Positions 1 through 64,000 of a stretch of DNA of 64,000 nucleotides are shown piece by piece. How positions within the stretch are numbered: the stretch's first letter is position 1; each line of letters begins with the position of its first letter. Position numbers and translations under genes: made by a program. Below the pieces are notes generated by a model. It was not told the DNA's origin. It did no database searches and saw only the letters and a program-made list of their open reading frames with translations. Source of the stretch: Anaeramoeba ignava BMAN (taxonomy: Eukaryota > Protista > Anaeramoebae); the NCBI GenBank assembly GCA_028826165.1, contig JAPDFW010000114.1:434001-498000 (forward strand). Reading direction: 5' to 3'.

Positions 1-310
1 TATTTCCAAAAAATGAATGATCTGTCAAATTTTCAACTGTTAAATTTTGCTTTTCTTCCCATGTTTTGTTTGTGGTTTCATATTTAAATATATATACCAT
101 TCCTTTTTTTGTATAATTGATTTGTTGTTCTGGTGCTCCTATTACCATCCATTCAGAATTCATTGCAATACTTGATCCAAAACTACTATCCCAATCTGTT
201 GTGTTTGGTTGAATTTTGTTTTTTTCAATATATTCAATGTGATTTTGAATTGAAAAAATGCAAAATGAAAAAATTATTATTAATTCAATTAATAAAAGAA
301 ATAATTTCAT
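1..310 (-). CDS. Secreted FG-GAP (integrin-alpha-like beta-propeller) repeat protein, 5' part; runs off the window start
   Basis: Not in the ORF track. Manual translation from ATG at 310: MKLFLLLIELIIIFSFCIFS (signal peptide) ...SSFGSSIAMNSEWMVIGAPEQQINYTKKGMVYIFKY...WEEKQNL...DHSFFGN, which matches the FG...GAP...G.VYIF repeat pattern. Confidence 0.8.
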   Translation of the reverse strand, partial: MKLFLLLIELIIIFSFCIFSIQNHIEYIEKNKIQPNTTDWDSSFGSSIAMNSEWMVIGAPEQQINYTKKGMVYIFKYETTNKTWEEKQNLTVENLTDHSFFGN

Positions 311-548
311 TTTTTTTTTTTTAGTTATAAACAAAATTAAAAAATTAAAAAAAAAGAAAATTAAATTAAAATAAAAGTGAGAAATGAAAATGAAAATAAA
401 TAAAAAAAATTTTCTTTTAAACTTTCCCTTTTTTTTTTAATTACGTCATTTAAATAAATTTTTTTTTATTTTTTTATTTTTTATTGATCATTTTTAATCA
501 AAAAAAAAAAATTAAAAAAAAATATTTTTTTCGCTTTTATTTTTATTT

Positions 549-3500
549 TTAATTTTCCATTTCTTTTATTCTTTTTGTTGAATATCCAATTCTTTCTCCC
601 ATTCTAATAAGAGTTTCAAGTAAATGAATTGAATTTTCAAGTACATCTTTTTCAAAAACTATTGTTCCTTTTTGAAATAAATATAATAAAGTTGATCCAC
701 CAAATTGAAAATAACTAAAAAAGAAAATGTCAAAATTTAATCCAAAATTATTATTAAAATTATTATTAAATTTATTATTAAAATTATTATTGAATTTATT
801 ATTAAAATTATTATTGAAATCATTAATAAATTTATTATTAGAATCATTAATAAATTTATTATTGAATTTATTAATAAAATTTAATCCAAAATTATTTATA
901 AAATTAATTATAAAATTAATATTAAAATTATTATTGAAATTAATATTGAAATTAATATTGAAATTATTATTAAAATTATTAATAAAATTTAATCCAAAAT
1001 TATTATTAAAATTTAATCCAAAATTTAATCCAAAATTAATATTGAATTTATTATTATTAAAATTTAATAAATGTTCTTCTCTTTTTTTTACCCATGTTCA
1101 TCTCCTTTTAAAACCTTATCTCCTGGTCCAGTTGTTAATATAATAGATCCAACACAAGTAGCACCAACAGAAACAACTATAACTTTTCCAAATTCTTTTG
1201 TTTCAATTACAGATACTATTCTTATATTTTCTGTATAAATATCAAATTCTTGAGTTACAGAAATTTGAGAAACCTTTTTCATTTTAATTTATATTTATAT
1301 TTATATTTATATTTATATTTAGATTTATATTTATATTTATATTTATATTTATATTTAGATTTAGATTTAGATTTAGATTTATATTTATATTTATATTTAT
1401 ATTTATATTTATATTTATATTTATATTTAAATTTAGATTTAGATTTAGATTTAGATTTATATTTAGAATAAGAAATACTGTAAAATAAGCACCAGGAATT
1501 CTAATCTCTGGTTCAATAATTTCTCCACCAACAGACCAATGAAATCTAAAAATATTTTTTGAAATTAAATATTTTTAATTTAATTGAATATTTTTATTTG
1601 AATTAAATATTTTTAATTGAAATATTTTTAATTGAAATAGTTTTTGAATTAAATATTTTTAATTGAAATAGTTTTTGAATTAAATATTTTTGAATTAAAT
1701 ATTTTTATTTGAATTGAAATATTTTTTTAATTGAAATATTTTTGAATTGAAATATTTTTAGAATTGAAATATTTTTTGAATTAAATATTTTTAATTGAAA
1801 TATTTTGAATTGAAATATTTTTTAATTGAATATTTTTATTTGAATTGAATATTTTTAATTGAAATATTTTTAATTTAATTGAAATAGTTTTTGAATTGAA
1901 ATATTTTTATTTGAATTGAATATTTTTAATTAAAATATTTTTATTTGAAATATTTTTATTTGAAATATTTTTTGAATTATATATTTTGAATTAAATATTT
2001 TGAATTGAAATATTTTTAATTGAAATATTTTTTGAATTGAAATATTTTTGAAATTGAATATTTTGAATTGAATATTTTTAATTGAAATATTTATTTGAAA
2101 TATTTTTAATTGAAATATTTTGAATTGAAATATTTTTTGAATTAAATATTTTTTAATTGAAATATTTTTTGAATTAAATATTTTTTGGATAGAATTAAAT
2201 ATTTTTTGGATAGAATTAAATATTTTTTGAATTGAATTAAATATTTTTTGAATTGAATATTTTTATTTGAAATATTTTTATTTGAAATAGTTTTAATTAA
2301 AATATTTTTATTTAAAATATTTTTAATTGAAATAGTTTTTGAATTAAATATTTTTGAATTAAATATTTTTATTTGAATTGAAATATTTTTTTAATTGAAA
2401 TATTTTTAATTTAATTGAAATATTTTTTAAATTAAATATTTTTTAATTGAAATATTTTTATTTAAATTAAATATTTTTTAATAATTTTTACCGATGATAA
2501 TCTTGTGGAGCAAGTCGCGCAATCATTAAAGATCCACCATCAAATTGACTTGCTAATTGAGCAGAATAATTATTATCTTTCCCAAAAAGATTTAATAAAG
2601 TAAAATTTTTTCCTTTGATCCAAATTTGAGTCGCATCTGAAATTGTGGGAAAAACAGAAATACGACAATCAGCAGGAGAAACAACAACATGCTCATCATC
2701 AATATCATCAATAGACCTTGCACCAGGTTTAAGTTTACGATAGAAAAACTCGTTGAAAGTTTTGAATTCCTTAACATCAAGCAAAAACTCATTCACATTT
2801 ATATTATGTCGTTTAATAAAAGGCAGAATTTCCTTTTTGGATTCAAATCTGTCCTTTTGCTCTCCTTGGCGAATTGTTAAATGCTTTAATATTTCTCTCA
2901 CACCCTTTTTATTTGTTGTTTTTCTTGTTGCTTTTGTTAAGAACATCGATCGAGTGAATATTTTCACATTTGCTGGCATATTTTCTTCAGTAACAATCCC
3001 AGTCTTGCGATCCATCACAAAAACAACTCCTCTTTTTCTTTTCGAAGAATATTTTTTGTCTTCGTTCGAAAACATCTTGTAATGTTTCATCATTATTGCA
3101 TTTTTATTCAGAGAGTTCTCAATATTCATTGAAATTATCATCATTTTTTCTTCTTCAGTTTTTTCAGAAAGATCCAATTTTTGGATCGGACATTGTTTAA
3201 TGAAGGATTTGTCTTCCTTCCCAAATTTCTTTTTCACAAAATCCTCAAATTCATCAAAACTAAGATATTTTAAGTTGTTTTTTAATTGCGATTTATCCTC
3301 ATTTTTGCGATCTGCTAATCCAAAAAATTTGCTTAATTGCTGCGCAGAAAATTCACTTCCAAGTGCTTGAAAAATATCAATAAATTCTTCTTTGTCAATC
3401 ATTCCATTTAAATCCTTATCAAAATTTTTGCAAATTGATGTCCAAAAATCCCTTTCTAAAGTTTTCATACTTATAAAAGAAACGCGAGCATGAAGATTAG

Positions 3501-4726
3501 CAACAACTGAACTTTTTTGATATATATTCCCGTTTTTAAATGAAGCAAGATCTGAGTCGGTTTTTATTATTCTTGATTGCAAAGGGATCTTTTACATTTT
3601 TTATTTGTCCAACAAGATTATTAAATATTTAAAAATTAAAAATAAAAAATTGATTTTTTGATTAATAAATCAATTAGTTAAATTTACTTCAATATCATGA
3701 TCTTTTTCATCCATAAAATGCGATATATTTAGATATTTTGAACAGAGTTTAATTTCTTTATTAAAAAAATTTGTTCCATAAAGTTTAAAACCAACTAAAA
3801 AATTAACTGAACGATCAGTAATCCAACTTTTTTTTTTTTAAAAATTCAAAATTCAATAATAAAATATAAATAATAAAATTTAATTAATAAATTACAGTGA
3901 AGCTTCTTGTAATAAATTTTGGTCTGAAGATAAATGATTTGTTGTTCTAAATATTTCATTTCCATAAACAATTTGTGCAAATAAAGAATTTTTACGAATC
4001 TATTTTGATTTATTTTTAAATGAATAAATTAATATAAAAAATTTTCAAAATTATTTTTTGTTTTACTGTTCTTTTTGAAAAATCATTTAAATCAAGCAGA
4101 GTAATACGAAATAAACCAAGAGGTGAAGAAGAAAGATAATCTTCAACAAACATTCGTTTTAATTTTATTTGTAAATGTATTTTGCCTTTTTATTTTTTAA
4201 ATTAAATTATTAAATTAAATTATTAAATTTTTAAATTAAATTATTTTTTACCATGAGGAACATTTTCTAAAGAAAGTAAAAGATCTTTTTCTTGTGAAAG
4301 ATATGTTGTTAAATTAGAAATATAAACATCTCCAATTGGATCATCAGGAGTCCAAAAATCTGCATCAAAAACTTCAAGATGAATTAATTCAGGAAGTTCA
4401 TGAAATATAAATTGAAAAGATTCATTCCAACTTAAAAATAAATAAAAGGAAAAAATTTTTTTTTCACTTTTTGATTAATTTTTTTATCCCTCATTTTTGT
4501 TTTTGATTTTGATTTTGTTTTGTTTGATTTTGTTTTATTTTGTTTTGTTGTTTTTGTTTTTTTACTTTGGGTTTAAATTTTTTTGAATTGTTGAAGTTTT
4601 AACAATATGACTTCCTGCAGTTATTTTTACATAAGGATCACTAAAACCATTATAATCACTTGCAAGAAGATATATTGCTGAAATTATTTTAATTGTTAAA
4701 ATGAAAATTTCTGTTGTTTGGATCAT
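549..4726 (-). CDS. PSD2: Phosphatidylserine decarboxylase, PSD2-type (N-terminal C2 domain, EF-hand, PSD domain), multi-exon
   Basis: Exon 1 (4566-4726) has ASDYNGFSDPYVKI...QKNLNP and exon 2 has WNESFQF...EVFDAD...DDPIG (C2 domain). DKDLNGMIDKEEF is an EF-hand. FKTFNEFFYRKLKPGAR, SPADCR, RLAPQDYHR|FH, VGATCVGSI and G|YFQFGGST (autocleavage motif, 691-701) mark the PSD domain. Stop TAA at 549-551. The introns I checked are GT-AG. Confidence 0.93.
1548..2490. repeat. Degenerate ~15-20 bp tandem repeat (TTGAATTGAAATATTTTT-like) filling a PSD intron
   Basis: Directly visible; lies between the ...DYHR exon and the FHWSV exon. Confidence 0.85.
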
Positions 4727-4818
4727 TAAAAAAAAAATGAATTAAAAAAAAATGAAAAAAGCAAAAAATTTTTTTTTAATTTTTTTAGATTCATTTTTTT
4801 TTTTAAAAACAAAATAAA

Positions 4819-7800
4819 ATGCAATTCTTTTCTCAAAATCAAGAAGTTTATCAAGGAAATTTAACACAATATCGAGGAAAAAATGGTCAAACATTCAGTT
4901 TTTATATTGAAGGAAATAAATTAGGAACTGTTTATGGAACTGATATTTATACAGATGATTCAAATTTATCAACAGCTGCAGTTCATTCAGGTGTTTTAAA
5001 AGTTGGAGAAAAAGGAACCATTTTTGTTGAAATATTAGAAGGTCAACAAAGTTATAATTCAACAACAAGAAATGGAATAACTTCACATGGATATGGATCT
5101 TGGCATGGAAGTTTTAGAATATTACAATCATCAACAGATATTTCAACTTCTTTAATTGAACAACCTCAATTCAAACAAACCGAAATTAAACAAATTCAAA
5201 TTCAACAAAACCAAGTATTATTTCAAGGAAAATTATCAACATATAGAGGAAAAAATGGTCAAGTATTTGATTTTTATGTTGAAGGAAAAAATTCAGGAAT
5301 TGTTTATGGAACTGACATTTATACAGATGATTCTGATTTAGGAACAGCTGCTGTTCATTTTGGTGTTTTAAAAGTTGGAGAAAAAGCAAATATAACTGTT
5401 GAAATATTAGAAGGTCAACAAAGTTATATTCCATCAACAAGAAATGGAATAACTTCTCGCAATTGGGGATCTTGGCATGGAAGTTTTAGAATATTACAAT
5501 CATCAACAGATATTTCAATTCCTATAAATCAAAATCAAGAGGTTTATCATGGAAATTTAACAAAACATCGAGGAAAAAATGGTCAAACATTCAATTTTTA
5601 TGTTGAAGGATCTAATTTAGGAACTATTTATGGAACTGATATTTATACTGATGATTCTTATTTAGCAGCAGCTGCAGTTCATTTTGGTGTTTTGAAAGTT
5701 GGAGAAAAAGCAAATATAATAGTTGAAATATTACCAGGTCAACAAAGTTATAATTCAACAACAAGAAATGGAATAACTTCTCGTGGATATGGATCTTGGT
5801 ATGGAAGTTTTAGAATATTAAAAAAATCAGAGCAAATTCCAAATCCTTTAATTGAACAAACTCAATTAAATCAAACATTATATCAAGGAAATTTAACATC
5901 ATATAGAAATCAAGTTGGTCAAACACTTAATTTTTATGTTGAAGGATCTAATTCAGGAACTATTTATGGAACTGATATTTATACAGATGATTCTTATTTA
6001 CCAACAGCTGCAGTTCATTCTGGTGTTTTAAAGGTTGGAGAAAAAGCAAATATAATAGTTGAAATATTATCAGGTCAACAAAGTTATAATTCAACAACAA
6101 GAAATGGAATAACTTCTTATCGTTGGGATAGTTGGTATGGAAGTTTTAGAATATTAAGATCATCAACAGATACTTCAACTCCTTTAAATCAATATCAACA
6201 AAATCAAACATTATATCAAGGAAATTTAACATCATATCGAAATAAAGTTGGCCAAACACTTAATTTTTATGTTGAAGGATCTAATTCAGGAACTATTTAT
6301 GGAACTGACATTTATACTGATGATTCTTATTTAGGAACAGCTGCAGTTCATTTTGGTGTTTTAAAAGTTGGAGAAAAAGGAACCATTTTTGTTGAAATAT
6401 TACCAGGTCAACAAAGTTATAATTCAACAACAAAAAATGGAATAACTTCTCGTGGATATGGGTCTTGGTATGGAAGTTTTAGAATATTAAAATCATCAAC
6501 AGATACTTCAACTCCTTTAAATCAATATCAACAAAATCAAACATTATATCAAGGAAATTTAACACCATATAGAAATCAAGTTGGTCAAACACTTAACTTT
6601 TATGTTGAAGGATCTAATTTAGGAACTATTTATGGAACTGATATTTATACTGATGATTCTGATTTAGCAACAGCTGCAGTTCATTTTGGTGTTTTAAAAG
6701 TTGGAGAAAAAGCAAATATAATAGTTGAAATATTATCAGGTCAACAAAATTATAATTCTTCAACAAGAAACGGAATAACTTCTTATAGTTGGGATAGTTG
6801 GGATGTAAGCTTTAGAATATTAAGATCATCAACAGATACTTCAACTCCTTTAACTAAAGATCAATTATTGTATCAAGGAAATTTAACATCATATCGAGGA
6901 AAAAATGGTCAAAAATTTAATTTTTATGTTGAAGGATCTAATTCAGGAACTATTTATGGAACTGATATTTATACAGATGATTCTTATTTACCAACAGCTG
7001 CAGTTCATTCTGGTGTTTTAAAAGTTGGAGAAAAAGCAAATATAATAGTTGAAATATTATCAGGTCAACAAAGTTATAATTCAACAACAAGAAATGGAAT
7101 AACTTCTTATCGTTGGGATAGTTGGTATGGAAGCTTTAGAATATTAAGATCATCAACAGATACTTCAACTCCTTTAAATCAATATCAACAAAACCAAACA
7201 TTATATCAAGGAAATTTAACATCATATCGAGGACAAAACGGTCAAAAATTTAACTTTTATGTTGAAGGATCTAATTCAGGAACTATTTATGGAACTGATA
7301 TTTATACTGATGATTCTGATTTAGGAACAGCTGCAGTTCATTTTGGTGTTTTAAAAGTTGGAGAAAAAGCAAATATAACTGTTGAAATATTACCAGGTCA
7401 ACAAAGTTATAATTCAACAACAAAAAATGGAATAACTTCTTATCGTTGGGATAGTTGGTATGGAAGTTTTAGAATATTAAGATCATCAACAGATACTTCA
7501 ACTCCTTTAAATCAATATCAACAAAACCAAACATTATATCAAGGAAATTTAACACCATATAGAAATCAAGTTGGTCAAACACTTAATTTTTATGTTGAAG
7601 GATCTAATTCAGGAGCTATTTATGGAACTGATATTTACACAGATGATTCTGATTTAGCAACAGCTGCAGTTCATTTTGGTGTTTTAAAGGTTGGAGAAAA
7701 AGCAAATATCTTAGTTCAAATATTATCAGGTCAACAAAGTTATAATTCAACAACAAAAAATGGAATAACTTCACATAGTTGGGATAGTTGGGATGTAAGC

Positions 7801-10800
7801 TTTAGAATATTAAAATCATCAACAGATATTTCAACTCCTTTAAATCAGAAAACGCAAGATAATCAAACATTATATCAAGGAAATTTAACATCATATCGAG
7901 GACAAAACGGTCAAACATTTAACTTTTATGTTGAAGGATCTAATTCAGGAACTGTTTATGGAACTGATATTTATACTGATGATTCTAAATTATCAACAGC
8001 TGCAGTTCATTTTGGTGTTTTAAAAGTTGGAGAAAAAGCAAATATAATAGTTGAAATATTACCAGGTCAACAAAGTTATAATTCTTCAACAAGAAACGGA
8101 ATAACTTCACATAGTTGGGATAGTTGGTATGGAAGCTTTAGAATATTAAAATCATCAACAGATACTTCAACTCCTTTAACTAAAGATCAATTATTGTATC
8201 AAGGAAATTTAACGACATATAGAGGGAAAATAAACCAAAAATTTAATTTTTATGTTGAAGGATCTAATTCAGGAACTATTTATGGAACTGATATTTATAC
8301 TGATGATTCTGATTTAGGAACAGCTGCAGTTCATTTTGGTGTTTTAAAGGTTGGAGAAAAAGCAAATATAACTGTTGAAATATTATCAGGTCAGCAAAGT
8401 TATAATTCAACAACAAAAAATGGAATAACTTCTTATAGTTGGGATAGTTGGTATGGAAGCTTCAGAATATTAGATGTATTAACAGATACTTCAACTCCTT
8501 TAATTAAGCCAAATCAAATCCAGCAAACTCAAGAAAAACCATTATATCAAGGAAATTTAGCACAATATCGAGGAAAAAATGGAGAAAAATTTGATTTTTA
8601 TATTGAAGGAAGTAATTCAGGATTTGTTTATGGAACTGATATTTATACAGATGATTCACATTTAGCAACAGCAGCAGTTCATGCAGGAATTTTGAAAGTT
8701 GGAGAAAAAGGAGAAATAACTGTTGAAATATTACCAGGTATACAAGGTTACAATGGAACAACAAGAAATGGAATAAATTCAAGAAGTTGGGATTCTCATT
8801 ATGGAAGTTTTAGAATTTTAAAATCAAAAACAGATACTTTAACTCCTTTAACTAAAGATCAATTATTGTATCAAGGAAATTTAACGACATATAGAGGGAA
8901 AATAAACCAAAAATTTAATTTTTATGTTGGAGGATCTAATTCAGGAACTATTTATGGAACTGATATTTATACAGATGATTCTAAATTATCAACAGCTGCA
9001 GTTCATTTTGGTGTTTTAAAAGTTGGAGAAAAAGCAAATATAACTGTTGAAATATTACCAGGTCAACAAAGTTATAATTCAACAACAAAAAATGGAATAA
9101 CTTCTTATCGTTGGGATGGTTGGTATGGAAGCTTTAGAATATTAGATGTATTAACAGATACTTCAACTCCTTTAATTAAGCCAAATCAAATCCAGCAAAC
9201 TCAAGAAAAGCCATTATATCAAGGAAATTTAGTACAATATCGAGGAAAAAATGGAGAAAAATTTGATTTTTATATTGAAGGAAGTAATTCAGGATTTGTT
9301 TATGGAACTGATATTTATACAGATGATTCACATTTAGCAACAGCAGCAGTTCATGCAGGAATTTTAAAAGTTGGAGAAAAAGGAGAAATAACTGTTGAAA
9401 TATTACCAGGTATACAAGGTTACAATGGAACAACAAGAAATGGAATAAATTCAAGAAGTTGGGATTCTCATTATGGAAGTTTTAGAATATTAAAATCAAA
9501 AACAGATACTTCAACTCCAATATTTCAACCAATTAATCAATTTAATCAATTTGATCAAAATCAAAATCAAAATCAAAATCAATTTAATCAATATCAACAA
9601 AATCAAAATCAAAATCAAAATCAATTTAATCAATTTAATCAATTTAATCAATTCCAACAAAATCAAAATCAATTTAATCAATTTCAACAAAATAAAAATC
9701 AAAATCAATTTAATCAATATCAACAAAATCAAAATCAATTTAATCAATTTAATCAATTCCAACAAAATCAAAATCAATTTAATCAATTTCAACAAAATCA
9801 AAATCAAAATCAATTTAATCAATTTCAACAAAATCAAAATCAATTTAATCAATTTAATCAAAATCAAAATCAATTTAATCAATTTCAACAAAATCAAAAT
9901 CAATTTAATCAAAATCAATTTAATCAAAATCAAAATCAAAATCAATTTAATCAATTTAATCAATATCAACAAAATCAAAATCAATTTAATCAATTTCAAC
10001 AAAATCAAAATCAATTTAATCAATTTCAACAAAATCAAAATCAGTTCCAACAAAATCAATTACATACAGGAAATTTATCTAAATATAAAAACCAAATTGG
10101 ACAAAAATTTGATTTTTATATTGAAGGAACTGATACAGATATTATTTATGGAACTGATATTTATACAGATGATTCTAAATTATCAACAGCTGCAGTTCAC
10201 GCAGGATTTTTAGGTATTAAAGAAAAAGGAAAAATAACTGTTGAAATATTACCACCTCAAAAAAACTTTAGATCATCAACAAGAAATAGAATAACTTCAG
10301 ATATTTGGGAATTTCAATCAGGTTGTTATAGAATAATTGATGTATCAAAAGATAACTCAATACTTTTAAATCAAATTCAACAAACTCAAGAAAAACCATT
10401 ATATCAAGGAAATTTAGCACAATATCGAGGAAAAAATGGAGAAAAATTTGATTTTTATATTGAAGGAAGTAATTTAGGATTTGTTTATGGAACTGATATT
10501 TATACAGATGATTCACATTTAGCAACAGCAGCAGTTCATGCAGGAATTTTGAAAGTTGGAGAAAAAGGAGAAATAACTGTTGAAATATTACCAGGTCTAC
10601 AAAGTTACAATGGAACAACAAGAAACGGAATAATTTCAAGAAGTTGGGATTCTCATTATGGAAGTTTTAGAATATTAAAATCAAAAACAGATACTTCAAC
10701 TCCAATATTTCAACCAATTAATCAATTTAATCAATATCAAGTTGAAGAAACTCAGGAAAAATTATTATATCAAAATCAACAAAATCAATTACATACAGGA

Positions 10801-11412
10801 AATTTATCTAAATATAAAAACCAAATTGGACAAAAATTTGATTTTTATATTGAAGGAACTGATACAGATATTATTTATGGAACTGATATTTATACAGATG
10901 ATTCTAAATTATCAACAGCTGCAGTTCACGCAGGATTTTTAGGTATTAAAGAAAAAGGAAAAATAACTGTCGAAATATTACCACCTCAAAAAAACTTTAG
11001 ATCATCAACAAGAAATAGAATAACTTCAGATATTTGGGAATTTCAATCAGGTTGTTATAGAATAATTGATGTATCAAAAGATAATTCAATACTTTTAAAT
11101 CAAATTCAACAAACTCAAGAAAAACCATTATATCAAGGAAATTTAGCACAATATCGAGGTCAAAATGGACAAAAATTTGATTTTTATATTGAAGGAAGTA
11201 ATTTAGGATTTGTATTTGGAACTGATATTTATACTGATGATTCAACATTATCAGTAGCAGCAGTTCATGCAGGTTTATTGAAAATTGGAGAAAAAGGAGA
11301 AATAACTGTTGAAATATTACCAGGTATACAAAGTTATAATGGAACAACAAGAAACGAGATAATTTCGAGAAGTTGGGGTAATTTTCCTGGAAGTTTTAGA
11401 TTCATAAAATAA
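4819..11412 (+). CDS. Multi-LCCL-domain protein (18 tandem LCCL-like domains plus a Q/N/F-rich linker), intronless, 2197 aa
   Basis: I count 18 copies of (Y/F)GTDIYTDDSxLxxAAVHxG...VEILxGQQSYxxTTRNGITS...GSFRI, the LCCL signature. Low-complexity QNQFNQF tract at about 9530-10060. No obvious signal peptide. Confidence 0.88.
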   Translation: MQFFSQNQEVYQGNLTQYRGKNGQTFSFYIEGNKLGTVYGTDIYTDDSNLSTAAVHSGVLKVGEKGTIFVEILEGQQSYNSTTRNGITSHGYGSWHGSFRILQSSTDISTSLIEQPQFKQTEIKQIQIQQNQVLFQGKLSTYRGKNGQVFDFYVEGKNSGIVYGTDIYTDDSDLGTAAVHFGVLKVGEKANITVEILEGQQSYIPSTRNGITSRNWGSWHGSFRILQSSTDISIPINQNQEVYHGNLTKHRGKNGQTFNFYVEGSNLGTIYGTDIYTDDSYLAAAAVHFGVLKVGEKANIIVEILPGQQSYNSTTRNGITSRGYGSWYGSFRILKKSEQIPNPLIEQTQLNQTLYQGNLTSYRNQVGQTLNFYVEGSNSGTIYGTDIYTDDSYLPTAAVHSGVLKVGEKANIIVEILSGQQSYNSTTRNGITSYRWDSWYGSFRILRSSTDTSTPLNQYQQNQTLYQGNLTSYRNKVGQTLNFYVEGSNSGTIYGTDIYTDDSYLGTAAVHFGVLKVGEKGTIFVEILPGQQSYNSTTKNGITSRGYGSWYGSFRILKSSTDTSTPLNQYQQNQTLYQGNLTPYRNQVGQTLNFYVEGSNLGTIYGTDIYTDDSDLATAAVHFGVLKVGEKANIIVEILSGQQNYNSSTRNGITSYSWDSWDVSFRILRSSTDTSTPLTKDQLLYQGNLTSYRGKNGQKFNFYVEGSNSGTIYGTDIYTDDSYLPTAAVHSGVLKVGEKANIIVEILSGQQSYNSTTRNGITSYRWDSWYGSFRILRSSTDTSTPLNQYQQNQTLYQGNLTSYRGQNGQKFNFYVEGSNSGTIYGTDIYTDDSDLGTAAVHFGVLKVGEKANITVEILPGQQSYNSTTKNGITSYRWDSWYGSFRILRSSTDTSTPLNQYQQNQTLYQGNLTPYRNQVGQTLNFYVEGSNSGAIYGTDIYTDDSDLATAAVHFGVLKVGEKANILVQILSGQQSYNSTTKNGITSHSWDSWDVSFRILKSSTDISTPLNQKTQDNQTLYQGNLTSYRGQNGQTFNFYVEGSNSGTVYGTDIYTDDSKLSTAAVHFGVLKVGEKANIIVEILPGQQSYNSSTRNGITSHSWDSWYGSFRILKSSTDTSTPLTKDQLLYQGNLTTYRGKINQKFNFYVEGSNSGTIYGTDIYTDDSDLGTAAVHFGVLKVGEKANITVEILSGQQSYNSTTKNGITSYSWDSWYGSFRILDVLTDTSTPLIKPNQIQQTQEKPLYQGNLAQYRGKNGEKFDFYIEGSNSGFVYGTDIYTDDSHLATAAVHAGILKVGEKGEITVEILPGIQGYNGTTRNGINSRSWDSHYGSFRILKSKTDTLTPLTKDQLLYQGNLTTYRGKINQKFNFYVGGSNSGTIYGTDIYTDDSKLSTAAVHFGVLKVGEKANITVEILPGQQSYNSTTKNGITSYRWDGWYGSFRILDVLTDTSTPLIKPNQIQQTQEKPLYQGNLVQYRGKNGEKFDFYIEGSNSGFVYGTDIYTDDSHLATAAVHAGILKVGEKGEITVEILPGIQGYNGTTRNGINSRSWDSHYGSFRILKSKTDTSTPIFQPINQFNQFDQNQNQNQNQFNQYQQNQNQNQNQFNQFNQFNQFQQNQNQFNQFQQNKNQNQFNQYQQNQNQFNQFNQFQQNQNQFNQFQQNQNQNQFNQFQQNQNQFNQFNQNQNQFNQFQQNQNQFNQNQFNQNQNQNQFNQFNQYQQNQNQFNQFQQNQNQFNQFQQNQNQFQQNQLHTGNLSKYKNQIGQKFDFYIEGTDTDIIYGTDIYTDDSKLSTAAVHAGFLGIKEKGKITVEILPPQKNFRSSTRNRITSDIWEFQSGCYRIIDVSKDNSILLNQIQQTQEKPLYQGNLAQYRGKNGEKFDFYIEGSNLGFVYGTDIYTDDSHLATAAVHAGILKVGEKGEITVEILPGLQSYNGTTRNGIISRSWDSHYGSFRILKSKTDTSTPIFQPINQFNQYQVEETQEKLLYQNQQNQLHTGNLSKYKNQIGQKFDFYIEGTDTDIIYGTDIYTDDSKLSTAAVHAGFLGIKEKGKITVEILPPQKNFRSSTRNRITSDIWEFQSGCYRIIDVSKDNSILLNQIQQTQEKPLYQGNLAQYRGQNGQKFDFYIEGSNLGFVFGTDIYTDDSTLSVAAVHAGLLKIGEKGEITVEILPGIQSYNGTTRNEIISRSWGNFPGSFRFIK

Positions 11413-11579
11413 ATACAAAAAATAATTCATTCATATTCCAAACAATTATTCTTTTTCTTTTTCTTTTCTTTTCAAAAAAAAAATTCAAAAAAAAGAAATT
11501 GAAAAAAGTTTGTTTTTGTTTTTGTTTTTGTTTTTGTTTTTGAAAGAAAAAAAGGAAAAATTGATAAAAAAAAAAGGAA

Positions 11580-14500
11580 TTACCAACATTCCTCAAGATA
11601 AAAATTTTGATTGAGGAGTTGATCAAAAGTCTTTTTACCGAAAATATCAATCAAAGTTAACCTGATATCTTTTCCCATAGGAAGGTTTCCACAAACCATA
11701 ATTTTCCCTTTATTCGCAATAACCTCTTTAACCAAACTAGCATTTTCCTTGATTTTATGCTGAACATAAACTTTTTCCTTTTGTTCACGCGAAAAGGCAA
11801 AAAATGTTTTTGTGATAACATTTGAACTAGCAAATTTTTCAATTTCATCTTTTAAGATAAAATCAACATCTCTTGTTCTGCAACCGAAGAAAAGATACAA
11901 AGGCTTTAAAGATTTGGGATCCAAAGTGGCTCTGTAATCAAGCATTCCTTTGAAAGCAGCCAAGCCAGTACCAGCTGCAATCATTATTGTTGGCGCTGAT
12001 GAATCGTACTTGAAAGTTGTTTTTTTGAGGAAAATCATGACTTGCGATTTGTTTGGGATTGTTTGCAACAGATATTCCGAGCAGATACCCTTTTCAACAA
12101 CTTGGACAATAATTTTCAGTTTGTTTGGATCGTTTTTTGGGGTTGATGCAATTGAGTAGAAGCGTGGTGCTAAACGAGGCAAGTTTTCATACAGAAATTG
12201 GAATGTAATTTTAATGGACTTGAACTGGTCAAAAAAATCAACAATGTTTTTCTTGTTTTTCAAAACAACCTCTTCATATTCTTTCTTGTTTGTTGCCAGT
12301 CGTTCAAGTTGTGTTTTTTCGCCAGAATTTTCAGCGTAGTTTGCAAGGAGTTGAAGAATATGCTGATCTGGTGCTCCTGTTATATCGCAAAAACGCGAAA
12401 GATAATCGAAGATCTTAAGCGGTTTGTTAAAGCGTTTTGTTGGCGGTTCAACTTTGAATTGCTGATTCAAATCCAAGTGCAATAAACGCGCGAATTTTTC
12501 GACATGTTCTTGTGGGTTAATTGGACAAATACCAACATGATCTCCAGGCTGGTAATCGATTCCAGATTTGGAAATATCAAGTAAAATTTGCCGACATTTT
12601 CGAGCGTTATTCTGGTCTTTGCCTGCGTTGAGAAGTTCTTTATTTTCTAAGACAAGCGCTGAGTAAGGGTTGTCGTAATCAATTTTGTTAGAGGGTAAAT
12701 TCGAGTTTTCGAAATTGATGTCGATCCATTGCTGGTTGTCGTCGACTTGCATGTTATTTGAGTCAAGGAAAACAACTTGAGAGACTGATTTTGTTTTCTG
12801 TTGGATGATCTTAAGACCCTGATTCAAGCGGATCTGTTTGTTTAATTTATGCGCCCAATTTTCGAAATCATCATCTTTGATAGAATCATCGCGTTCACCG
12901 CGTGCGATGATTCTTAATCCTCCAAGATCCTCCATTCTTTGATCTATAAAACGCGCGAATTTTTGATATCTTCCACTAAAAACAGTGTTTCCAAGTCCAT
13001 AAACAGCGTAATTAGTGCTTGAAAAAGTGTGAAGTGGCAAATTACTACTGAGATATTTAAATAAGTTTACTGCGTTATCTGGTGGATTTCCTTCTCCATA
13101 TGTTGATGTGATAAAAATAACAACCCTTTGAGACGCAAGAAGCTCAGGAGCGCAATCTGCAAGATCAGCAACTTTGATATCGAAGGATTCTTCTGTTTCT
13201 TTGTTTTGTTTCATTATTTGCACCAAACGAAGAGCATAACTTTCTGCTTTTCCAGTTTGTGTTCCAAAAACAATCAAAATTTGGTGATCTTGATCAAAAG
13301 GTGAATTTTTAAAAAAATTCGAATTAGGAACTTTTGGATCGATATTTGATCCGTAAATTATCGCTTTTGCTTCTTCTTTAGACGGTCTTTTTTTAAGAGG
13401 ATTTTGTACTGTATCACTCCAAATGCCTGGAATTATAGTTCCGCATTTTTTGCAAGCGCCGTTTTTGATTCCTTTTACTTCAACACTGTATCCCCAACGT
13501 TCAATCAGTTTCTCATTGCATTTAGGACAGAATGTTGCTGTTAGAGAGTCGCTGCTTATATTTCCTCCGAAAATGTAATTGAGACCTTCTTCTTTCCCTA
13601 TTTTGTATGCTCTTTTGATTGTTGAAACTGGTGTTCTTGATTTGTGGCTCATTTTGTATGCTCCGTGGAATGCACTGATGTGCCATGGGATGTTAACATC
13701 AATACTTGCAATGAATTTTGCAATATTTCGGATTTCTTCATCCGAATCATTTTCATCAGGAATAAGTAGTGTTGTCTTTGTTTTGATTTTTGTAAAAATA
13801 ATTCAATTATTTAAAATATTATTTAAAATTAAACTTACAACTTCAACCCAAACTCCAAGATTATAAAAACGCTCAATATTTTTCAATACAGGAGATAATC
13901 TAACACCAGATAAATCATGATAAAAACGATTTGTAAAAGCTTTTAAATCAATATTAATTGCATCTAAAACAGGAGCAAGTAATTCAACAGCTTCAGGAGA
14001 CATATATCCATTTGAAACATAAACATTTTTGATTCCTTTTTTTTTAGCTAAACTAGCAGTATCAAAAGCATATTCTGTCCAAATAGTTGGTTCATTATAA
14101 GTATAAGCAATTGTTTTGCAATTATTCTTTAAACATAAACGAACTATTTCTTCAGGTGGAAGTGATTGTCCAAGTGATATATTTTCTATATCTTCAACTC
14201 CTCTTGTTGCCATTGAAATATGCCAATTTTGACAAAATGAACATGAAAAATTGCATCCGATTGTACCAACTGAATAAGCTGTTGAAGTTGGATAAAAATG
14301 GTGTAACTTTTTTTATATTCAATTTTATAATTATATTTAAAATTATATTTAAAATTATAATTAAAATTATATTTATATTTAGATTTATATTCAATTTTAT
14401 AATTATATTTAAAATTATATTTAGATTTAGATTTAGATTTATATTTATATTTATATTTATATTTATATTTATATTTTGATTTATATTTAAAATTATATTT

Positions 14501-15798
14501 ATATTTATATTTAAAATTATAATTATAATTATAATTATAATTATATATAGATTTATATTTATATTTATATTTATATTTATATTTATAATTATATTTATAT
14601 TTATATTTATATTTATATTTATATTTATATTTATATTTATATTTATATTTATATTTAAAATTATATTTATATTTATATTTATAATTATATTTATATTTAT
14701 AATTATATTTATAATTATAATTATATTTATATTTAGATTTATATTTATATTTATATTTATATTTATATTTATATTTATATTTATATTTATATTTATATTT
14801 ATATTTATATTTATATTTATATTTATAATTATATTTATAATTATATTTATATTTATATTTATATTTATATTTATATTTATATTTATATTTATATTTATAT
14901 TTATATTTATAATTATATTTATATTTATAATTATATTTATAATTATATTTATAATTATATTTATATTTATATTTATATTTATATTTATATTTATATTTAT
15001 ATTTATAATTATATTTATATTTATATTTATATTTATATTTATATTTATATTTATATTTATAATTATAATTTATATATATATAGATTTAGTTATATTTAGA
15101 TTTAGATTTAGATTTATATTTATATTTATATTTATATTTTGATTTATATTTAAAATTATATTTATATTTATATTTATATTTATATTTATATTTATATTTA
15201 TATTTATATTTATATTTATATTTATATTTATATTTATATTTATATTTATATTTATATCTATATTTATATTTATATTTAAAATTATATTTATATTTATATT
15301 TATATTTATTTAGATTTAGATTTATATTTATATTTATATTTATATTTAGATTTAGATTTATATTTAAAATTATATTTATATTTATAATTATATTTATATT
15401 TGTATTTATATTTATAATTATATTTGTATTTGTATTTATATTTATATTTATATTTATATTTATATTTATATTTATATTTATATTTATATTTATATTTATA
15501 TTTATATTTATATTTATATTTATATTTATATTTATATTTATAATTATATTTATATTTATATTTATATTTATAATTATATTTATATTGTAACTCATTTTCT
15601 ACAAACTGGTTTTTTCTCAATTGGATCAATATGTTTTGCAATTGCATATCCATAAATTTCTAAATATAATTTTCCATCTCTATTACGTCTTACTCCACAT
15701 ATTCCAGTTTTTTTAGGTTCAATAATACATCTTTGATAACAACAAGTGCACCTAACTTGTTTTTTATCTAATTTTTCATAAAGAATTGCTTCAGCCAT
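11580..15798 (-). CDS. amrS: AmmeMemoRadiSam-type radical SAM enzyme (AmrS-like) fused to a CPR-like diflavin (FMN/FAD/NADPH) reductase; 3 exons (15607-15798, 13839-14306, 11580-13775), about 951 aa
   Basis: AmrS part: [25 protein letters not shown]...DPIEKKP|[18 protein letters not shown] (CxxxCxxC, 14232-14255), [27 protein letters not shown]|[14 protein letters not shown] and TFCPKC...[12 protein letters not shown]. Reductase part: [26 protein letters not shown] (flavodoxin); [21 protein letters not shown] (FAD); [25 protein letters not shown] and C-terminal W (NADPH). Both introns are GT-AG, phase 0. Confidence 0.92.
14307..15606. repeat. (TATATT)n microsatellite making up most of the 1.3-kb first intron of the radical SAM gene
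   Basis: Directly visible hexamer repeat between the GT donor (15606) and the AG acceptor (14307) on the minus strand. Confidence 0.92.
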
Positions 15799-15914
15799 AA
15801 TTTAGAAAATGAATAGAAAAAAAATGAAAAAAAATGATTTGGAAAAAAAAACTATTCAACAATCCAAACAAAAAAAAAAGAAAAAGAAAAAAGATTTTAA
15901 TTAATTTTTGCTTT

Positions 15915-16292
15915 TTATTTTTTTTGTTCTTCTTTTTTTAAATTTTGCCAAAGATAAAATAAATTTTCTTCAGGATCTAAAAAATGAAGAGAATAACCAA
16001 CTTTTGGAATTAACATTTTTTCAGAAATAATTTTTCCACCAGATTCTTTTATTGCTTTAACAGCTTCATCAATATCATCAACTTGTATTGAATTAATAAC
16101 ACCTTTTTTATCTCTTACTTTTGCTAAACCTCCATTAATTCCTGCTGTTTCTCCTTCTTTAGTTGAAATCAACCAATAATCAAAATTTACATTTTCTGTT
16201 TTTTGAATTTTCCAGCCAAATACTTTTTCATAAAATCCTTTAATTTTAAGAGGATCTTCAGCATGAATATCAAAATGAACAACTGGATTCAT
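15915..16292 (-). CDS. VOC/glyoxalase-bleomycin resistance family protein, prokaryotic type, intronless
   Basis: VVHFDIHAEDP...FYEKVFGWK...GINGGL...IQVDDIDEAVKAIKESGGKII...IPKVGYSLHFLDPEENLFYLWQ is the typical VOC pattern. Confidence 0.9.
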   Translation of the reverse strand: MNPVVHFDIHAEDPLKIKGFYEKVFGWKIQKTENVNFDYWLISTKEGETAGINGGLAKVRDKKGVINSIQVDDIDEAVKAIKESGGKIISEKMLIPKVGYSLHFLDPEENLFYLWQNLKKEEQKK

Positions 16293-16438
16293 TATTTTTA
16301 TTGATGGAAATTTATTAATTAATGATTTAAAAAAATGAAAAAATAAAAATTGTTTTTTTGTTTTGTTTTTTTAATTAAAAAAATTTTTTTTTTCAATTTT
16401 TTTTTTTCATTTTTTTTCTTTCTTTTAAAAAATTTAAA

Positions 16439-19400
16439 ATGATTTTTTTATTCTTAATTCTTTTTATTTTTTTAATTTCCTTTTTTTTTTACAAAAAATA
16501 CAAAAGAAATAAAACCAAGAAAACACAAACATTTACATTCAAACTTAAACCAACAGATCCAGCAAGTCCTTTCCATCAATCACCAAAATTATTACATTTA
16601 AGAACTCCTTTATCAAAAACAAAGCGTTTTCTTGATTTAAGACAAACATTATCAACAAAACAAACAAATTCATTTTCATTTTCAAATCAAAAAAACACAC
16701 CAAAATCTCCGCATTATTTTCAAAGCAAAAACAAAAGCAAAAGCAAAAACACTCCTTCAAACGAACTTAATTATTCTAATTCTCGATATAATCATTTCCA
16801 AAATTCGCCTTTATTCAAAAATAATTCTCATCAAAAATCAAATTCTAATATTTGGCAACAAAAACATGAAGAAAATCAAGAAAATTACTCAACAAATCCG
16901 TTATTTAATCAAGTCAATGAAATCCAAAAATACACTCCAAGAAACTATCTCAAAAATGAACCCAAAAAGAATGTCTTTACAAAAGATCCAAACGAGAAAA
17001 ACATGCCAATTTTTTCGTTGAATCAATCATTAATAGACAATCCATCTCAGCAAACAGACCTAAACACACAAAGTTTTCAAACACAAGAATCTTTAGAAAC
17101 ATTTAAAGAATTTGATCCAAATCAAGAATATATTCCACAATCATCGATAAATCAAAATCCGCAAAAAAAAATAATCACCAAAAAAATCATAAGGAAAAAA
17201 CCTCAAGTTATCACAACAAAAGAAAACCAAAAACAACCAAAGATTATTAAGATCAAAATTCCAGATGGTTGGAAAGGTCAAAAAAAACCGAAAATACGGC
17301 TTGTTCCAAGAAAAAGAGCACAACAACAACCAGAAATATATGAAGAAGATGATTTAAATACTAACAAAATTAGTAAAGTAACAAAAAATAGGCAAATTAA
17401 TAAGAATATTCGCACAAAAAAACCTCAAATGGATTTACAATTTGCAAAGAAAACTTCCAAGAATCAAAATTTAAAAACCCAAGATCAAAAGACTCGAAAT
17501 AAAAATACAAAAAGGATAATCCAAAAGAAAAATTCAAACGATATTTCTCATCGTCAAAATCTGAAAAATTTACAAATAATACAAGGAAATTCAAATATTG
17601 ACCAAACAAGATCAAATCATCCATTATTTAATCAACCAAAATCAACAAATTTAGATCAAGATACAAATCAAGATAAAGATAAAGAAAATTCAAATATTGA
17701 CCAAACAAGATCAAATCTTTCATTATTTAATCAACCAAAATCAACAGATTTAGATCAAGATACAAATCAAGATAATTCAAAAGAAAATCCAAATATTAAT
17801 AAAACAAGATCAAATCTTTCATTATTTAATCAACCAAAATCAACAAATTTAGATAAAGATACAAATCAAGATAATTCAAAAGAAAATCCAAATATTAATA
17901 AAACAAGATCAAATCATCCATTATTTAATAAACCAAAATCAACAGATTTAGATAAAGATACAAATCAAGATAAAGATAAAGAAAATCCAAATATTAATAA
18001 AACAAGATCAAATCTTTCATTATTTAATCAACCAAAACCAACAGATTTAGATAAAGATACAAATCAAGATAATTCAAAAGAAAATCCAAATATTAATAAA
18101 ACAAGATCAAATCTTTCATTATTTAATCAACCAAAATCAACAGATTTAGATCAAGATATAAATCAAGATAATTCAAAAGAAAATCCAAATAGTAATAAAA
18201 CAAGATCAAATCATTCATTATTTAATCAACCAAAATCAACAGATTTAGATAAAGATACAAATCAAGATAATTCAAAAGAAAATCCAAATATTAATAAAAC
18301 AAGATCAAATCATTCATTATTTAATCAACCAAAACCAACAGATTTAGATAAAGATACAAATCAAGATAATTCAAAAGAAAATCCAAATATTAATAAAACA
18401 AGATCAAATCTTTCATTATTTAATAAACCAAAATCAACAGATTTAGATCAAGATACAAATCAAGATAATTCAAAAGAAAATCCAAATATTAATAAAACAA
18501 GATCAAATCTTTCATTATTTAATAAACCAAAACCAACAGATTTAGATCAAGATACAAATCAAGATAATTCAAAAGAAAATCCAAATATTAATAAAACAAG
18601 ATCAAATCTTTCATTATTTAATAAACCAAAACCAACAGATTTAGATAAAGATACAAATCAAGATAATTCAAAAGAAAATCCAAATATTAATAAAACAAGA
18701 TCAAATCTTTCATTATTTAATAAACCAAAATCAACAGATTTAGATCAAGATACAAATCAAGATAATTCAAAAGAAAATTCAAATATTAATAAAACAAGAT
18801 CAAATCTTTCATTATTTAATAAACCAAAACCAACAGATTTAGATCAAGATATAAATCAAGATAATTCAAAAGAAAATCCAAATATTAATAAAACAAGATC
18901 AAATCTTTCATTATTTAATAAACCAAAACCAACAGATTTAGATAGAGATACAAATCAAGATAATTCAAAAGAAAATCCAAATATTAATAAAACAAGATCA
19001 AATCTTTCATTATTTAATAAACCAAAACCAACAGATTTAGATAGAGATACAAATCAAGATAATTCAAAAGAAAATCCAAATATTAATAAAACAAGATCAA
19101 ATCTTTCATTATTTAATCAACCAAAATCGACCAATTTAGATCAAGATACAAATCAAGATGATTCAAAAGAAAATTCAAATATTAATAAAACAAGATCAAA
19201 TCTTTCATTATTTAATCAACCAAAATCGACAGATTTAGATAAAGATACAAATCAAGATAATTCAAAAGAAAATCCAAATATTAATAAAACAAGATCAAAT
19301 CTTTCATTATTTAATAAACCAAAATCAACCAATTTAGATCAAGATACAAATCAAGATAATTCAAAAGAAAATCCAAATATTAATAAAACAAGATCAAATC

Positions 19401-20230
19401 ATCCATTATTTAATAAACCAAAACCAACAGATTTAGATCAAGATATAAATCAAGATAATTCAAAAGAAAATCCAAATATTAATAAAACAAGATCAAATCT
19501 TTCATTATTTAATAAACCAAAATCAACCAATTTAGATCAAGATACAAATCAAAATCAAGATAAAGATACAAATCAAGATGATTCAAAAGAAAATTCAAAT
19601 ATTAATAAAACAAGATCAAATCTTTCATTATTTAATCAACCAAAACCAACAAATTTAGATAAAGATACAAATCAAGATAATTCAAAAGAAAATACAAAAA
19701 CAGGATTATTTAATCAAACAAAACCAACAAATCCTGATCCAAATAAAACAACAACTTCATTATTTAATAAATCAACAGATCCAAATAAACCAACAACAAG
19801 TTTATTTAGTCAAACAAAAACAGGATTATTTAATCAAACAAAACCAACAAATACTGATCCAATTAAACCAAAAACAGGATTATTTAATCAAACAAAACCA
19901 ACAAATACTGATCCAAATAAAACAACAACTTCATTATTTAATAAATCAACAGATCCAAATAAACCAACAACAAGTTTATTTAATAAATCAACAGATCCAA
20001 ATAAACCAAAAACTTCAATATTTAATCAAACAAAACCAACAAATCCAGATACAAATAAACCAAAAACAGGATTATTTAATCAACAGCAAACAACAGATTT
20101 AAATAAAAAACAAACTTCATTATTTAATAAATCAACAGATCCAAACAAACCAAGTTTATTTAGTCAAACAAAAACAGGATTATTTAATCAACCAAAAACA
20201 GATCAAAATCAAAACCAAAACCAAAATTAA
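16439..20230 (+). CDS. N-terminally membrane-anchored low-complexity protein with about 21 33-aa SLFN repeats and C-terminal GLFN/SLFN repeats (possible nucleoporin-like)
   Basis: Hydrophobic N-terminus MIFLFLILFIFLISFFF followed by basic KKYKRNK; lysine-rich region; tandem NINKTRSNLSLFN(Q/K)PKSTDLDQDTNQDNSKENP; then KTGLFNQ / TTSLFNK. The ORF is real; the function is inferred. Confidence 0.75.
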   Translation: MIFLFLILFIFLISFFFYKKYKRNKTKKTQTFTFKLKPTDPASPFHQSPKLLHLRTPLSKTKRFLDLRQTLSTKQTNSFSFSNQKNTPKSPHYFQSKNKSKSKNTPSNELNYSNSRYNHFQNSPLFKNNSHQKSNSNIWQQKHEENQENYSTNPLFNQVNEIQKYTPRNYLKNEPKKNVFTKDPNEKNMPIFSLNQSLIDNPSQQTDLNTQSFQTQESLETFKEFDPNQEYIPQSSINQNPQKKIITKKIIRKKPQVITTKENQKQPKIIKIKIPDGWKGQKKPKIRLVPRKRAQQQPEIYEEDDLNTNKISKVTKNRQINKNIRTKKPQMDLQFAKKTSKNQNLKTQDQKTRNKNTKRIIQKKNSNDISHRQNLKNLQIIQGNSNIDQTRSNHPLFNQPKSTNLDQDTNQDKDKENSNIDQTRSNLSLFNQPKSTDLDQDTNQDNSKENPNINKTRSNLSLFNQPKSTNLDKDTNQDNSKENPNINKTRSNHPLFNKPKSTDLDKDTNQDKDKENPNINKTRSNLSLFNQPKPTDLDKDTNQDNSKENPNINKTRSNLSLFNQPKSTDLDQDINQDNSKENPNSNKTRSNHSLFNQPKSTDLDKDTNQDNSKENPNINKTRSNHSLFNQPKPTDLDKDTNQDNSKENPNINKTRSNLSLFNKPKSTDLDQDTNQDNSKENPNINKTRSNLSLFNKPKPTDLDQDTNQDNSKENPNINKTRSNLSLFNKPKPTDLDKDTNQDNSKENPNINKTRSNLSLFNKPKSTDLDQDTNQDNSKENSNINKTRSNLSLFNKPKPTDLDQDINQDNSKENPNINKTRSNLSLFNKPKPTDLDRDTNQDNSKENPNINKTRSNLSLFNKPKPTDLDRDTNQDNSKENPNINKTRSNLSLFNQPKSTNLDQDTNQDDSKENSNINKTRSNLSLFNQPKSTDLDKDTNQDNSKENPNINKTRSNLSLFNKPKSTNLDQDTNQDNSKENPNINKTRSNHPLFNKPKPTDLDQDINQDNSKENPNINKTRSNLSLFNKPKSTNLDQDTNQNQDKDTNQDDSKENSNINKTRSNLSLFNQPKPTNLDKDTNQDNSKENTKTGLFNQTKPTNPDPNKTTTSLFNKSTDPNKPTTSLFSQTKTGLFNQTKPTNTDPIKPKTGLFNQTKPTNTDPNKTTTSLFNKSTDPNKPTTSLFNKSTDPNKPKTSIFNQTKPTNPDTNKPKTGLFNQQQTTDLNKKQTSLFNKSTDPNKPSLFSQTKTGLFNQPKTDQNQNQNQN
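17590..19695 (+). repeat. Coding 99-bp minisatellite, about 21 copies
   Basis: The 33-aa unit repeats with very few substitutions. Confidence 0.92.
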
Positions 20231-20720
20231 AATTAATATCAAAATTAAAATTAATATCAATATTAAAATTGAAATTAAAATTAATATTAAAATTAAAATT
20301 AAAATTAAAATTAAAATTTAAAATTAAAATTAAAATTAAAATTAAAATTAAAATTAAAATTCATTTATAAAATTAAAATTAATTTATAATTAAAATTAAA
20401 ATTAAAATTAAAATTAAAATTAAAATTAAAATTTAAAATTAAAATTAAAATTAAAATTAAAATTAATATCAAAATTAAAATTAAAATTAAAATTAATATT
20501 AAAATTAAAATTAAAATTAAAATTAAAATTGAAATTAAAATTAAAATTAAAATTCATTTATAAAATTAAAATTAAAATTAAAATTAAAATTAAAATTAAA
20601 ATTAAAATTAAAATTAAAATTAAAATTAATATTAAAATTAAAATTAAAATTAAAATTAAAATTAAAATTAAAATTGAAATTAAAATTAAAATCAAAATCA
20701 AAATTAAAATTAAAATTATT
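20231..20720. repeat. (AAATTA)n microsatellite
   Basis: Directly visible. Confidence 0.9.
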
Positions 20721-20869
20721 CAAAAGAAAAAATTATTCAATTAATTAATCGGAAATAATTTCAAAAAAAAATTTATTTTTGATTTAGAAAAGAAAAGAAA
20801 AAATTTTTTTTTCATTTTTTTTTCATTTTTTTTCTTTCATTTTTTTTTTAAATAGATAATTTTAAAAAA

Positions 20870-23800
20870 ATGTCAAGAAGAAGACAAATTATAATTTCAG
20901 GTTTAATAAAAGAAAAAAAAAAATTTTTAAATAAATTTTTTAATTAATTTTTTAATTAATTTTTTCTCCAAATTTAGATGATGAATTTGGAAGTTATGGA
21001 AGAAAATATGATTATCCTGAAGATAATAGCTTTGGATTTTCTCCTTCTATTGGTATTTTTTTTATTGATTTAAATTAAATTTTTTTAAATTAAATTTTAT
21101 TTAATTTATTTAAATTTTTTTAAATTAAATTTTTAATAAAAAAAAAGAACGTTTTATGATTGATCCAAATCAAGAAGGTGTTGAAATTTCTCTTGAACAA
21201 TATGATGATGAGCAAAACAATGATCAAAGCAATTCAAATTCAGAAGATATTGATATTAATGAACAAGAATTTTTAGAAGATATTGTTACAATAAAGGATT
21301 TTTTTGAGAATAAATTTACAGAAAGAGAGATTGAAGATGCTCTTATTGAAAGTGATTACAACCCACATGATGCAATAGAATTATTACAAGACTTTTTAAA
21401 CAGCCAGAAAAACAATCAAAATAATCAAACACAAAATCAACAAGATAAACAAGAAATTTCAAATCCTATTGCAATAAATGGAAAAAAGACAAGAAATCAA
21501 GGAATAAATGCTAATGAACAGTTGAATAAACCACAAAGAAATAATGGAAAGAAAAAGAAAAAGAAAAAGAAAAAGAAGAAAAATCAGAATCAAAATCAAA
21601 ATCAAAATCAAAATCAAAATCAAAATCAAAATCAGAATCAGAATCAAAATCAAAATCAAAATCAAAATCAAAATAAAAATCAAAATAAAATTAAAAATGA
21701 TATTCAAAATCAAATTAAAAATGATATTCAAAATAATATTCAAAATAATATTCACAATGATATTCACAATGATATTCACAATGATATTGAAAAAGATATT
21801 TCTTTTGAAGATGGTTTTGGATTTGAAATTCAAACAGTTTATAAAAAAAGCAACAAAAAACGCAATAAGAAAAAAAAGAATAATCAAAATCCAAACACAA
21901 AAAAGCAATCATCTTTAATGAATATTGCTAATATTTCATTAGATTCACCACAAAATCAAAAGAATCAAAAGAATCAAAATCAAAAAAATCAAAATCAAAA
22001 AAATCAAAAGAATCAAAATCAAAATCAAAAAAATATAAATCAAACAAATCAAAAGAATCAAACTCCAAAAATAAATCCAAAAACAAAAAATCAAAATAAT
22101 CAAACTCCAAAAAACCTAAATCAAAATAATCAAACTCCAAAAATAAAAAATCCAAAAATATCAAAAATATCAACTCCAAAAACTCCAAAAACTCCAAAAA
22201 CTCCAAAAACTCCAAAAAATTTAAATTCAGAACAATCAACTCCCAAAAAAATTCAACACCAAAGATCAAAAAAAAACAAGAAATTAATTGTAGAAATAAC
22301 GGAAAAAGAAAATTTGCAAAATGTAAACAAAAAGGAACATTTGAATTTGGTTGTTTGCGGACATGTTGATTCAGGAAAATGCTTTAAAAAAAACACAGAA
22401 ATTCTAATGTCAAATGGACAAATTAAATTAGTTCAAGATATCAAACAAAATGATGAAATTATGGGATTCAATTCAATTCCAAGAAAAGTTGTAAATATAA
22501 CAAAGGGGCATGGAGAACTTTTTGAGATACGCCAAAGTTGTGGAAGCAATTACACTGTTAATAAGCATCACGTGCTGACTTTAGCTGCAAGGAGTACCTT
22601 TTCTCGCGAATACCAAGTTGTTGATATTTCTGTTAGAAAATTTTTGACGATACCAAAAAATCAACGCAAAAATTTTTATGGAATTCAGAGTTCAGTGGAT
22701 TTCCCAACAAAATCAACATCACAAAATCCATTTGAATTTGGAAAAAGCATTGGAAAGCAAATTTGCAAATTGATCGATAATATGGATCAGGAAATTCCGT
22801 TAATAATTCCTGACGAGTTGAAAAGCAATTCTGTTTATATACGCAAAAATTTACTTGAAGGAATTCTTGATTCACTTTATTTATATTACAATACAAACAG
22901 CAACTCTTTTCTTATTCCTTTGAAACAGAAAATCAACACCGAAATTTACAAAGATTTACTGTTTGTTTCACGTTCTTTGGGTGTTGAGTGTATTTCAAGA
23001 GAAAATGAGATTGAAATGAAATATAATATTTTTTTGCAAGATAAGGAAAGAAATTTCAACACAATTACAATGTCAGAATTAGAAATTGAGTTTGTTGGAG
23101 AAGATGAATATTATGGATTCCAACTGGATCGCCAAGCAAAAGAGAGATTTTTCTTGGGAAATTTTACAATAACACACAACTCGACAATTATGGGACATCT
23201 TTTGCTTGATCTTGGACTTGTTTCTCAACACCAGCTCAGCAAGAACGAGAGAGAGTCTGAGAAGATCGGAAGAAAGTCTTTTAAGTTTGCATGGTTTCTT
23301 GATGAACATGAAGACGAAAGAAGCCATGGAGTAACAATTGATGTTGGAGTTAAACATTTCGAAACAAAAAATAAATCTATCACGTTATTAGACACACCAG
23401 GACACTCAGATTTCATTCCAAATATGATTTCAGGCGCTTCCCAAGCTGACGTCGCTATTTTAGTTGTTGATGCAGATGTCGGCGCCTTTGAAAAGGGATT
23501 TTTTTATGGGCAAACAAAAGAACATGTCCAACTTGTTAGAAGTATGGGCATTACACAGCTCATTGTGGCTGTTAATAAAATGGACTGTGTTGATTATTCA
23601 AATAAACGGTTTGATGAAATCAAATCGAAACTGCAGGTTTTTCTTGTCAAAATTGGTTTCCAGCAAGAAAATATTCAATGGATTCCTTGCAGTGGTTTCG
23701 AAGGATGGAATTTATTTTCAAATCAGAATTTTTCAAAAGAAATTCTTGAAAAAACTAAATGGTATAATGGAAATCCACTTGTTGATGCAATTGATAGTTT

Positions 23801-24589
23801 TAAATCTGTTGCAAGAGACTTAGAGAAACCGTTTCGTTTGTGTATTTCTGATGTATTTTCTCATCAAATTTATGGCTTGACAGTTACTGGAAAAGTTGAA
23901 AGCGGAAATGTTATGGTTTCTGATAAAGTAATCATAAATAATCTCAAAATATTTATTTCAAAATGATTTTAATATTTATTTTTTATAGATCCTGGTTATG
24001 CCAATAGCTCAAGTTTGCACAATTAAAAATTTAAAATTGGATCAAAAAGATGTTCAATTTGCTCAAGCTGGTGATAATATTCAGATTGGGATTTCTGGTG
24101 TTGATGAATCTCTTCTTTCGTAAATTTGAAATTCCAAAAAAAACAAATTAATTGTTTTTCAATTTAATTCAATTCAATTTAATTTAATTTAATTTATATC
24201 TTTTTAAAAATTAAAGAACTGGTCAAATTCTTTGTGATCCTGAATTTCCTATTCCAATTGTTACAGAATTTAAAGCTCATATTTTAACTCGAGATTTACC
24301 AAATCCTATTGTTAGAGGCTCTCCTGGAATTTTATATTCACAAAGTTTGAATGAATCTGCAATTATTAAGGAAATTATTGGATTAATTGATAAAACAACC
24401 AATCAATTACTTCCAAAAAAAGTTAAAGTTATTACAAGTCATTCATTAGCAATGGTTTTAATTGAAACTTCAAGACCTGTTTGTTTAGAAAATTTTGAAA
24501 ATATGAAACAATTTGGAAGATTTGCATTTAGATTTCAAGGAAAAACAGTTGCTTCTGGTATAGTTAAAGAAATTATGACTCAAAAATAG
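20870..24589 (+). CDS. HBS1: HBS1-like translational GTPase (ribosome rescue; eRF3/EF1A family) containing an intein; exons 20870-20900, 20978-21052, 21148-23927, 23989-24119, 24217-24589
   Basis: N-terminus MSRRR...FGSYG...FGFSPS; HBS1_N-like EIEDALIESDYNPHDAIELL; LNLVVCGHVDSGK[intein]STIMGHLL; FAWFLDEHEDERSHGVTID; DTPGHSDFIPNMISGA; GQTKEH; NKMD; PCSGFEG; domains II/III ending GRFAFR..GKTVASG. Confidence 0.92.
22380..23180 (+). mobile_element. Intein, 267 aa (Hint domain with probably degenerate LAGLIDADG endonuclease remnants), inserted in the HBS1 P-loop
   Basis: Begins CFKKNTEILMSNGQIKLVQDI (block A), has YTVNKHHVL (block B TxxxH), and ends EYYGFQLD...FFLGNFTITHN followed by extein Ser. 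Removing it restores GHVDSGK|ST. Remnant RKNLLEGILDS and DLLFVSRSLG motifs. Confidence 0.96.
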
Positions 24590-24780
24590 AGAAACATTTA
24601 TAAAGCATTTTATAAAGCATTTTATAAAGCATTTTATAAAGCATTTTAGAAACATTTATAAAGCATTTTATAAAGCATTTTATAAAGCATTTTAGAAACA
24701 AATTTAGAAACAAATTTAGAAACAAATTTATAAACAAATTTAGAAACAAATTTAGAAACAAATTTATAAAGCATTTTAAA
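24590..24780. repeat. 12-bp tandem repeats (AAAGCATTTTAT / AAACAAATTTAG) between convergent genes
   Basis: Directly visible. Confidence 0.8.
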
Positions 24781-24896
24781 AAAAGGAAAATTTGATTTTT
24801 TTTTTGGATTATTTGCTTTTTATTATTATTATTATTATTTTTCATTTTCTTCCAATAAAAAGCAAAAGAAAAAGAAATTAATTTGAAAAATTGAAA

Positions 24897-27800
24897 TTAA
24901 TTTGAAAAATTGAAAATTAAAAAGGAAAAAGAAAGGAAAATGAAAATTAAAAAGGAAAATGATAAATGATTTGAAGAAGAAACATTTTTTGGATAACAAG
25001 TATTAGCAGGATCTTCTTCATAAGATCCTAAATCATAACAACATCCAACTTCAACATCACAAAAACCAAAATGTGTAAGTAAAGAAGAAATATAAGAAGG
25101 AAGAGAAGAAGAGCCTTTATCAACAAGTTCATAAGGAGTTGTGAAAATCATTCCTGGTGGAACTGATTGTGGTGAAAGAATATAATCTTGATTATCATAA
25201 AAAGGATAAGTAAATCCTGGATCTAAAGAATCAAATCCATGATCTTCCCAATATTCAAATTCTGAATCTTCATAAAGTTGTGAAAGATTGTAAAAATACT
25301 TTCCTGATGTTGCATACATAATTCCATTTCCCCAATCATTATTTCTGCAATATCTGTGATAAAGATTATGATCTAAAAATAATTTTAAAGAATCAACACT
25401 ATATGTTTGGCAGTCATAAAAAATTCCATTATTCTCAAGATCCATAAAAACATTGTTTTGTATCATTGTTTCATTCATTGAAGTTGATGCGAATCCTCCT
25501 AAATAAATTCCTACTTGTGAATGAGCAACAACATTATTGTAAATATAACTTTTTGTTTCTTGCCATTTTTTAAAGAAACTAAATCCATTGTATCCATTAT
25601 TAAATGCAATATTTCGATAAAAAGCAACTCCTCCTGCATTATCTAAATAATATCCAAATCCTCCTTTTCCATTCCAATATTCTCGATGTTGACTTTGAGT
25701 TGTGAAACCAATTGAATTCAAACATCTAAAAAGATTATAAATGATAAAATAAATATTTTTGTTTATTAAATTTGATTGTTTTTTTTTTGATTTATTTCTT
25801 ACGTATTATTCACAACAAGTGCATTATTGAAATAATGTGGAACACCTACTGTTTCATCAGTCCAAAACTTAATACATCCGCAATCAGCTTCTCCAACACA
25901 AGAAGAGGAAATGGTATTCCTAGCTACAAAAATATCAGTAGTTCTCACATTATTAGATCCATCATATCCATTATACGTGAAAAGCAAACCGTGATGACTC
26001 GTAATATGAATTGTATTATCTGTAAATGTAAGTTTATTAGGTGTTGTAAAAGCTACACCACTTCTAGTCATTGACCAATCATGAAACAATCCAAGATGAT
26101 GGAAATTGTTTTTTTTAACAACCATATCAGTTACTCCAGGTTGAACCCAAGAAGCTCCCATAAATGGATAATACGCAATATAGAGAGCTGCAGCATTAAT
26201 ATGATCAATTTCATTTCCTTCAATTAACCAATTAGAATTGATTTTGATCCCAGTTCCAGTACCTCTATTAATGAAAATACCCCATTCACAATAAGAAATC
26301 TTGTTGTTTAAAATGTTAACACCCCATGATTTTGATGTATCTCCTCCTCTTTCTCTAATTCCTGATTCATCAAAAAATAAGAATTTTAAACCTTCAATAG
26401 TAATATAAGAAAAACCAGATAACTCCATTCCATAATTTCTAAATCCTGAAATTTCAACATTTCCAAAATCAGGAGAAACAGAACTTGGTGGCCAATAATA
26501 AAGTTCATGAGTAGAGTTATCCCAATAAAATTCTCCTGGTGAATCAAGAAGATGAAGTTTATTCTCAACATAATATCGTGAATAAAGTCCAATATAATTG
26601 CAAGCTCCTGAAAAATTTCCTGAAGAAGCAACTGTGATTTGGCCTGTTGAAGTTGAGTGACTTGCAATTGTTCTTTTATAGATACTATGACCTGTTGTTG
26701 CATCCGTAACATAAATGGTTCCACCAGTAAGATCTTGAATTGTTTTCAAATTTACTGGATTTGAATCACGTTGTCCAGTATGAGTTAATGTATAAGAAGA
26801 AAGATAACTAGAATCACAAGTATTATATATTGTTGGAAAACAATTCAAAGGAGCCATTGCTGAGCCACCATCAGCTTCAAGCCAATATCCTGTGAAATTA
26901 TATTCTTCATGTGATTCATAATTTGGTGTTCGTGCAATAAATCCTCGATTTAAAACATTAAAATATTCATCAACAACTGAAACAAAATAGGGTGTGTAAT
27001 CAAGATCTGGAATATATGCCTTTTTCACTGCTGGATCTAATTCAACATGACCTGATGCAACCCAACTATAAGAACTTCCACTTTTTGATCCAACAATAGC
27101 CGCATTTTGTCCATCTGCTTTTAAAGTAATTCTATCACTTGACAATCCGTTAAATGGAGGAGTGATTGTCTCTCTATAAACACCATCAGCAACATGAATA
27201 GTTGTTCCAGGACTGCATAAAAGAAATGCACGTTGAATTGTTTTGAGAGGATTGTAATAATTTCCTGAATTTTGATCATTTCCTGAATTACTGTTAACAT
27301 AAAGATCAGAAACATAATTCACATCAAAATATACTTTTTTAACAAGCAAATGTCCTGTTGTTGTTCCTAATTGTGAGAGTAAGTTTCCTGCAGAAAAAAC
27401 AATAAAATCGCCAACATCTGCAATATTTGGAACAGGAAGTGTTTTAACAACTGTATTTCCAACAAGAACAACAATTGATTTATCAAGTGTGATTCCAACT
27501 GTGATATCCAAAACTTGTAAACTTGATGACATTTCGAAAATATCATATGTCCAAACAAATAAATCAGATGAATTTGTATAATCAATCTCACCACAAAGAA
27601 CACCTTCAGTATTCAGGAAAACACTTAAAACTGCAAGAGGATTCCAGTCTGAATTAGTAATTTGCAATATTCGAAAAGAATTTTTAACAAGAGACCACCA
27701 ATCACTATTAGTTGGTGTTACAAATGAAGCTCCACTAAAATCTACTTGAATTTTTAAAAAGGCAGAAGGAATTGGTCCATATCCATAACTTTGAAATCCT

Positions 27801-28003
27801 CCTGTAGCTGTTCCACTAAATGGGATTTGTGCTCCGTTTTGTGTATATGTAATTGTTAATCCACTTTCTCCTTTGAACCAATTTCCTAAATCAGGAGTTG
27901 TTGTTAAAAAATCGAGTGTTTGCACATTTTTGAATGAATAAGTTTGAATATGAATTAGGATAAATAATAAAGAAAAAATTAATAAAAAGAATTGTTGTTT
28001 CAT
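24897..28003 (-). CDS. Secreted/surface right-handed parallel beta-helix (pectin-lyase-fold) protein, probably GPI-anchored; exons 25803-28003 and 24897-25725
   Basis: Signal peptide; LYVNSNSGNDQNSGNYYNPLKTIQRA...PGTTIHVADGVYRE (typical beta-helix N-cap); YYVENKLHLLDSPGEFYWD; Asn-ladder repeats; GYYLDN; C-terminal SSSN plus hydrophobic tail. GT-AG intron 25726-25802 keeps the frame. Confidence 0.82.
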
Positions 28004-28304
28004 TTAATAAAAGAAAAAAAGCAAAAACCAAAATCAAAACTGAAAGGAAAAAAATGAGTTTTCTTTTTAAAAATAAAAGAAAAAAGAAAGAAAAATTTTT
28101 TTTTTCTTATTTAACTTGAAGAGGCAAAAAAATTTAATGAAAATACTCACGATTCAAAACAAAATCAATAAATTATTTATAAAATTAAATTTAAAATAAA
28201 TTTAATATAAAAACTTTAATAAATAAACTGAAGATTTTTAATAAATAATTTTTGGATCGTTTTAATTAAATTTAATAACAAAAAAACTGACAATTCAAAT
28301 GAAA

Positions 28305-30990
28305 AATAATAAATTATTTATAAAATAAAATTTAAAATAACTTTAAAACAAAATATTAATTGATTATTATTTAAATTTTTAATAAATAAATTAATAAATA
28401 TTTTAATTAAATTTATTTCATAATTTTTAATTAAATTAAATTAATAATTAATAATAAATTATTTATAAAATCAAATTTAAAATTAATTTAATACAAAATA
28501 ATAATTAATTATTATTTAAATTTTTTATAAATAAATTAATAAATATTTTAATTAAATTTATTTCATAATTTTTAATTAAATTAAATTAATAATTAACAAT
28601 AAATTATTTATAAAATTAAATTTAAAATAAATTTAAAACAAAATATTAATTAATTATTATTTAAATTTTTAATAAATAAATTAATAAATATTTTAATTAA
28701 ATTTATTTCATAATTTTTAATTAATTTAAATTAATAATTAATAATAAATTATTTATAAAATTAAATTTAAAATAACTTTAAAACAAAATATTAATTGATT
28801 ATTATTCAAATTTTTAATAAATAAATTAATAAATATTTTAATTAAATTTATTTCATAATTTTTAATTAATTTAAATTAATAATTAATAATAAATTATTTA
28901 TAAAATTAAATTTAAAATAACTTTAAAACAAAATATTAATTGATTATTATTCAAATTTTTAATAAATAAATTAATAAATATTTTAATTAAATTTATTTCA
29001 TAATTTTTAATTAATTCAAATTAATAATTAATAATAAATTATTTATAAAATTAAATTTAAAATAAATTTAAAACAAAATGTTAATTAATTATTATTCAAA
29101 TTTTTATAAATAAATTAATAAATATTTTAATTAAATTTATTTCATAATTTTTAATTAATTTAAATTAATAATTAATAATAAATTATTTATAAAATTAAAT
29201 TTAAAATAACTTTAAAACAAAATATTAATTAATTATTATTTAAATTTTTAATAAATAAATTAATAAATATTTTGATTAAATTTATTTAATAATTTTTAAT
29301 TAAATTAAATTAATAATTAATAATAAATTATTTATAAAATTAAATTTAAAATAACTTTTAAAACAAAATATTAATTAATTATTATTTAAATTTTTAATAA
29401 ATAAATTAATAAATATTTTAATTAATTTTATTTCATAATTTTTAATTAAATTAAATTAATAATTAATAATAAATTATTTATAAAATTAAATTTAAAATTA
29501 ATTTAAAAACAAAATATTAATTAATTATTATTCAAATTTTTAATAAATAAATTAATAAATATTTTAATTAATTTTATTTCATAATTTTTAATTAATTTAA
29601 ATTAATAATTAATAATAAATTATTTATAAAATTAAATTTAAAATTAATTTAATACAAAAATATTAACTAATTATTATTTAAATTTTTAATAAATAAATTA
29701 ATAAATATTTTAATTAATTTTATTTCATAATTTTTAATTAAATTAAATTAATAATTAATAATAAATTATTTATAAAATTAAATTTAAAATTAATCTAATA
29801 CAAAATATTATTGATTATTATTTAAATTTTTAATAAATAAATTAATAAATATTTTAATTAAATTTATTTCATAATTTTTAATTAAATTAAATTAATAATT
29901 AATAATAAATTATTTATAAAATTAAATTTAAAATAAATTTAATACAAAAATATTAACTGATTATTATTTAAATTTTTAATAAATAAATTAATAAATATTT
30001 TAATTAATTTTATTTCATAATTTTTAATTAAATTAAATTAATAATTAATAATAAATTATTTATAAAATTAAATTTAAAATTAATTTAATACAAAATATTA
30101 ATTAATTATTATTTAAATTTTTAATAAATAAATTAATAAATATTTTAATTAAATTTATTTCATAATTTTTAATTAAATTAAATTAATAATTAATAATAAA
30201 TTATTTATAAAATTAAATTTAAAATTAATTTAATACAAAATACTAATTGATTATTATTTAAATTTTTAATAAATAAATTAATAAATATTTTAATTAATTT
30301 TATTTCATAATTTTTGATTAATTTAAATTAATAATTAATAATAAATTATTTATAAAATTAAATTTAAAATAAATTTAAAACAAAATAATAATTAATTATT
30401 ATTTAAATTTTTATAAATAAATTAATAAATATTTTAATTAATTTTATTTCATAATTTTTAATTAATTTAAATTAATAATTAATAATAAATTATTTATAAA
30501 ATCAAATTTAAAATAAATTTAAAACAAAATACTAATTGATTATTATTTAAATTTTTAATAAATAAATTAATAAATATTTTAATTAATTTTATTTCATAAT
30601 TTTTAATTAAATTAAATTAATAATTAATAATAAATTATTTATAAAATTAAATTTAAAATTAATTTAAAACAAAATATTAATTAATTATTATTCAAATTTT
30701 TAATAAATAAATTAATAAATATTTTAATTAATTTTATTTCATAATTTTTAATTAAATTAAATTAATAATTAATAATAAATTATTTATAAAATCAAATTTA
30801 AAATTAATTTAATACAAAATATTATTGATTATTATTTAAATTTTTAATAAATAAATTAATAAATATTTTAATTAATTTTATTTCATAATTTTTAATTAAA
30901 TTAAATTAATAATTAATAATAAATTATTTATAAAATTAAATTTAAAATTAATTTAATACAAAATATTAATTGATTATTATTCAAATTTTT
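28305..30990. repeat. AT-rich tandem satellite, about 145-bp unit, about 18 copies
   Basis: TTTCATA landmark at 28416, 28561, 28706, 28851, 28996 and 29140 (spacing 144-145 bp); a partial copy lies near 28165. Confidence 0.93.
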
Positions 30991-31028
30991 TATTTTTTTT
31001 TTTCATTTTTTTATTCTCATTTTTTTAA

Positions 31029-32534
31029 ATGAGTTTCTTTCAAAAAATTAATCCAATAAATGAACTAAATGAATTTTGTGAAAAAAATCAAGAATTTCTT
31101 GAAAAATTACTTAAAATTCTTGAAAATGGATATTGTATAGGATGTTCTGTTAGAATTTGTGGAAATTCACAATTCCTTTTTTACAAAACAAAATCACTCC
31201 CAACAAGCGAGGAAATATATAAAGAACTCAAACAAAAATTAAAAACAGCAATGAATGTTGAAGAAAATCAAACCAATCCTTTTAAAACTAAAATATGTCC
31301 TTCTTGTTTTGGAATTCTTCAAAATGATATTGTTTCAGATATCATCATTAAAACAAAAAAAAGATTCTATTCCTCATTTAAATCGTTCAATATTTCTTTA
31401 CAAATTCCAGATCTCAAACCAGAATCCAAAATTATTGAGGAAGAAAAATTAGATCCTTCAAATCAATTTATTGCATTTAAACACTATTTGAAAAACATAA
31501 TTTTTTTAGAAAAGATCAATTTCGAACAAAATTTCAATTCGAAAATGGTTCCACAAGTTAAGGCCAAATTAGAAATTTGTGTAAAATGGATTCCTTCAAA
31601 TGAGATTGAAGAAAATAATTCAAATCAAAATTTAAATCAAAATTCAAATCAAAATTCAATTCAAAATTTAAATCAAAATTCAAATCAAAATTTAAATGTT
31701 AAAAGAAAAAGAACAAGAAGAACAAAACCAAAAAGAAAAACACAAAATGATTATTTGGATGAAATGGAAAAAATTGGACTAAGTTTGGATGTTGAAACAA
31801 AACACCAATCAATATGGATTACAGGAAACTATGAAAAGTATTCGAGGAGAGTGTCTCATTCTCCTTGGCATTTTGAAAATGTTAAAGAAGGAATAAATTC
31901 TGTGCAAGAATTCATTGCTCCTCATTTTATGCAAGTTTTCAAAGGAAAATCTATCAAATTCATGTCTTCAGGAAGAGAGGATGTTGATGTAAGAATGCTT
32001 TATCCAGGAAGGCCTTTTTTGATTGAAATTATTGATCCACATGATCCAAATCAAAATATTGATTTTTCTCAATATGAACAGATGATTAAAAATCAATCAG
32101 ATGGAATTGTTTGTGCGAATTCACTTCGATTTGGAACAATCCAAGATCAAACCCAAATCAAAGAAGGAGAAGAAAACAAACGAAAAGAATATTGGGGGAT
32201 TGTTTGGCTATCAAAACCAACTGATAAATCCAAAATTAATCAAATAGTTGCTCAAGTTTATTCTGAAAAATCTGATTCATTTGTAATTTATCAGAAAACT
32301 CCTGTTAGAGTTCTTCATAGAAGAGCTATATTATCGAGAGAAAGAAAAATATTTTCTTTACAATTTGATTTAATTAATCCTCATTTTTTATTTATGAAAA
32401 CTCAAACTCAAGCAGGAACTTATATAAAAGAATTTGTGAATTCAGATTTTGGAAGAACTTCTCCATCTATTGCTGAGTTATTTCAATGCAAAGCAGAATT
32501 AGTTCAATTAGATGTGAAAAACATTATTTTTTAA
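31029..32534 (+). CDS. PUS10: tRNA pseudouridine(54/55) synthase Pus10
   Basis: CIGCSVR and CPSCFGIL Zn-site; GNYEKYSRRVSHSPW; SSGREDVDVRML..GRPF; QKTPVRVLHRR; QAGTYIKEFVNSDFGRTSPS. Confidence 0.95.
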   Translation: MSFFQKINPINELNEFCEKNQEFLEKLLKILENGYCIGCSVRICGNSQFLFYKTKSLPTSEEIYKELKQKLKTAMNVEENQTNPFKTKICPSCFGILQNDIVSDIIIKTKKRFYSSFKSFNISLQIPDLKPESKIIEEEKLDPSNQFIAFKHYLKNIIFLEKINFEQNFNSKMVPQVKAKLEICVKWIPSNEIEENNSNQNLNQNSNQNSIQNLNQNSNQNLNVKRKRTRRTKPKRKTQNDYLDEMEKIGLSLDVETKHQSIWITGNYEKYSRRVSHSPWHFENVKEGINSVQEFIAPHFMQVFKGKSIKFMSSGREDVDVRMLYPGRPFLIEIIDPHDPNQNIDFSQYEQMIKNQSDGIVCANSLRFGTIQDQTQIKEGEENKRKEYWGIVWLSKPTDKSKINQIVAQVYSEKSDSFVIYQKTPVRVLHRRAILSRERKIFSLQFDLINPHFLFMKTQTQAGTYIKEFVNSDFGRTSPSIAELFQCKAELVQLDVKNIIF

Positions 32535-32666
32535 ATCCAAAGAAAAAGAGAATTTATAAAGCATTTCCAAAAAAATAAACAAAACAACAAAATTTGTTTT
32601 CTTTCTTTTTATTCTTTTGAAAAATGGATGAAATTTTGTTCTCAAAAAAAACCAAAAAAAAATAAT

Positions 32667-34420
32667 CTATTTTTTGTTTTTATTCTCTTTTTCTTCTTCT
32701 TTTTCTTTTTCTTTTTCTTCTTTTTCTTTTTCTTCTTTTTCTTCTTCTTTTTCTTTTTCTTTTGAATCTTGTAAAAATTGTAAATTTGGTCTAATTTGTG
32801 TTCTTAGATTTGGTGGAGTTTCTAAATAATTTCTTTTTGTAATTCTTTGTGTAATTCTTTGAGACATTGATGCTCGAGGAGTATTTTGTACTAAATGTTT
32901 TTCTTGAATATTTATATTTTGTTGATATTCTTGAGAGGAATTACTTTTTCTTAAAATTTGTTTTTGAAAGTTTTGATTTTGTGAAGGAATTTGTTGAAAA
33001 TTTCTTTTTTGGATTTGTGATTTTTGTGTTTCATTAAAAACGGATCTTTTTAATGAATGAGTTTTTTGTTGAATATCATCCTTATTTGAATTTCTAAATT
33101 TCAATGTATTTGAATGATTCAAATTTTTATGTAAATTTTTATTCAAGTTTTTATTCAAATTTTTATTCAAATTTTTATTCAAATTTTGATGTGAGTTTTC
33201 ATAAGATTTTCTGAATCTTAAAGTTCTTTCATTAGCATACTTTTCTTTTGAATATTTTTCAATATTATTTTTATTTTCAATTTGATTTTGATTTATATTT
33301 TGATTTTCATTTTGATTATTTTGATTTTGATTTTCATTTTGATTTTTATTTTGATTTTGATTTTGATTTTGATTTTCTTTTTCTTTTTCTTTTTGATTAT
33401 TTTTATTTTGATTTTGATTTTGATTTTGATTTATATTTTGATTTTGATTTTGATTTTGAATTTGATTTTGATTTATATTTTGATTTTGATTTATATTTTG
33501 ATTTTGATTTATATTTTGATTTTGATTTTCATTTTCAATTTCAATTTCAATTTCAATTTCATTTTCAATTTCATTTTCATTTTGATTTTCAATTTCATTT
33601 CCATTTTGATTTTCAATTTCATTTTCATTTTTATTTTCATTTCCATTTTCAATTTCATTTTCAATTTCATTTTCAATTTCATTTTGATTTGAATTTTCTT
33701 CAGTATTTTGATTTGAATCAATATCTATATCTTCCAAAATAGGTGATTCATATGGTTCAATAATTTTAGATTCATTACCATTTCCTTTTTCTTTATTCTT
33801 CTTTTTCTTCTTCTTTTTTTTATATTTAATTTTTTTTTTGTTTTGTTCTGAATCTGATTTTTCTTGTTTTTTATTTTTTCTCTTTTTAATTTTCTTATAT
33901 TTCTTCTCTAAATTAATAGAAACATCAGATTTACTTCGTGTTTTTTTATCTTGAGCTTCTTTTTTGCAAAAACTACAAATATATTTTTTAGAAGTTGATT
34001 TTTTGTTTAAAGATCTTGTTTTTCTTATACACTGTTCATGTTGATAAAATTTGCATTTTGAGCATTTAATTAAATCTTGATAATATACTGGATTAGGATT
34101 AGTCTATGTTTTTATTATCAAAAGAGTATTCAATAAAGAAAAAAAGAGGTTAAATCAACATGATTTTTGCTCAAATTATTTTTTTTATTTAAAATTGAAT
34201 TATTAAAATAACCCACATTTAAACATTTACAACGTATTTCCCTCGTATCACATTTTTGACAGAAATATGTTTGAGGAATGTTTTTTGGGTCAATTTTCAT
34301 GCATTTAAAATGTTGCCATTTTTCACATTTTTCACATTGAATTAAATTTTTAGATTGTTTTTTTGAATTACAAATACATTCAATTTTATATTTATTTTTA
34401 TTTTTATTTTTATTTTTCAT
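32667..34420 (-). CDS. Double PHD-finger chromatin protein with a low-complexity C-terminus; exons 34217-34420 and 32667-34103
   Basis: PHD1: CIC...IQCEKCEKWQHFKC...YFCQKC. PHD2 spans the intron: IRCKCLN|TNPN...IKCSKCKFYQHEQC...YICSFC. Followed by K-rich and N/Q/E-rich tracts. Confidence 0.8.
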
Positions 34421-34449
34421 TTTATTTTTATTTTTACAAGAAGAAAAGA

Positions 34450-34580
34450 AGAAGAAAAATGAAAAAAAATGAAAAAAAATGAAAAACAAATTTTTTTCCG
34501 ATTTTATTTTTTTTAAATTAAAAAAATTATTTAAAAACCGTTAAAAAATTAATTTTTTTTCATTTTTTTTCATTTTTTTT
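34450..34580. promoter_or_regulatory. Bidirectional promoter with strand-specific TTTCATTTT initiator-like motifs (PHD gene / POLD1)
   Basis: AAAAATGAAAA copies (minus-strand TTTTCATTTTT) at about 34455-34485 precede the PHD ATG; TTTCATTTTT copies at about 34558-34580 precede the POLD1 ATG. Confidence 0.6.
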
Positions 34581-34636
34581 CTTTTAAATTTTAAATTTTA
34601 AATTTTATTATTTTTAAAAAAAAATCAAAAAACAAA

Positions 34637-37600
34637 ATGAATCGAAAAAATCAAACAAAAAAATCAAAAAATTCAGAAATAGAAACAGAATTAATAGATA
34701 AGAAAGATTTTACACAAAAAATTGAAGAATTAGTAAAACAATGGAAAAGAGAACCAGCAAAACCAATTAATCCAAAAACAGATACATTAACATTTCAACA
34801 AATTGAAATTGATCAATATTATGGTTCACCAATGAAAGGAATGCCTGTTCCAGAAATTGGTCCTGTTCCTATTTTAAGAGTTTATGGAGTTACAAGTGAA
34901 GGTATAAATTTTATTTTAATTTTAATTTTAATTTTAATTTTATTTTAATTTCATTTCATTTTATTTTATAGGGAATAGTGTTTTAATGCATGTTCATGGT
35001 TTTACACCTTATTTTTATGTTCCTGCTCCTCCTGGGTTTAAACAAGAAGATTGTGAATCTTTTAAAAAAGCACTTGAAGTTAATTTCTTTTAAAAATTCA
35101 AAATAAAAATAAAATTGAAAATCAAAATCAAAATCAAAATGAAAATCAAAATTAAAATCAAAATCAAAATCAAAATCAAAATCAAAATCAAAATCAAAAT
35201 CAAAATCAAAATCAAAATCAAAATAAATAAAAATCAAAATCAAAATCAAAATCAAAATGAAAATCAAAATCAAAATCTAAATCAAAATTTAAATTCAAAA
35301 TCAAAATCAAAATCAAATTGAAAATCAAATTCAAAATCAAAATCAAAATTAATTTAATTATTAGAATCGAATGATGAATGAAGTTACTTCAAAATCACTT
35401 CAAGCACAAATTTATGTTAGATCAGTTGATATAGTTTATAAAAAAAGTATTATGGGACATTATCCAGGAAAAGATTTACCATTTATTGTTTTATGGATGT
35501 GTCTTCCAAGACATGTTCCAGTTGCAAGAAATATCCTTTAAAAAACAATTTAAAATCAAAATCAAAATCAAAATCAAAATCAAAATCAAAATCAAAATCA
35601 AAATCAAAATCAAAATCAAAATCAAAATCAAAATCAAAATCAAAATCAAATTCAAAATTCAAATTCATTTTTTAAAAAAATAGTTTTTCTTTGATATTAT
35701 ATTTGGTTTTATTTTCAATTTGAATTTTTTTACAGATTTTAACTGATGGTTTTGCATTCCCAAATTTTCCTTTTATTCAATATCCAACTTTTGAAAGTAA
35801 TTTATTGTTTGTGGTTAGATTTATGGTTGATAGAAAAATTGTTGGAGGAAATTGGATTCAAGCTCTTCCTGGAACATATTTTTTAAGACAAGAAAGTGAA
35901 AAAACATCACGATGCCAAATTGAATTTGATATAGCATATCCTTTTTAACATCAAAATTAATATTCAAATTAATATTCAAATTAATATTTAAATTAATGTT
36001 CAAATTAATATTCAAATTATTTAAATAAATATTCAAAATAAATATTTAATTAATATTCAAATTAATATTCAAAATAAATATTCAAATTAATATTCAAATA
36101 AATATTAAATAAACATTCAAATTAAACATTCAAATAAATATTCAAATTAATATTCAAATAAATATTCAAATTAATATTCAAATTAATATTAAATTAAATA
36201 ATAATATCAAAATCAAATAAATATTAAAATTAATATTCAAATTAATATTAATATTAATATTCAAATTAATATTCAAATAAACATTCAAATAAATATTCAA
36301 ATTAATATTCAAAATAATATTAAACCTTCCTTGACATAATAAACACTTGGGATAAATTTTCTAGTTTACCTTCAGAAGGAGAATGGCTACAAATAGCACC
36401 ACTCAGAATTTTATCATTTGATATCGAATGTTCTAATCAACAAAACAGATTTCCAGAACCAGAACAAGATCCAGTGATTCAAATATCAAATGTAGTTTCA
36501 ATTCAAGGAGGAAAAGAAATATGCAAGAATGTACTAACATTAAAATCATGTTTGGGAATACCAGGAGCACAAATATACTCATTTGATCACGAAAAAAACC
36601 TTCTTCACATGTGGAATCAATTTGTGAATGCAATTGATCCTGATATCATAATTGGATATAACACAAGCAACTTTGATATTCCCTATCTCATCAATAGAGC
36701 ACGTAAATTGCATGTCGCTGGATTCACGAAACTAGGAAGGATCATAGCAGACGCATCCGTGATAACAAGCACAACATTTTCTTCCCGAGCATTTGGAAAG
36801 CGAGAAAGTAAATACACTCACATAACTGGAAGAGTACAGTTTGATCTACTTCAAGCAATTACAAGAGATTATAAACTCAGCTCATATTCTCTTAATTCCG
36901 TATCAGCACTGTTCCTTGGCGAGCAGAAAGAAGATGTGCCTCATTCTATTATATCAGATCTCCAAAACGGTGATGCTCAAACTCGCCACCGTTTGGCTGT
37001 GTATTGTCTTAAGGATTCGATTCTTCCAATTAAACTTCTTGACAAATTAATGATTGCAATCAATTATATAGAAATGGCTAGAGTTACTGGCGTCCCTATT
37101 AACTATATTATCAGTCGCGGTCAGCAGATCAAAGTTGTTTCGCAGTTGTACCGTAAAACTGCAGAAAGGAATTTGCTTATTCCTACTCTTGGATCAAAAG
37201 GAAAGAAATTTAAAGGAGCAACTGTCATCTCTCCAAAAAAAAATTTCTATAAAACTCCAATTGTTACTTTGGATTTTACTTCATTGTATCCTTCTATTAT
37301 GATTGCTCATAATTTGTGCTATTCAACTTTGTTGACAAAAGAACAAATATCTTCATTAGATCCGAAGATGTATACTGAAACACCAAGTGGACGTAAATTA
37401 TTGATTTTTTATATATTTTTTTGCTAGTTCAAAAAAAAATTCTCATTTCTTTATTTCTTCTTATTTTTTTTGAAAATAGATTTTTTTTTGAAAAAGGAAT
37501 TTAAACAAGGAATATTACCAGAGATTCTTCAAGAACTTCTTGCAGCAAGAAGAAAAGCCAAACAAGAATATGCAAAAGAAACTGACTCACTTCGAAAAAA

Positions 37601-39056
37601 TGTTTTGAATGGAAGACAATTAGCGCTTAAGATTAGTGCAAATTCTGTTTATGGATTTACAGGTGCTTCAACAGGAAAACTTCCATGTATTCCAATTCCT
37701 GAGAGTGTAACAAGTTTTGGAAGACAAATGATTGAGTTGACAAGTAATCTAGTTGAGACGAAATACAGCAAGAAAAATTCTTTTGAAAATGATTCTGTTG
37801 TAATTTATGGAGATACTGTAATTAAATCAAATTTAAATTAAAATTAAATTTAAATCAAATTTAAATTAAAATTAAATTTAAATCAAATTTAAATTAAAAT
37901 TAAATTTAAATCAAATTTAAATTAAAATTAAATTTAAATCAAAATTAAATTTAAATCAAATCAAAATTAAATTAAAATCAAATCAAAATTAAATTAAATT
38001 AAATTAATAAAGGATTCCGTTATGATTAACTTTGGTCAAATCCCAATGCAAAAAGCAATGGATTTAGGAAAAGAAGCAGCTAAATATGTCACTGAACATT
38101 TTGAAAAACCAATCAATCTTGAATTTGAGAAGATTTATTGTCCATATCTTTTAATCAGTAAAAAACGATATGCAGGATTGATGAAAATGTCTATTAACGA
38201 TCCAGGGAAAATTGATGCGAAAGGAATTGAAACTGTTCGAAGAGATAATTGTCCTCTTGTGAAGAACTTGATCACGATCTGCTTGGAAAAAATACTAATT
38301 GAACAAAATGTAGAAGGAGCAATTGAATACACAAAACAAACAATCAGCAATTTATTAAGAAATCAACTGGATATATCTTTATTGATTATCACAAAAGCAC
38401 TAACAAAATCCGGGAAGGAGTATAAAAACAAACAACCGCATTCAGAACTAGTTGAGAAAATGAAAGTAAGAAATCCTGGGAATGAAGTGCATATTGGAGA
38501 CAGAATCCCGTATGTAATCATCAAGGCTATTCGAGGCACAAGAGGATATGAACGGGCTGAAGATCCGATATATGTTCTTGAAAATGGGATTCCTATTGAT
38601 GAGCAATATTATCTTGAGTCGCAACTGTCAAAACCTTTGATTCGGATTTTCAAGCCAATTTTGGAAAACCCTAAAACGTTACTTAGTGGAGATCATACTA
38701 GAACGTTATCAAGAGTTACTCCTTCAGTGAAAACTGGAGGAATGATGAAGTTTGTTAAAATACAGAAAACTTGTCTTTGTGGAGCTAAGGCTATTGGTGA
38801 AAATGATCCTATTGTTTGTGATATTTGTAAGGAAAAAGTTCCTGAAATGTATCAAGATCGTCTTCAAGCTGTTGTTAATTTGGAAAAGAAGTTTTCTTTA
38901 TTGTGGACCCAATGTCAGCAGTGTCAAAAAAGTTTAGTTCAAGAAGTTCTTTGTACTTCAAGAGATTGTCCTATATTTTATAGAAGAAAAAAAGTTTATC
39001 AAGATTTGGAAGAAGCAAATAAAACTTTAGAAAAATTTAATGAGTTAGATTGGTGA
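34637..39056 (+). CDS. POLD1: DNA polymerase delta catalytic subunit; exons 34637-34901, 34972-35078, 35365-35530, 35734-35935, 36347-37392, 37480-37817, 38013-39056
   Basis: [25 protein letters not shown] (ExoI), [51 protein letters not shown]|[19 protein letters not shown], and C-terminal CysA/CysB (LWTQCQQC...C..RDCPIFY). Confidence 0.97.
35531..35733 (+). other. U12-type (minor spliceosome) AT-AC intron, POLD1 intron 3
   Basis: 5' end ATATCCTTT, 3' end TTTTTAC. Joining A|AG gives ...PVARK ILTDGF in frame. The branch-site candidate TTTCTTTGAT (about 35686-35695) is weak and rather distant. Confidence 0.85.
35936..36346 (+). other. U12-type (minor spliceosome) AT-AC intron, POLD1 intron 4
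   Basis: 5' end ATATCCTTT, branch site TTCCTTGAC at 36327-36335, 3' end CAC at 36346. Joining GC|T gives [28 protein letters not shown], collinear with Pol delta orthologues. Confidence 0.94.
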
Positions 39057-39387
39057 ATTCAAAAAGAGATTTAATATTAAAATCAATATTAAAATTAATA
39101 TTAAAATTAAAATTCATTTATAAAATTAAAATTAAAATTAAAATTAAAATTCAAATTTAAAATTAAAATTAAATTAAAATTAAAATTAAAATTAAAATTC
39201 ATTTATAAATTTGAAATTAAAATTAAAATTAATATTCATTTATAAATTTGAAATTAAAATTGGAATTAAATTTAAAAAAGTGGAACAAATTCTCTTTTTG
39301 TTAAAAAATTAAAAAAAATTTTTGGAATAAATTTATTTTCATTTTTTTCATTTTTTTCATTTTTCATTTTTCAATTTTTAATAAAAA

Positions 39388-39645
39388 ATGACTTATAATA
39401 TTTCAGAAGAAGTTGAATTATTAATTAAAGAATTAGAAAGACTTGGTGTTAAACAAGATGATGGAAGTTATGTAACAACTTTTGGAGAAGTTTTTCATGA
39501 TTCAAGAATTGAACAAATGTTTGAAAGTCTTGTTGGAATTTTAAAAGCAGCAAAAAAACAAAAAGCAATTGATTTTAAAGGAGAAATGTTATTTCAAGGA
39601 GTTCATGATAAAGTTGAAATAAGATTACTTCCTTTAAAAAAATAA
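39388..39645 (+). CDS. ABRACL: Costars family protein (ABRACL-like)
   Basis: EEVELLIKELERLG...TFGEVF...FESLVGILKAAKKQKAIDFKGEMLFQGVHDKVEIRLL matches the costars domain over its full length. Confidence 0.92.
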   Translation: MTYNISEEVELLIKELERLGVKQDDGSYVTTFGEVFHDSRIEQMFESLVGILKAAKKQKAIDFKGEMLFQGVHDKVEIRLLPLKK

Positions 39646-39938
39646 CCATTTAAAAAAAGAAAAAAAATTTTTTTCGTAATTTCTTTTTTAATTTCTCTTT
39701 TAATTTGATTTTGTTTTTTTTTTCTCCTTTTCTTCTTAATTTTTTTTTTTTTTTTTAACAATTAAGAAATTTTAATTAATAAAAATTCTAATTAACAAAA
39801 TAAACAAAAAACAAATGACATTTCAAAACTTCGTTTTTTTTTCAAAATTTTTTTTTTTCATTTTTCAATTCTATTTTCAATTCAAATCAAAACCTAATTT
39901 CAAAATTTCATAATCAAAACGAACATAAAAAAAGCAAA

Positions 39939-42081
39939 ATGAATACGCTCGAACAATCACTAACAAAAATGCTAGAAGAACACCAGTACGCTGATGTAAA
40001 ATTCGTAGTTGGAGAAGCAAAAACAGAAATTTTTGCACATCGATTAATTTTGTCAGTATCAAGTGAGTTTTGGATGAAGATGTTTTTTGGGTTAGAATGG
40101 AAAGAAGTTACACAAAAGAGAGTAGCAGAAGTAGTTGTGCCTGATTTTGAACCAGCGACTTTCCAGCAAGTTCTGCGATTTGTGTACACTCGCGAAGTTG
40201 TCCTTGACGAGACAAACGTGCTGGATATATACAGGGCCGCAGACAAGTATCTTATCACGGATCTTCTTGATTATTGCACGCGGTTTGTGATGCATAATAT
40301 CTCTTATGATAATTGTCTTCAAATTTTCCATTTTTGTCAGTATTTCACAAAAGGAGACCTTTATAACCAAGTTTGTGAATTTATTGAAAAGCGATCGAAT
40401 GATTTGTTCCGTGAATCAGATTCCCTTGTTAATCTGGAACAGGATTCTATCCGCGAAATTCTCGAACTTAAAAATCTCAGAATAAAAGAAATCGATTTAT
40501 TTGATAAAGTCGTTAATTGGGGTAAAGCAAAAGCTCAAAAAGAAGGTGGTAATCCAAAGGATTTTCTTGATGAATTGATACCTTTGATTCATTTGGAAGT
40601 TATGACTAAAGATGATTTGATTCTTTTGTTGGGTAATGAATTTATTGAGCAATCTCAACTTACTGTCTTGATTAAAGAAAAGGTTTATGAAACTGTCAAT
40701 TTCTCTTCAGGAAGAAGAGGTTTATGTGCAAAGCCTCCTCAAGAAGTAATTTATATTATAAATATAAATATAAATATTTAAAATATAAATATAAATATAA
40801 ATATAAATATATAAATATAAATATAAATATAAATATATAAATATAAATATAAATATAAATATAAATATAAATATAAATATAAATATAAATATAAATATAA
40901 TTATAAATATAAATATAAATATAAATATAAATACAAATATAAATATAAATATTTAAAATATAAATATAAATATAAATAATAAATATAAATATTTAAAATA
41001 TAAATATTTAAAATATAAATATAAATATAAATATAAATATAAATATAAATATAAATATAAATATAAATACAAATATAAATATTTAAAATATAAATATAAA
41101 TATAAATATAAATATAAATATAAATATAAATATAAATATAAATATAAATATAAATATTTGAAATATAATTATAAATATAAATATAAATATAAATATAAAT
41201 ATAAATATAAATATAAATATAAATATAAATATAAATATAAATATAAATATAAATATAAATATAAATATAAATATAAATCTAAATATAAATATAAATATAA
41301 ATATAAATATAAATATAAATATAAATATAAATATAAATATAAATATAAATATAAATATAAATATATATATAAATATAAATATAAATATAAATTTAAATTT
41401 ACAAAAAAAAAGCTTAAAACAATAATTGTTGCATCAGATGATCGAGATCCTTATGTTAGTGATCTCGTAGAATCAATGAAAACTAACGGAATTGTTGTAG
41501 TAGATCGTTTCAACGGAAGATCTGCAACACCATCATTAGAAAAACTATTAGAATACGATGTAGTTGTAGTATATGCAGATTACGATTGGAGCAGCCCTAC
41601 TGATGTAAGCAACGTTTTGAAGCAATATGTGGAATCAGGAGGAGGACTTTTACTTTTTGGAGCATTTGCACTTGCAACAAATCATCCAGGAAAAGATCTT
41701 CTTGGAGATATCACAACCGGTTTTATTCCACTTGGAAAAGGTGAAGTTCGAAGAGATTCAAATCATACACTAGGCGAATTTGATCATTTGCATGAAATAA
41801 TGAAAGATGTCACTTCTTTTGATGGTGGAAAATCTTCCTTCTTTGTTGACACTAGTGAGGTTAATCAAGGTGAAGTTATCGCCCGTTGGGAAAATGGTAT
41901 CCCTCTTGTTACAACTAAACAGCCAACTGCTACTTCAGGTCAAATTGTCGTTCTTAATTTCTTCCCAATGTCAACTATTGGTTTCTCTACTGGTTGGTTA
42001 CCTTCAACTCATGGCAGAAAATTGATTGCAAATGCTTGCGATTTTGTTGCTCAAAATTCTCCTAATTCTATGAAACTTTAA
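39939..42081 (+). CDS. BTB/POZ-BACK protein with a C-terminal class I glutamine amidotransferase-like alpha/beta domain; exons 39939-40745 and 41413-42081
   Basis: ADVKFVVG...[17 protein letters not shown]...[10 protein letters not shown]...ADKYLI (BTB); [13 protein letters not shown] (BACK); then [10 protein letters not shown]...[14 protein letters not shown] phase-0 GT-AG intron filled with (AAATAT)n separates the two parts. Confidence 0.85.
40746..41412. repeat. (AAATAT)n microsatellite intron
   Basis: Directly visible; produces the spurious KYKYKY start of ORF 41158. Confidence 0.9.
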
Positions 42082-42415
42082 ATTTTCAAAAAAGAATTTT
42101 TTTTTTGCTTTTTTTTTTGTTCCACTTTTTTTTTTTACTTTTTTTTTGGATCTTAATTTCCTCTTTTGATTTCTTTTCAATTTCCTCTTTTATATTTCTT
42201 TTCAATTTCCTCTTTTATATTTCTTTTCAATTTCAATTTCTATTTCCTAAACAAAATTCAAAATTAAAACAAAAATTTAAAAAAAAAAATGGAAAATTAA
42301 AAATGTTTTATTTATTCATTCATTCATTCATTCTTATTTAAATCAATTTAAAAACAAAAATTAAAAACAAAAATTAAAAAAAATTAAAACAAAAATTAAA
42401 AACAAAAATTATTTT

Positions 42416-43383
42416 TTAAAAGAATTTAAATTCAAATTGATTTTGATTATTAAATTGATTTTGATTATTAAATTGATTTTGATTATTAAATTGATATTTA
42501 AAATTGAATGGATTTGGATTTGGATTTGGATTTGGATTTGGATTTGAATTTGTTGAATCTTTTGTTATTTTTTCAAAAATTTCTAATCTTCTTGTTAATC
42601 GATTTGGAAAAAAAGGAATTATATTATTTTCTTTCTTTTTTAAATTATAATGAATAAATCGACATCTTTTTCCATAAGGACAATATCCTTGAGTATGAAA
42701 AGCTTTACATAATTGAGTTTTATATTTTGGATGTCTTGGTTTTTCTCTAAATTTTTTAATAAAAAATAAAAAGGTTATTTTTGTTATTTTTGTTCTTATT
42801 TTTAACTGAAAAAAAAGAGTTAAATCTTTTAAATTTACCTAAGTTCTTCAATTCCATGAGCAAATCTACAAGATTCTCCAAATTTACAAGTTCCAGTTTC
42901 TTCCCAAGATCTACAAAGTTCTGTTTTATATAAAGGATCTTGATTTTGATTTTGATTTTCGTTATGATTATGATTATGATTATGATTATGATTATTCAAT
43001 TGATTTGGAAATTGATTTGGATTTGGAAATTGATTTGGATTTGAACTTAAATTTTCTTTTGATTCATATTCTATTAATAAGTTCCAATTTTGATCTTCTC
43101 TTGTTTCTTTTTGATATTCATTATTCTTATCTGCAATATCTGCGGTTTGAATTTGTATTGGTTGCTCTTCTTTTGGTGATGTTATTTGATTTCTTTTTTC
43201 TTCTTTAATAAAATCGGACAAATTTGATTTGTTTGGTTTTTTTCCTTTTTTGTTTTTTCTTTTTTGGTTTTTGTTTTTGTTTTTTTGGAAATATTTCTGA
43301 TCAATTGTTTCTGCTTTAAAATTTACTCCTCTTGGTTTTGGTTCATATTGAAAAGTTGTTTGATTTTGTTTAATTGCAAGCAT
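42416..43383 (-). CDS. Tristetraprolin/ZFP36-like tandem CCCH zinc-finger mRNA-decay protein; exons 42839-43383 and 42416-42746
   Basis: [31 protein letters not shown]|[32 protein letters not shown], then [10 protein letters not shown] (resembles the NOT1-binding motif). Confidence 0.92.
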
Positions 43384-43579
43384 TTTAAAAAAAAAAATTG
43401 AAAATAAAAAAATAAAAATAAATGAAAAAAATAAAAAGATAAAAATGAGAACAAAATAAAAATAAATTTTTTTCTTTTATATTTTTTTTCTTTTAATATG
43501 TGTAATTTTAAAAAAAAAGAAAAAAACAACTATTCCTTGTAAAAAAAAAGAGATAAATTTTTTTCCTTTTTTCTTTCTT

Positions 43580-44390
43580 TTTTTTCCTGTTTTTAATTTA
43601 ATAAATCAATTCAATTTCCATTTTTAAATAAATTAATAAATAAAAACTTGTCTAATTTTGTTTGTTATTTTTCAATTTAAATTTTAATCCACTTTTTTTC
43701 CGTTTTTTTTGATCTAATTAATATTATTATATCTAATAATATTTTTCCTGTTTTAATTTAAATAAATTAATAAATAAAAACTTGTTTAATTTTATTTGTT
43801 ATTTTTCAATTTAAATTTTAATCCACTTTTTTTCCGTTTTTTTTTGATCTAATCAATATTAATATATTTAATAATATTTTTCCTTTTTTAATTTAAATAA
43901 ATTTATAAATAAAAACTTGTCTAATTTTGTTTGTTATTTTTCAATTTAAATTTTAATCCACTTTTTTTGATCTAATTAATATTATTATATCTAATAGTAT
44001 TTTTCCTGTTTTTAATTTAAATAAATTAATAAATAAAAACTTGTCTGCTTTTGTTTTTAATTTAAATAAATTAATAAATAAAAACTTGTCTAATTTTATT
44101 AATTATTTTTCAATTTAAATTTTAATCCACTTTTTTGATCTAATTAATATTATTATATTTAGTAATATTTTTCCTGTTTTAATTTAAATAAATTAATAAA
44201 TAAAAACTTGTCTACTTTTGTTTTTGATTTAAATAAATTAATAAATAAAAACTTGTCTAATTTTATTTATTATTTTTCAATTTAAATTTTAATCCACTTT
44301 TTTTCCGTTTTTTTTTGATCTAATTAATATTAATATATTTAATAATATTTTTCCTTTTTTAATTTAAATAAAAAATTATCTAATTTTATT
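43580..44390. repeat. Imperfect intergenic tandem repeat, about 5 copies of a ~135-170 bp unit
   Basis: AATCCACTTTTTT recurs near 43687, 43820, 43955, 44124 and 44291, with shared AAAACTTGTCT and TTGATCTAAT motifs. Confidence 0.82.
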
Positions 44391-44521
44391 TTAATTAATT
44401 CACTCTGAATTGATTAATTTCTGTTTATTCCTTTTCATCTAATGCACATTAAAAAGTTTTTTTTTGAGTAAAAAAGGAAAAAAATGAAAAAAACAAAACA
44501 AAACAAAACAAAAATGATTAT

Positions 44522-46427
44522 TTAAATTTTTTGATATTTCTCATATAATGATTTAAGAGTTGATTCAACATAATTTTTAAATCTGTCTTTAAAAACTCCT
44601 GAATTAGTTGTTGTTCTTTCACCAAAACAAGCTAAAATATTGTAAAAATTGAATTAAAAAAAAAGTGGAAAATAAATTTTGTTTTGTTTTGTTTTACCTT
44701 TTGCTAATAAATAATCTCTTAAATCTCTTTTTGGAATAATTGGTGGATCTGGAAAATAAGGTTCAAATTCTGGAACTGATTCTTTTCTTGCAGTTTGAAT
44801 TCTAATTTTTTAAAATAAAAATAAAAATAATAATCAATACAAAAAAAGAAGAGAATTCAAAATGATTAAATTATGATTTAATTTTTACATATAATTTCTT
44901 TCTTTTAAATTCAAATTCTTTAAAGGTCTTACAGCAATTAAAACATCTAAATAGAGAAATAAAAAATAATTATTTTTCTTTTTGAATATTTTCTTTTTGA
45001 AATTTTTTTGAATACGATTTTGTTTTGAAATAAATGTTTCTGGATTAAAAAGATCTTTTCCATCAAGAAATAAAATCACAACAATATCATTCCCAATATG
45101 TCTTTTTTTCTCAATCTTTTTATAATTATTTTTATAATTATTTTAATATTTTTGATTTTTGAATTTATTTTTGATAAATACTTGAGGATTATTGATTTCT
45201 GTTGTTGAAGTTGGAATTAATGTTGAAACATGAAACATAATTTCCATTTCATTCCATGTTGTGAAAAAACTATATTTTCCACTGAAATTATCTTTGTTTT
45301 TGTTGAAATTTTTTGAAATTATTTGTTGAATTATTTTTGAAATTTGTTTCAATAAAATTACGTTTAGTATCAAGTCCTCCTCTATAATGATCAAAATGAA
45401 ATAATTCTACTTTTTCTCCTAATATTTGAAGAAATTCATTAAATTCTCTACTTCCTTTGTCTAAAATATATTTATAAATTATAATTCAATCCAAATTAAA
45501 AACTGATTTCTTTTTGATTATTTTTTTTTTGATTACTATTTGATAAAATTTCTTCTTCTGTTGTTTGGCCATCTTTTACATAAACAACTCCAAATTTGAA
45601 TTGATAAATACTCTTTAAAAACATTGAATATAATAATTTTCATTTTGTTTTTGTTTTTGTTTTTGTTTTTGAAATAAAATAAGTTAATAAAGATAAACCA
45701 AAATCCAGAATAATTTTGTTGATTATTTTCAAATAATAACTTTTGATTTTTCGATTGAAACTAGTGATTTTTCATCTTCTTGATCATTTTGATTACAAGT
45801 AAAAATTTCCACATTTTTAAATGAAGAATCGAATGTTTCTATTACTTTTGAAATAGATGGTCCCATACAAAATAGATTCCGAAAAAATGAAACATTTAAA
45901 TCATTTTTTTTTACAACATGAAATTCATGATTTTCTTTATATAATACAAATATTTTATAAATTTCTTCTTTATTTTCTTGTTCTTGTTCTTTTTCTTTTT
46001 CTTCTGTTGTCTCTTGTATACAAATTGAAGTGTAACCTTTTTGTGGATGTTTTGAAACAAAATGATAATATTCTAATATTTCGAAATTAATATTGAATTT
46101 AATATTGAATTTAATTTTGATTTGAAATAATCAACCTTTCCCAGAAAAATGATTTGTAAATGTTTTTTCATTTGAAATGGGTTTTAATTTCTTTTTTTCA
46201 TTGCAAAAAACTTCCTCAATTATCCAATTTTGACTTCCTTTTAAAAATAAAAATTTGTAATTATTTTTTTTATGTTCTTTAACAATTTCAATATCTAAAG
46301 AATCATTTTGAATATTATCTTGATATCCAATAACTTGTATAAATTCATCATCATCAAATTTATATTGAGTATCATTAATTTGTTTTCTTTTTTGTTTTCT
46401 TGAATTTAATATTTTTTTATCATTCAT
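44522..46427 (-). CDS. Rap/Ran-GAP domain protein (RapGAP), 8 exons
   Basis: Spliced translation gives FKFGVVYVKDGQTTEEEILSN, FNEFLQILGEKV, YRGGLD, EIMFHVSTLIP and KKRHIGNDIVVILF (Asn-thumb motif). All introns GT-AG; stop at 44522-44524. Confidence 0.9.
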
Positions 46428-46930
46428 TTTATTTTTAAATTTTTGATCAAAAAAAAAAATGAAAAAAAAATGAAAAAAAAAAATAAAAATAATTCGCCTT
46501 TTAATTTTGGATTGTTTTTGCTTTCGAAATTCTTCTTCTTTTTTCTTTCTTTTTTTCTTTCTTTCTTTCTTTCTTTCTTTTGTTTACTTAAAAAATAAAA
46601 AATAATAAATAAATAAATAATAAAGAAGAATAAGAAGAACAAGATCAATTCCTTAAACAAAAAAAAATTTTTATTTTTTTAAATTTAATTTTAAATAGAT
46701 TTTCTTTATTTTTTGAATTAAATAAATTGTTCTTTTCAAATTCAGTTCTCACGACATTTAAATAAGAAATCGTTTTCCAAATTTAATTCCAAAAAGAGTT
46801 TTATTTGCAAAGAAGGGGATAGAAAAGTTTAAAATTAAACAAAACAATAAATTTTTTTTTATAAATTCATTTTTTTTTTCTTCCTAAATTAAATTTAAAA
46901 CAAAAAACAAAAAAGAAAAAACAAAAGAAA

Positions 46931-49900
46931 ATGTTTCAAAACGAAAGTAAACGTTTACTTAATGAAGAGAAACAATTTCAAGCAAAAATTACAGATATTG
47001 AAGAAGATGGAACAATAGTTGAATGTGAATTAAGATTTTATCGAAAAAGCAAAAAAAGAACAACATTTTTTGTTATTATTGCCATTTTGACAGTTGGTTT
47101 TTCTTTATTATTATGTCATTGGTTTAGGAAATTAAAATTGAAAGGTACTCATAAAAAAGTTGATTCTTATCAAGATGCTCATAAATTTCTTATATTAAGA
47201 CCAGATAAAACTTATGATATTGTAAATCAAGAAACATTAATTTATAAAGAGAATGGATTAGAACAAGAAAAATCAATGATAAAATATCGTTATATACATT
47301 ATATTTTTAATGAAGAACATAATCAATTTATTCGAGTTGGGTATTTTCTTTCTTATTATTTTGAATAAAAATCAAAATTAAAATTTAAATAAAATAGATT
47401 AAATTCTTCAAAAGATTTCTCAAAGATTAGAAATAAATTTTCTGATGGATTAAATAATAAAGAAATTATTAAGAAAAGACAAGCTTTATTTGGTCAAAAT
47501 TATCTTAATATTCCTGTTAAATCTTATCCAGCTTTGCTTTTAAGTGAAGTTTTACATCCTTTATTTGTTTTCCAATTATTTGCTGTTATTGTTTGGTCTG
47601 TTGATAATTATGCTGCTTATGGAATAACAATTATGGTTATGTCACTTGTTACAATATTTTTTAGTCTTCGTCAAACCAAAAAAAATTTAGTTACATTAAG
47701 TGAAATGGCTAAATTTGATATTGATGTTGAAGTTTTTAGAATTGGAGAATGTAAAAAATTCATTCAATTCATTTAATTTAATTCATAATATTGATTGAAT
47801 TAAATTTGGAAATTATTTAGATAAAACAATATCATCAAAAGATTTAGTTCCTGGTGATTTAGTATCAATTCCAAACAATTTTATACTTCCTGGTGATTTT
47901 ATTTTATTAAATGGTCAATGTATTGTAAATGAAAGTATGTTAACTGGTGAATCTGTTCCTGTTGTTAAAACTTCACTTCCATCAGATACAAAACAAATTT
48001 ATGATATAATTACTCATAAAAAATACACATTATATTCAGGAACTAAAGTAATTGAATCAAAATTTTATTCAGGAAATAGAGTATTAGCAGTTTTAGTTAG
48101 AAGTGGATTTGATACAATGAAAGGATCTTTAGTTCGTTCCATTCTTTTCCCAAAACCTCATAATTTCAAATTTTATAGTGATACTTTTAAATATTTATTT
48201 TTTCTTACATTCATTTCATTTATTGGATTTGCAATATCAGCAGTTTATTTTGTGAAACATAAAAATTCAGTTTATCAAATTGTAATTCAAGCATTAGAAT
48301 TGATTACTATTGTTGTTCCACCATGTTTACCTATTGTATTAACAACAGGAACAGGATTTGCAATTGAGAGATTAAAGAAAAATAGTATTCATTGTATTTC
48401 ACCACCAAGAGTTAATGTAGCAGGAAAACTAAATTTATTATGTTTTGATAAAACAGGAACATTAACAACAGATCAACTTGAAGTTTTAGGTGTTCATCCT
48501 TGTTCAGGAAATGAATTTGATAAATTAGAACAAACATTTATTAAAAAAGAAATTAATATTCCAGAAAAATTAATGAATTGTCTTTCATGTTGCCATTCAT
48601 TATCGAAAGTTGAAAAAGATTTAATTGGAGATCCATTAGAAATCAAAATGTTTGAATGGATTGGATGGGAATTAGAAGAACTTGATCAAGATCAAGAAAC
48701 AAACCTTGGATTTGATTCACCAATTTCAACATTTGTTAAATCACCAAAATTTTCAATAAAAAACCAATTAGTTACTCAAAATTCACAAGATGAAAGTGAA
48801 GATGATGAAGATGAGATGAAATTAAATGATGATGAAAATGAAGAAAATTTAGCAGATCCAATTAATATAAATATTAATTTTAATAATAATAATCATAATA
48901 ATCATAACAATAATAATAATAATCATAATAATCATAATACCGATAAAAATGAAAAAAGTGATGATAAAACTAAAGATAGTCAAATTGATAATTTATTTGA
49001 ACAAAATACAATTGGAATAATTCATGCATTTGATTTTTCATCAACACTTCAAAGAATGAGTGTAATTGTTAGTAATCAAAAAACTGGAAATTTTGAAATG
49101 TATGCCAAAGGTTCACCTGAAAAAATCAAACAATTATGTATCAAAGAATCAATTCCAAAAGATTATGAAACAATTCTTCATTCTTATACCAAAGAAGGAT
49201 TTCGAGTAATTGCACTTGGATATAAACTTATTGAAAATATTGAAATTTTTGAAATGAAAACAATTCCAAGAGATTCTATTGAAAAAGATTTAATTTTTCT
49301 TGGATTTTTTATTATGGAAAATAAATTGAAAGATGATACAATTCAAGTTATTCAAGAATTAAAAAAAGCATTATTTTATAATGTAATGATAACTGGAGAT
49401 AATCCATTAACTGCAATAAGTGTTGGAAAAAAATGTGAAATAATTGAACCAAATTCAACAATTTTTCTTGGAAATCAAAAGAAAAAAGGACAAACCAAAA
49501 TAATTGAATGGGAAAATATTGATAATCCAAATGAATTTTTTGATCTTTCCAAAAATGTAATGTATTATAAAAATTCCAAAAATGAAAAAAATGAAGAAAT
49601 TGAAATTCAACTTAGTTCAGATTCAAATGATGGTAATATTTAAAATTTATTTTTAAAATTTATTTAATTTAATTTAATTTAATTTAATTTAATTTTTAAA
49701 AAAAAAGAAAATGAAGAAGAAATTCAAATCAAAAATGAAAATATTAAAAATATTGAACTTGTTGTAACAGGAAAAGTTTATTCAACAATCAAAAAAAGAA
49801 ATCCAGAATTATTTGAAAGAATGTTAATCCAATCACATATTTTCTCAAGAATGTCACCAGATCAAAAATCACAATTAATTGGAAATTTCCAAGAATTAGG

Positions 49901-50813
49901 ATATGTTGTTGGAATGTGTGGAGATGGAGCAAATGATGTAAAAGCATTAAAATCAGCACATGTTGGAATTTCACTTGCAAATACTGAAGCATCTATTGCA
50001 GCACCATTTACAAGCAGAAAACAAACAATCCAATCAGTAATTGATGTTATTCGAGAAGGAAGATGCTCTCTCATTTCTTCTTTTCAATCATTTAAATTCA
50101 TTTCACTTTATGCTTTAATTCAATTTCTTGGAGTTGTTCAACTTTATATTTTGGATTCGAATCTGACAACTTACCAATTTGTATATGTTGATTTATTTCT
50201 TGTTCTTCCTCTTTCTGTTATTATGACAAGAACGCCAGCTTCAAAAAAATTAGTTCAACAAAGACCAGCTTCAAGTTTAATTTCATTATCTGTTGTTACT
50301 TCTTTATTAGGACATTTAATTTTTATTCTTCTTTTTGAAATAATTGCAGTTCTTATTGTTCGAAAACAATCTTTTTATGAACCTATTTACACAAATATTG
50401 ATGAAGAAGAATTTAAATGTTATGAAGATACTGTGTTATTTTTGATTTGTAATTTCCAAACATTAATTATTCTTGTTGTTGTTAATCGATCAAAACCATT
50501 TAAACATTTAGTTTGGAAAAGTCCACTTTACACAGTAGTTATAATTATTTGTTTTGTTGTTTCAGCTTATTTATTAATTTATCCAGATTCACTTATGAGA
50601 AAGATTTTTGAAATTTATATATTAGGTTGGAAATATAAAATAATTCTTTCTTTATTAATTTTATTGGATTTTATGGTAGAATATATTCTTGAAAAATTTA
50701 TTTTAAGTAAATATTTCAAAAAAATGAAAAAATGTTGTTATAAAAAGAAAAAAATAACAAGACATCAAGTTATTCGACAAATATCACTTCAATCAGTTAA
50801 AATTGAAAAATAA
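46931..50813 (+). CDS. ATP13A: P5B-type P-type ATPase (ATP13A2/3-like polyamine transporter), 4 exons
   Basis: EVLHPLFVFQ, LVPGD, NESMLTGESVPV, PPCLP, FDKTGTLT, GDPLE, FSSTLQRMSV, KGSPE, MITGDN, RMSPDQK, MCGDGAND, EASIAAPFTS, REGRCSL. Confidence 0.95.
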
Positions 50814-50919
50814 TTATTCTTTTTTTTCTTCATTTATTTTCTTTTTCTCAAAAATAAACAAATAAAATAATAATAACAATAATAAATCTTTTTTTAATTT
50901 TTCTTTTTATTAAATATTA

Positions 50920-50942
50920 ATTAATTAATTAATCAATCAATA

Positions 50943-51025
<83 letters not shown>

Positions 51026-52139
51026 TAATCAATTAATCAATCAATCAATCAATAAATTAATCAATTAATCAATAAATCAATAAATCAATTAATCAATCAA
51101 TCAATTAATCAAGCAATCAATCAATCAATCAATCAATTAATCAAAATCAATTAATCAATCAATAAATCAATCAATCAATCAATCAATTAATCAATTAATA
51201 CCAATCAATTGGTAATTGGTAATAATCAATAAATCAATTGTCCAACCAATCGAACCAATTCAATCAATCAATACTAATTAAAATTACCAATAAATTTCAA
51301 ATCACCAATTACCAATTTGTCCAATTCAATCAATTGTCATCAACCAATAATTTAACAATGGTAATTCAATTGTCCAATTACCAATGTACCACCAATTCAC
51401 CACCAATCAATACAATAATTACCAATTACTAATTCAATTATCATAAATTAATTAATAATTACCAATTAATAATCAATCATCATAATAATTAATGTCAATT
51501 AATAAATACCAAAATTAAATGGCAATTGTCGGTATTGTAAATTAATACAATTCCCACCACCAATAATAACCAAATCAATGCCAAATCAATTAATAATAAT
51601 TAATTATTTGGTATATAAATTGTCCCAGCCAAATTGTCAATTGTCAATAAATGGCCAAAATCACAAATCCATCAATTGTTAAATGTCCAATCAATCATTA
51701 ATAAATTGCCAATTAAACCAATAATAAATCACCAATAAACCAATAATCAATTCACCAATCAATCCAATCAATTCAATTGTAATCACAAATCACCACAATT
51801 TGTCAAATTGTACAATTACCACAAATTGGTAATTGGTAATTCATCAAAATAATACCAATGGTCAATCAATTGTCATAATTAATCTAATCCAAAATTAATA
51901 ATTTACCAAATCAATTACCAATAATAAAATACAAATTGGCCAAATCCAATCATCAAATCCAATCAATTACTACTACTAATTAATTGGTAATGGTAAATTG
52001 TAATAAATAAATAAAATCTCAATTACTGGTAATTGGTAATTGTCAATTGTCAATCAATTAATCAATCAATAAATCAATCAATAAATTGTAAAAAATTAAA
52101 AATCAAATAATAATCAATCAATCAATTAATTAATCAATT

Positions 52140-52178
<39 letters not shown>

Positions 52179-52397
52179 TAATTAATTAATCAATTAATTA
52201 ATAAATCAATCAATCAATCAATTAATCAATCAATCAATCAATCAATTAATCAATCAATCAATCAATTAATCAATTAATTAATCAATTAATTAATCAATCA
52301 ATCAATCAATTAATTAATCAATCAATAAATCAATTAATTAATCAATCAATCAATCAATTAATCAATCAATCAATCAATCAATTAATCAATCAATCAG
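50920..52397. repeat. (AATC)n/(AATT) microsatellite arms around a scrambled low-complexity core (about 51200-52080)
   Basis: Clean AATC arrays at about 50930-51195 and 52110-52397; the interior is irregular CCAA/TTGT/GGTAA sequence. Confidence 0.8.
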
Positions 52398-52930
52398 AAA
52401 AAATGAAAAAAGGAAAAAAGGAAAAAAAATTATTTGGAAATAAAAAATATAATTTTAATCAAAAAAAATGAGTTTATTTTAAAAGATAAATTTGAAAATA
52501 AATGAATTAATAATTTAAAAGTATTCTATTTAATTTTTTTTTCTTAATTAAAATTATTCCAATTTCTTTTTTATTTTTTTAAGTTTTTAGATCATTTCTA
52601 AATTATTTTTAAATAATCCAAAAAAAAAGAAAATAATTTAAATTAGAAAAAGAAATTAATTTAAAACAAAATTGTTGAATATTGTTGATTTGATTTTTTT
52701 TCTTTTGATAATTAAAATTGATTTGAATTTCTTATCAAAAAAATATCTTGTTTTTCCAATTAAAAAATATTCTTCAAAACAAAAAATTTTAAATAAATTA
52801 ATAAAGAGGAATGAAAAACAATGTTTAAAATTAAAAGAAAATATTTTAAAATTTGATAAAAAAAAAGAAAAGAATCCAAAAAACATTTTTTTCATTTTTT
52901 TCTTTTTAATTTTTCTTTTTAATTTAATTG

Positions 52931-55334
52931 ATGGCATTTTATATATTTTTTCCTGATCTTTTAGGAGCAACTCTTGGGAGTATTGGAGCTTTAGTGATAA
53001 TATTTGTTCATTTTAAATTTCGAGATTTAAGAACATTTTATCGGAAATTAATTTTTATACTTTCAATATATGATTTAATAACAGCACTTGTTTATACACT
53101 TCCAGGTCATTATGTTCATGCAATTTGTGTTTTTCAACCTATTGTTATTTCTTTTTTTATACCAACTGCTGCTTATTGGGCTGCGGTTATTTCAATTATA
53201 ACTTCTTTGAAAATTACAAAAAATATTTCTGAAGAAACTTTGGATAAACTCCAAAAAATTGCTCATCTTATTTTGTGGCTTATTTCAGGAACAATTGCTA
53301 TAATTTTTGCAGTTTTTTCTACTCCTCAACCTCATGCAAGAATTTATTGGTGAATTTCAATAATTTCAATTTATAAATGAATTTTAATTTATAAATGAAT
53401 TTCAATTTATAAATGAATTTCAATATCAATTTCAATATTAATTTAAATATTAATTTCAATATTAATTTCAATATTAATTTCAATATTAATTTCAATATTA
53501 ATTTATAAATGAATTTCAATATTAATTTCAATTTTAATTTCAATATTAATTTCAATATTAATTTCAATATTAATTTCAATATTAATTTCAATATTAATTC
53601 CAATATTAATTTCAATATTAATTTATAAATGAATATTAATTTCAATATTAATTTAAATATTAATTTCAATATTAATTTCAATATTAATTTCAATATTAAT
53701 TTATAAATTAATTTCAATATTAATTTCAATATTAATTTCAATATTAATTTCAATATTAATTTATAAATTAATTTCAATATTAATTTCAATAATTTCATAA
53801 TATTAATTTCAATTTTAATTTATAAATTAATTTATAAATCAATTTCAATATTAATTTCAATATTAATTTCAATATTAATTTCAATATTAATTTCAATATT
53901 AATTTCAATATTAATTTAAATATTAATTTCAATATTAATTTCAATATTAATTTCAATATTAATTTTAATATTAATTTAAATATTAATTTAAATATTAATT
54001 TCAATATTAATTTCAATATAAATTTCAATATTAATTTCAATATTAATTTCAATATAAATTTTAATATTAATTTCAATATTAATTTCAATATTAATTTGTA
54101 ATATAAATTTCAATATAAATTTCAATATAAATTTCAATATTAATTTCAATATTAATTTCAATATAAATTTCAATATAAATTTCAATATTAATTTCAATAT
54201 TAATTTCAATATTAATTTCAATATTAATTTCAATATTAATTTAAATATTAATTTCAATATTAATTTCAATATTAATTTCAATATTAATTTCAATATTAAT
54301 TTCAATATTAATTTCAATATTAATTTTAATATTAATTTCAATATTAATTTCAATATTAATTTCTAAATTAATTTTTAAATCAATTTTAATTTATAAAATT
54401 AATTTATAAATCAATTTTAATTTCAATATAAATTTTTAATATTAATTTCAATATTAATTTCAATATTAATTTTAATATAAATTTCAATATAAATTTCAAT
54501 ATAAATTTCAATATTAATTTCAATATTAATTTCAATATAAATTTCAATATAAATTTCAATATTAATTTCAATATTAATTTCAATATTAATTTCAATATTA
54601 ATTTCAATATTAATTTAAATATTAATTTCAATATTAATTTCAATATTAATTTCAATATTAATTTCAATATTAATTTCAATATTAATTTCAATATTAATTT
54701 CAATATTAATTTCAATATTAATTTATAAATCAATATCAATTTTAATTTAAAATCAATTTTAATTTAATTTTAATTTATAAATAAATTTTAATTTAATTTA
54801 AAATTTAGGTGTTGGGTTAAAGAAATTTATTTAACTAAACTTTTATATTTCGTTTGGTGGGCTTATCTTCTCATTTCTTTACTATTTTATATTTATACAA
54901 TTATCAAAATTCGAAAAGTATTCCAAGAAGTTGCACATTTAAAAAATTTTCTTTTAAAAAAACAAACAAGAAAAAATTTAAGAACACAACTTAGAATGTC
55001 AATGATTCCATTAGTTTATATTTTAATAGTAATTCCAACATCAGTTAAAAGAGGAAAAGAAATGTTTGAAAAAGATACAAAAGATATTCCTTTTTTGGAT
55101 TTTCTTCAAGCGTTATTTTTATCAACTCAAGGATTTTTTGATTGTCTTATTTTTGTTATTGGCGTTCGTCGAGTTCGCCAACGTTTGTTTTCTTTATGCT
55201 CATCAAAACCGTCAAAAGAAGATGATGAATCTCAACCTCTTGTTTGGGTTGCTGAAGAAGATGATGAAAATAAAAATGAAAGTTTGGAATCTGAAGATGA
55301 TTTGGGTTTGCAAGAAGTACAAACAAATAAATGA
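52931..55334 (+). CDS. 7TM G-protein-coupled receptor, cAMP-receptor/GCR1-like; exons 52931-53349 and 54809-55334
   Basis: Hydrophobic helices; RKLIFILSIYDL; ICVFQ; splicing gives IYW|CWVKE (WCW motif); final helix LSTQGFFDCLIF followed by RRVRQRL. Confidence 0.85.
53350..54808. repeat. (TTTCAATATTAA)n 12-bp minisatellite forming a 1.46-kb GPCR intron
   Basis: Directly visible between the GT at 53350 and the AG at 54808. Confidence 0.9.
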
Positions 55335-55454
55335 TTATATAAAATTGTTTTTTTGCTTTGTAAATTGCTTTTTATTTTGTTTCTTAAAAAAAAAAGTGGA
55401 ATAAAAATTAATTAATTTTTCATTTTTTTCTTTTTCATTTTTTTAATTTCCAAA

Positions 55455-56401
55455 ATGTAAATATTTTCTTTTATTTTTTTTTATAAATTTATTCAACAAA
55501 AAAATTGTTTTTTTTATTATTTTAATTATCAAGGAATACACAAAATTCAAGAAAAAGAAATATAAATCATTTAGATCCTCAATCTCAAAATGAAAAAAAT
55601 TTGCAAAAATGTTCATTTTTATTTCAAAATTTTCAAAAAATTCAATTAGAATTTTCACAAAAAACTAAAAAATTATTTTCAAAAACAGAAATAAATTTAA
55701 TTGAAGAAATGGAAAAAAAAATAAATAATTCAAGTTATAAAAATGCAGAAGAATTTTTCAAAGAGTTTAATGAAATACTTTCAATTAAAACAAATGATAA
55801 AAATCAAGTGATTATTCTGAAGAAAATGTTTTTAGAACAAATGAATTTGATAAAAGAAAGCATTGAATCAGAAAATGAAATGAATAAACTTATGATTAAA
55901 ATAAAATTAACAAATTCGCCTGATTCAATTCAAAAGCAAATTCAACAATCAATATTATCTCTTTATGAATTATCTGCTTATCTTTTTTCCAAATCAATTG
56001 ATTTTTTTGATCCAAATTTTACTTTTCAAGAAAAAAGACAAAAAGTTCCGATTCAACAAAATAATCTTTTAAATCATCCTCCAATTAGTTTTATCAACTC
56101 TTTTGTTCCAAATGAATTTCCAAAACCTCAATCAAATTGCACAAATTCTAATTTGAAAATATCTTTCAATAAAAATTCAAAAAAAGAACAAAATTCTCAA
56201 AAAATTAATCAAGAAGTTGTTTTTTCTCAAATTGAAAAAATTCCAAATCAAATATTGAAGGATATTCTTCAAAACCAAATTCCACAAAAAATTCCTAATG
56301 AAAATGAAACTCAAAATGAAACTTATTCAAAAATTGATTTGAAAGATTTAGATGAAAAAACAATTGATCAACTTCACCAATTTTTACTTCAAAAAAATTG
56401 A
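55455..56401 (+). CDS. Hypothetical protein with degenerate bromodomain-like and ET-like segments; predicted start codon AT|G split by intron 55457-55533
   Basis: The frame is open from 55535 to 56401. INLIEEMEKKINNSSYKNAEEFFKEFNEIL resembles bromodomain helices, and KIDLKDLDEKTIDQLHQFL resembles the end of an ET domain. Confidence 0.55.
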
Positions 56402-56520
56402 AATCAAAAAAATTGAAATCAAAAAAATTGAAATCAAAAAAATTGAAATCAAAAAAATTGAAATCAAAAAAATTGAAATCAAAAAAATTGAAATCAAAAA
56501 AATTGAAATCAAAAAAATCA
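56390..56520. repeat. 15-bp tandem repeat (AAAAAAATTGAAATC)n overlapping the stop codon
   Basis: Directly visible, about 8 copies. Confidence 0.85.
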
Positions 56521-56725
56521 AAAAAATGGGAAATTGTTTTTATTTTAATTTTTATTCATTCAATTTAAATTTAAAAGAAAATAAACAAATGGAAAAGTTT
56601 TTTTTTTTTTTTTTTTGATTTGGTTTGATCAAAAAATTTAAAAATGAAAAAATGATCAAAATTTATTTTTATTTATTTTTATTTTTTTTATTATTTTTTA
56701 TTGTTTATTATTTTTTTTTTGTATA

Positions 56726-58567
56726 ATGAATTTAATCCCTTTAAATGATATTTATTTTTTTGGAAGAAATGAAAATCCAAAACTTATTCAAAATAAAACG
56801 AAAAAAATAACAAAACCAATTAAATTTAAATTTAAATTTAAATTTAAATTTAAAAATGAAAATGAAAATGAAAATGAAAAACAAATTAAACAAATTTCAT
56901 CAAGTTGTTTTTCAACAATTTTCCTTTTTGAAAATGGAAAAGCAATAGAATATTTAAATGAAAATGATTCAAATCCAAAACCTGAAAAAATCCAAATTGA
57001 AGAAAATATTCAAAAAGTAACTGTTGGTGTTGAAAATGAAGCTATTTTAACAAAAGAAGGAAATGTATTTGCAAAAGAAAGTTATGCAAATCCAAATAAT
57101 CCAAATCAATTTATCAATATTTCATCATTAATTGAAGATAAAAATGATAGAATAATTGAAGATATTGTTTCTGGATGGAATTCAACTTATTTATTAACTT
57201 CAAATCAAAATGCTTATGGAATTGGTTCAAATGAATATGGTCAACTTGGTTTAGATCCGGAAACACTTGAAGAAAAAGAAAAACCAATTTTAATGATGAA
57301 AAATGTTTCTAAAATATTTTCAGGAATTTGTTCTTATCATGTTTTTCTTTTAAATTCAAATCAAGAATTATTTGGATGTGGTGATAACAATTATGGTCAA
57401 CTTGGATTAAGAAAATCAAAAAGAAAGCAAACAAGAATATATAATTTAACCAAAATCCAAAATATTCCAAAAGGCAAAATAATTGATATTAAATCTGGAT
57501 ATAATCATTCAATAATGTTGATTGAAAATGAAAATCAAAATCAAGATCTAAAAAGAAAACTTTATTCATGTGGAAATCATCTATATAATGGGATTGGCAA
57601 AAAAAATAAAGATACTTATGAATTTACTGAAATCAAATCATCTTTATTGAAAAATGATAATATTCTTGATTTTTCTGTTGGTTATTCACATACTTTGATT
57701 TTAACTTCCAATTCAAAATTAATCGGATTTGGAAGCAACAATTATTGTCAATTAGGAACTGGAGATACAAATTATCAATTAATTCCAATTCAAATTAAAC
57801 TTCCTAAATTAAGATTTAATGAAAATATTTCTTATTATCATATTTCTTGTGGTGATTATAAATCCTTTCTTTGTTCTCCTCCTTTTTCTAATCTTGAAGA
57901 AGATTTAATAAAACTATTTCGAAGAAAAGAATTTTATGATATTTCATTTAAAACCAAAAATGGAGAAATAATTGAAGCTCATAAATTAATATTGAAATAT
58001 AGATTAAATCAAAATCAAAATCAAATTGAAAAACTTCAAGAAATTATTTCAACAAAATCAATTAAAGAATCAAATCAAATATTTGAAATGATTTATTCAA
58101 ATAATTCCAAAATAAATCCAATATTATATTCTGAAATTAAAGAGATTATAAATTCTAATGAAAAAATTGAAGAAACAATGAAAAGAATTTATTTAAATGA
58201 AAATGAAAATGAAAAAGATTTTATTATTGAAAGAAAAGAAAAGAAATATAAATTTCCAAAATTAATATTAATAATGAGAAGTGAATTATATCGAGGAATG
58301 TTTTTATCTGTAATAAATGATACTTCTAATAAAGTTACAGATTATAGTGAATTAAGTAATAAATCATTTCAAATATTTGAATATTGGATTTATTCAAATC
58401 AAATTAAAGATGATATTCAAATTACAAAAGAAATTATTCAAGAACTTAAAAGAGGAATTGATTATTTTCAATTAAATGAAACAAATCCAAATTTATTTGA
58501 TTTATTAATTAACAAATTTAATAATCAAAATCAAAAAAAAAGAAAATTAAAATTTGAATGTTTTTAA
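56726..58567 (+). CDS. RCC1-repeat + BTB-like domain protein, copy 1
   Basis: GIGSNEYGQLG, GCGDNNYGQLG, SGYNHS, VGYSHTL (RCC1 repeats); FYDISF...AHKLIL and LILIMRSELYRGMF...YWIYSN (two BTB-like domains). Confidence 0.9.
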   Translation: MNLIPLNDIYFFGRNENPKLIQNKTKKITKPIKFKFKFKFKFKNENENENEKQIKQISSSCFSTIFLFENGKAIEYLNENDSNPKPEKIQIEENIQKVTVGVENEAILTKEGNVFAKESYANPNNPNQFINISSLIEDKNDRIIEDIVSGWNSTYLLTSNQNAYGIGSNEYGQLGLDPETLEEKEKPILMMKNVSKIFSGICSYHVFLLNSNQELFGCGDNNYGQLGLRKSKRKQTRIYNLTKIQNIPKGKIIDIKSGYNHSIMLIENENQNQDLKRKLYSCGNHLYNGIGKKNKDTYEFTEIKSSLLKNDNILDFSVGYSHTLILTSNSKLIGFGSNNYCQLGTGDTNYQLIPIQIKLPKLRFNENISYYHISCGDYKSFLCSPPFSNLEEDLIKLFRRKEFYDISFKTKNGEIIEAHKLILKYRLNQNQNQIEKLQEIISTKSIKESNQIFEMIYSNNSKINPILYSEIKEIINSNEKIEETMKRIYLNENENEKDFIIERKEKKYKFPKLILIMRSELYRGMFLSVINDTSNKVTDYSELSNKSFQIFEYWIYSNQIKDDIQITKEIIQELKRGIDYFQLNETNPNLFDLLINKFNNQNQKKRKLKFECF

Positions 58568-58614
58568 AAATATTTTTTTTGATTTTTCATTTTTCATTTT
58601 TTTTCTTTTTAAAA

Positions 58615-60396
58615 ATGAATGAAATTATATTTTTTGGTTTTAATCAAAATCCAAAACTTATCAAAAATGAAAGAGATGAAATAACAAAACCAATTCAATT
58701 TAAATTTGAAAATGAAAATGAAAAACAAATTAAACAAATTTCATCAAGTGAATTTTCAACAATTTTCCTTTTTGAAAATGGAAAAGCAATAGAATATTTA
58801 AAAGATTTAAAACAAAATCCTCAAGAAATCCAAATTGAAAATATTCAAAAAGTAACTGCTGCTTTTGTAAAAGGAGTTATTTTAACAACAGAAGGAAATG
58901 TATTTTCATTAGGAAAAAAAATTAATCCAATAAATCCAAATGAATTTATCAATATTTCATCATTAATTGAAGATATAAATGATAGAATAATTCAAGATGT
59001 TGTTTCTGGATACAATTCAGTTTATTTATTAACTTCAAATCAAAATGTTTATGGAATTGGTTCAAATCTATCTGGTCAACTTGGATTTGATTCTGAAACA
59101 CTTGAAAAAACAGAAAAACCAATTTTAATGATGAAAAATGTTTCTAAAATATTTTCAGGAAATTCTTCATATTCTGTTTTTCTTTTAAATTCAAATCAAG
59201 AATTATTTGGATGTGGTGAGAATTATTTCGGTCAACTTGGATTAGGAGAATCAGAAGAAGATAAAATCTATAAATTAACCAAAATTCCAAATATTCCAAA
59301 AGGTAAAATAATTGATATTAAATGTGGATTTCATCATTCAATAATGTTGATTGAAAATGAAAATCGAAAAAGAAAACTTTATTCATGTGGATATTATCTA
59401 TATAATGGGATTGGCAAAAAAAATGAAAATATTTATGAATTTACTGAAGTCAAATCATCTTTATTGAAAAATGATGATATTATTGATTTTTCTGTTGGAG
59501 ATTATCATACTTTGATTTTAACTTCCAATTCAAAATTAATAGTATTTGGAGATAATTATTATGGTCAATTAGGAACTGGAAAGAGAAAAGATAAATTAAT
59601 TCCAATTCAAATAAAACTTCCTGAATTAAGATTTAATGAAGAAATTTTCAATTATCATGTTCTTTGTGGATATTTGAATTCATTTCTTTATTATTCTCCT
59701 TTTCTTTCTTTTTCCAATCTTGAAGAAGATTTGATAAAACTATTTCGAAGAAAAGAATTTTGCAATATTTCATTTAAAACCAAAAATGGAGAAATAATTG
59801 AAGCTCATAAATTAATATTGAAATATAGATTAAATCAAAATCAAAATGAAATTGAAAAACTTCAAGAAATTATTTCAACAAAATCAATTAAAGAATCAAA
59901 TCAAATATTTGAAATGATTTATTCAAACAGAATAATAAATCCAAAATTATATTCAGAAATTAAAGAAATTATAAATTCTAATGAAAAAATTGAAGAAACA
60001 ATGAAAAGAATTTATTTAAATGAAAATGAAAAAGATTTTATAATTGAAAGAAAAGAAAAACAATATAAATTTCCAAAATTAATATTAATAATGAGAAGTG
60101 AATTATATCGAGGAATGTTTTTATCTGTAACTGAAGATACTTCTAATAAAGTTACAGATTATAGTGAATTAAGTAATAAATCATTTCAAATATTTGAATA
60201 TTGGATTTATTCAAATCAAATTAAAAATGGAATTCAAATTACAAAAGAAATAATTAATGAACTTAAAAGAGGAATTGATTATTTTCAATTAAATCAAACA
60301 AATCCAAATTTATTTGATTTATTAATTAACAAATTTAATAATCAAAATCAAAATCAAAATCAAAATTCAAATGAAAAGAAATGTTTAATTTATTAA
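58615..60396 (+). CDS. RCC1-repeat + BTB-like domain protein, copy 2
   Basis: Paralogue of copy 1. The start is placed at MNEIIFFG (58615) by alignment with the other copies, not at the track's 58558. Confidence 0.88.
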   Translation: MNEIIFFGFNQNPKLIKNERDEITKPIQFKFENENEKQIKQISSSEFSTIFLFENGKAIEYLKDLKQNPQEIQIENIQKVTAAFVKGVILTTEGNVFSLGKKINPINPNEFINISSLIEDINDRIIQDVVSGYNSVYLLTSNQNVYGIGSNLSGQLGFDSETLEKTEKPILMMKNVSKIFSGNSSYSVFLLNSNQELFGCGENYFGQLGLGESEEDKIYKLTKIPNIPKGKIIDIKCGFHHSIMLIENENRKRKLYSCGYYLYNGIGKKNENIYEFTEVKSSLLKNDDIIDFSVGDYHTLILTSNSKLIVFGDNYYGQLGTGKRKDKLIPIQIKLPELRFNEEIFNYHVLCGYLNSFLYYSPFLSFSNLEEDLIKLFRRKEFCNISFKTKNGEIIEAHKLILKYRLNQNQNEIEKLQEIISTKSIKESNQIFEMIYSNRIINPKLYSEIKEIINSNEKIEETMKRIYLNENEKDFIIERKEKQYKFPKLILIMRSELYRGMFLSVTEDTSNKVTDYSELSNKSFQIFEYWIYSNQIKNGIQITKEIINELKRGIDYFQLNQTNPNLFDLLINKFNNQNQNQNQNSNEKKCLIY

Positions 60397-60479
60397 ATTT
60401 AAAATTAAAATTTAAAATCAAAATTAATAATTAAAATTAAAATTCACAAAATCATTTTTTCATTTTTTTCTTTTTAAAA

Positions 60480-62303
60480 ATGAATGATTGTTTATTTTTT
60501 GGAAGAAATCAAAATCCAAAACTTATCAAAAATGAAAAAGATGAAATAACAAAACCAATTCAATTTAAATTTGAAAATGAAAATGAAAATGAAAATGAAA
60601 ATGAAAAACAAATTAAACAAATTTCATCAAGTTATTTTTCAACAATTTTCCTTTTTGAAAATGGAAAAGCAATAGAATACTTAAAAGATTTAAATCAAAA
60701 TCCTGAAAAAATTCAAATTGAAAATATTCAAAAAGTAACTGCTGCTTTTGTAAAAGGAGTTATTTTAACAAAAGAAGGAAATGTATTTGCAAAAGGAATT
60801 AATATTGATTTACAAAATGCAAATAATACAAAAGAATTTATCAATATTTCATCATTAATTGAAGATACAAATGATAGAATAATTCAAGATATTGTTTCTG
60901 GATGGAATTCAACTTATTTATTAACTTCAAATCAAAATGCTTATGGAATTGGTTCAAATAGATTTGGTCAACTTGGATTTGATTCTGAAACACTTAAAAA
61001 AACAGAAAAACCAATTTTAATGATGAAAAATGTTTCTAAAATATTTTCAGGAATTTCTTCAAATTCTGTTTTTCTTTTAAATTCAAATCAAGAATTATTT
61101 GGATGTGGATATAATGAATCTGGCCAAATTGGATTAGGAAAATCAAGAAAATATGAAGCATATATCCAAAAATTAACCAAAATCCAAAATATTCCAAAAG
61201 GTAAAATAATTGATATTAAATCTTCAGATCATTCAATAATGTTGATTGAAAATGAAGATGAAAATGAAGATGAAAATGAAAATGAAAATCCAAAAAGAAA
61301 ACTTTATTCATGTGGAAGTCGACACTATAATGGACTTGGCAAAAATAAAGATACTTATGAATTTACTGAAATCAAATCATCTTTATTGAAAAATGATGAT
61401 ATTATTGATATTTCTGTTGGAAATGATCATAGTTTGATTTTAACTTCTAAATCAAAATTAATAGTATTTGGAGATAATTATTATGGTCAATTAGGAACTG
61501 GAAATCTAAAATATCAATTAATTCCAATTCAAATAAAACTTCCTAAATTAAGATTTAATGAAAATATTTCCAATTATCATGTTTATTGTGGATATTTGAA
61601 TTCATTTCTTTATTGTTCTCCTCCTTTTTCCAATCTTGAAGAAGATTTGATAAAATTATTTCGAAGAAAAGAATTTTGTGATATTTCATTTAAAACCAAA
61701 AATGGAGAAATAATTGAAGTTCATAAATTAATATTGAAATATAGATTAAATCAAAATCAAAATGAAATTGAAAAACTTAAAGAAATTATTTCAAAAAAAT
61801 CAATTAAAGAATCAAATCAAATATTTGAAATGATTTATTCAAATAATTCCAAAATAAATCCAATATTATATTCTGAAATTAAAGAAATTATAAATTCTAA
61901 TGAAAAAATAGAAGAAATAATGAAAAGAATTTATTTAAATGAAAATGAAAAAGATTTTATTATTGAAAGAAAAGAAAAGAAATATAAATTTCCAAAATTA
62001 ATATTAATAATGAGAAGTGAATTATATCGAGGAATGTTTTTATCTGTAACAAATGATACTTCTAATAAAGTTACAGATTATAGTGAATTAAGTAATAAAT
62101 CATTTCAAATATTTGAATATTGGATTTATTCAAATCAAATTAAAAATGGAATTCAAATTACAAAAGAAATTATTCAAGAAATTAAAAGAGGAATTGATTA
62201 TTTTCAATTAAATCAAACAAATCCAAATTTATTTGATTTATTAATTAATAAATTTAAAAATCAAAATCAAAAAAAAAGAAAATTAAAATTTGAATGTTTT
62301 TAA
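60480..62303 (+). CDS. RCC1-repeat + BTB-like domain protein, copy 3
   Basis: Paralogue; same C-terminus KKRKLKFECF as copy 1. Confidence 0.9.
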   Translation: MNDCLFFGRNQNPKLIKNEKDEITKPIQFKFENENENENENEKQIKQISSSYFSTIFLFENGKAIEYLKDLNQNPEKIQIENIQKVTAAFVKGVILTKEGNVFAKGINIDLQNANNTKEFINISSLIEDTNDRIIQDIVSGWNSTYLLTSNQNAYGIGSNRFGQLGFDSETLKKTEKPILMMKNVSKIFSGISSNSVFLLNSNQELFGCGYNESGQIGLGKSRKYEAYIQKLTKIQNIPKGKIIDIKSSDHSIMLIENEDENEDENENENPKRKLYSCGSRHYNGLGKNKDTYEFTEIKSSLLKNDDIIDISVGNDHSLILTSKSKLIVFGDNYYGQLGTGNLKYQLIPIQIKLPKLRFNENISNYHVYCGYLNSFLYCSPPFSNLEEDLIKLFRRKEFCDISFKTKNGEIIEVHKLILKYRLNQNQNEIEKLKEIISKKSIKESNQIFEMIYSNNSKINPILYSEIKEIINSNEKIEEIMKRIYLNENEKDFIIERKEKKYKFPKLILIMRSELYRGMFLSVTNDTSNKVTDYSELSNKSFQIFEYWIYSNQIKNGIQITKEIIQEIKRGIDYFQLNQTNPNLFDLLINKFKNQNQKKRKLKFECF

Positions 62304-62349
62304 AAATATTTTTTTCGATTTTTCATTTTTCATTTTTTTCTTTTTAAAA

Positions 62350-64000
62350 ATGAATGAAATTATATTTTTTGGTCAAAATCAAAATCCAAAACTTATCAAA
62401 AATGAAAGAGATGAAATAACAAAACCAATTCAATTTAAATTTGAAAATGAAAATGAAAAACAAATTAAACAAATTTCATCAAGTGAATTTTCAATAATTT
62501 TCCTTTTTGAAAATGGAAAAGCAATAGAATATTTAAAAGATTTAAAACAAAATCCTCAAGAAATCCAAATTGAAGAAAATATTCAAAAAGTAACTGCTGC
62601 TTTTGTAAAAGGAGTTATTTTAACAACAGAAGGAAATGTATTTTCATTAGGAAAAAAAATTAATCCAATAAATCCAAATGAATTTATCAATATTTCATCA
62701 TTAATTGAAGATACAAATGATAGAATAATTCAAGATGTTGTTTCTGGATATAATTCAGTTTACTTATTAACTTCAAATCAAAATGCTTATGGAATTGGTT
62801 CAAATAGATTTGGCCAACTTGGATTTGATTCTGAAACACTTGAAAAAACAGAAAAACCAATTTTAATGATGAAAAACGTTTCTAAAATATTTTCAGGAAA
62901 TTCTTCATATTCTGTTTTTCTTTTAAATTCAAATAAAGAATTATTTGGATGTGGTGAGAATTATTTCGGTCAACTTGGATTAGGAGAATCAGAAGAAGAT
63001 AAAATCTATAAATTAACCAAAATTCCAAATATTCCAAAAGGCAAAATAATTGATATTAAATGTGGATTTCATCATTCAATAATGTTGATTGAAAATGAAA
63101 ATCGAAAAAGAAAACTTTATTCATGTGGAAATTATCTATATAATGGGATTGGCAAAAAAAATGAAAATATTTATGAATTTACTGAAGTCAAATCATCTTT
63201 ATTGAAAAATGATGATATTATTGATTTTTCTGTTGGAGATTCTCATACTTTGATTTTAACTTCCAATTCAAAATTAATAGTATTTGGAGATAATTATTAT
63301 GGTCAATTAGGAACTGGAAAGAGAAAAGATAAATTAATTCCAATTCAAATAAAACTTCCTGAATTAAGATTTAATGAAGAAATTTTCAATTATCATGTTC
63401 TTTGTGGATATTTGAATTCATTTCTTTATTATTCTCCTTTTCTTTCTTTTTCCAATCTTGAAGAAGATTTGATAAAACTATTTAGAAGAAAAGAATTTTG
63501 CAATATTTCATTTAAAACCGAAAATGGAGAAATAATTGAAGCTCATAAATTAATATTGAAATATAGATTAAATCAAAATCAAAATGAAATTGAAAAACTT
63601 CAAGAAATTATTTCAACAAAATCAATTAAAGAATCAAATCAAATATTTGAAATGATTTATTCAAACAGAATAATAAATCCAAAATTATATTCTGAAATTA
63701 AAGAAATTATAAATTCTAATGAAAAAATTGAAGAAACAATGAAAAGAATTTATTTAAATGAAAATGAAAATGAAAATGAAAAAGATTTTATAATTGAAAG
63801 AAAAGAAAAGAAATATAAATTTCCAAAATTAATATTAATAATGAGAAGTGAATTATATCGAGGAATGTTTTTATCTGTAACTGAAGATACTTCTAATAAA
63901 GTTACAGATTATAGTGAATTAAGTAATGAATCATTTCAAATATTTGAATATTGGATTTATTCAAATCAAATCAAAGATGATATTCAAATTACAAAAGAAA
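62350..64000 (+). CDS. RCC1-repeat + BTB-like domain protein, copy 4, truncated by the window end
   Basis: Starts MNEIIFFGQNQNPKL and is near-identical to copy 2; absent from the ORF track because no stop falls inside the window. Confidence 0.87.
   Translation, partial: MNEIIFFGQNQNPKLIKNERDEITKPIQFKFENENEKQIKQISSSEFSIIFLFENGKAIEYLKDLKQNPQEIQIEENIQKVTAAFVKGVILTTEGNVFSLGKKINPINPNEFINISSLIEDTNDRIIQDVVSGYNSVYLLTSNQNAYGIGSNRFGQLGFDSETLEKTEKPILMMKNVSKIFSGNSSYSVFLLNSNKELFGCGENYFGQLGLGESEEDKIYKLTKIPNIPKGKIIDIKCGFHHSIMLIENENRKRKLYSCGNYLYNGIGKKNENIYEFTEVKSSLLKNDDIIDFSVGDSHTLILTSNSKLIVFGDNYYGQLGTGKRKDKLIPIQIKLPELRFNEEIFNYHVLCGYLNSFLYYSPFLSFSNLEEDLIKLFRRKEFCNISFKTENGEIIEAHKLILKYRLNQNQNEIEKLQEIISTKSIKESNQIFEMIYSNRIINPKLYSEIKEIINSNEKIEETMKRIYLNENENENEKDFIIERKEKKYKFPKLILIMRSELYRGMFLSVTEDTSNKVTDYSELSNESFQIFEYWIYSNQIKDDIQITKE

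What the first reader, a model, noticed from the sequence alone, without database searches (positions are those of the whole stretch)
11580..15798. Self-sufficient radical SAM enzyme: AmrS-like domain fused to a complete P450-reductase-like diflavin module
Seen: after removing two phase-0 introns, one ~951-aa ORF holds a full AmmeMemoRadiSam radical SAM enzyme (N-terminal Cys cluster, DPIEKKP, CxxxCxxC, YTYNEP, C-terminal CxxC...CxxC-GIW), a ~45-aa linker, then flavodoxin, FAD and NADPH domains ending in the FAD-shielding Trp. The junction (about 13419-13280) lies inside one continuous exon, so it is not a gene-model merge. Known: radical SAM enzymes need one-electron reduction of the [4Fe-4S] cluster, supplied in bacteria by flavodoxin/flavodoxin reductase. 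Eukaryotic TYW1 carries a fused flavodoxin only. AmrS is a prokaryotic family of unknown substrate found with AMMECR1 (AmrA) and MEMO1 (AmrB) homologues. Inference: a laterally acquired AmrS was wired to a eukaryote-type diflavin reductase, giving an NADPH->FAD->FMN->[4Fe-4S] chain in one polypeptide, analogous to P450 BM3 or NOS. I know of no description of this architecture, and it could help reveal what the Amme-Memo-RadiSam system does.
Basis: partly seen in the sequence, partly recalled or inferred. Interest (0 to 1): 0.92.

Follow-up and report, generated by a model that had tools for sequence, protein, structure and literature searches.

The report
Radical SAM enzyme with built-in reductase
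An oxygen-avoiding amoeba (Anaeramoeba ignava) has a real, spliced gene that joins a radical-making enzyme of unknown job (AmrS) to a complete NADPH-driven electron supply, a design found in no paper searched; it gives a practical handle on a pathway whose two partner proteins, AMMECR1 and MEMO1, also exist in humans.

Summary
Confirmed. Three minus-strand exons give a 951-aa protein, identical to NCBI KAJ5068588.1 (annotated only as 'flavodoxin family protein'). It has an intact AmrS radical SAM domain (TIGR04337 349 bits, cut-off 220), a 45-aa linker and a complete CPR-type FMN/FAD/NADPH module. Spliced contigs from two studies skip both introns and cross the junction without mismatch. A. 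ignava has four copies (one has lost the cluster motif) and A. flamelloides two clusters of them; no other full fusion was found among 1.84 billion representatives. Tritrichomonas species carry AmrS plus flavodoxin only. The 'laterally acquired prokaryotic AmrS' idea needs revising. Stand-alone AmrS occurs in Kipferlia, Barthelona, GEM-RC1, Monocercomonoides, Paratrimastix and Blastocystis. The best tree holds all eukaryotic copies together (AU p 0.72) and shows no prokaryotic donor. The genome has four AMMECR1 and three MEMO1 genes and no glycyl-radical enzyme. Most likely an NADPH-driven self-reducing radical SAM enzyme of the AMMECR1/MEMO1 pathway; activity and substrate are untested. The fusion logic has precedent (BM3, NOS, PNO, hydrogenase-CysJ, TYW1). 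The scan noted the paralogues before on other pieces of this genome.

The parts
15607..15798 (-). Exon 1 (aa 1-64): N-terminal Cys cluster C17/C20/C24/C34 (probable structural metal site) and DPIEKKP
   Evidence: TIGR04337 positions 4-61; invariant Cys
14307..15606 (-). Intron 1, 1300 nt, GT..AG, phase 0, AT-rich hexamer microsatellite
   Evidence: spliced out in X1/X2 contigs (loose end at 14306 equals exon-1 letters); same position in paralogues
13839..14306 (-). Exon 2 (aa 65-220): radical SAM core with CxxxCxxC (C82/C86/C89), eukaryote-type DIE[DN] insert, YTYNEP, DLK
   Evidence: (PF04055 E 6.7e-22)
13776..13838 (-). Intron 2, 63 nt, GT..AG, phase 0
   Evidence: joint 13775/13839 in two RNA-like runs
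13416..13775 (-). Exon 3, first part (aa 221-340): end of the AmrS barrel, PWH, C-terminal CxxC...CxxC and GIW
   Evidence: (TIGR04337 positions 214-339)
13284..13415 (-). Inter-module linker (about 45 aa), conserved in length and partly in sequence among the Anaeramoeba copies, with a predicted helix at aa 353-361
12846..13283 (-). FMN (flavodoxin-like) domain, aa about 385-530: GTQTG phosphate loop, STYGEG.PP, GLGN
11583..12845 (-). Hinge, connecting, FAD and NADPH domains, aa about 531-951: RFYS, GICS, GTG.A, FSRE/KVYVQ (NADPH 2'-phosphate site), VCG, terminal EECW
11580..15798 (-). Whole gene: AmrS-diflavin reductase fusion, 951 aa (A. ignava KAJ5068588.1)

Best explanation
A soluble, probably cytosolic, self-reducing radical SAM enzyme. 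NADPH reduces FAD by hydride transfer and FAD passes single electrons to FMN. The mobile FMN domain, tethered 45 residues behind the AmrS barrel, then reduces the CxxxCxxC [4Fe-4S]2+ cluster to 1+, which cleaves SAM to the 5'-deoxyadenosyl radical (in cis, or in trans in a dimer as in BM3/NOS). The radical step is the AmrS step of the Amme-Memo-RadiSAM pathway, done together with the cell's AMMECR1 and MEMO1 proteins on a macromolecular substrate, most plausibly a nucleic-acid modification or repair reaction or the partner protein itself. Shown: gene, splicing, domains, intact cofactor motifs, conservation, partners in the genome. Inferred: cofactor loading, electron flow, location and pathway membership. 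Substrate: speculative. History (inferred): AmrS is old in anaerobic eukaryotes; a flavin module was added in or before the Anaeramoeba-parabasalid ancestor, is complete in Anaeramoeba and is flavodoxin-only in parabasalids.
For: Every cluster, SAM-barrel, FMN, FAD and NADPH motif is intact in this copy and in two further A. ignava copies plus the A. flamelloides ones. The domain order acceptor-FMN-FAD-NADPH is the order of BM3 and NOS, which the reductase half matches in the PDB, and of PNO/hydrogenase-CysJ (PMC4989108). Radical SAM enzymes need a one-electron reductant, and TYW1 uses a fused FMN domain for this (PMC8941971). AlphaFold gives mean pLDDT 86.7 and pTM 0.79 for the whole chain, with a closed-CPR-like reductase. 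There is no membrane anchor (maximum hydropathy 1.27 against 2.2-2.7 in CPR-like hits). Four of the five FAD_binding_1/NAD_binding_1 loci found in the genome are these fusions. Four AMMECR1 genes with RGCIG/DxRF motifs and three MEMO1 genes are present. [quoted passage not shown]
Against: There is no biochemistry for any AmrS in the papers held, and no solved AmrS structure. Electron transfer from a CPR-type FMN to a radical SAM cluster is uphill by textbook potentials (own knowledge) and must be pulled by SAM cleavage. The C88 paralogue keeps the whole reductase but has lost CxxxCxxC, DPIEKKP, YTYNEP and DLK, so the reductase can be retained without its supposed acceptor. The ESM Atlas model of the same protein has pTM only 0.51, so a fixed interface is not established. 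The partner genes are unlinked in this genome, so pathway membership rests on homology.
Confidence: 0.8

Rival explanations
1. Protein-activase variant: AmrS works like PFL-activating enzyme, and its substrate is a peptide loop of a partner protein (for example the conserved RGCIG loop of AMMECR1), not a nucleic acid. This is compatible with the electron chain above and differs only in substrate.
For: The closest solved fold by a wide margin is PFL-AE (VIA Z 23.3, rmsd 2.3 A over 226 residues; next NifB Z 17.5; Foldseek E 1.7e-14; HMM E 1.2e-16). DPIEKKP falls in the region that aligns with the PFL-AE N-terminal loop, which binds the substrate peptide (own knowledge). No glycyl-radical enzyme was found in the genome (PF02901, PF13597, PF01228), so any protein substrate would be of a new kind.
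Against: Shared fold shows no function: QueE, viperin and NifB are the next neighbours and act on small molecules or clusters. The RGCIG resemblance to a glycyl loop is my own loose analogy and is untested.
Confidence: 0.3
2. The reductase is a general cytosolic electron donor (a Tah18/NDOR1 or CPR stand-in for other Fe-S or radical enzymes), and AmrS is a docking or passenger domain.
For: The C88 copy keeps a full reductase on a dead AmrS. Metamonads are reported to lack Tah18/Dre2 (PMC6006210). The C-terminal Glu-x-Trp resembles NDOR1 (own knowledge), and the best Atlas structural match of the reductase half is an NDOR1 cluster (TM 0.88).
Against: Three of four A. ignava copies and both A. 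flamelloides clusters keep the AmrS catalytic motifs, and the AmrS half is more conserved between copies (64-70% identity) than the reductase half (35-43%). A stand-alone diflavin reductase exists on C113. By sequence the FMN domain is nearer CPR (70 bits) than NDOR1 (48.5 bits).
Confidence: 0.12
3. Recent lateral transfer of amrS from a prokaryote (for example the Desulfobacteraceae symbiont) into Anaeramoeba, then fusion.
For: Best stand-alone hits are prokaryotic at 53-57% identity, and LGT is frequent in Anaeramoeba (PMC11550330).
Against: AmrS is present in six other anaerobic eukaryote lineages. A DIE[DN]-type motif occurs only in eukaryotic or eukaryote-grouping sequences among 369 domains. 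FastTree groups 16 of them (SH 90). The tree with all 17 held together has a higher likelihood than the free search (AU p 0.72). No prokaryote is a supported sister, and the deltaproteobacterial sequences lie in another clade. Intron positions are shared across paralogues. An ancient transfer into a metamonad ancestor remains possible.
Confidence: 0.05
4. Assembly or annotation artefact joining two genes.
For: GC3 differs between exons 1-2 (0.06-0.08) and exon 3 (0.2-0.48).
Against: That change falls at intron 2, inside the AmrS domain, not at the junction. The junction is covered by single spliced and genomic contigs without mismatches, and the same fusion occurs at four loci and in a second species.
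Confidence: 0.01

Closest known systems
AmmeMemoRadiSam radical SAM enzyme AmrS (TIGR04337)
   Same: Full-length match over the cut-off, all invariant residues, and AMMECR1 and MEMO1 present in the same genome.
   Different: Eukaryotic, intron-containing and fused to a diflavin reductase. Prokaryotic fusions seen were to Memo, AMMECR1 or inteins, never to flavin domains among the hits listed.
Eukaryotic TYW1 (radical SAM flavoenzyme, PMC8941971)
   Same: Radical SAM domain with a fused FMN domain used for reductive activation.
   Different: TYW1 has only an N-terminal flavodoxin and a different radical SAM family. Here the module is C-terminal and includes the FAD and NADPH domains. A separate TYW1-like gene lies on C100. 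UniRef labels the parabasalid AmrS-flavodoxin proteins as TYW1, but they score 282-304 bits on TIGR04337.
Self-sufficient diflavin fusions: P450 BM3, nitric oxide synthase, pyruvate:NADP+ oxidoreductase, [FeFe]-hydrogenase-CysJ
   Same: Same domain order (catalytic acceptor, FMN, FAD, NADPH). The last two are typical of anaerobic protists (PMC4989108).
   Different: The acceptor here is a radical SAM [4Fe-4S] enzyme; no such member was found in the papers searched.
NADPH-cytochrome P450 reductase (POR) and NDOR1/Tah18
   Same: Best PDB sequence and fold match is CPR (237 bits; TM to target about 0.8); flavin and NADPH residues are kept.
   Different: No membrane anchor, Glu in place of the triad Asp, about 30% identity. 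The Anaeramoeba modules form their own clade (99/98) with unresolved placement, so orthology to POR, NDOR1 or PNO is not settled.
Pyruvate formate-lyase activating enzyme (PflA)
   Same: Nearest solved structure of the radical SAM barrel (Z 23.3).
   Different: 17-18% identity, far below the PflA HMM cut-off; extra N- and C-terminal Cys domains; no glycyl-radical enzyme found in the genome.

Membership tests
AmrS (TIGR04337) | HMM score over the curated cut-off of 220 bits, full length | tested here: met
   349.3 bits, model positions 4-339 of 349
AmrS (TIGR04337) | CxxxCxxC, DPIEKKP, YTYNEP, N- and C-terminal Cys clusters | tested here: met
AmrS (TIGR04337) | Co-occurrence with AMMECR1 (AmrA) and MEMO (AmrB) | tested here: met
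   4 and 3 loci with intact motifs, unlinked
Radical SAM superfamily | [4Fe-4S]-dependent reductive cleavage of SAM | not testable with these tools
   needs an anaerobic assay
Diflavin reductase (CPR-like) | FMN, connecting, FAD and NADPH domains in this order, with binding motifs | tested here: met
Diflavin reductase (CPR-like) | Ser-Cys-Asp triad and FAD-shielding aromatic residue | tested here: inconclusive
   Ser (RFYS), Cys (VCG) and Trp are present; Asp is replaced by Glu, invariant in all six Anaeramoeba sequences aligned
Diflavin reductase (CPR-like) | NADPH 2'-phosphate site (Ser-Arg, Lys, Tyr) | tested here: met
   FSRE..KVYVQ aligned with rat and plant CPR, invariant S, R, K and Y
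Microsomal CPR/POR | N-terminal membrane anchor | tested here: not met
   replaced by AmrS; no hydrophobic segment
CysJ (TIGR01931) | HMM cut-off 668 bits | tested here: not met
   266 bits
TYW1 | TYW1-type radical SAM domain behind an N-terminal flavodoxin | tested here: not met
   opposite order; archaeal TYW1 is a distant match (27 bits, Z 12.7)
Glycyl-radical enzyme activases (PflA, TIGR02493) | HMM cut-off and a cognate glycyl-radical enzyme | tested here: not met
   33.9 bits on exon 2 against a cut-off of 231.75; no PF02901, PF13597 or PF01228 match in the genome
NDOR1/Tah18 or PNO reductase module | Orthology in a tree with named references | tested here: inconclusive
   no named NDOR1 or PNO sequences were available; tree unresolved; Atlas structure hits include both

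The most novel reading that the evidence does not exclude
The Amme-Memo-RadiSAM pathway is ancestral in eukaryotes or at least in metamonads. Anaerobic protists kept its oxygen-sensitive radical enzyme while model aerobes kept only AMMECR1 and MEMO1, and Anaeramoeba built the first radical SAM enzyme that runs on NADPH through its own FAD/FMN chain. Reconstituting it with eukaryotic AMMECR1 and MEMO1 would reveal the original reaction behind two poorly understood human proteins, possibly a new protein-radical or RNA-modifying chemistry.
Probability: 0.35. Interest if true: 0.88.

Novelty: new variant of a known kind. Interest (0 to 1): 0.72.

Why it matters
No paper searched describes a radical SAM enzyme with a complete diflavin reductase; TYW1, with a flavodoxin domain only, is the nearest case. 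It names the physiological reductant for a large enzyme family (at least 7,990 close clusters) for which I found no biochemistry, and so removes one unknown from the assay: NADPH and SAM should suffice. It also places AmrS in eukaryotes that hold human-like MEMO1 and AMMECR1, which makes the long-standing prediction that the three act in one pathway (PMC2034487) testable with eukaryotic parts. A natural series exists for comparison: stand-alone (Blastocystis, Kipferlia), plus flavodoxin (Tritrichomonas), plus full reductase (Anaeramoeba), and a cluster-less paralogue as a control. A dithionite-free electron module could also be of use in radical SAM biocatalysis.

Tried and rejected
I searched the spliced model exon by exon by reference and sent no joined letters; whole-protein searches used the stored database protein P0001. 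Burroughs et al. 2019 (JBC, the paper cited for 'Memo-Ammecr1 systems') is not held, so I could not check whether its text or supplement shows this architecture; this is the main gap in the novelty claim. Ten paper searches found no radical SAM-diflavin fusion and no AmrS biochemistry, and the main text of the Anaeramoeba genome paper does not mention it. The careful IQ-TREE runs for AmrS did not finish; quick trees and one AU test are reported. I left out near-identical copies, the degenerate C88 copy and four long or distant rows. The flavodoxin-domain tree was unresolved, so a single origin of the parabasalid and Anaeramoeba fusions is only suggested (AmrS clade SH 90 but mixed with Blastocystis; pairwise scores). 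A metagenome scan with the reductase alignment gave no close relative or new fusion. The 933-aa Monocercomonoides and 901-aa prokaryotic hits are AmrS with unrelated N-terminal sequence, not reductase fusions. Rejected: gene-model merge, TYW1, CysJ, glycyl-radical activase, recent LGT.
Full report
Observation. The gene lies on the minus strand at 15798-11580 in three exons (15798-15607, 14306-13839, 13775-11580) separated by phase-0 GT..AG introns of 1300 and 63 nt, and encodes 951 aa. Scanned exon by exon, the pieces tile the AmrS model TIGR04337 (positions 4-61, 62-212, 214-339), and exon 3 goes on without a break into Flavodoxin_1, FAD_binding_1 and NAD_binding_1. The database holds the same protein as Anaeramoeba ignava KAJ5068588.1, named only 'flavodoxin family protein', and as a complete EukProt transcript ORF; each exon equals its slice of that record. 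I searched the model exon by exon and did not send a joined sequence; whole-chain work used that stored record (P0001).

Reads. Contigs of runs X1 and X2 (two studies; X2 may come from the source sample) skip intron 2 exactly and run from 14306 into exon-1 letters, so they are spliced cDNA. One 2817-nt X1 contig covers the end of exon 1, exon 2, the AmrS-flavodoxin junction and the stop with no mismatch. Genomic contigs X3 and X4 are contiguous and unspliced over the stretch laid.

AmrS half. It scores 349 bits against a cut-off of 220 and keeps every residue invariant in a 50-sequence alignment, including C17/C20/C24/C34, C82/C86/C89 and C303/C306/C328. AlphaFold models it at pLDDT 96.6. No AmrS has a solved structure; the nearest is PFL-activating enzyme (Z 23.3, rmsd 2.3 A over 226 residues), ahead of NifB, QueE and viperin. 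The genome search found no glycyl-radical enzyme, so it is not a classical activase here.

Reductase half. Best PDB matches are CPR (237 bits), then BM3-type (191), NOS (167) and CysJ (149). The FMN domain is nearer CPR (70 bits) than NDOR1 (48.5), although the Atlas structure search ranks an NDOR1 cluster and a PNO-like cluster first. FMN loops, RxYS, the catalytic Ser and Cys, the NADPH 2'-phosphate residues and the shielding Trp are present. The triad Asp is Glu in all six Anaeramoeba sequences aligned. There is no membrane anchor. The six modules form one clade (99/98) whose sister is unresolved. The full-length model has pLDDT 86.7 and pTM 0.79 and matches closed CPR; the Atlas model has pTM 0.51, so a fixed AmrS-reductase interface is only hinted at.

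Distribution. A. ignava has four such genes (contigs C104, C24, C60, C88), which are four of the five diflavin loci found. Both introns sit at the same codons in C24 and C60. The C88 copy has lost CxxxCxxC, DPIEKKP, YTYNEP and DLK but keeps most of the outer Cys ligands and the reductase. A. flamelloides has two clusters of orthologues. A full HMMER pass over 1.84 billion representatives gave only two full-length matches, both A. ignava. AmrS plus flavodoxin alone occurs in Tritrichomonas foetus, T. musculus, a parabasalid-like ENA contig and an unidentified organism (run DRR658064) whose linker and FMN domain are closest to the Anaeramoeba ones. Stand-alone AmrS occurs in Kipferlia, Barthelona, GEM-RC1, Monocercomonoides, Paratrimastix, Blastocystis and an unnamed flagellate contig. 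Every named eukaryotic hit is an anaerobe, but I saw only the top 120-150 hits per search, so absence from aerobes is not shown. No prokaryotic AmrS-flavin fusion appeared among the long hits listed.

Origin. A short DIE[DN]-type motif after the cluster loop marks only eukaryotic or eukaryote-grouping sequences among 369 domains. FastTree on 428 domains groups 16 of them (SH 90), with Paratrimastix and GEM-RC1 outside. Quick IQ-TREE runs leave the eukaryotic groups at an unresolved fork with no supported prokaryotic sister. Holding all 17 together gave a tree 15.6 log-likelihood units better than the free search (AU p 0.72); this does not prove a clade but fits one old origin. So AmrS was probably present in the metamonad ancestor, by inheritance or ancient transfer, and was not recently picked up by Anaeramoeba. 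A single fusion event before the Anaeramoeba-parabasalid split is plausible but not shown.

Partners and substrate. The genome has four AMMECR1 genes with RGCIG and DxRF and three MEMO1 genes (one tested: 183 bits to human MEMO1) with intact conserved motifs. Balaji and Aravind reported the prokaryotic linkage of AMMECR1, a radical SAM enzyme and a dioxygenase-like protein and predicted an RNA base modification (PMC2034487). Around 82 prokaryotic amrS loci the recurring neighbours from several phyla were Memo (9), endonuclease III (9), AMMECR1 (7) and archease/RtcB-like genes (5; RtcB recognised by eye). This mildly favours nucleic-acid modification or repair, while the PFL-AE-like fold favours a peptide substrate. 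I put these at about 0.4 and 0.3, the rest on small molecules or lipids.

Mechanism. Most likely NADPH -> FAD -> FMN -> [4Fe-4S] -> SAM cleavage within one chain or a dimer (0.8). The architecture and intact motifs are shown; electron flow is inferred from CPR/BM3/NOS chemistry and from TYW1, whose fused FMN domain supports activity with NAD(P)H (PMC8941971). The last step is uphill by textbook potentials, but methionine synthase reductase drives a similar SAM-coupled uphill reduction (own knowledge). The main rival is a general cytosolic donor role, suggested by the cluster-less C88 copy and by the reported lack of Tah18/Dre2 in metamonads (PMC6006210).

Comparison and novelty. Both modules belong to known families, and grafting a diflavin module behind an Fe-S enzyme is known in anaerobic protists (PNO, hydrogenase-CysJ; PMC4989108); this genome also has hydrogenase-flavodoxin fusions. 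A radical SAM domain with a complete diflavin reductase was found in none of the papers searched, with the caveat that Burroughs et al. 2019 could not be read. I class it as a new variant of a known kind. Other readers of this scan flagged the paralogues on other pieces of the genome; their notes agree and are not independent support.

Verdict. Real, expressed, conserved across the genus and apparently undescribed. Interest 0.72.

Noticed in passing
G000 contig C88, about 123100-128900 (L024; P0261/P0406, KAJ5071532.1): Fourth paralogue, annotated 'nitric oxide synthase-related': AmrS catalytic motifs lost, outer Cys clusters mostly kept and reductase intact; a likely pseudo-enzyme or electron donor.
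   Followed up: partly
P0007, P0133 (Tritrichomonas): AmrS-flavodoxin proteins are labelled 'tRNA 4-demethylwyosine synthase' in UniRef but are AmrS by HMM; probably mis-annotated.
   Followed up: yes
L043 (run DRR658064, P0017): Transcript-like 1795-nt contig of an unidentified organism with AmrS plus flavodoxin, whose linker and FMN domain are closest to Anaeramoeba; a possible intermediate form.
   Followed up: partly
window 15915-16292 (-): Intronless 125-aa VOC/glyoxalase-like gene 117 bp upstream on the same strand; no link to the fusion shown.
   Followed up: no
window 4819-11412 (+): 2197-aa ORF made of many tandem LCCL-like domains with a Q/N-rich stretch.
   Followed up: no
window 21156-23966 (+): Translation-factor GTPase ORF interrupted by a Hint (intein) domain; Anaeramoeba is known for nuclear inteins (own knowledge).
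   Followed up: no
window 56726-62303 (+): Three tandem RCC1-BTB genes of about 610 aa each.
   Followed up: no
L028, L029, L031, L032; L036, L038-L041: Other flavin-module fusions in this genome: four hydrogenase-flavodoxin-type genes (one checked by Pfam) and flavodiiron-rubredoxin-reductase-type fusions (one checked).
   Followed up: partly
P0005, P0006, P0018-P0022 and similar: Many prokaryotic AmrS proteins carry an intein with a LAGLIDADG endonuclease, and others are fused to Memo and/or AMMECR1.
   Followed up: no
L054, L080, L085, L110: amrS next to archease/RtcB-like genes and endonuclease III in several phyla, hinting at nucleic-acid repair.
   Followed up: partly
window 13775 vs 13839-15798: GC3 is 0.06-0.08 in exons 1-2 but 0.2-0.48 in exon 3; the change falls at intron 2, not at the domain junction. 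Unexplained.
   Followed up: no

What the first reader, a model, noticed from the sequence alone, without database searches (positions are those of the whole stretch)
35531..36346. Two consecutive AT-AC minor-spliceosome (U12) introns in DNA polymerase delta
Seen: I found no frame-preserving GT-AG solution at these two positions. Both introns start with the U12 donor ATATCCTTT (35531, 35936) and end in AC (35733, 36346). The second has the branch site TTCCTTGAC with its A 12 nt from the 3' end. Splicing restores ...VARKILTDG... and ...EFDIAWDKF...[12 protein letters not shown], and they flank a single 202-nt exon. Known: RTATCCTTT plus TTCCTTRAC defines U12 introns, which are rare, patchily retained, enriched in replication genes, and lacking as a canonical system in well-studied metamonad parasites. 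Inference: this organism keeps a functional U11/U12/U4atac/U6atac spliceosome, possibly at high intron density (2 of about 35 introns here). If it is a metamonad, this matters for dating the minor spliceosome. Standard gene finders would mis-model this gene.
Basis: partly seen in the sequence, partly recalled or inferred. Interest (0 to 1): 0.9.

Follow-up and report, generated by a model that had tools for sequence, protein, structure and literature searches.

The report
Two minor-class introns in Anaeramoeba POLD1
The DNA polymerase delta gene of the anaerobic amoeba Anaeramoeba ignava really carries two neighbouring rare minor-class (U12-type, AT-AC) introns, and a transcript shows both are removed exactly as predicted, but a 2024 genome paper had already reported about 33 such introns in this organism.

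Summary
ATATCCTTT occurs exactly twice in the 64-kb window, at 35531 and 35936. Both copies sit at reading-frame breaks of the DNA polymerase delta catalytic-subunit gene. An RNA-derived contig of public run X1 joins 35530 to 34 and 35935 to 36347 (AT..AC), and also skips the gene's GT-AG introns. Each junction restores gap-free alignment with bird, insect, Creolimax and human Pol delta.

The assembly (42,843,398 bases, 147 contigs) matches the published Anaeramoeba ignava BMAN genome exactly, so the organism is a metamonad. The supplement of that paper (Nat Commun 2024, PMC11550330) already lists 33 AT-AC introns and 32 (G/A)TATCCTTT introns, and infers a minor spliceosome. The kind is therefore already known. 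Earlier follow-ups in this scan reached the same verdict on other AT-AC introns of this genome.

- Transcript proof for these two introns.
- A textbook branch site (TTCCTTGAC, A 12 nt from the end) in the second intron, although the authors saw none like it.
- A near-threshold U6atac gene, a structurally convincing U11 candidate and a clear U11/U12-25K protein gene.

U12, U4atac and the 48K zinc finger were not found with the limited genome searches available. The "high density" idea is not supported (about 0.1% of introns).

The parts
34637..39056 (+). DNA polymerase delta catalytic subunit gene (CDS span). It has 7 exons and 6 introns. Exon lengths are 265+107+166+202+1046+338+1044 = 3168 nt, i.e. 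1055 codons plus stop, by arithmetic only.
   Evidence: PDB matches to Pol delta catalytic subunits 3iay/6p1h/6s1m with E about 1e-126 to 1e-120 for exon 5. Exon pieces come from the transcript contig.
35365..35530 (+). Exon 3. It ends ...PVAR plus the first base of a split Lys codon.
   Evidence: aligns to budgerigar POLD1 165-202.
35531..35733 (+). U12-type AT-AC intron 1 (203 nt, phase 1). Its interior is an (AAAATC)n microsatellite.
   Evidence: Sequence. Joint 35530/35734 'skips 203, AT..AC'.
35531..35539 (+). U12-type 5' splice site ATATCCTTT of intron 1.
35687..35695 (+). Best branch-site-like element of intron 1, TTCTTTGAT. It matches 7 of 9 positions of TTCCTTGAC, but its A (35694) is 39 nt from the intron end, which is atypically far. 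A weaker TTTTCAAT lies 15-16 nt from the end.
   Evidence: Read. No hairpin shortens the distance (z +1.07). Branch point not determined.
35734..35935 (+). Exon 4, 202 nt, flanked by the two AT-AC introns.
35936..36346 (+). U12-type AT-AC intron 2 (411 nt, phase 2). Its interior is a roughly 12-nt AT-rich tandem repeat.
   Evidence: Sequence. Joint 35934/36346 with 1 ambiguous base equals 35935/36347, skips 411.
35936..35944 (+). U12-type 5' splice site ATATCCTTT of intron 2.
36327..36335 (+). Canonical U12 branch site TTCCTTGAC. The branch A is at 36334, 12 nt from the 3' end of the intron.
36347..37392 (+). Exon 5 (exonuclease domain and start of the polymerase domain, including FDIEC).
37393..37479 (+). 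Ordinary GT-AG intron of the same gene. It serves as an internal control that run X1 is RNA-derived.
   Evidence: Joint 37392/37480 'GT..AG'.

Best explanation
These are two genuine U12-type (minor-class) AT-AC introns, the third and fourth of six introns in the DNA polymerase delta catalytic-subunit gene of the metamonad Anaeramoeba ignava BMAN.

Shown: both are removed in vivo exactly at ATATCCTTT...AC, and removal restores an uninterrupted Pol delta sequence.

Inferred mechanism, by analogy with the animal and plant system:
- The 5' splice site UCCUUU is first bound by the 5' end of U11. The candidate's 5' end is UUAAAGGA.
- The same site is later bound by the AAAGGA of U6atac.
- The branch site is bound by U12. 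It is TTCCTTGAC in intron 2 and a degenerate or distant one in intron 1.
- Catalysis uses the U6atac AGAGA/AGC elements and its internal stem-loop.
- The U11/U12 di-snRNP contains a 25K protein.

The introns belong to the set of about 33 AT-AC introns already published for this genome.
For: - Exact U12 5' splice sites sit at both frame breaks, and they are the only two copies in 64 kb.
- A transcript contig carries both AT..AC joints and one GT..AG joint of the same gene.
- Alignment across both junctions is gap-free.
- Intron 2 has a canonical branch site 12 nt from its end.
- The U6atac candidate is G000:C71:58882-58994 at 29.9 bits, E 2.7e-4. It has the AAAGGAGAGA and GGUUAGCA boxes and a bulged stem-loop directly 3' of AGC, and it is intergenic.
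- The U11 candidate is G000:C1:50977-51136 at 26 bits. An independent MFE fold gives a free 5' end, a four-way junction, a single-stranded Sm-like stretch and a 3' hairpin, with z -3.79 and 0 of 200 shuffles as stable. It is intergenic.
- The SNRNP25 homologue scores 57 bits on PF18036 and E 1.2e-9 over the full length of PDB 8r7n_B, 'U11/U12 small nuclear ribonucleoprotein 25 kDa protein'.
- The published count and inference for this same assembly agree.
Against: - No U12 and no U4atac gene was found. Rfam models run through the tool's pre-filter and four motif searches all failed, and every look-alike was an exon-intron junction or antisense to an ORF.
- The U11-48K zinc-finger family gave no hit.
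- U6atac is 3 bits under Rfam's gathering score, and U11 is well under it (26 against 39 bits).
- Intron 1 lacks a canonical branch site at the usual 10-20 nt.
- Dependence on the minor spliceosome was not tested experimentally.
- The transcript evidence is one assembled contig, not raw reads.
Confidence: 0.88

Rival explanations
1. The AT-AC introns are real, but a modified or hybrid spliceosome removes them. On this view U12 and/or U4atac have been lost or merged with major-type snRNAs, as proposed for Giardia. Only remnants of the minor system (U6atac, U11, 25K) would survive.
For: U12 and U4atac were not found. The 48K zinc finger was not found. The only U4-like gene found (L011) scores better as major U4. 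Intron 1 has no canonical branch site at the normal distance. The genome paper saw no conserved branch motif.
Against: The searches were pre-filtered and capped, so a blank is weak evidence. Only 42-50 of thousands of first-look candidates were scored. A U6atac with intact catalytic boxes, a U11 with a 5' splice-site-complementary end and a di-snRNP-specific 25K protein make little sense without U12. Intron 2 has a perfect U12 branch site, which implies a GUAAGGA-bearing partner.
Confidence: 0.08
2. The motifs are chance matches, and the gene is really spliced at nearby GT/GC-AG sites, or the contig joints are assembly artefacts.
For: Formal frame-preserving GT/GC-AG alternatives exist. The overall count of ATATCCTTT in the window (2) is what composition alone predicts (mean 2.36).
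Against: Both copies sit exactly at the only positions that restore gap-free homology. The RNA-derived contig uses them. The alternatives delete conserved residues and have poor donors.
Confidence: 0.02

Closest known systems
The 33 AT-AC and 32 (G/A)TATCCTTT introns reported for Anaeramoeba ignava BMAN (Jerlstrom-Hultqvist et al. 2024, Nat Commun 15:9726, Supplementary Note 1 and Table S3B; PMC11550330)
   Same: Same genome assembly (42,843,398 bp, 147 scaffolds), same 5' motif and same AT-AC ends. These two introns are almost certainly among those counted.
   Different: The paper gives counts only. It names no genes, snRNAs or proteins, and it states that none of the branch points resembled the canonical motif. 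Intron 2 here has TTCCTTGAC at -12.
Canonical U12-type AT-AC introns of animals and plants (consensus /ATATCCTT ... TCCTTAAC ... AC/)
   Same: Identical 5' splice-site consensus and AT-AC termini. In intron 2 the branch-site sequence and its distance also match. The AC is used although an AG lies 2 nt downstream (intron 1).
   Different: The intron interiors are extremely AT-rich and filled with microsatellites. Intron 1 has only a degenerate or distant branch site. The host is a metamonad, a supergroup in which a 263-species survey found no strong evidence of minor introns or snRNAs (PMC11347168).
U2-type AT-AC introns (spliced by the major spliceosome)
   Same: AT-AC termini.
   Different: These have a major-type 5' splice site after the AT and lack ATATCCTT (general knowledge). 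Both introns here carry the full U12 motif.
Giardia and Trichomonas spliceosomes with hybrid U2/U12-like snRNA features (PMC6679479; Hudson et al. 2012, as cited in PMC11347168)
   Same: Metamonads with unusual splicing systems.
   Different: Those organisms have few introns and no canonical ATATCCTT class. A. ignava has 32,108 introns and a distinct canonical-looking minor class, plus U6atac, U11 and 25K genes.

Membership tests
U12-type (minor-class) intron | 5' splice site /RTATCCTT immediately at the exon end | tested here: met
   ATATCCTTT at 35531 and 35936. The exon ends are fixed by the transcript contig.
U12-type (minor-class) intron | Branch site TCCTTRAC about 10-20 nt upstream of the 3' splice site | tested here: inconclusive
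   Intron 2 meets it: TTCCTTGAC, A 12 nt from the end. Intron 1 does not. Its best match, TTCTTTGAT, is 39 nt away, a weak TTTTCAAT lies at 15-16 nt, and no compensating hairpin forms.
U12-type (minor-class) intron | Excised in vivo at the AT-AC boundaries | tested here: met
   Joints 35530/35734 and 35935/36347 in an RNA-derived contig. Homology is contiguous across both.
U12-type (minor-class) intron | Removal depends on U11, U12, U4atac and U6atac snRNPs | not testable with these tools
   This needs snRNA knock-down or biochemistry. Only gene presence could be examined.
Minor spliceosome (presence in this genome) | U6atac snRNA gene | tested here: inconclusive
   29.9 bits against a gathering score of 33, E 2.7e-4. 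Diagnostic AAAGGAGAGA and GGUUAGCA boxes plus an internal stem-loop are present, and the locus is intergenic. Very probably real, but under Rfam's cut-off.
Minor spliceosome (presence in this genome) | U11 snRNA gene | tested here: inconclusive
   26 bits against 39. The architecture and the 5' complementarity to UCCUUUAA are right, and the fold has z -3.79.
Minor spliceosome (presence in this genome) | U12 and U4atac snRNA genes | tested here: not met
   No credible hit. The searches were pre-filtered and capped, so absence is not shown.
Minor spliceosome (presence in this genome) | Minor-specific proteins of the U11/U12 di-snRNP | tested here: met
   The 25K (SNRNP25) homologue is met: PF18036 at 57 bits, and PDB 8r7n_B at E 1.2e-9 over residues 5-133 of 145. 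The 48K zinc finger PF05253 gave no hit. 65K, 35K, 31K, 20K and 59K were not tested.
DNA polymerase delta catalytic subunit (family B) | Full-length similarity to solved Pol delta catalytic subunits, including the exonuclease FDIE motif | tested here: met
   Exon 5 matches 3iay_A at E 2.4e-126 and 6s1m_A at 8e-120. The best hits in 1.8 billion representatives are POLD1 of Pieris, Creolimax, budgerigar and Plasmodium.

The most novel reading that the evidence does not exclude
Anaeramoeba ignava runs a remodelled minor spliceosome. It keeps U6atac, U11 and the 25K protein, but its U12 and U4atac are so divergent (or replaced) that standard models and conserved-motif searches miss them. It also tolerates branch sites that are degenerate or about 40 nt from the 3' splice site, as in intron 1. 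That would be a new variant of the minor system in a lineage close to proposed positions of the eukaryotic root.
Probability: 0.12. Interest if true: 0.6.

Novelty: already known. Interest (0 to 1): 0.3.

Why it matters
Minor-class introns and their spliceosome are thought to date back to the last eukaryotic common ancestor. Large surveys nevertheless found no good evidence for them in any 'excavate' (PMC11347168), and a pan-eukaryotic survey does not mention metamonads at all (PMC10639083). Anaeramoeba is a free-living metamonad that figures in debates about the eukaryotic root. A working minor system there makes the LECA inference robust to root position.

That point was already made, briefly, in a supplementary note of the 2024 genome paper. 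This locus adds a clean, transcript-verified example, with two adjacent U12 introns in an essential replication gene. It corrects the statement that no canonical branch site exists. It also gives coordinates for three machinery genes. Two U12 introns in one six-intron gene is more than the 0.1% genome frequency predicts. It fits the clustering of U12 introns in the same genes known from animals (from memory: Burge et al. 1998; Levine and Durbin 2001).

Tried and rejected
**U12 snRNA**
- The Rfam U12 model on the whole genome gave nothing at E<=0.001, and only 20.3 and 18.2 bits at E<=10.
- L009 looks U12-like (AUGC...AUGAGUAA...AAUUUUUGG plus a hairpin). It is antisense inside a 303-aa ORF and lacks GUAAGGA, so it was rejected.
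- Four motif searches for the conserved U12 5' region were run. The look-alikes L021, L016, L072, L082 and L083 are exon/5' splice-site junctions (GA|GTAAGG) or coding sequence.

**U4atac snRNA**
- The best hit of the Rfam model (L011) scores higher as major U4 (39.7 against 35.2 bits) and is not complementary to the U6atac candidate. L012 is coding.
- A wobble-tolerant pattern was derived from the U6atac candidate. It gave 34 hits against 20 in the control, and none had snRNA features.

**Other negative results**
- PF05253 (U11-48K zinc finger) gave no hit.
No structure forms.
- Other ATATCCTT copies in the window (42683 +, 56258 -) and GTATCCTT at 37286 lie inside coding sequence and are not introns.
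- Vertebrate POLD1 has no intron at either position, and Pieris POLD1 is intronless.
- The Anaeramoeba flamelloides orthologue could not be reached. The length window of the search for homologous proteins excludes full-length proteins for single-exon queries, and the best hits in the representative search were other eukaryotes or metagenomes.

Exons were searched one by one by reference, and the total CDS length was checked by arithmetic only.

Full report
**Observation**

The window is extremely AT-rich, with GC mostly 0.15-0.30. At 35531-35539 and 35936-35944 the + strand reads ATATCCTTT. These are the only two copies in the 64 kb on either strand. The window-wide count is what composition predicts (mean 2.36), so the number is not the evidence. 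The evidence is that both copies sit exactly where the reading frame of one gene breaks.

The proposed introns end in AC at 35732-3 and 36345-6. Intron 2 carries TTCCTTGAC at 36327-36335, with its A 12 nt from the end. The exon between them is 202 nt.

**Gene identity**

Exon 5 (36348-37400) matches solved DNA polymerase delta catalytic subunits of yeast and human at E about 1e-126 to 1e-120. Among 1.8 billion representative proteins, the best full-length hits are POLD1 of Pieris, Creolimax, budgerigar and Plasmodium.

**Splicing is shown, not only inferred**

The one public run that holds this stretch (X1) behaves as a transcriptome. Its 3138-nt contig lies on seven blocks and skips every intron. 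That includes an ordinary GT..AG intron (37393-37479) and the two proposed ones. The joints are 35530/35734 (skips 203, AT..AC) and 35934/36346 with one ambiguous base, i.e. 35935/36347 (skips 411). No contig covers the intron interiors.

Exon by exon, the frames fit. The seven exon lengths sum to 3168 nt, or 1055 codons plus stop, by arithmetic. I did not build or search a joined model.

The alignment is gap-free across both junctions:
- Junction 1 corresponds to budgerigar POLD1 202|203|204.
- Junction 2 corresponds to human 290|291|292, Creolimax 266|267|268 and Pieris 270|271|272.

For example, 35521..35735 or 35896..36375 keep the frame without stops. They delete conserved residues and the transcript does not use them. 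They are what a GT-AG-only gene finder might pick.

**Organism**

The window's assembly has 42,843,398 bases in 147 contigs. Table S1 of Jerlstrom-Hultqvist et al. 2024 (Nat Commun 15:9726, PMC11550330) gives exactly these numbers for Anaeramoeba ignava BMAN, with GC 19.35% and 32,108 introns.

**Already published**

Supplementary Note 1 and Table S3B of that paper report three things:
- There are 33 AT-AC introns and 32 introns beginning (G/A)TATCCTTT (27 A, 5 G) in A. ignava.
- There are 8-10, all GT-AG, in A. flamelloides.

No snRNA or protein of the minor spliceosome is named there; 'U6atac' does not occur in the text or supplements.

Earlier follow-up agents of this scan reached the same 'already reported' verdict on other AT-AC introns of this genome (ATG9, a TOPBP1-like gene, an F-box gene, Arp10). 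I took the organism and paper lead from those notes and verified both myself.

At 33 of 32,108 introns (0.1%), the 'high density' idea fails. Two U12 introns in one six-intron gene is nevertheless more than random placement predicts. C(6,2) x 0.001^2 is about 1.6e-5 for a given gene, and well under one such gene is expected genome-wide (my estimate).

**Machinery**

Found:
- A U6atac candidate lies at G000:C71:58882-58994 and scores 29.9 bits (gathering score 33, E 2.7e-4). It carries AAAGGAGAGA, GGUUAGCA and, directly after AGC, a bulged stem-loop ACUCUCG/CGA-AU-GAGU. It is intergenic.
- A U11 candidate lies at G000:C1:50977-51136 and scores only 26 bits. Its 5' UUAAAGGA is complementary to UCCUUUAA of intron 1's splice site. 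Its loop has UAUCAA. An independent fold gives the U11 plan: a free 5' end, a four-way junction, a single-stranded AAUUUAUUU and a 3' hairpin. The fold has z -3.79, and 0 of 200 shuffles are as stable.
- A 145-aa ORF at G000:C116 (L040:1378-1815) is a U11/U12-25K homologue. It scores 57 bits on PF18036 and E 1.2e-9 over the full length of PDB 8r7n_B.

Not found:
- U12.
- U4atac.
- The 48K zinc finger.

All look-alikes were exon-intron junctions, coding sequence or antisense to ORFs. These genome searches score only a few dozen pre-filtered candidates and were capped at twelve, so the blanks are weak evidence.

**Branch sites**

Intron 2 is textbook. Intron 1 has TTCTTTGAT (7 of 9 positions) 39 nt from its end and only a weak TTTTCAAT at 15-16 nt. 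No hairpin shortens the distance. This heterogeneity may be why the authors saw no shared motif, but their 'none similar' is contradicted by intron 2.

**Comparison of positions**

Budgerigar POLD1 has continuous exons across both sites (residues 171-232 and 231-306), and Pieris POLD1 is intronless. The positions are therefore not shared with those animals. The A. flamelloides orthologue could not be reached.

**Context**

A 263-species survey found no strong evidence of minor introns or snRNAs in any Excavata (PMC11347168). The 3000-genome survey does not mention metamonads (PMC10639083). The biology is therefore of real interest, but the credit belongs to the 2024 supplement.

**Verdict**

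These are real U12-type introns, and the kind is already known in this organism. The additions are modest: transcript proof, one canonical branch site, and U6atac, U11 and 25K loci.

Noticed in passing
L011:1509-1648 (+) = G000:C95:129935-130074: A GC-rich (49%) U4-type snRNA gene in a 19% GC genome. It scores 39.7 bits on Rfam U4 (under the gathering score of 46). Its stem-I strand reads UGCUUUUU instead of the usual UGCUAAUU, which implies a divergent major U6 partner. It is not complementary to the U6atac candidate.
   Followed up: partly
window 35079-35364, 35541-35672, 35950-36320: The intron interiors are almost pure microsatellite. Introns 2 and 3 hold (AAAATC)n, and intron 4 holds a roughly 12-nt AAATTAATATTC-like repeat. 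The splice signals are confined to a few bases at each end. Intron GC is 6-15%.
   Followed up: partly
window 32667-33737 (-) and 41158-42081 (+): Long ORFs contain extreme low-complexity coding repeats, (NQ)n/(EN)n runs and a roughly 75-residue (KY)n N-terminus. Whether these are translated or intronic was not examined.
   Followed up: no
window 35521-35735 and 35896-36375: Formal frame-preserving GT-AG alternatives lie next to both AT-AC introns. A GT-AG-only gene finder could produce a plausible but wrong Pol delta model lacking 4 or more conserved residues at each site.
   Followed up: yes
L009:1501-1599 (-) = G000:C58:307301-307399: A U12-like string (AUGC..AUGAGUAA.., AAUUUUUGG, then a hairpin) lies antisense inside an ankyrin/TM ORF. 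It was judged a chance look-alike. It shows how GA|GUAA 5' splice-site contexts mimic the U12 5' region in this genome.
   Followed up: yes
L013:2606-2665 (+): A weak C/D-box snoRNA-like match (SNORD44, 23.2 bits, E 0.23) lies about 1 kb downstream of the U11 candidate, inside or next to an ORF. Not examined.
   Followed up: no
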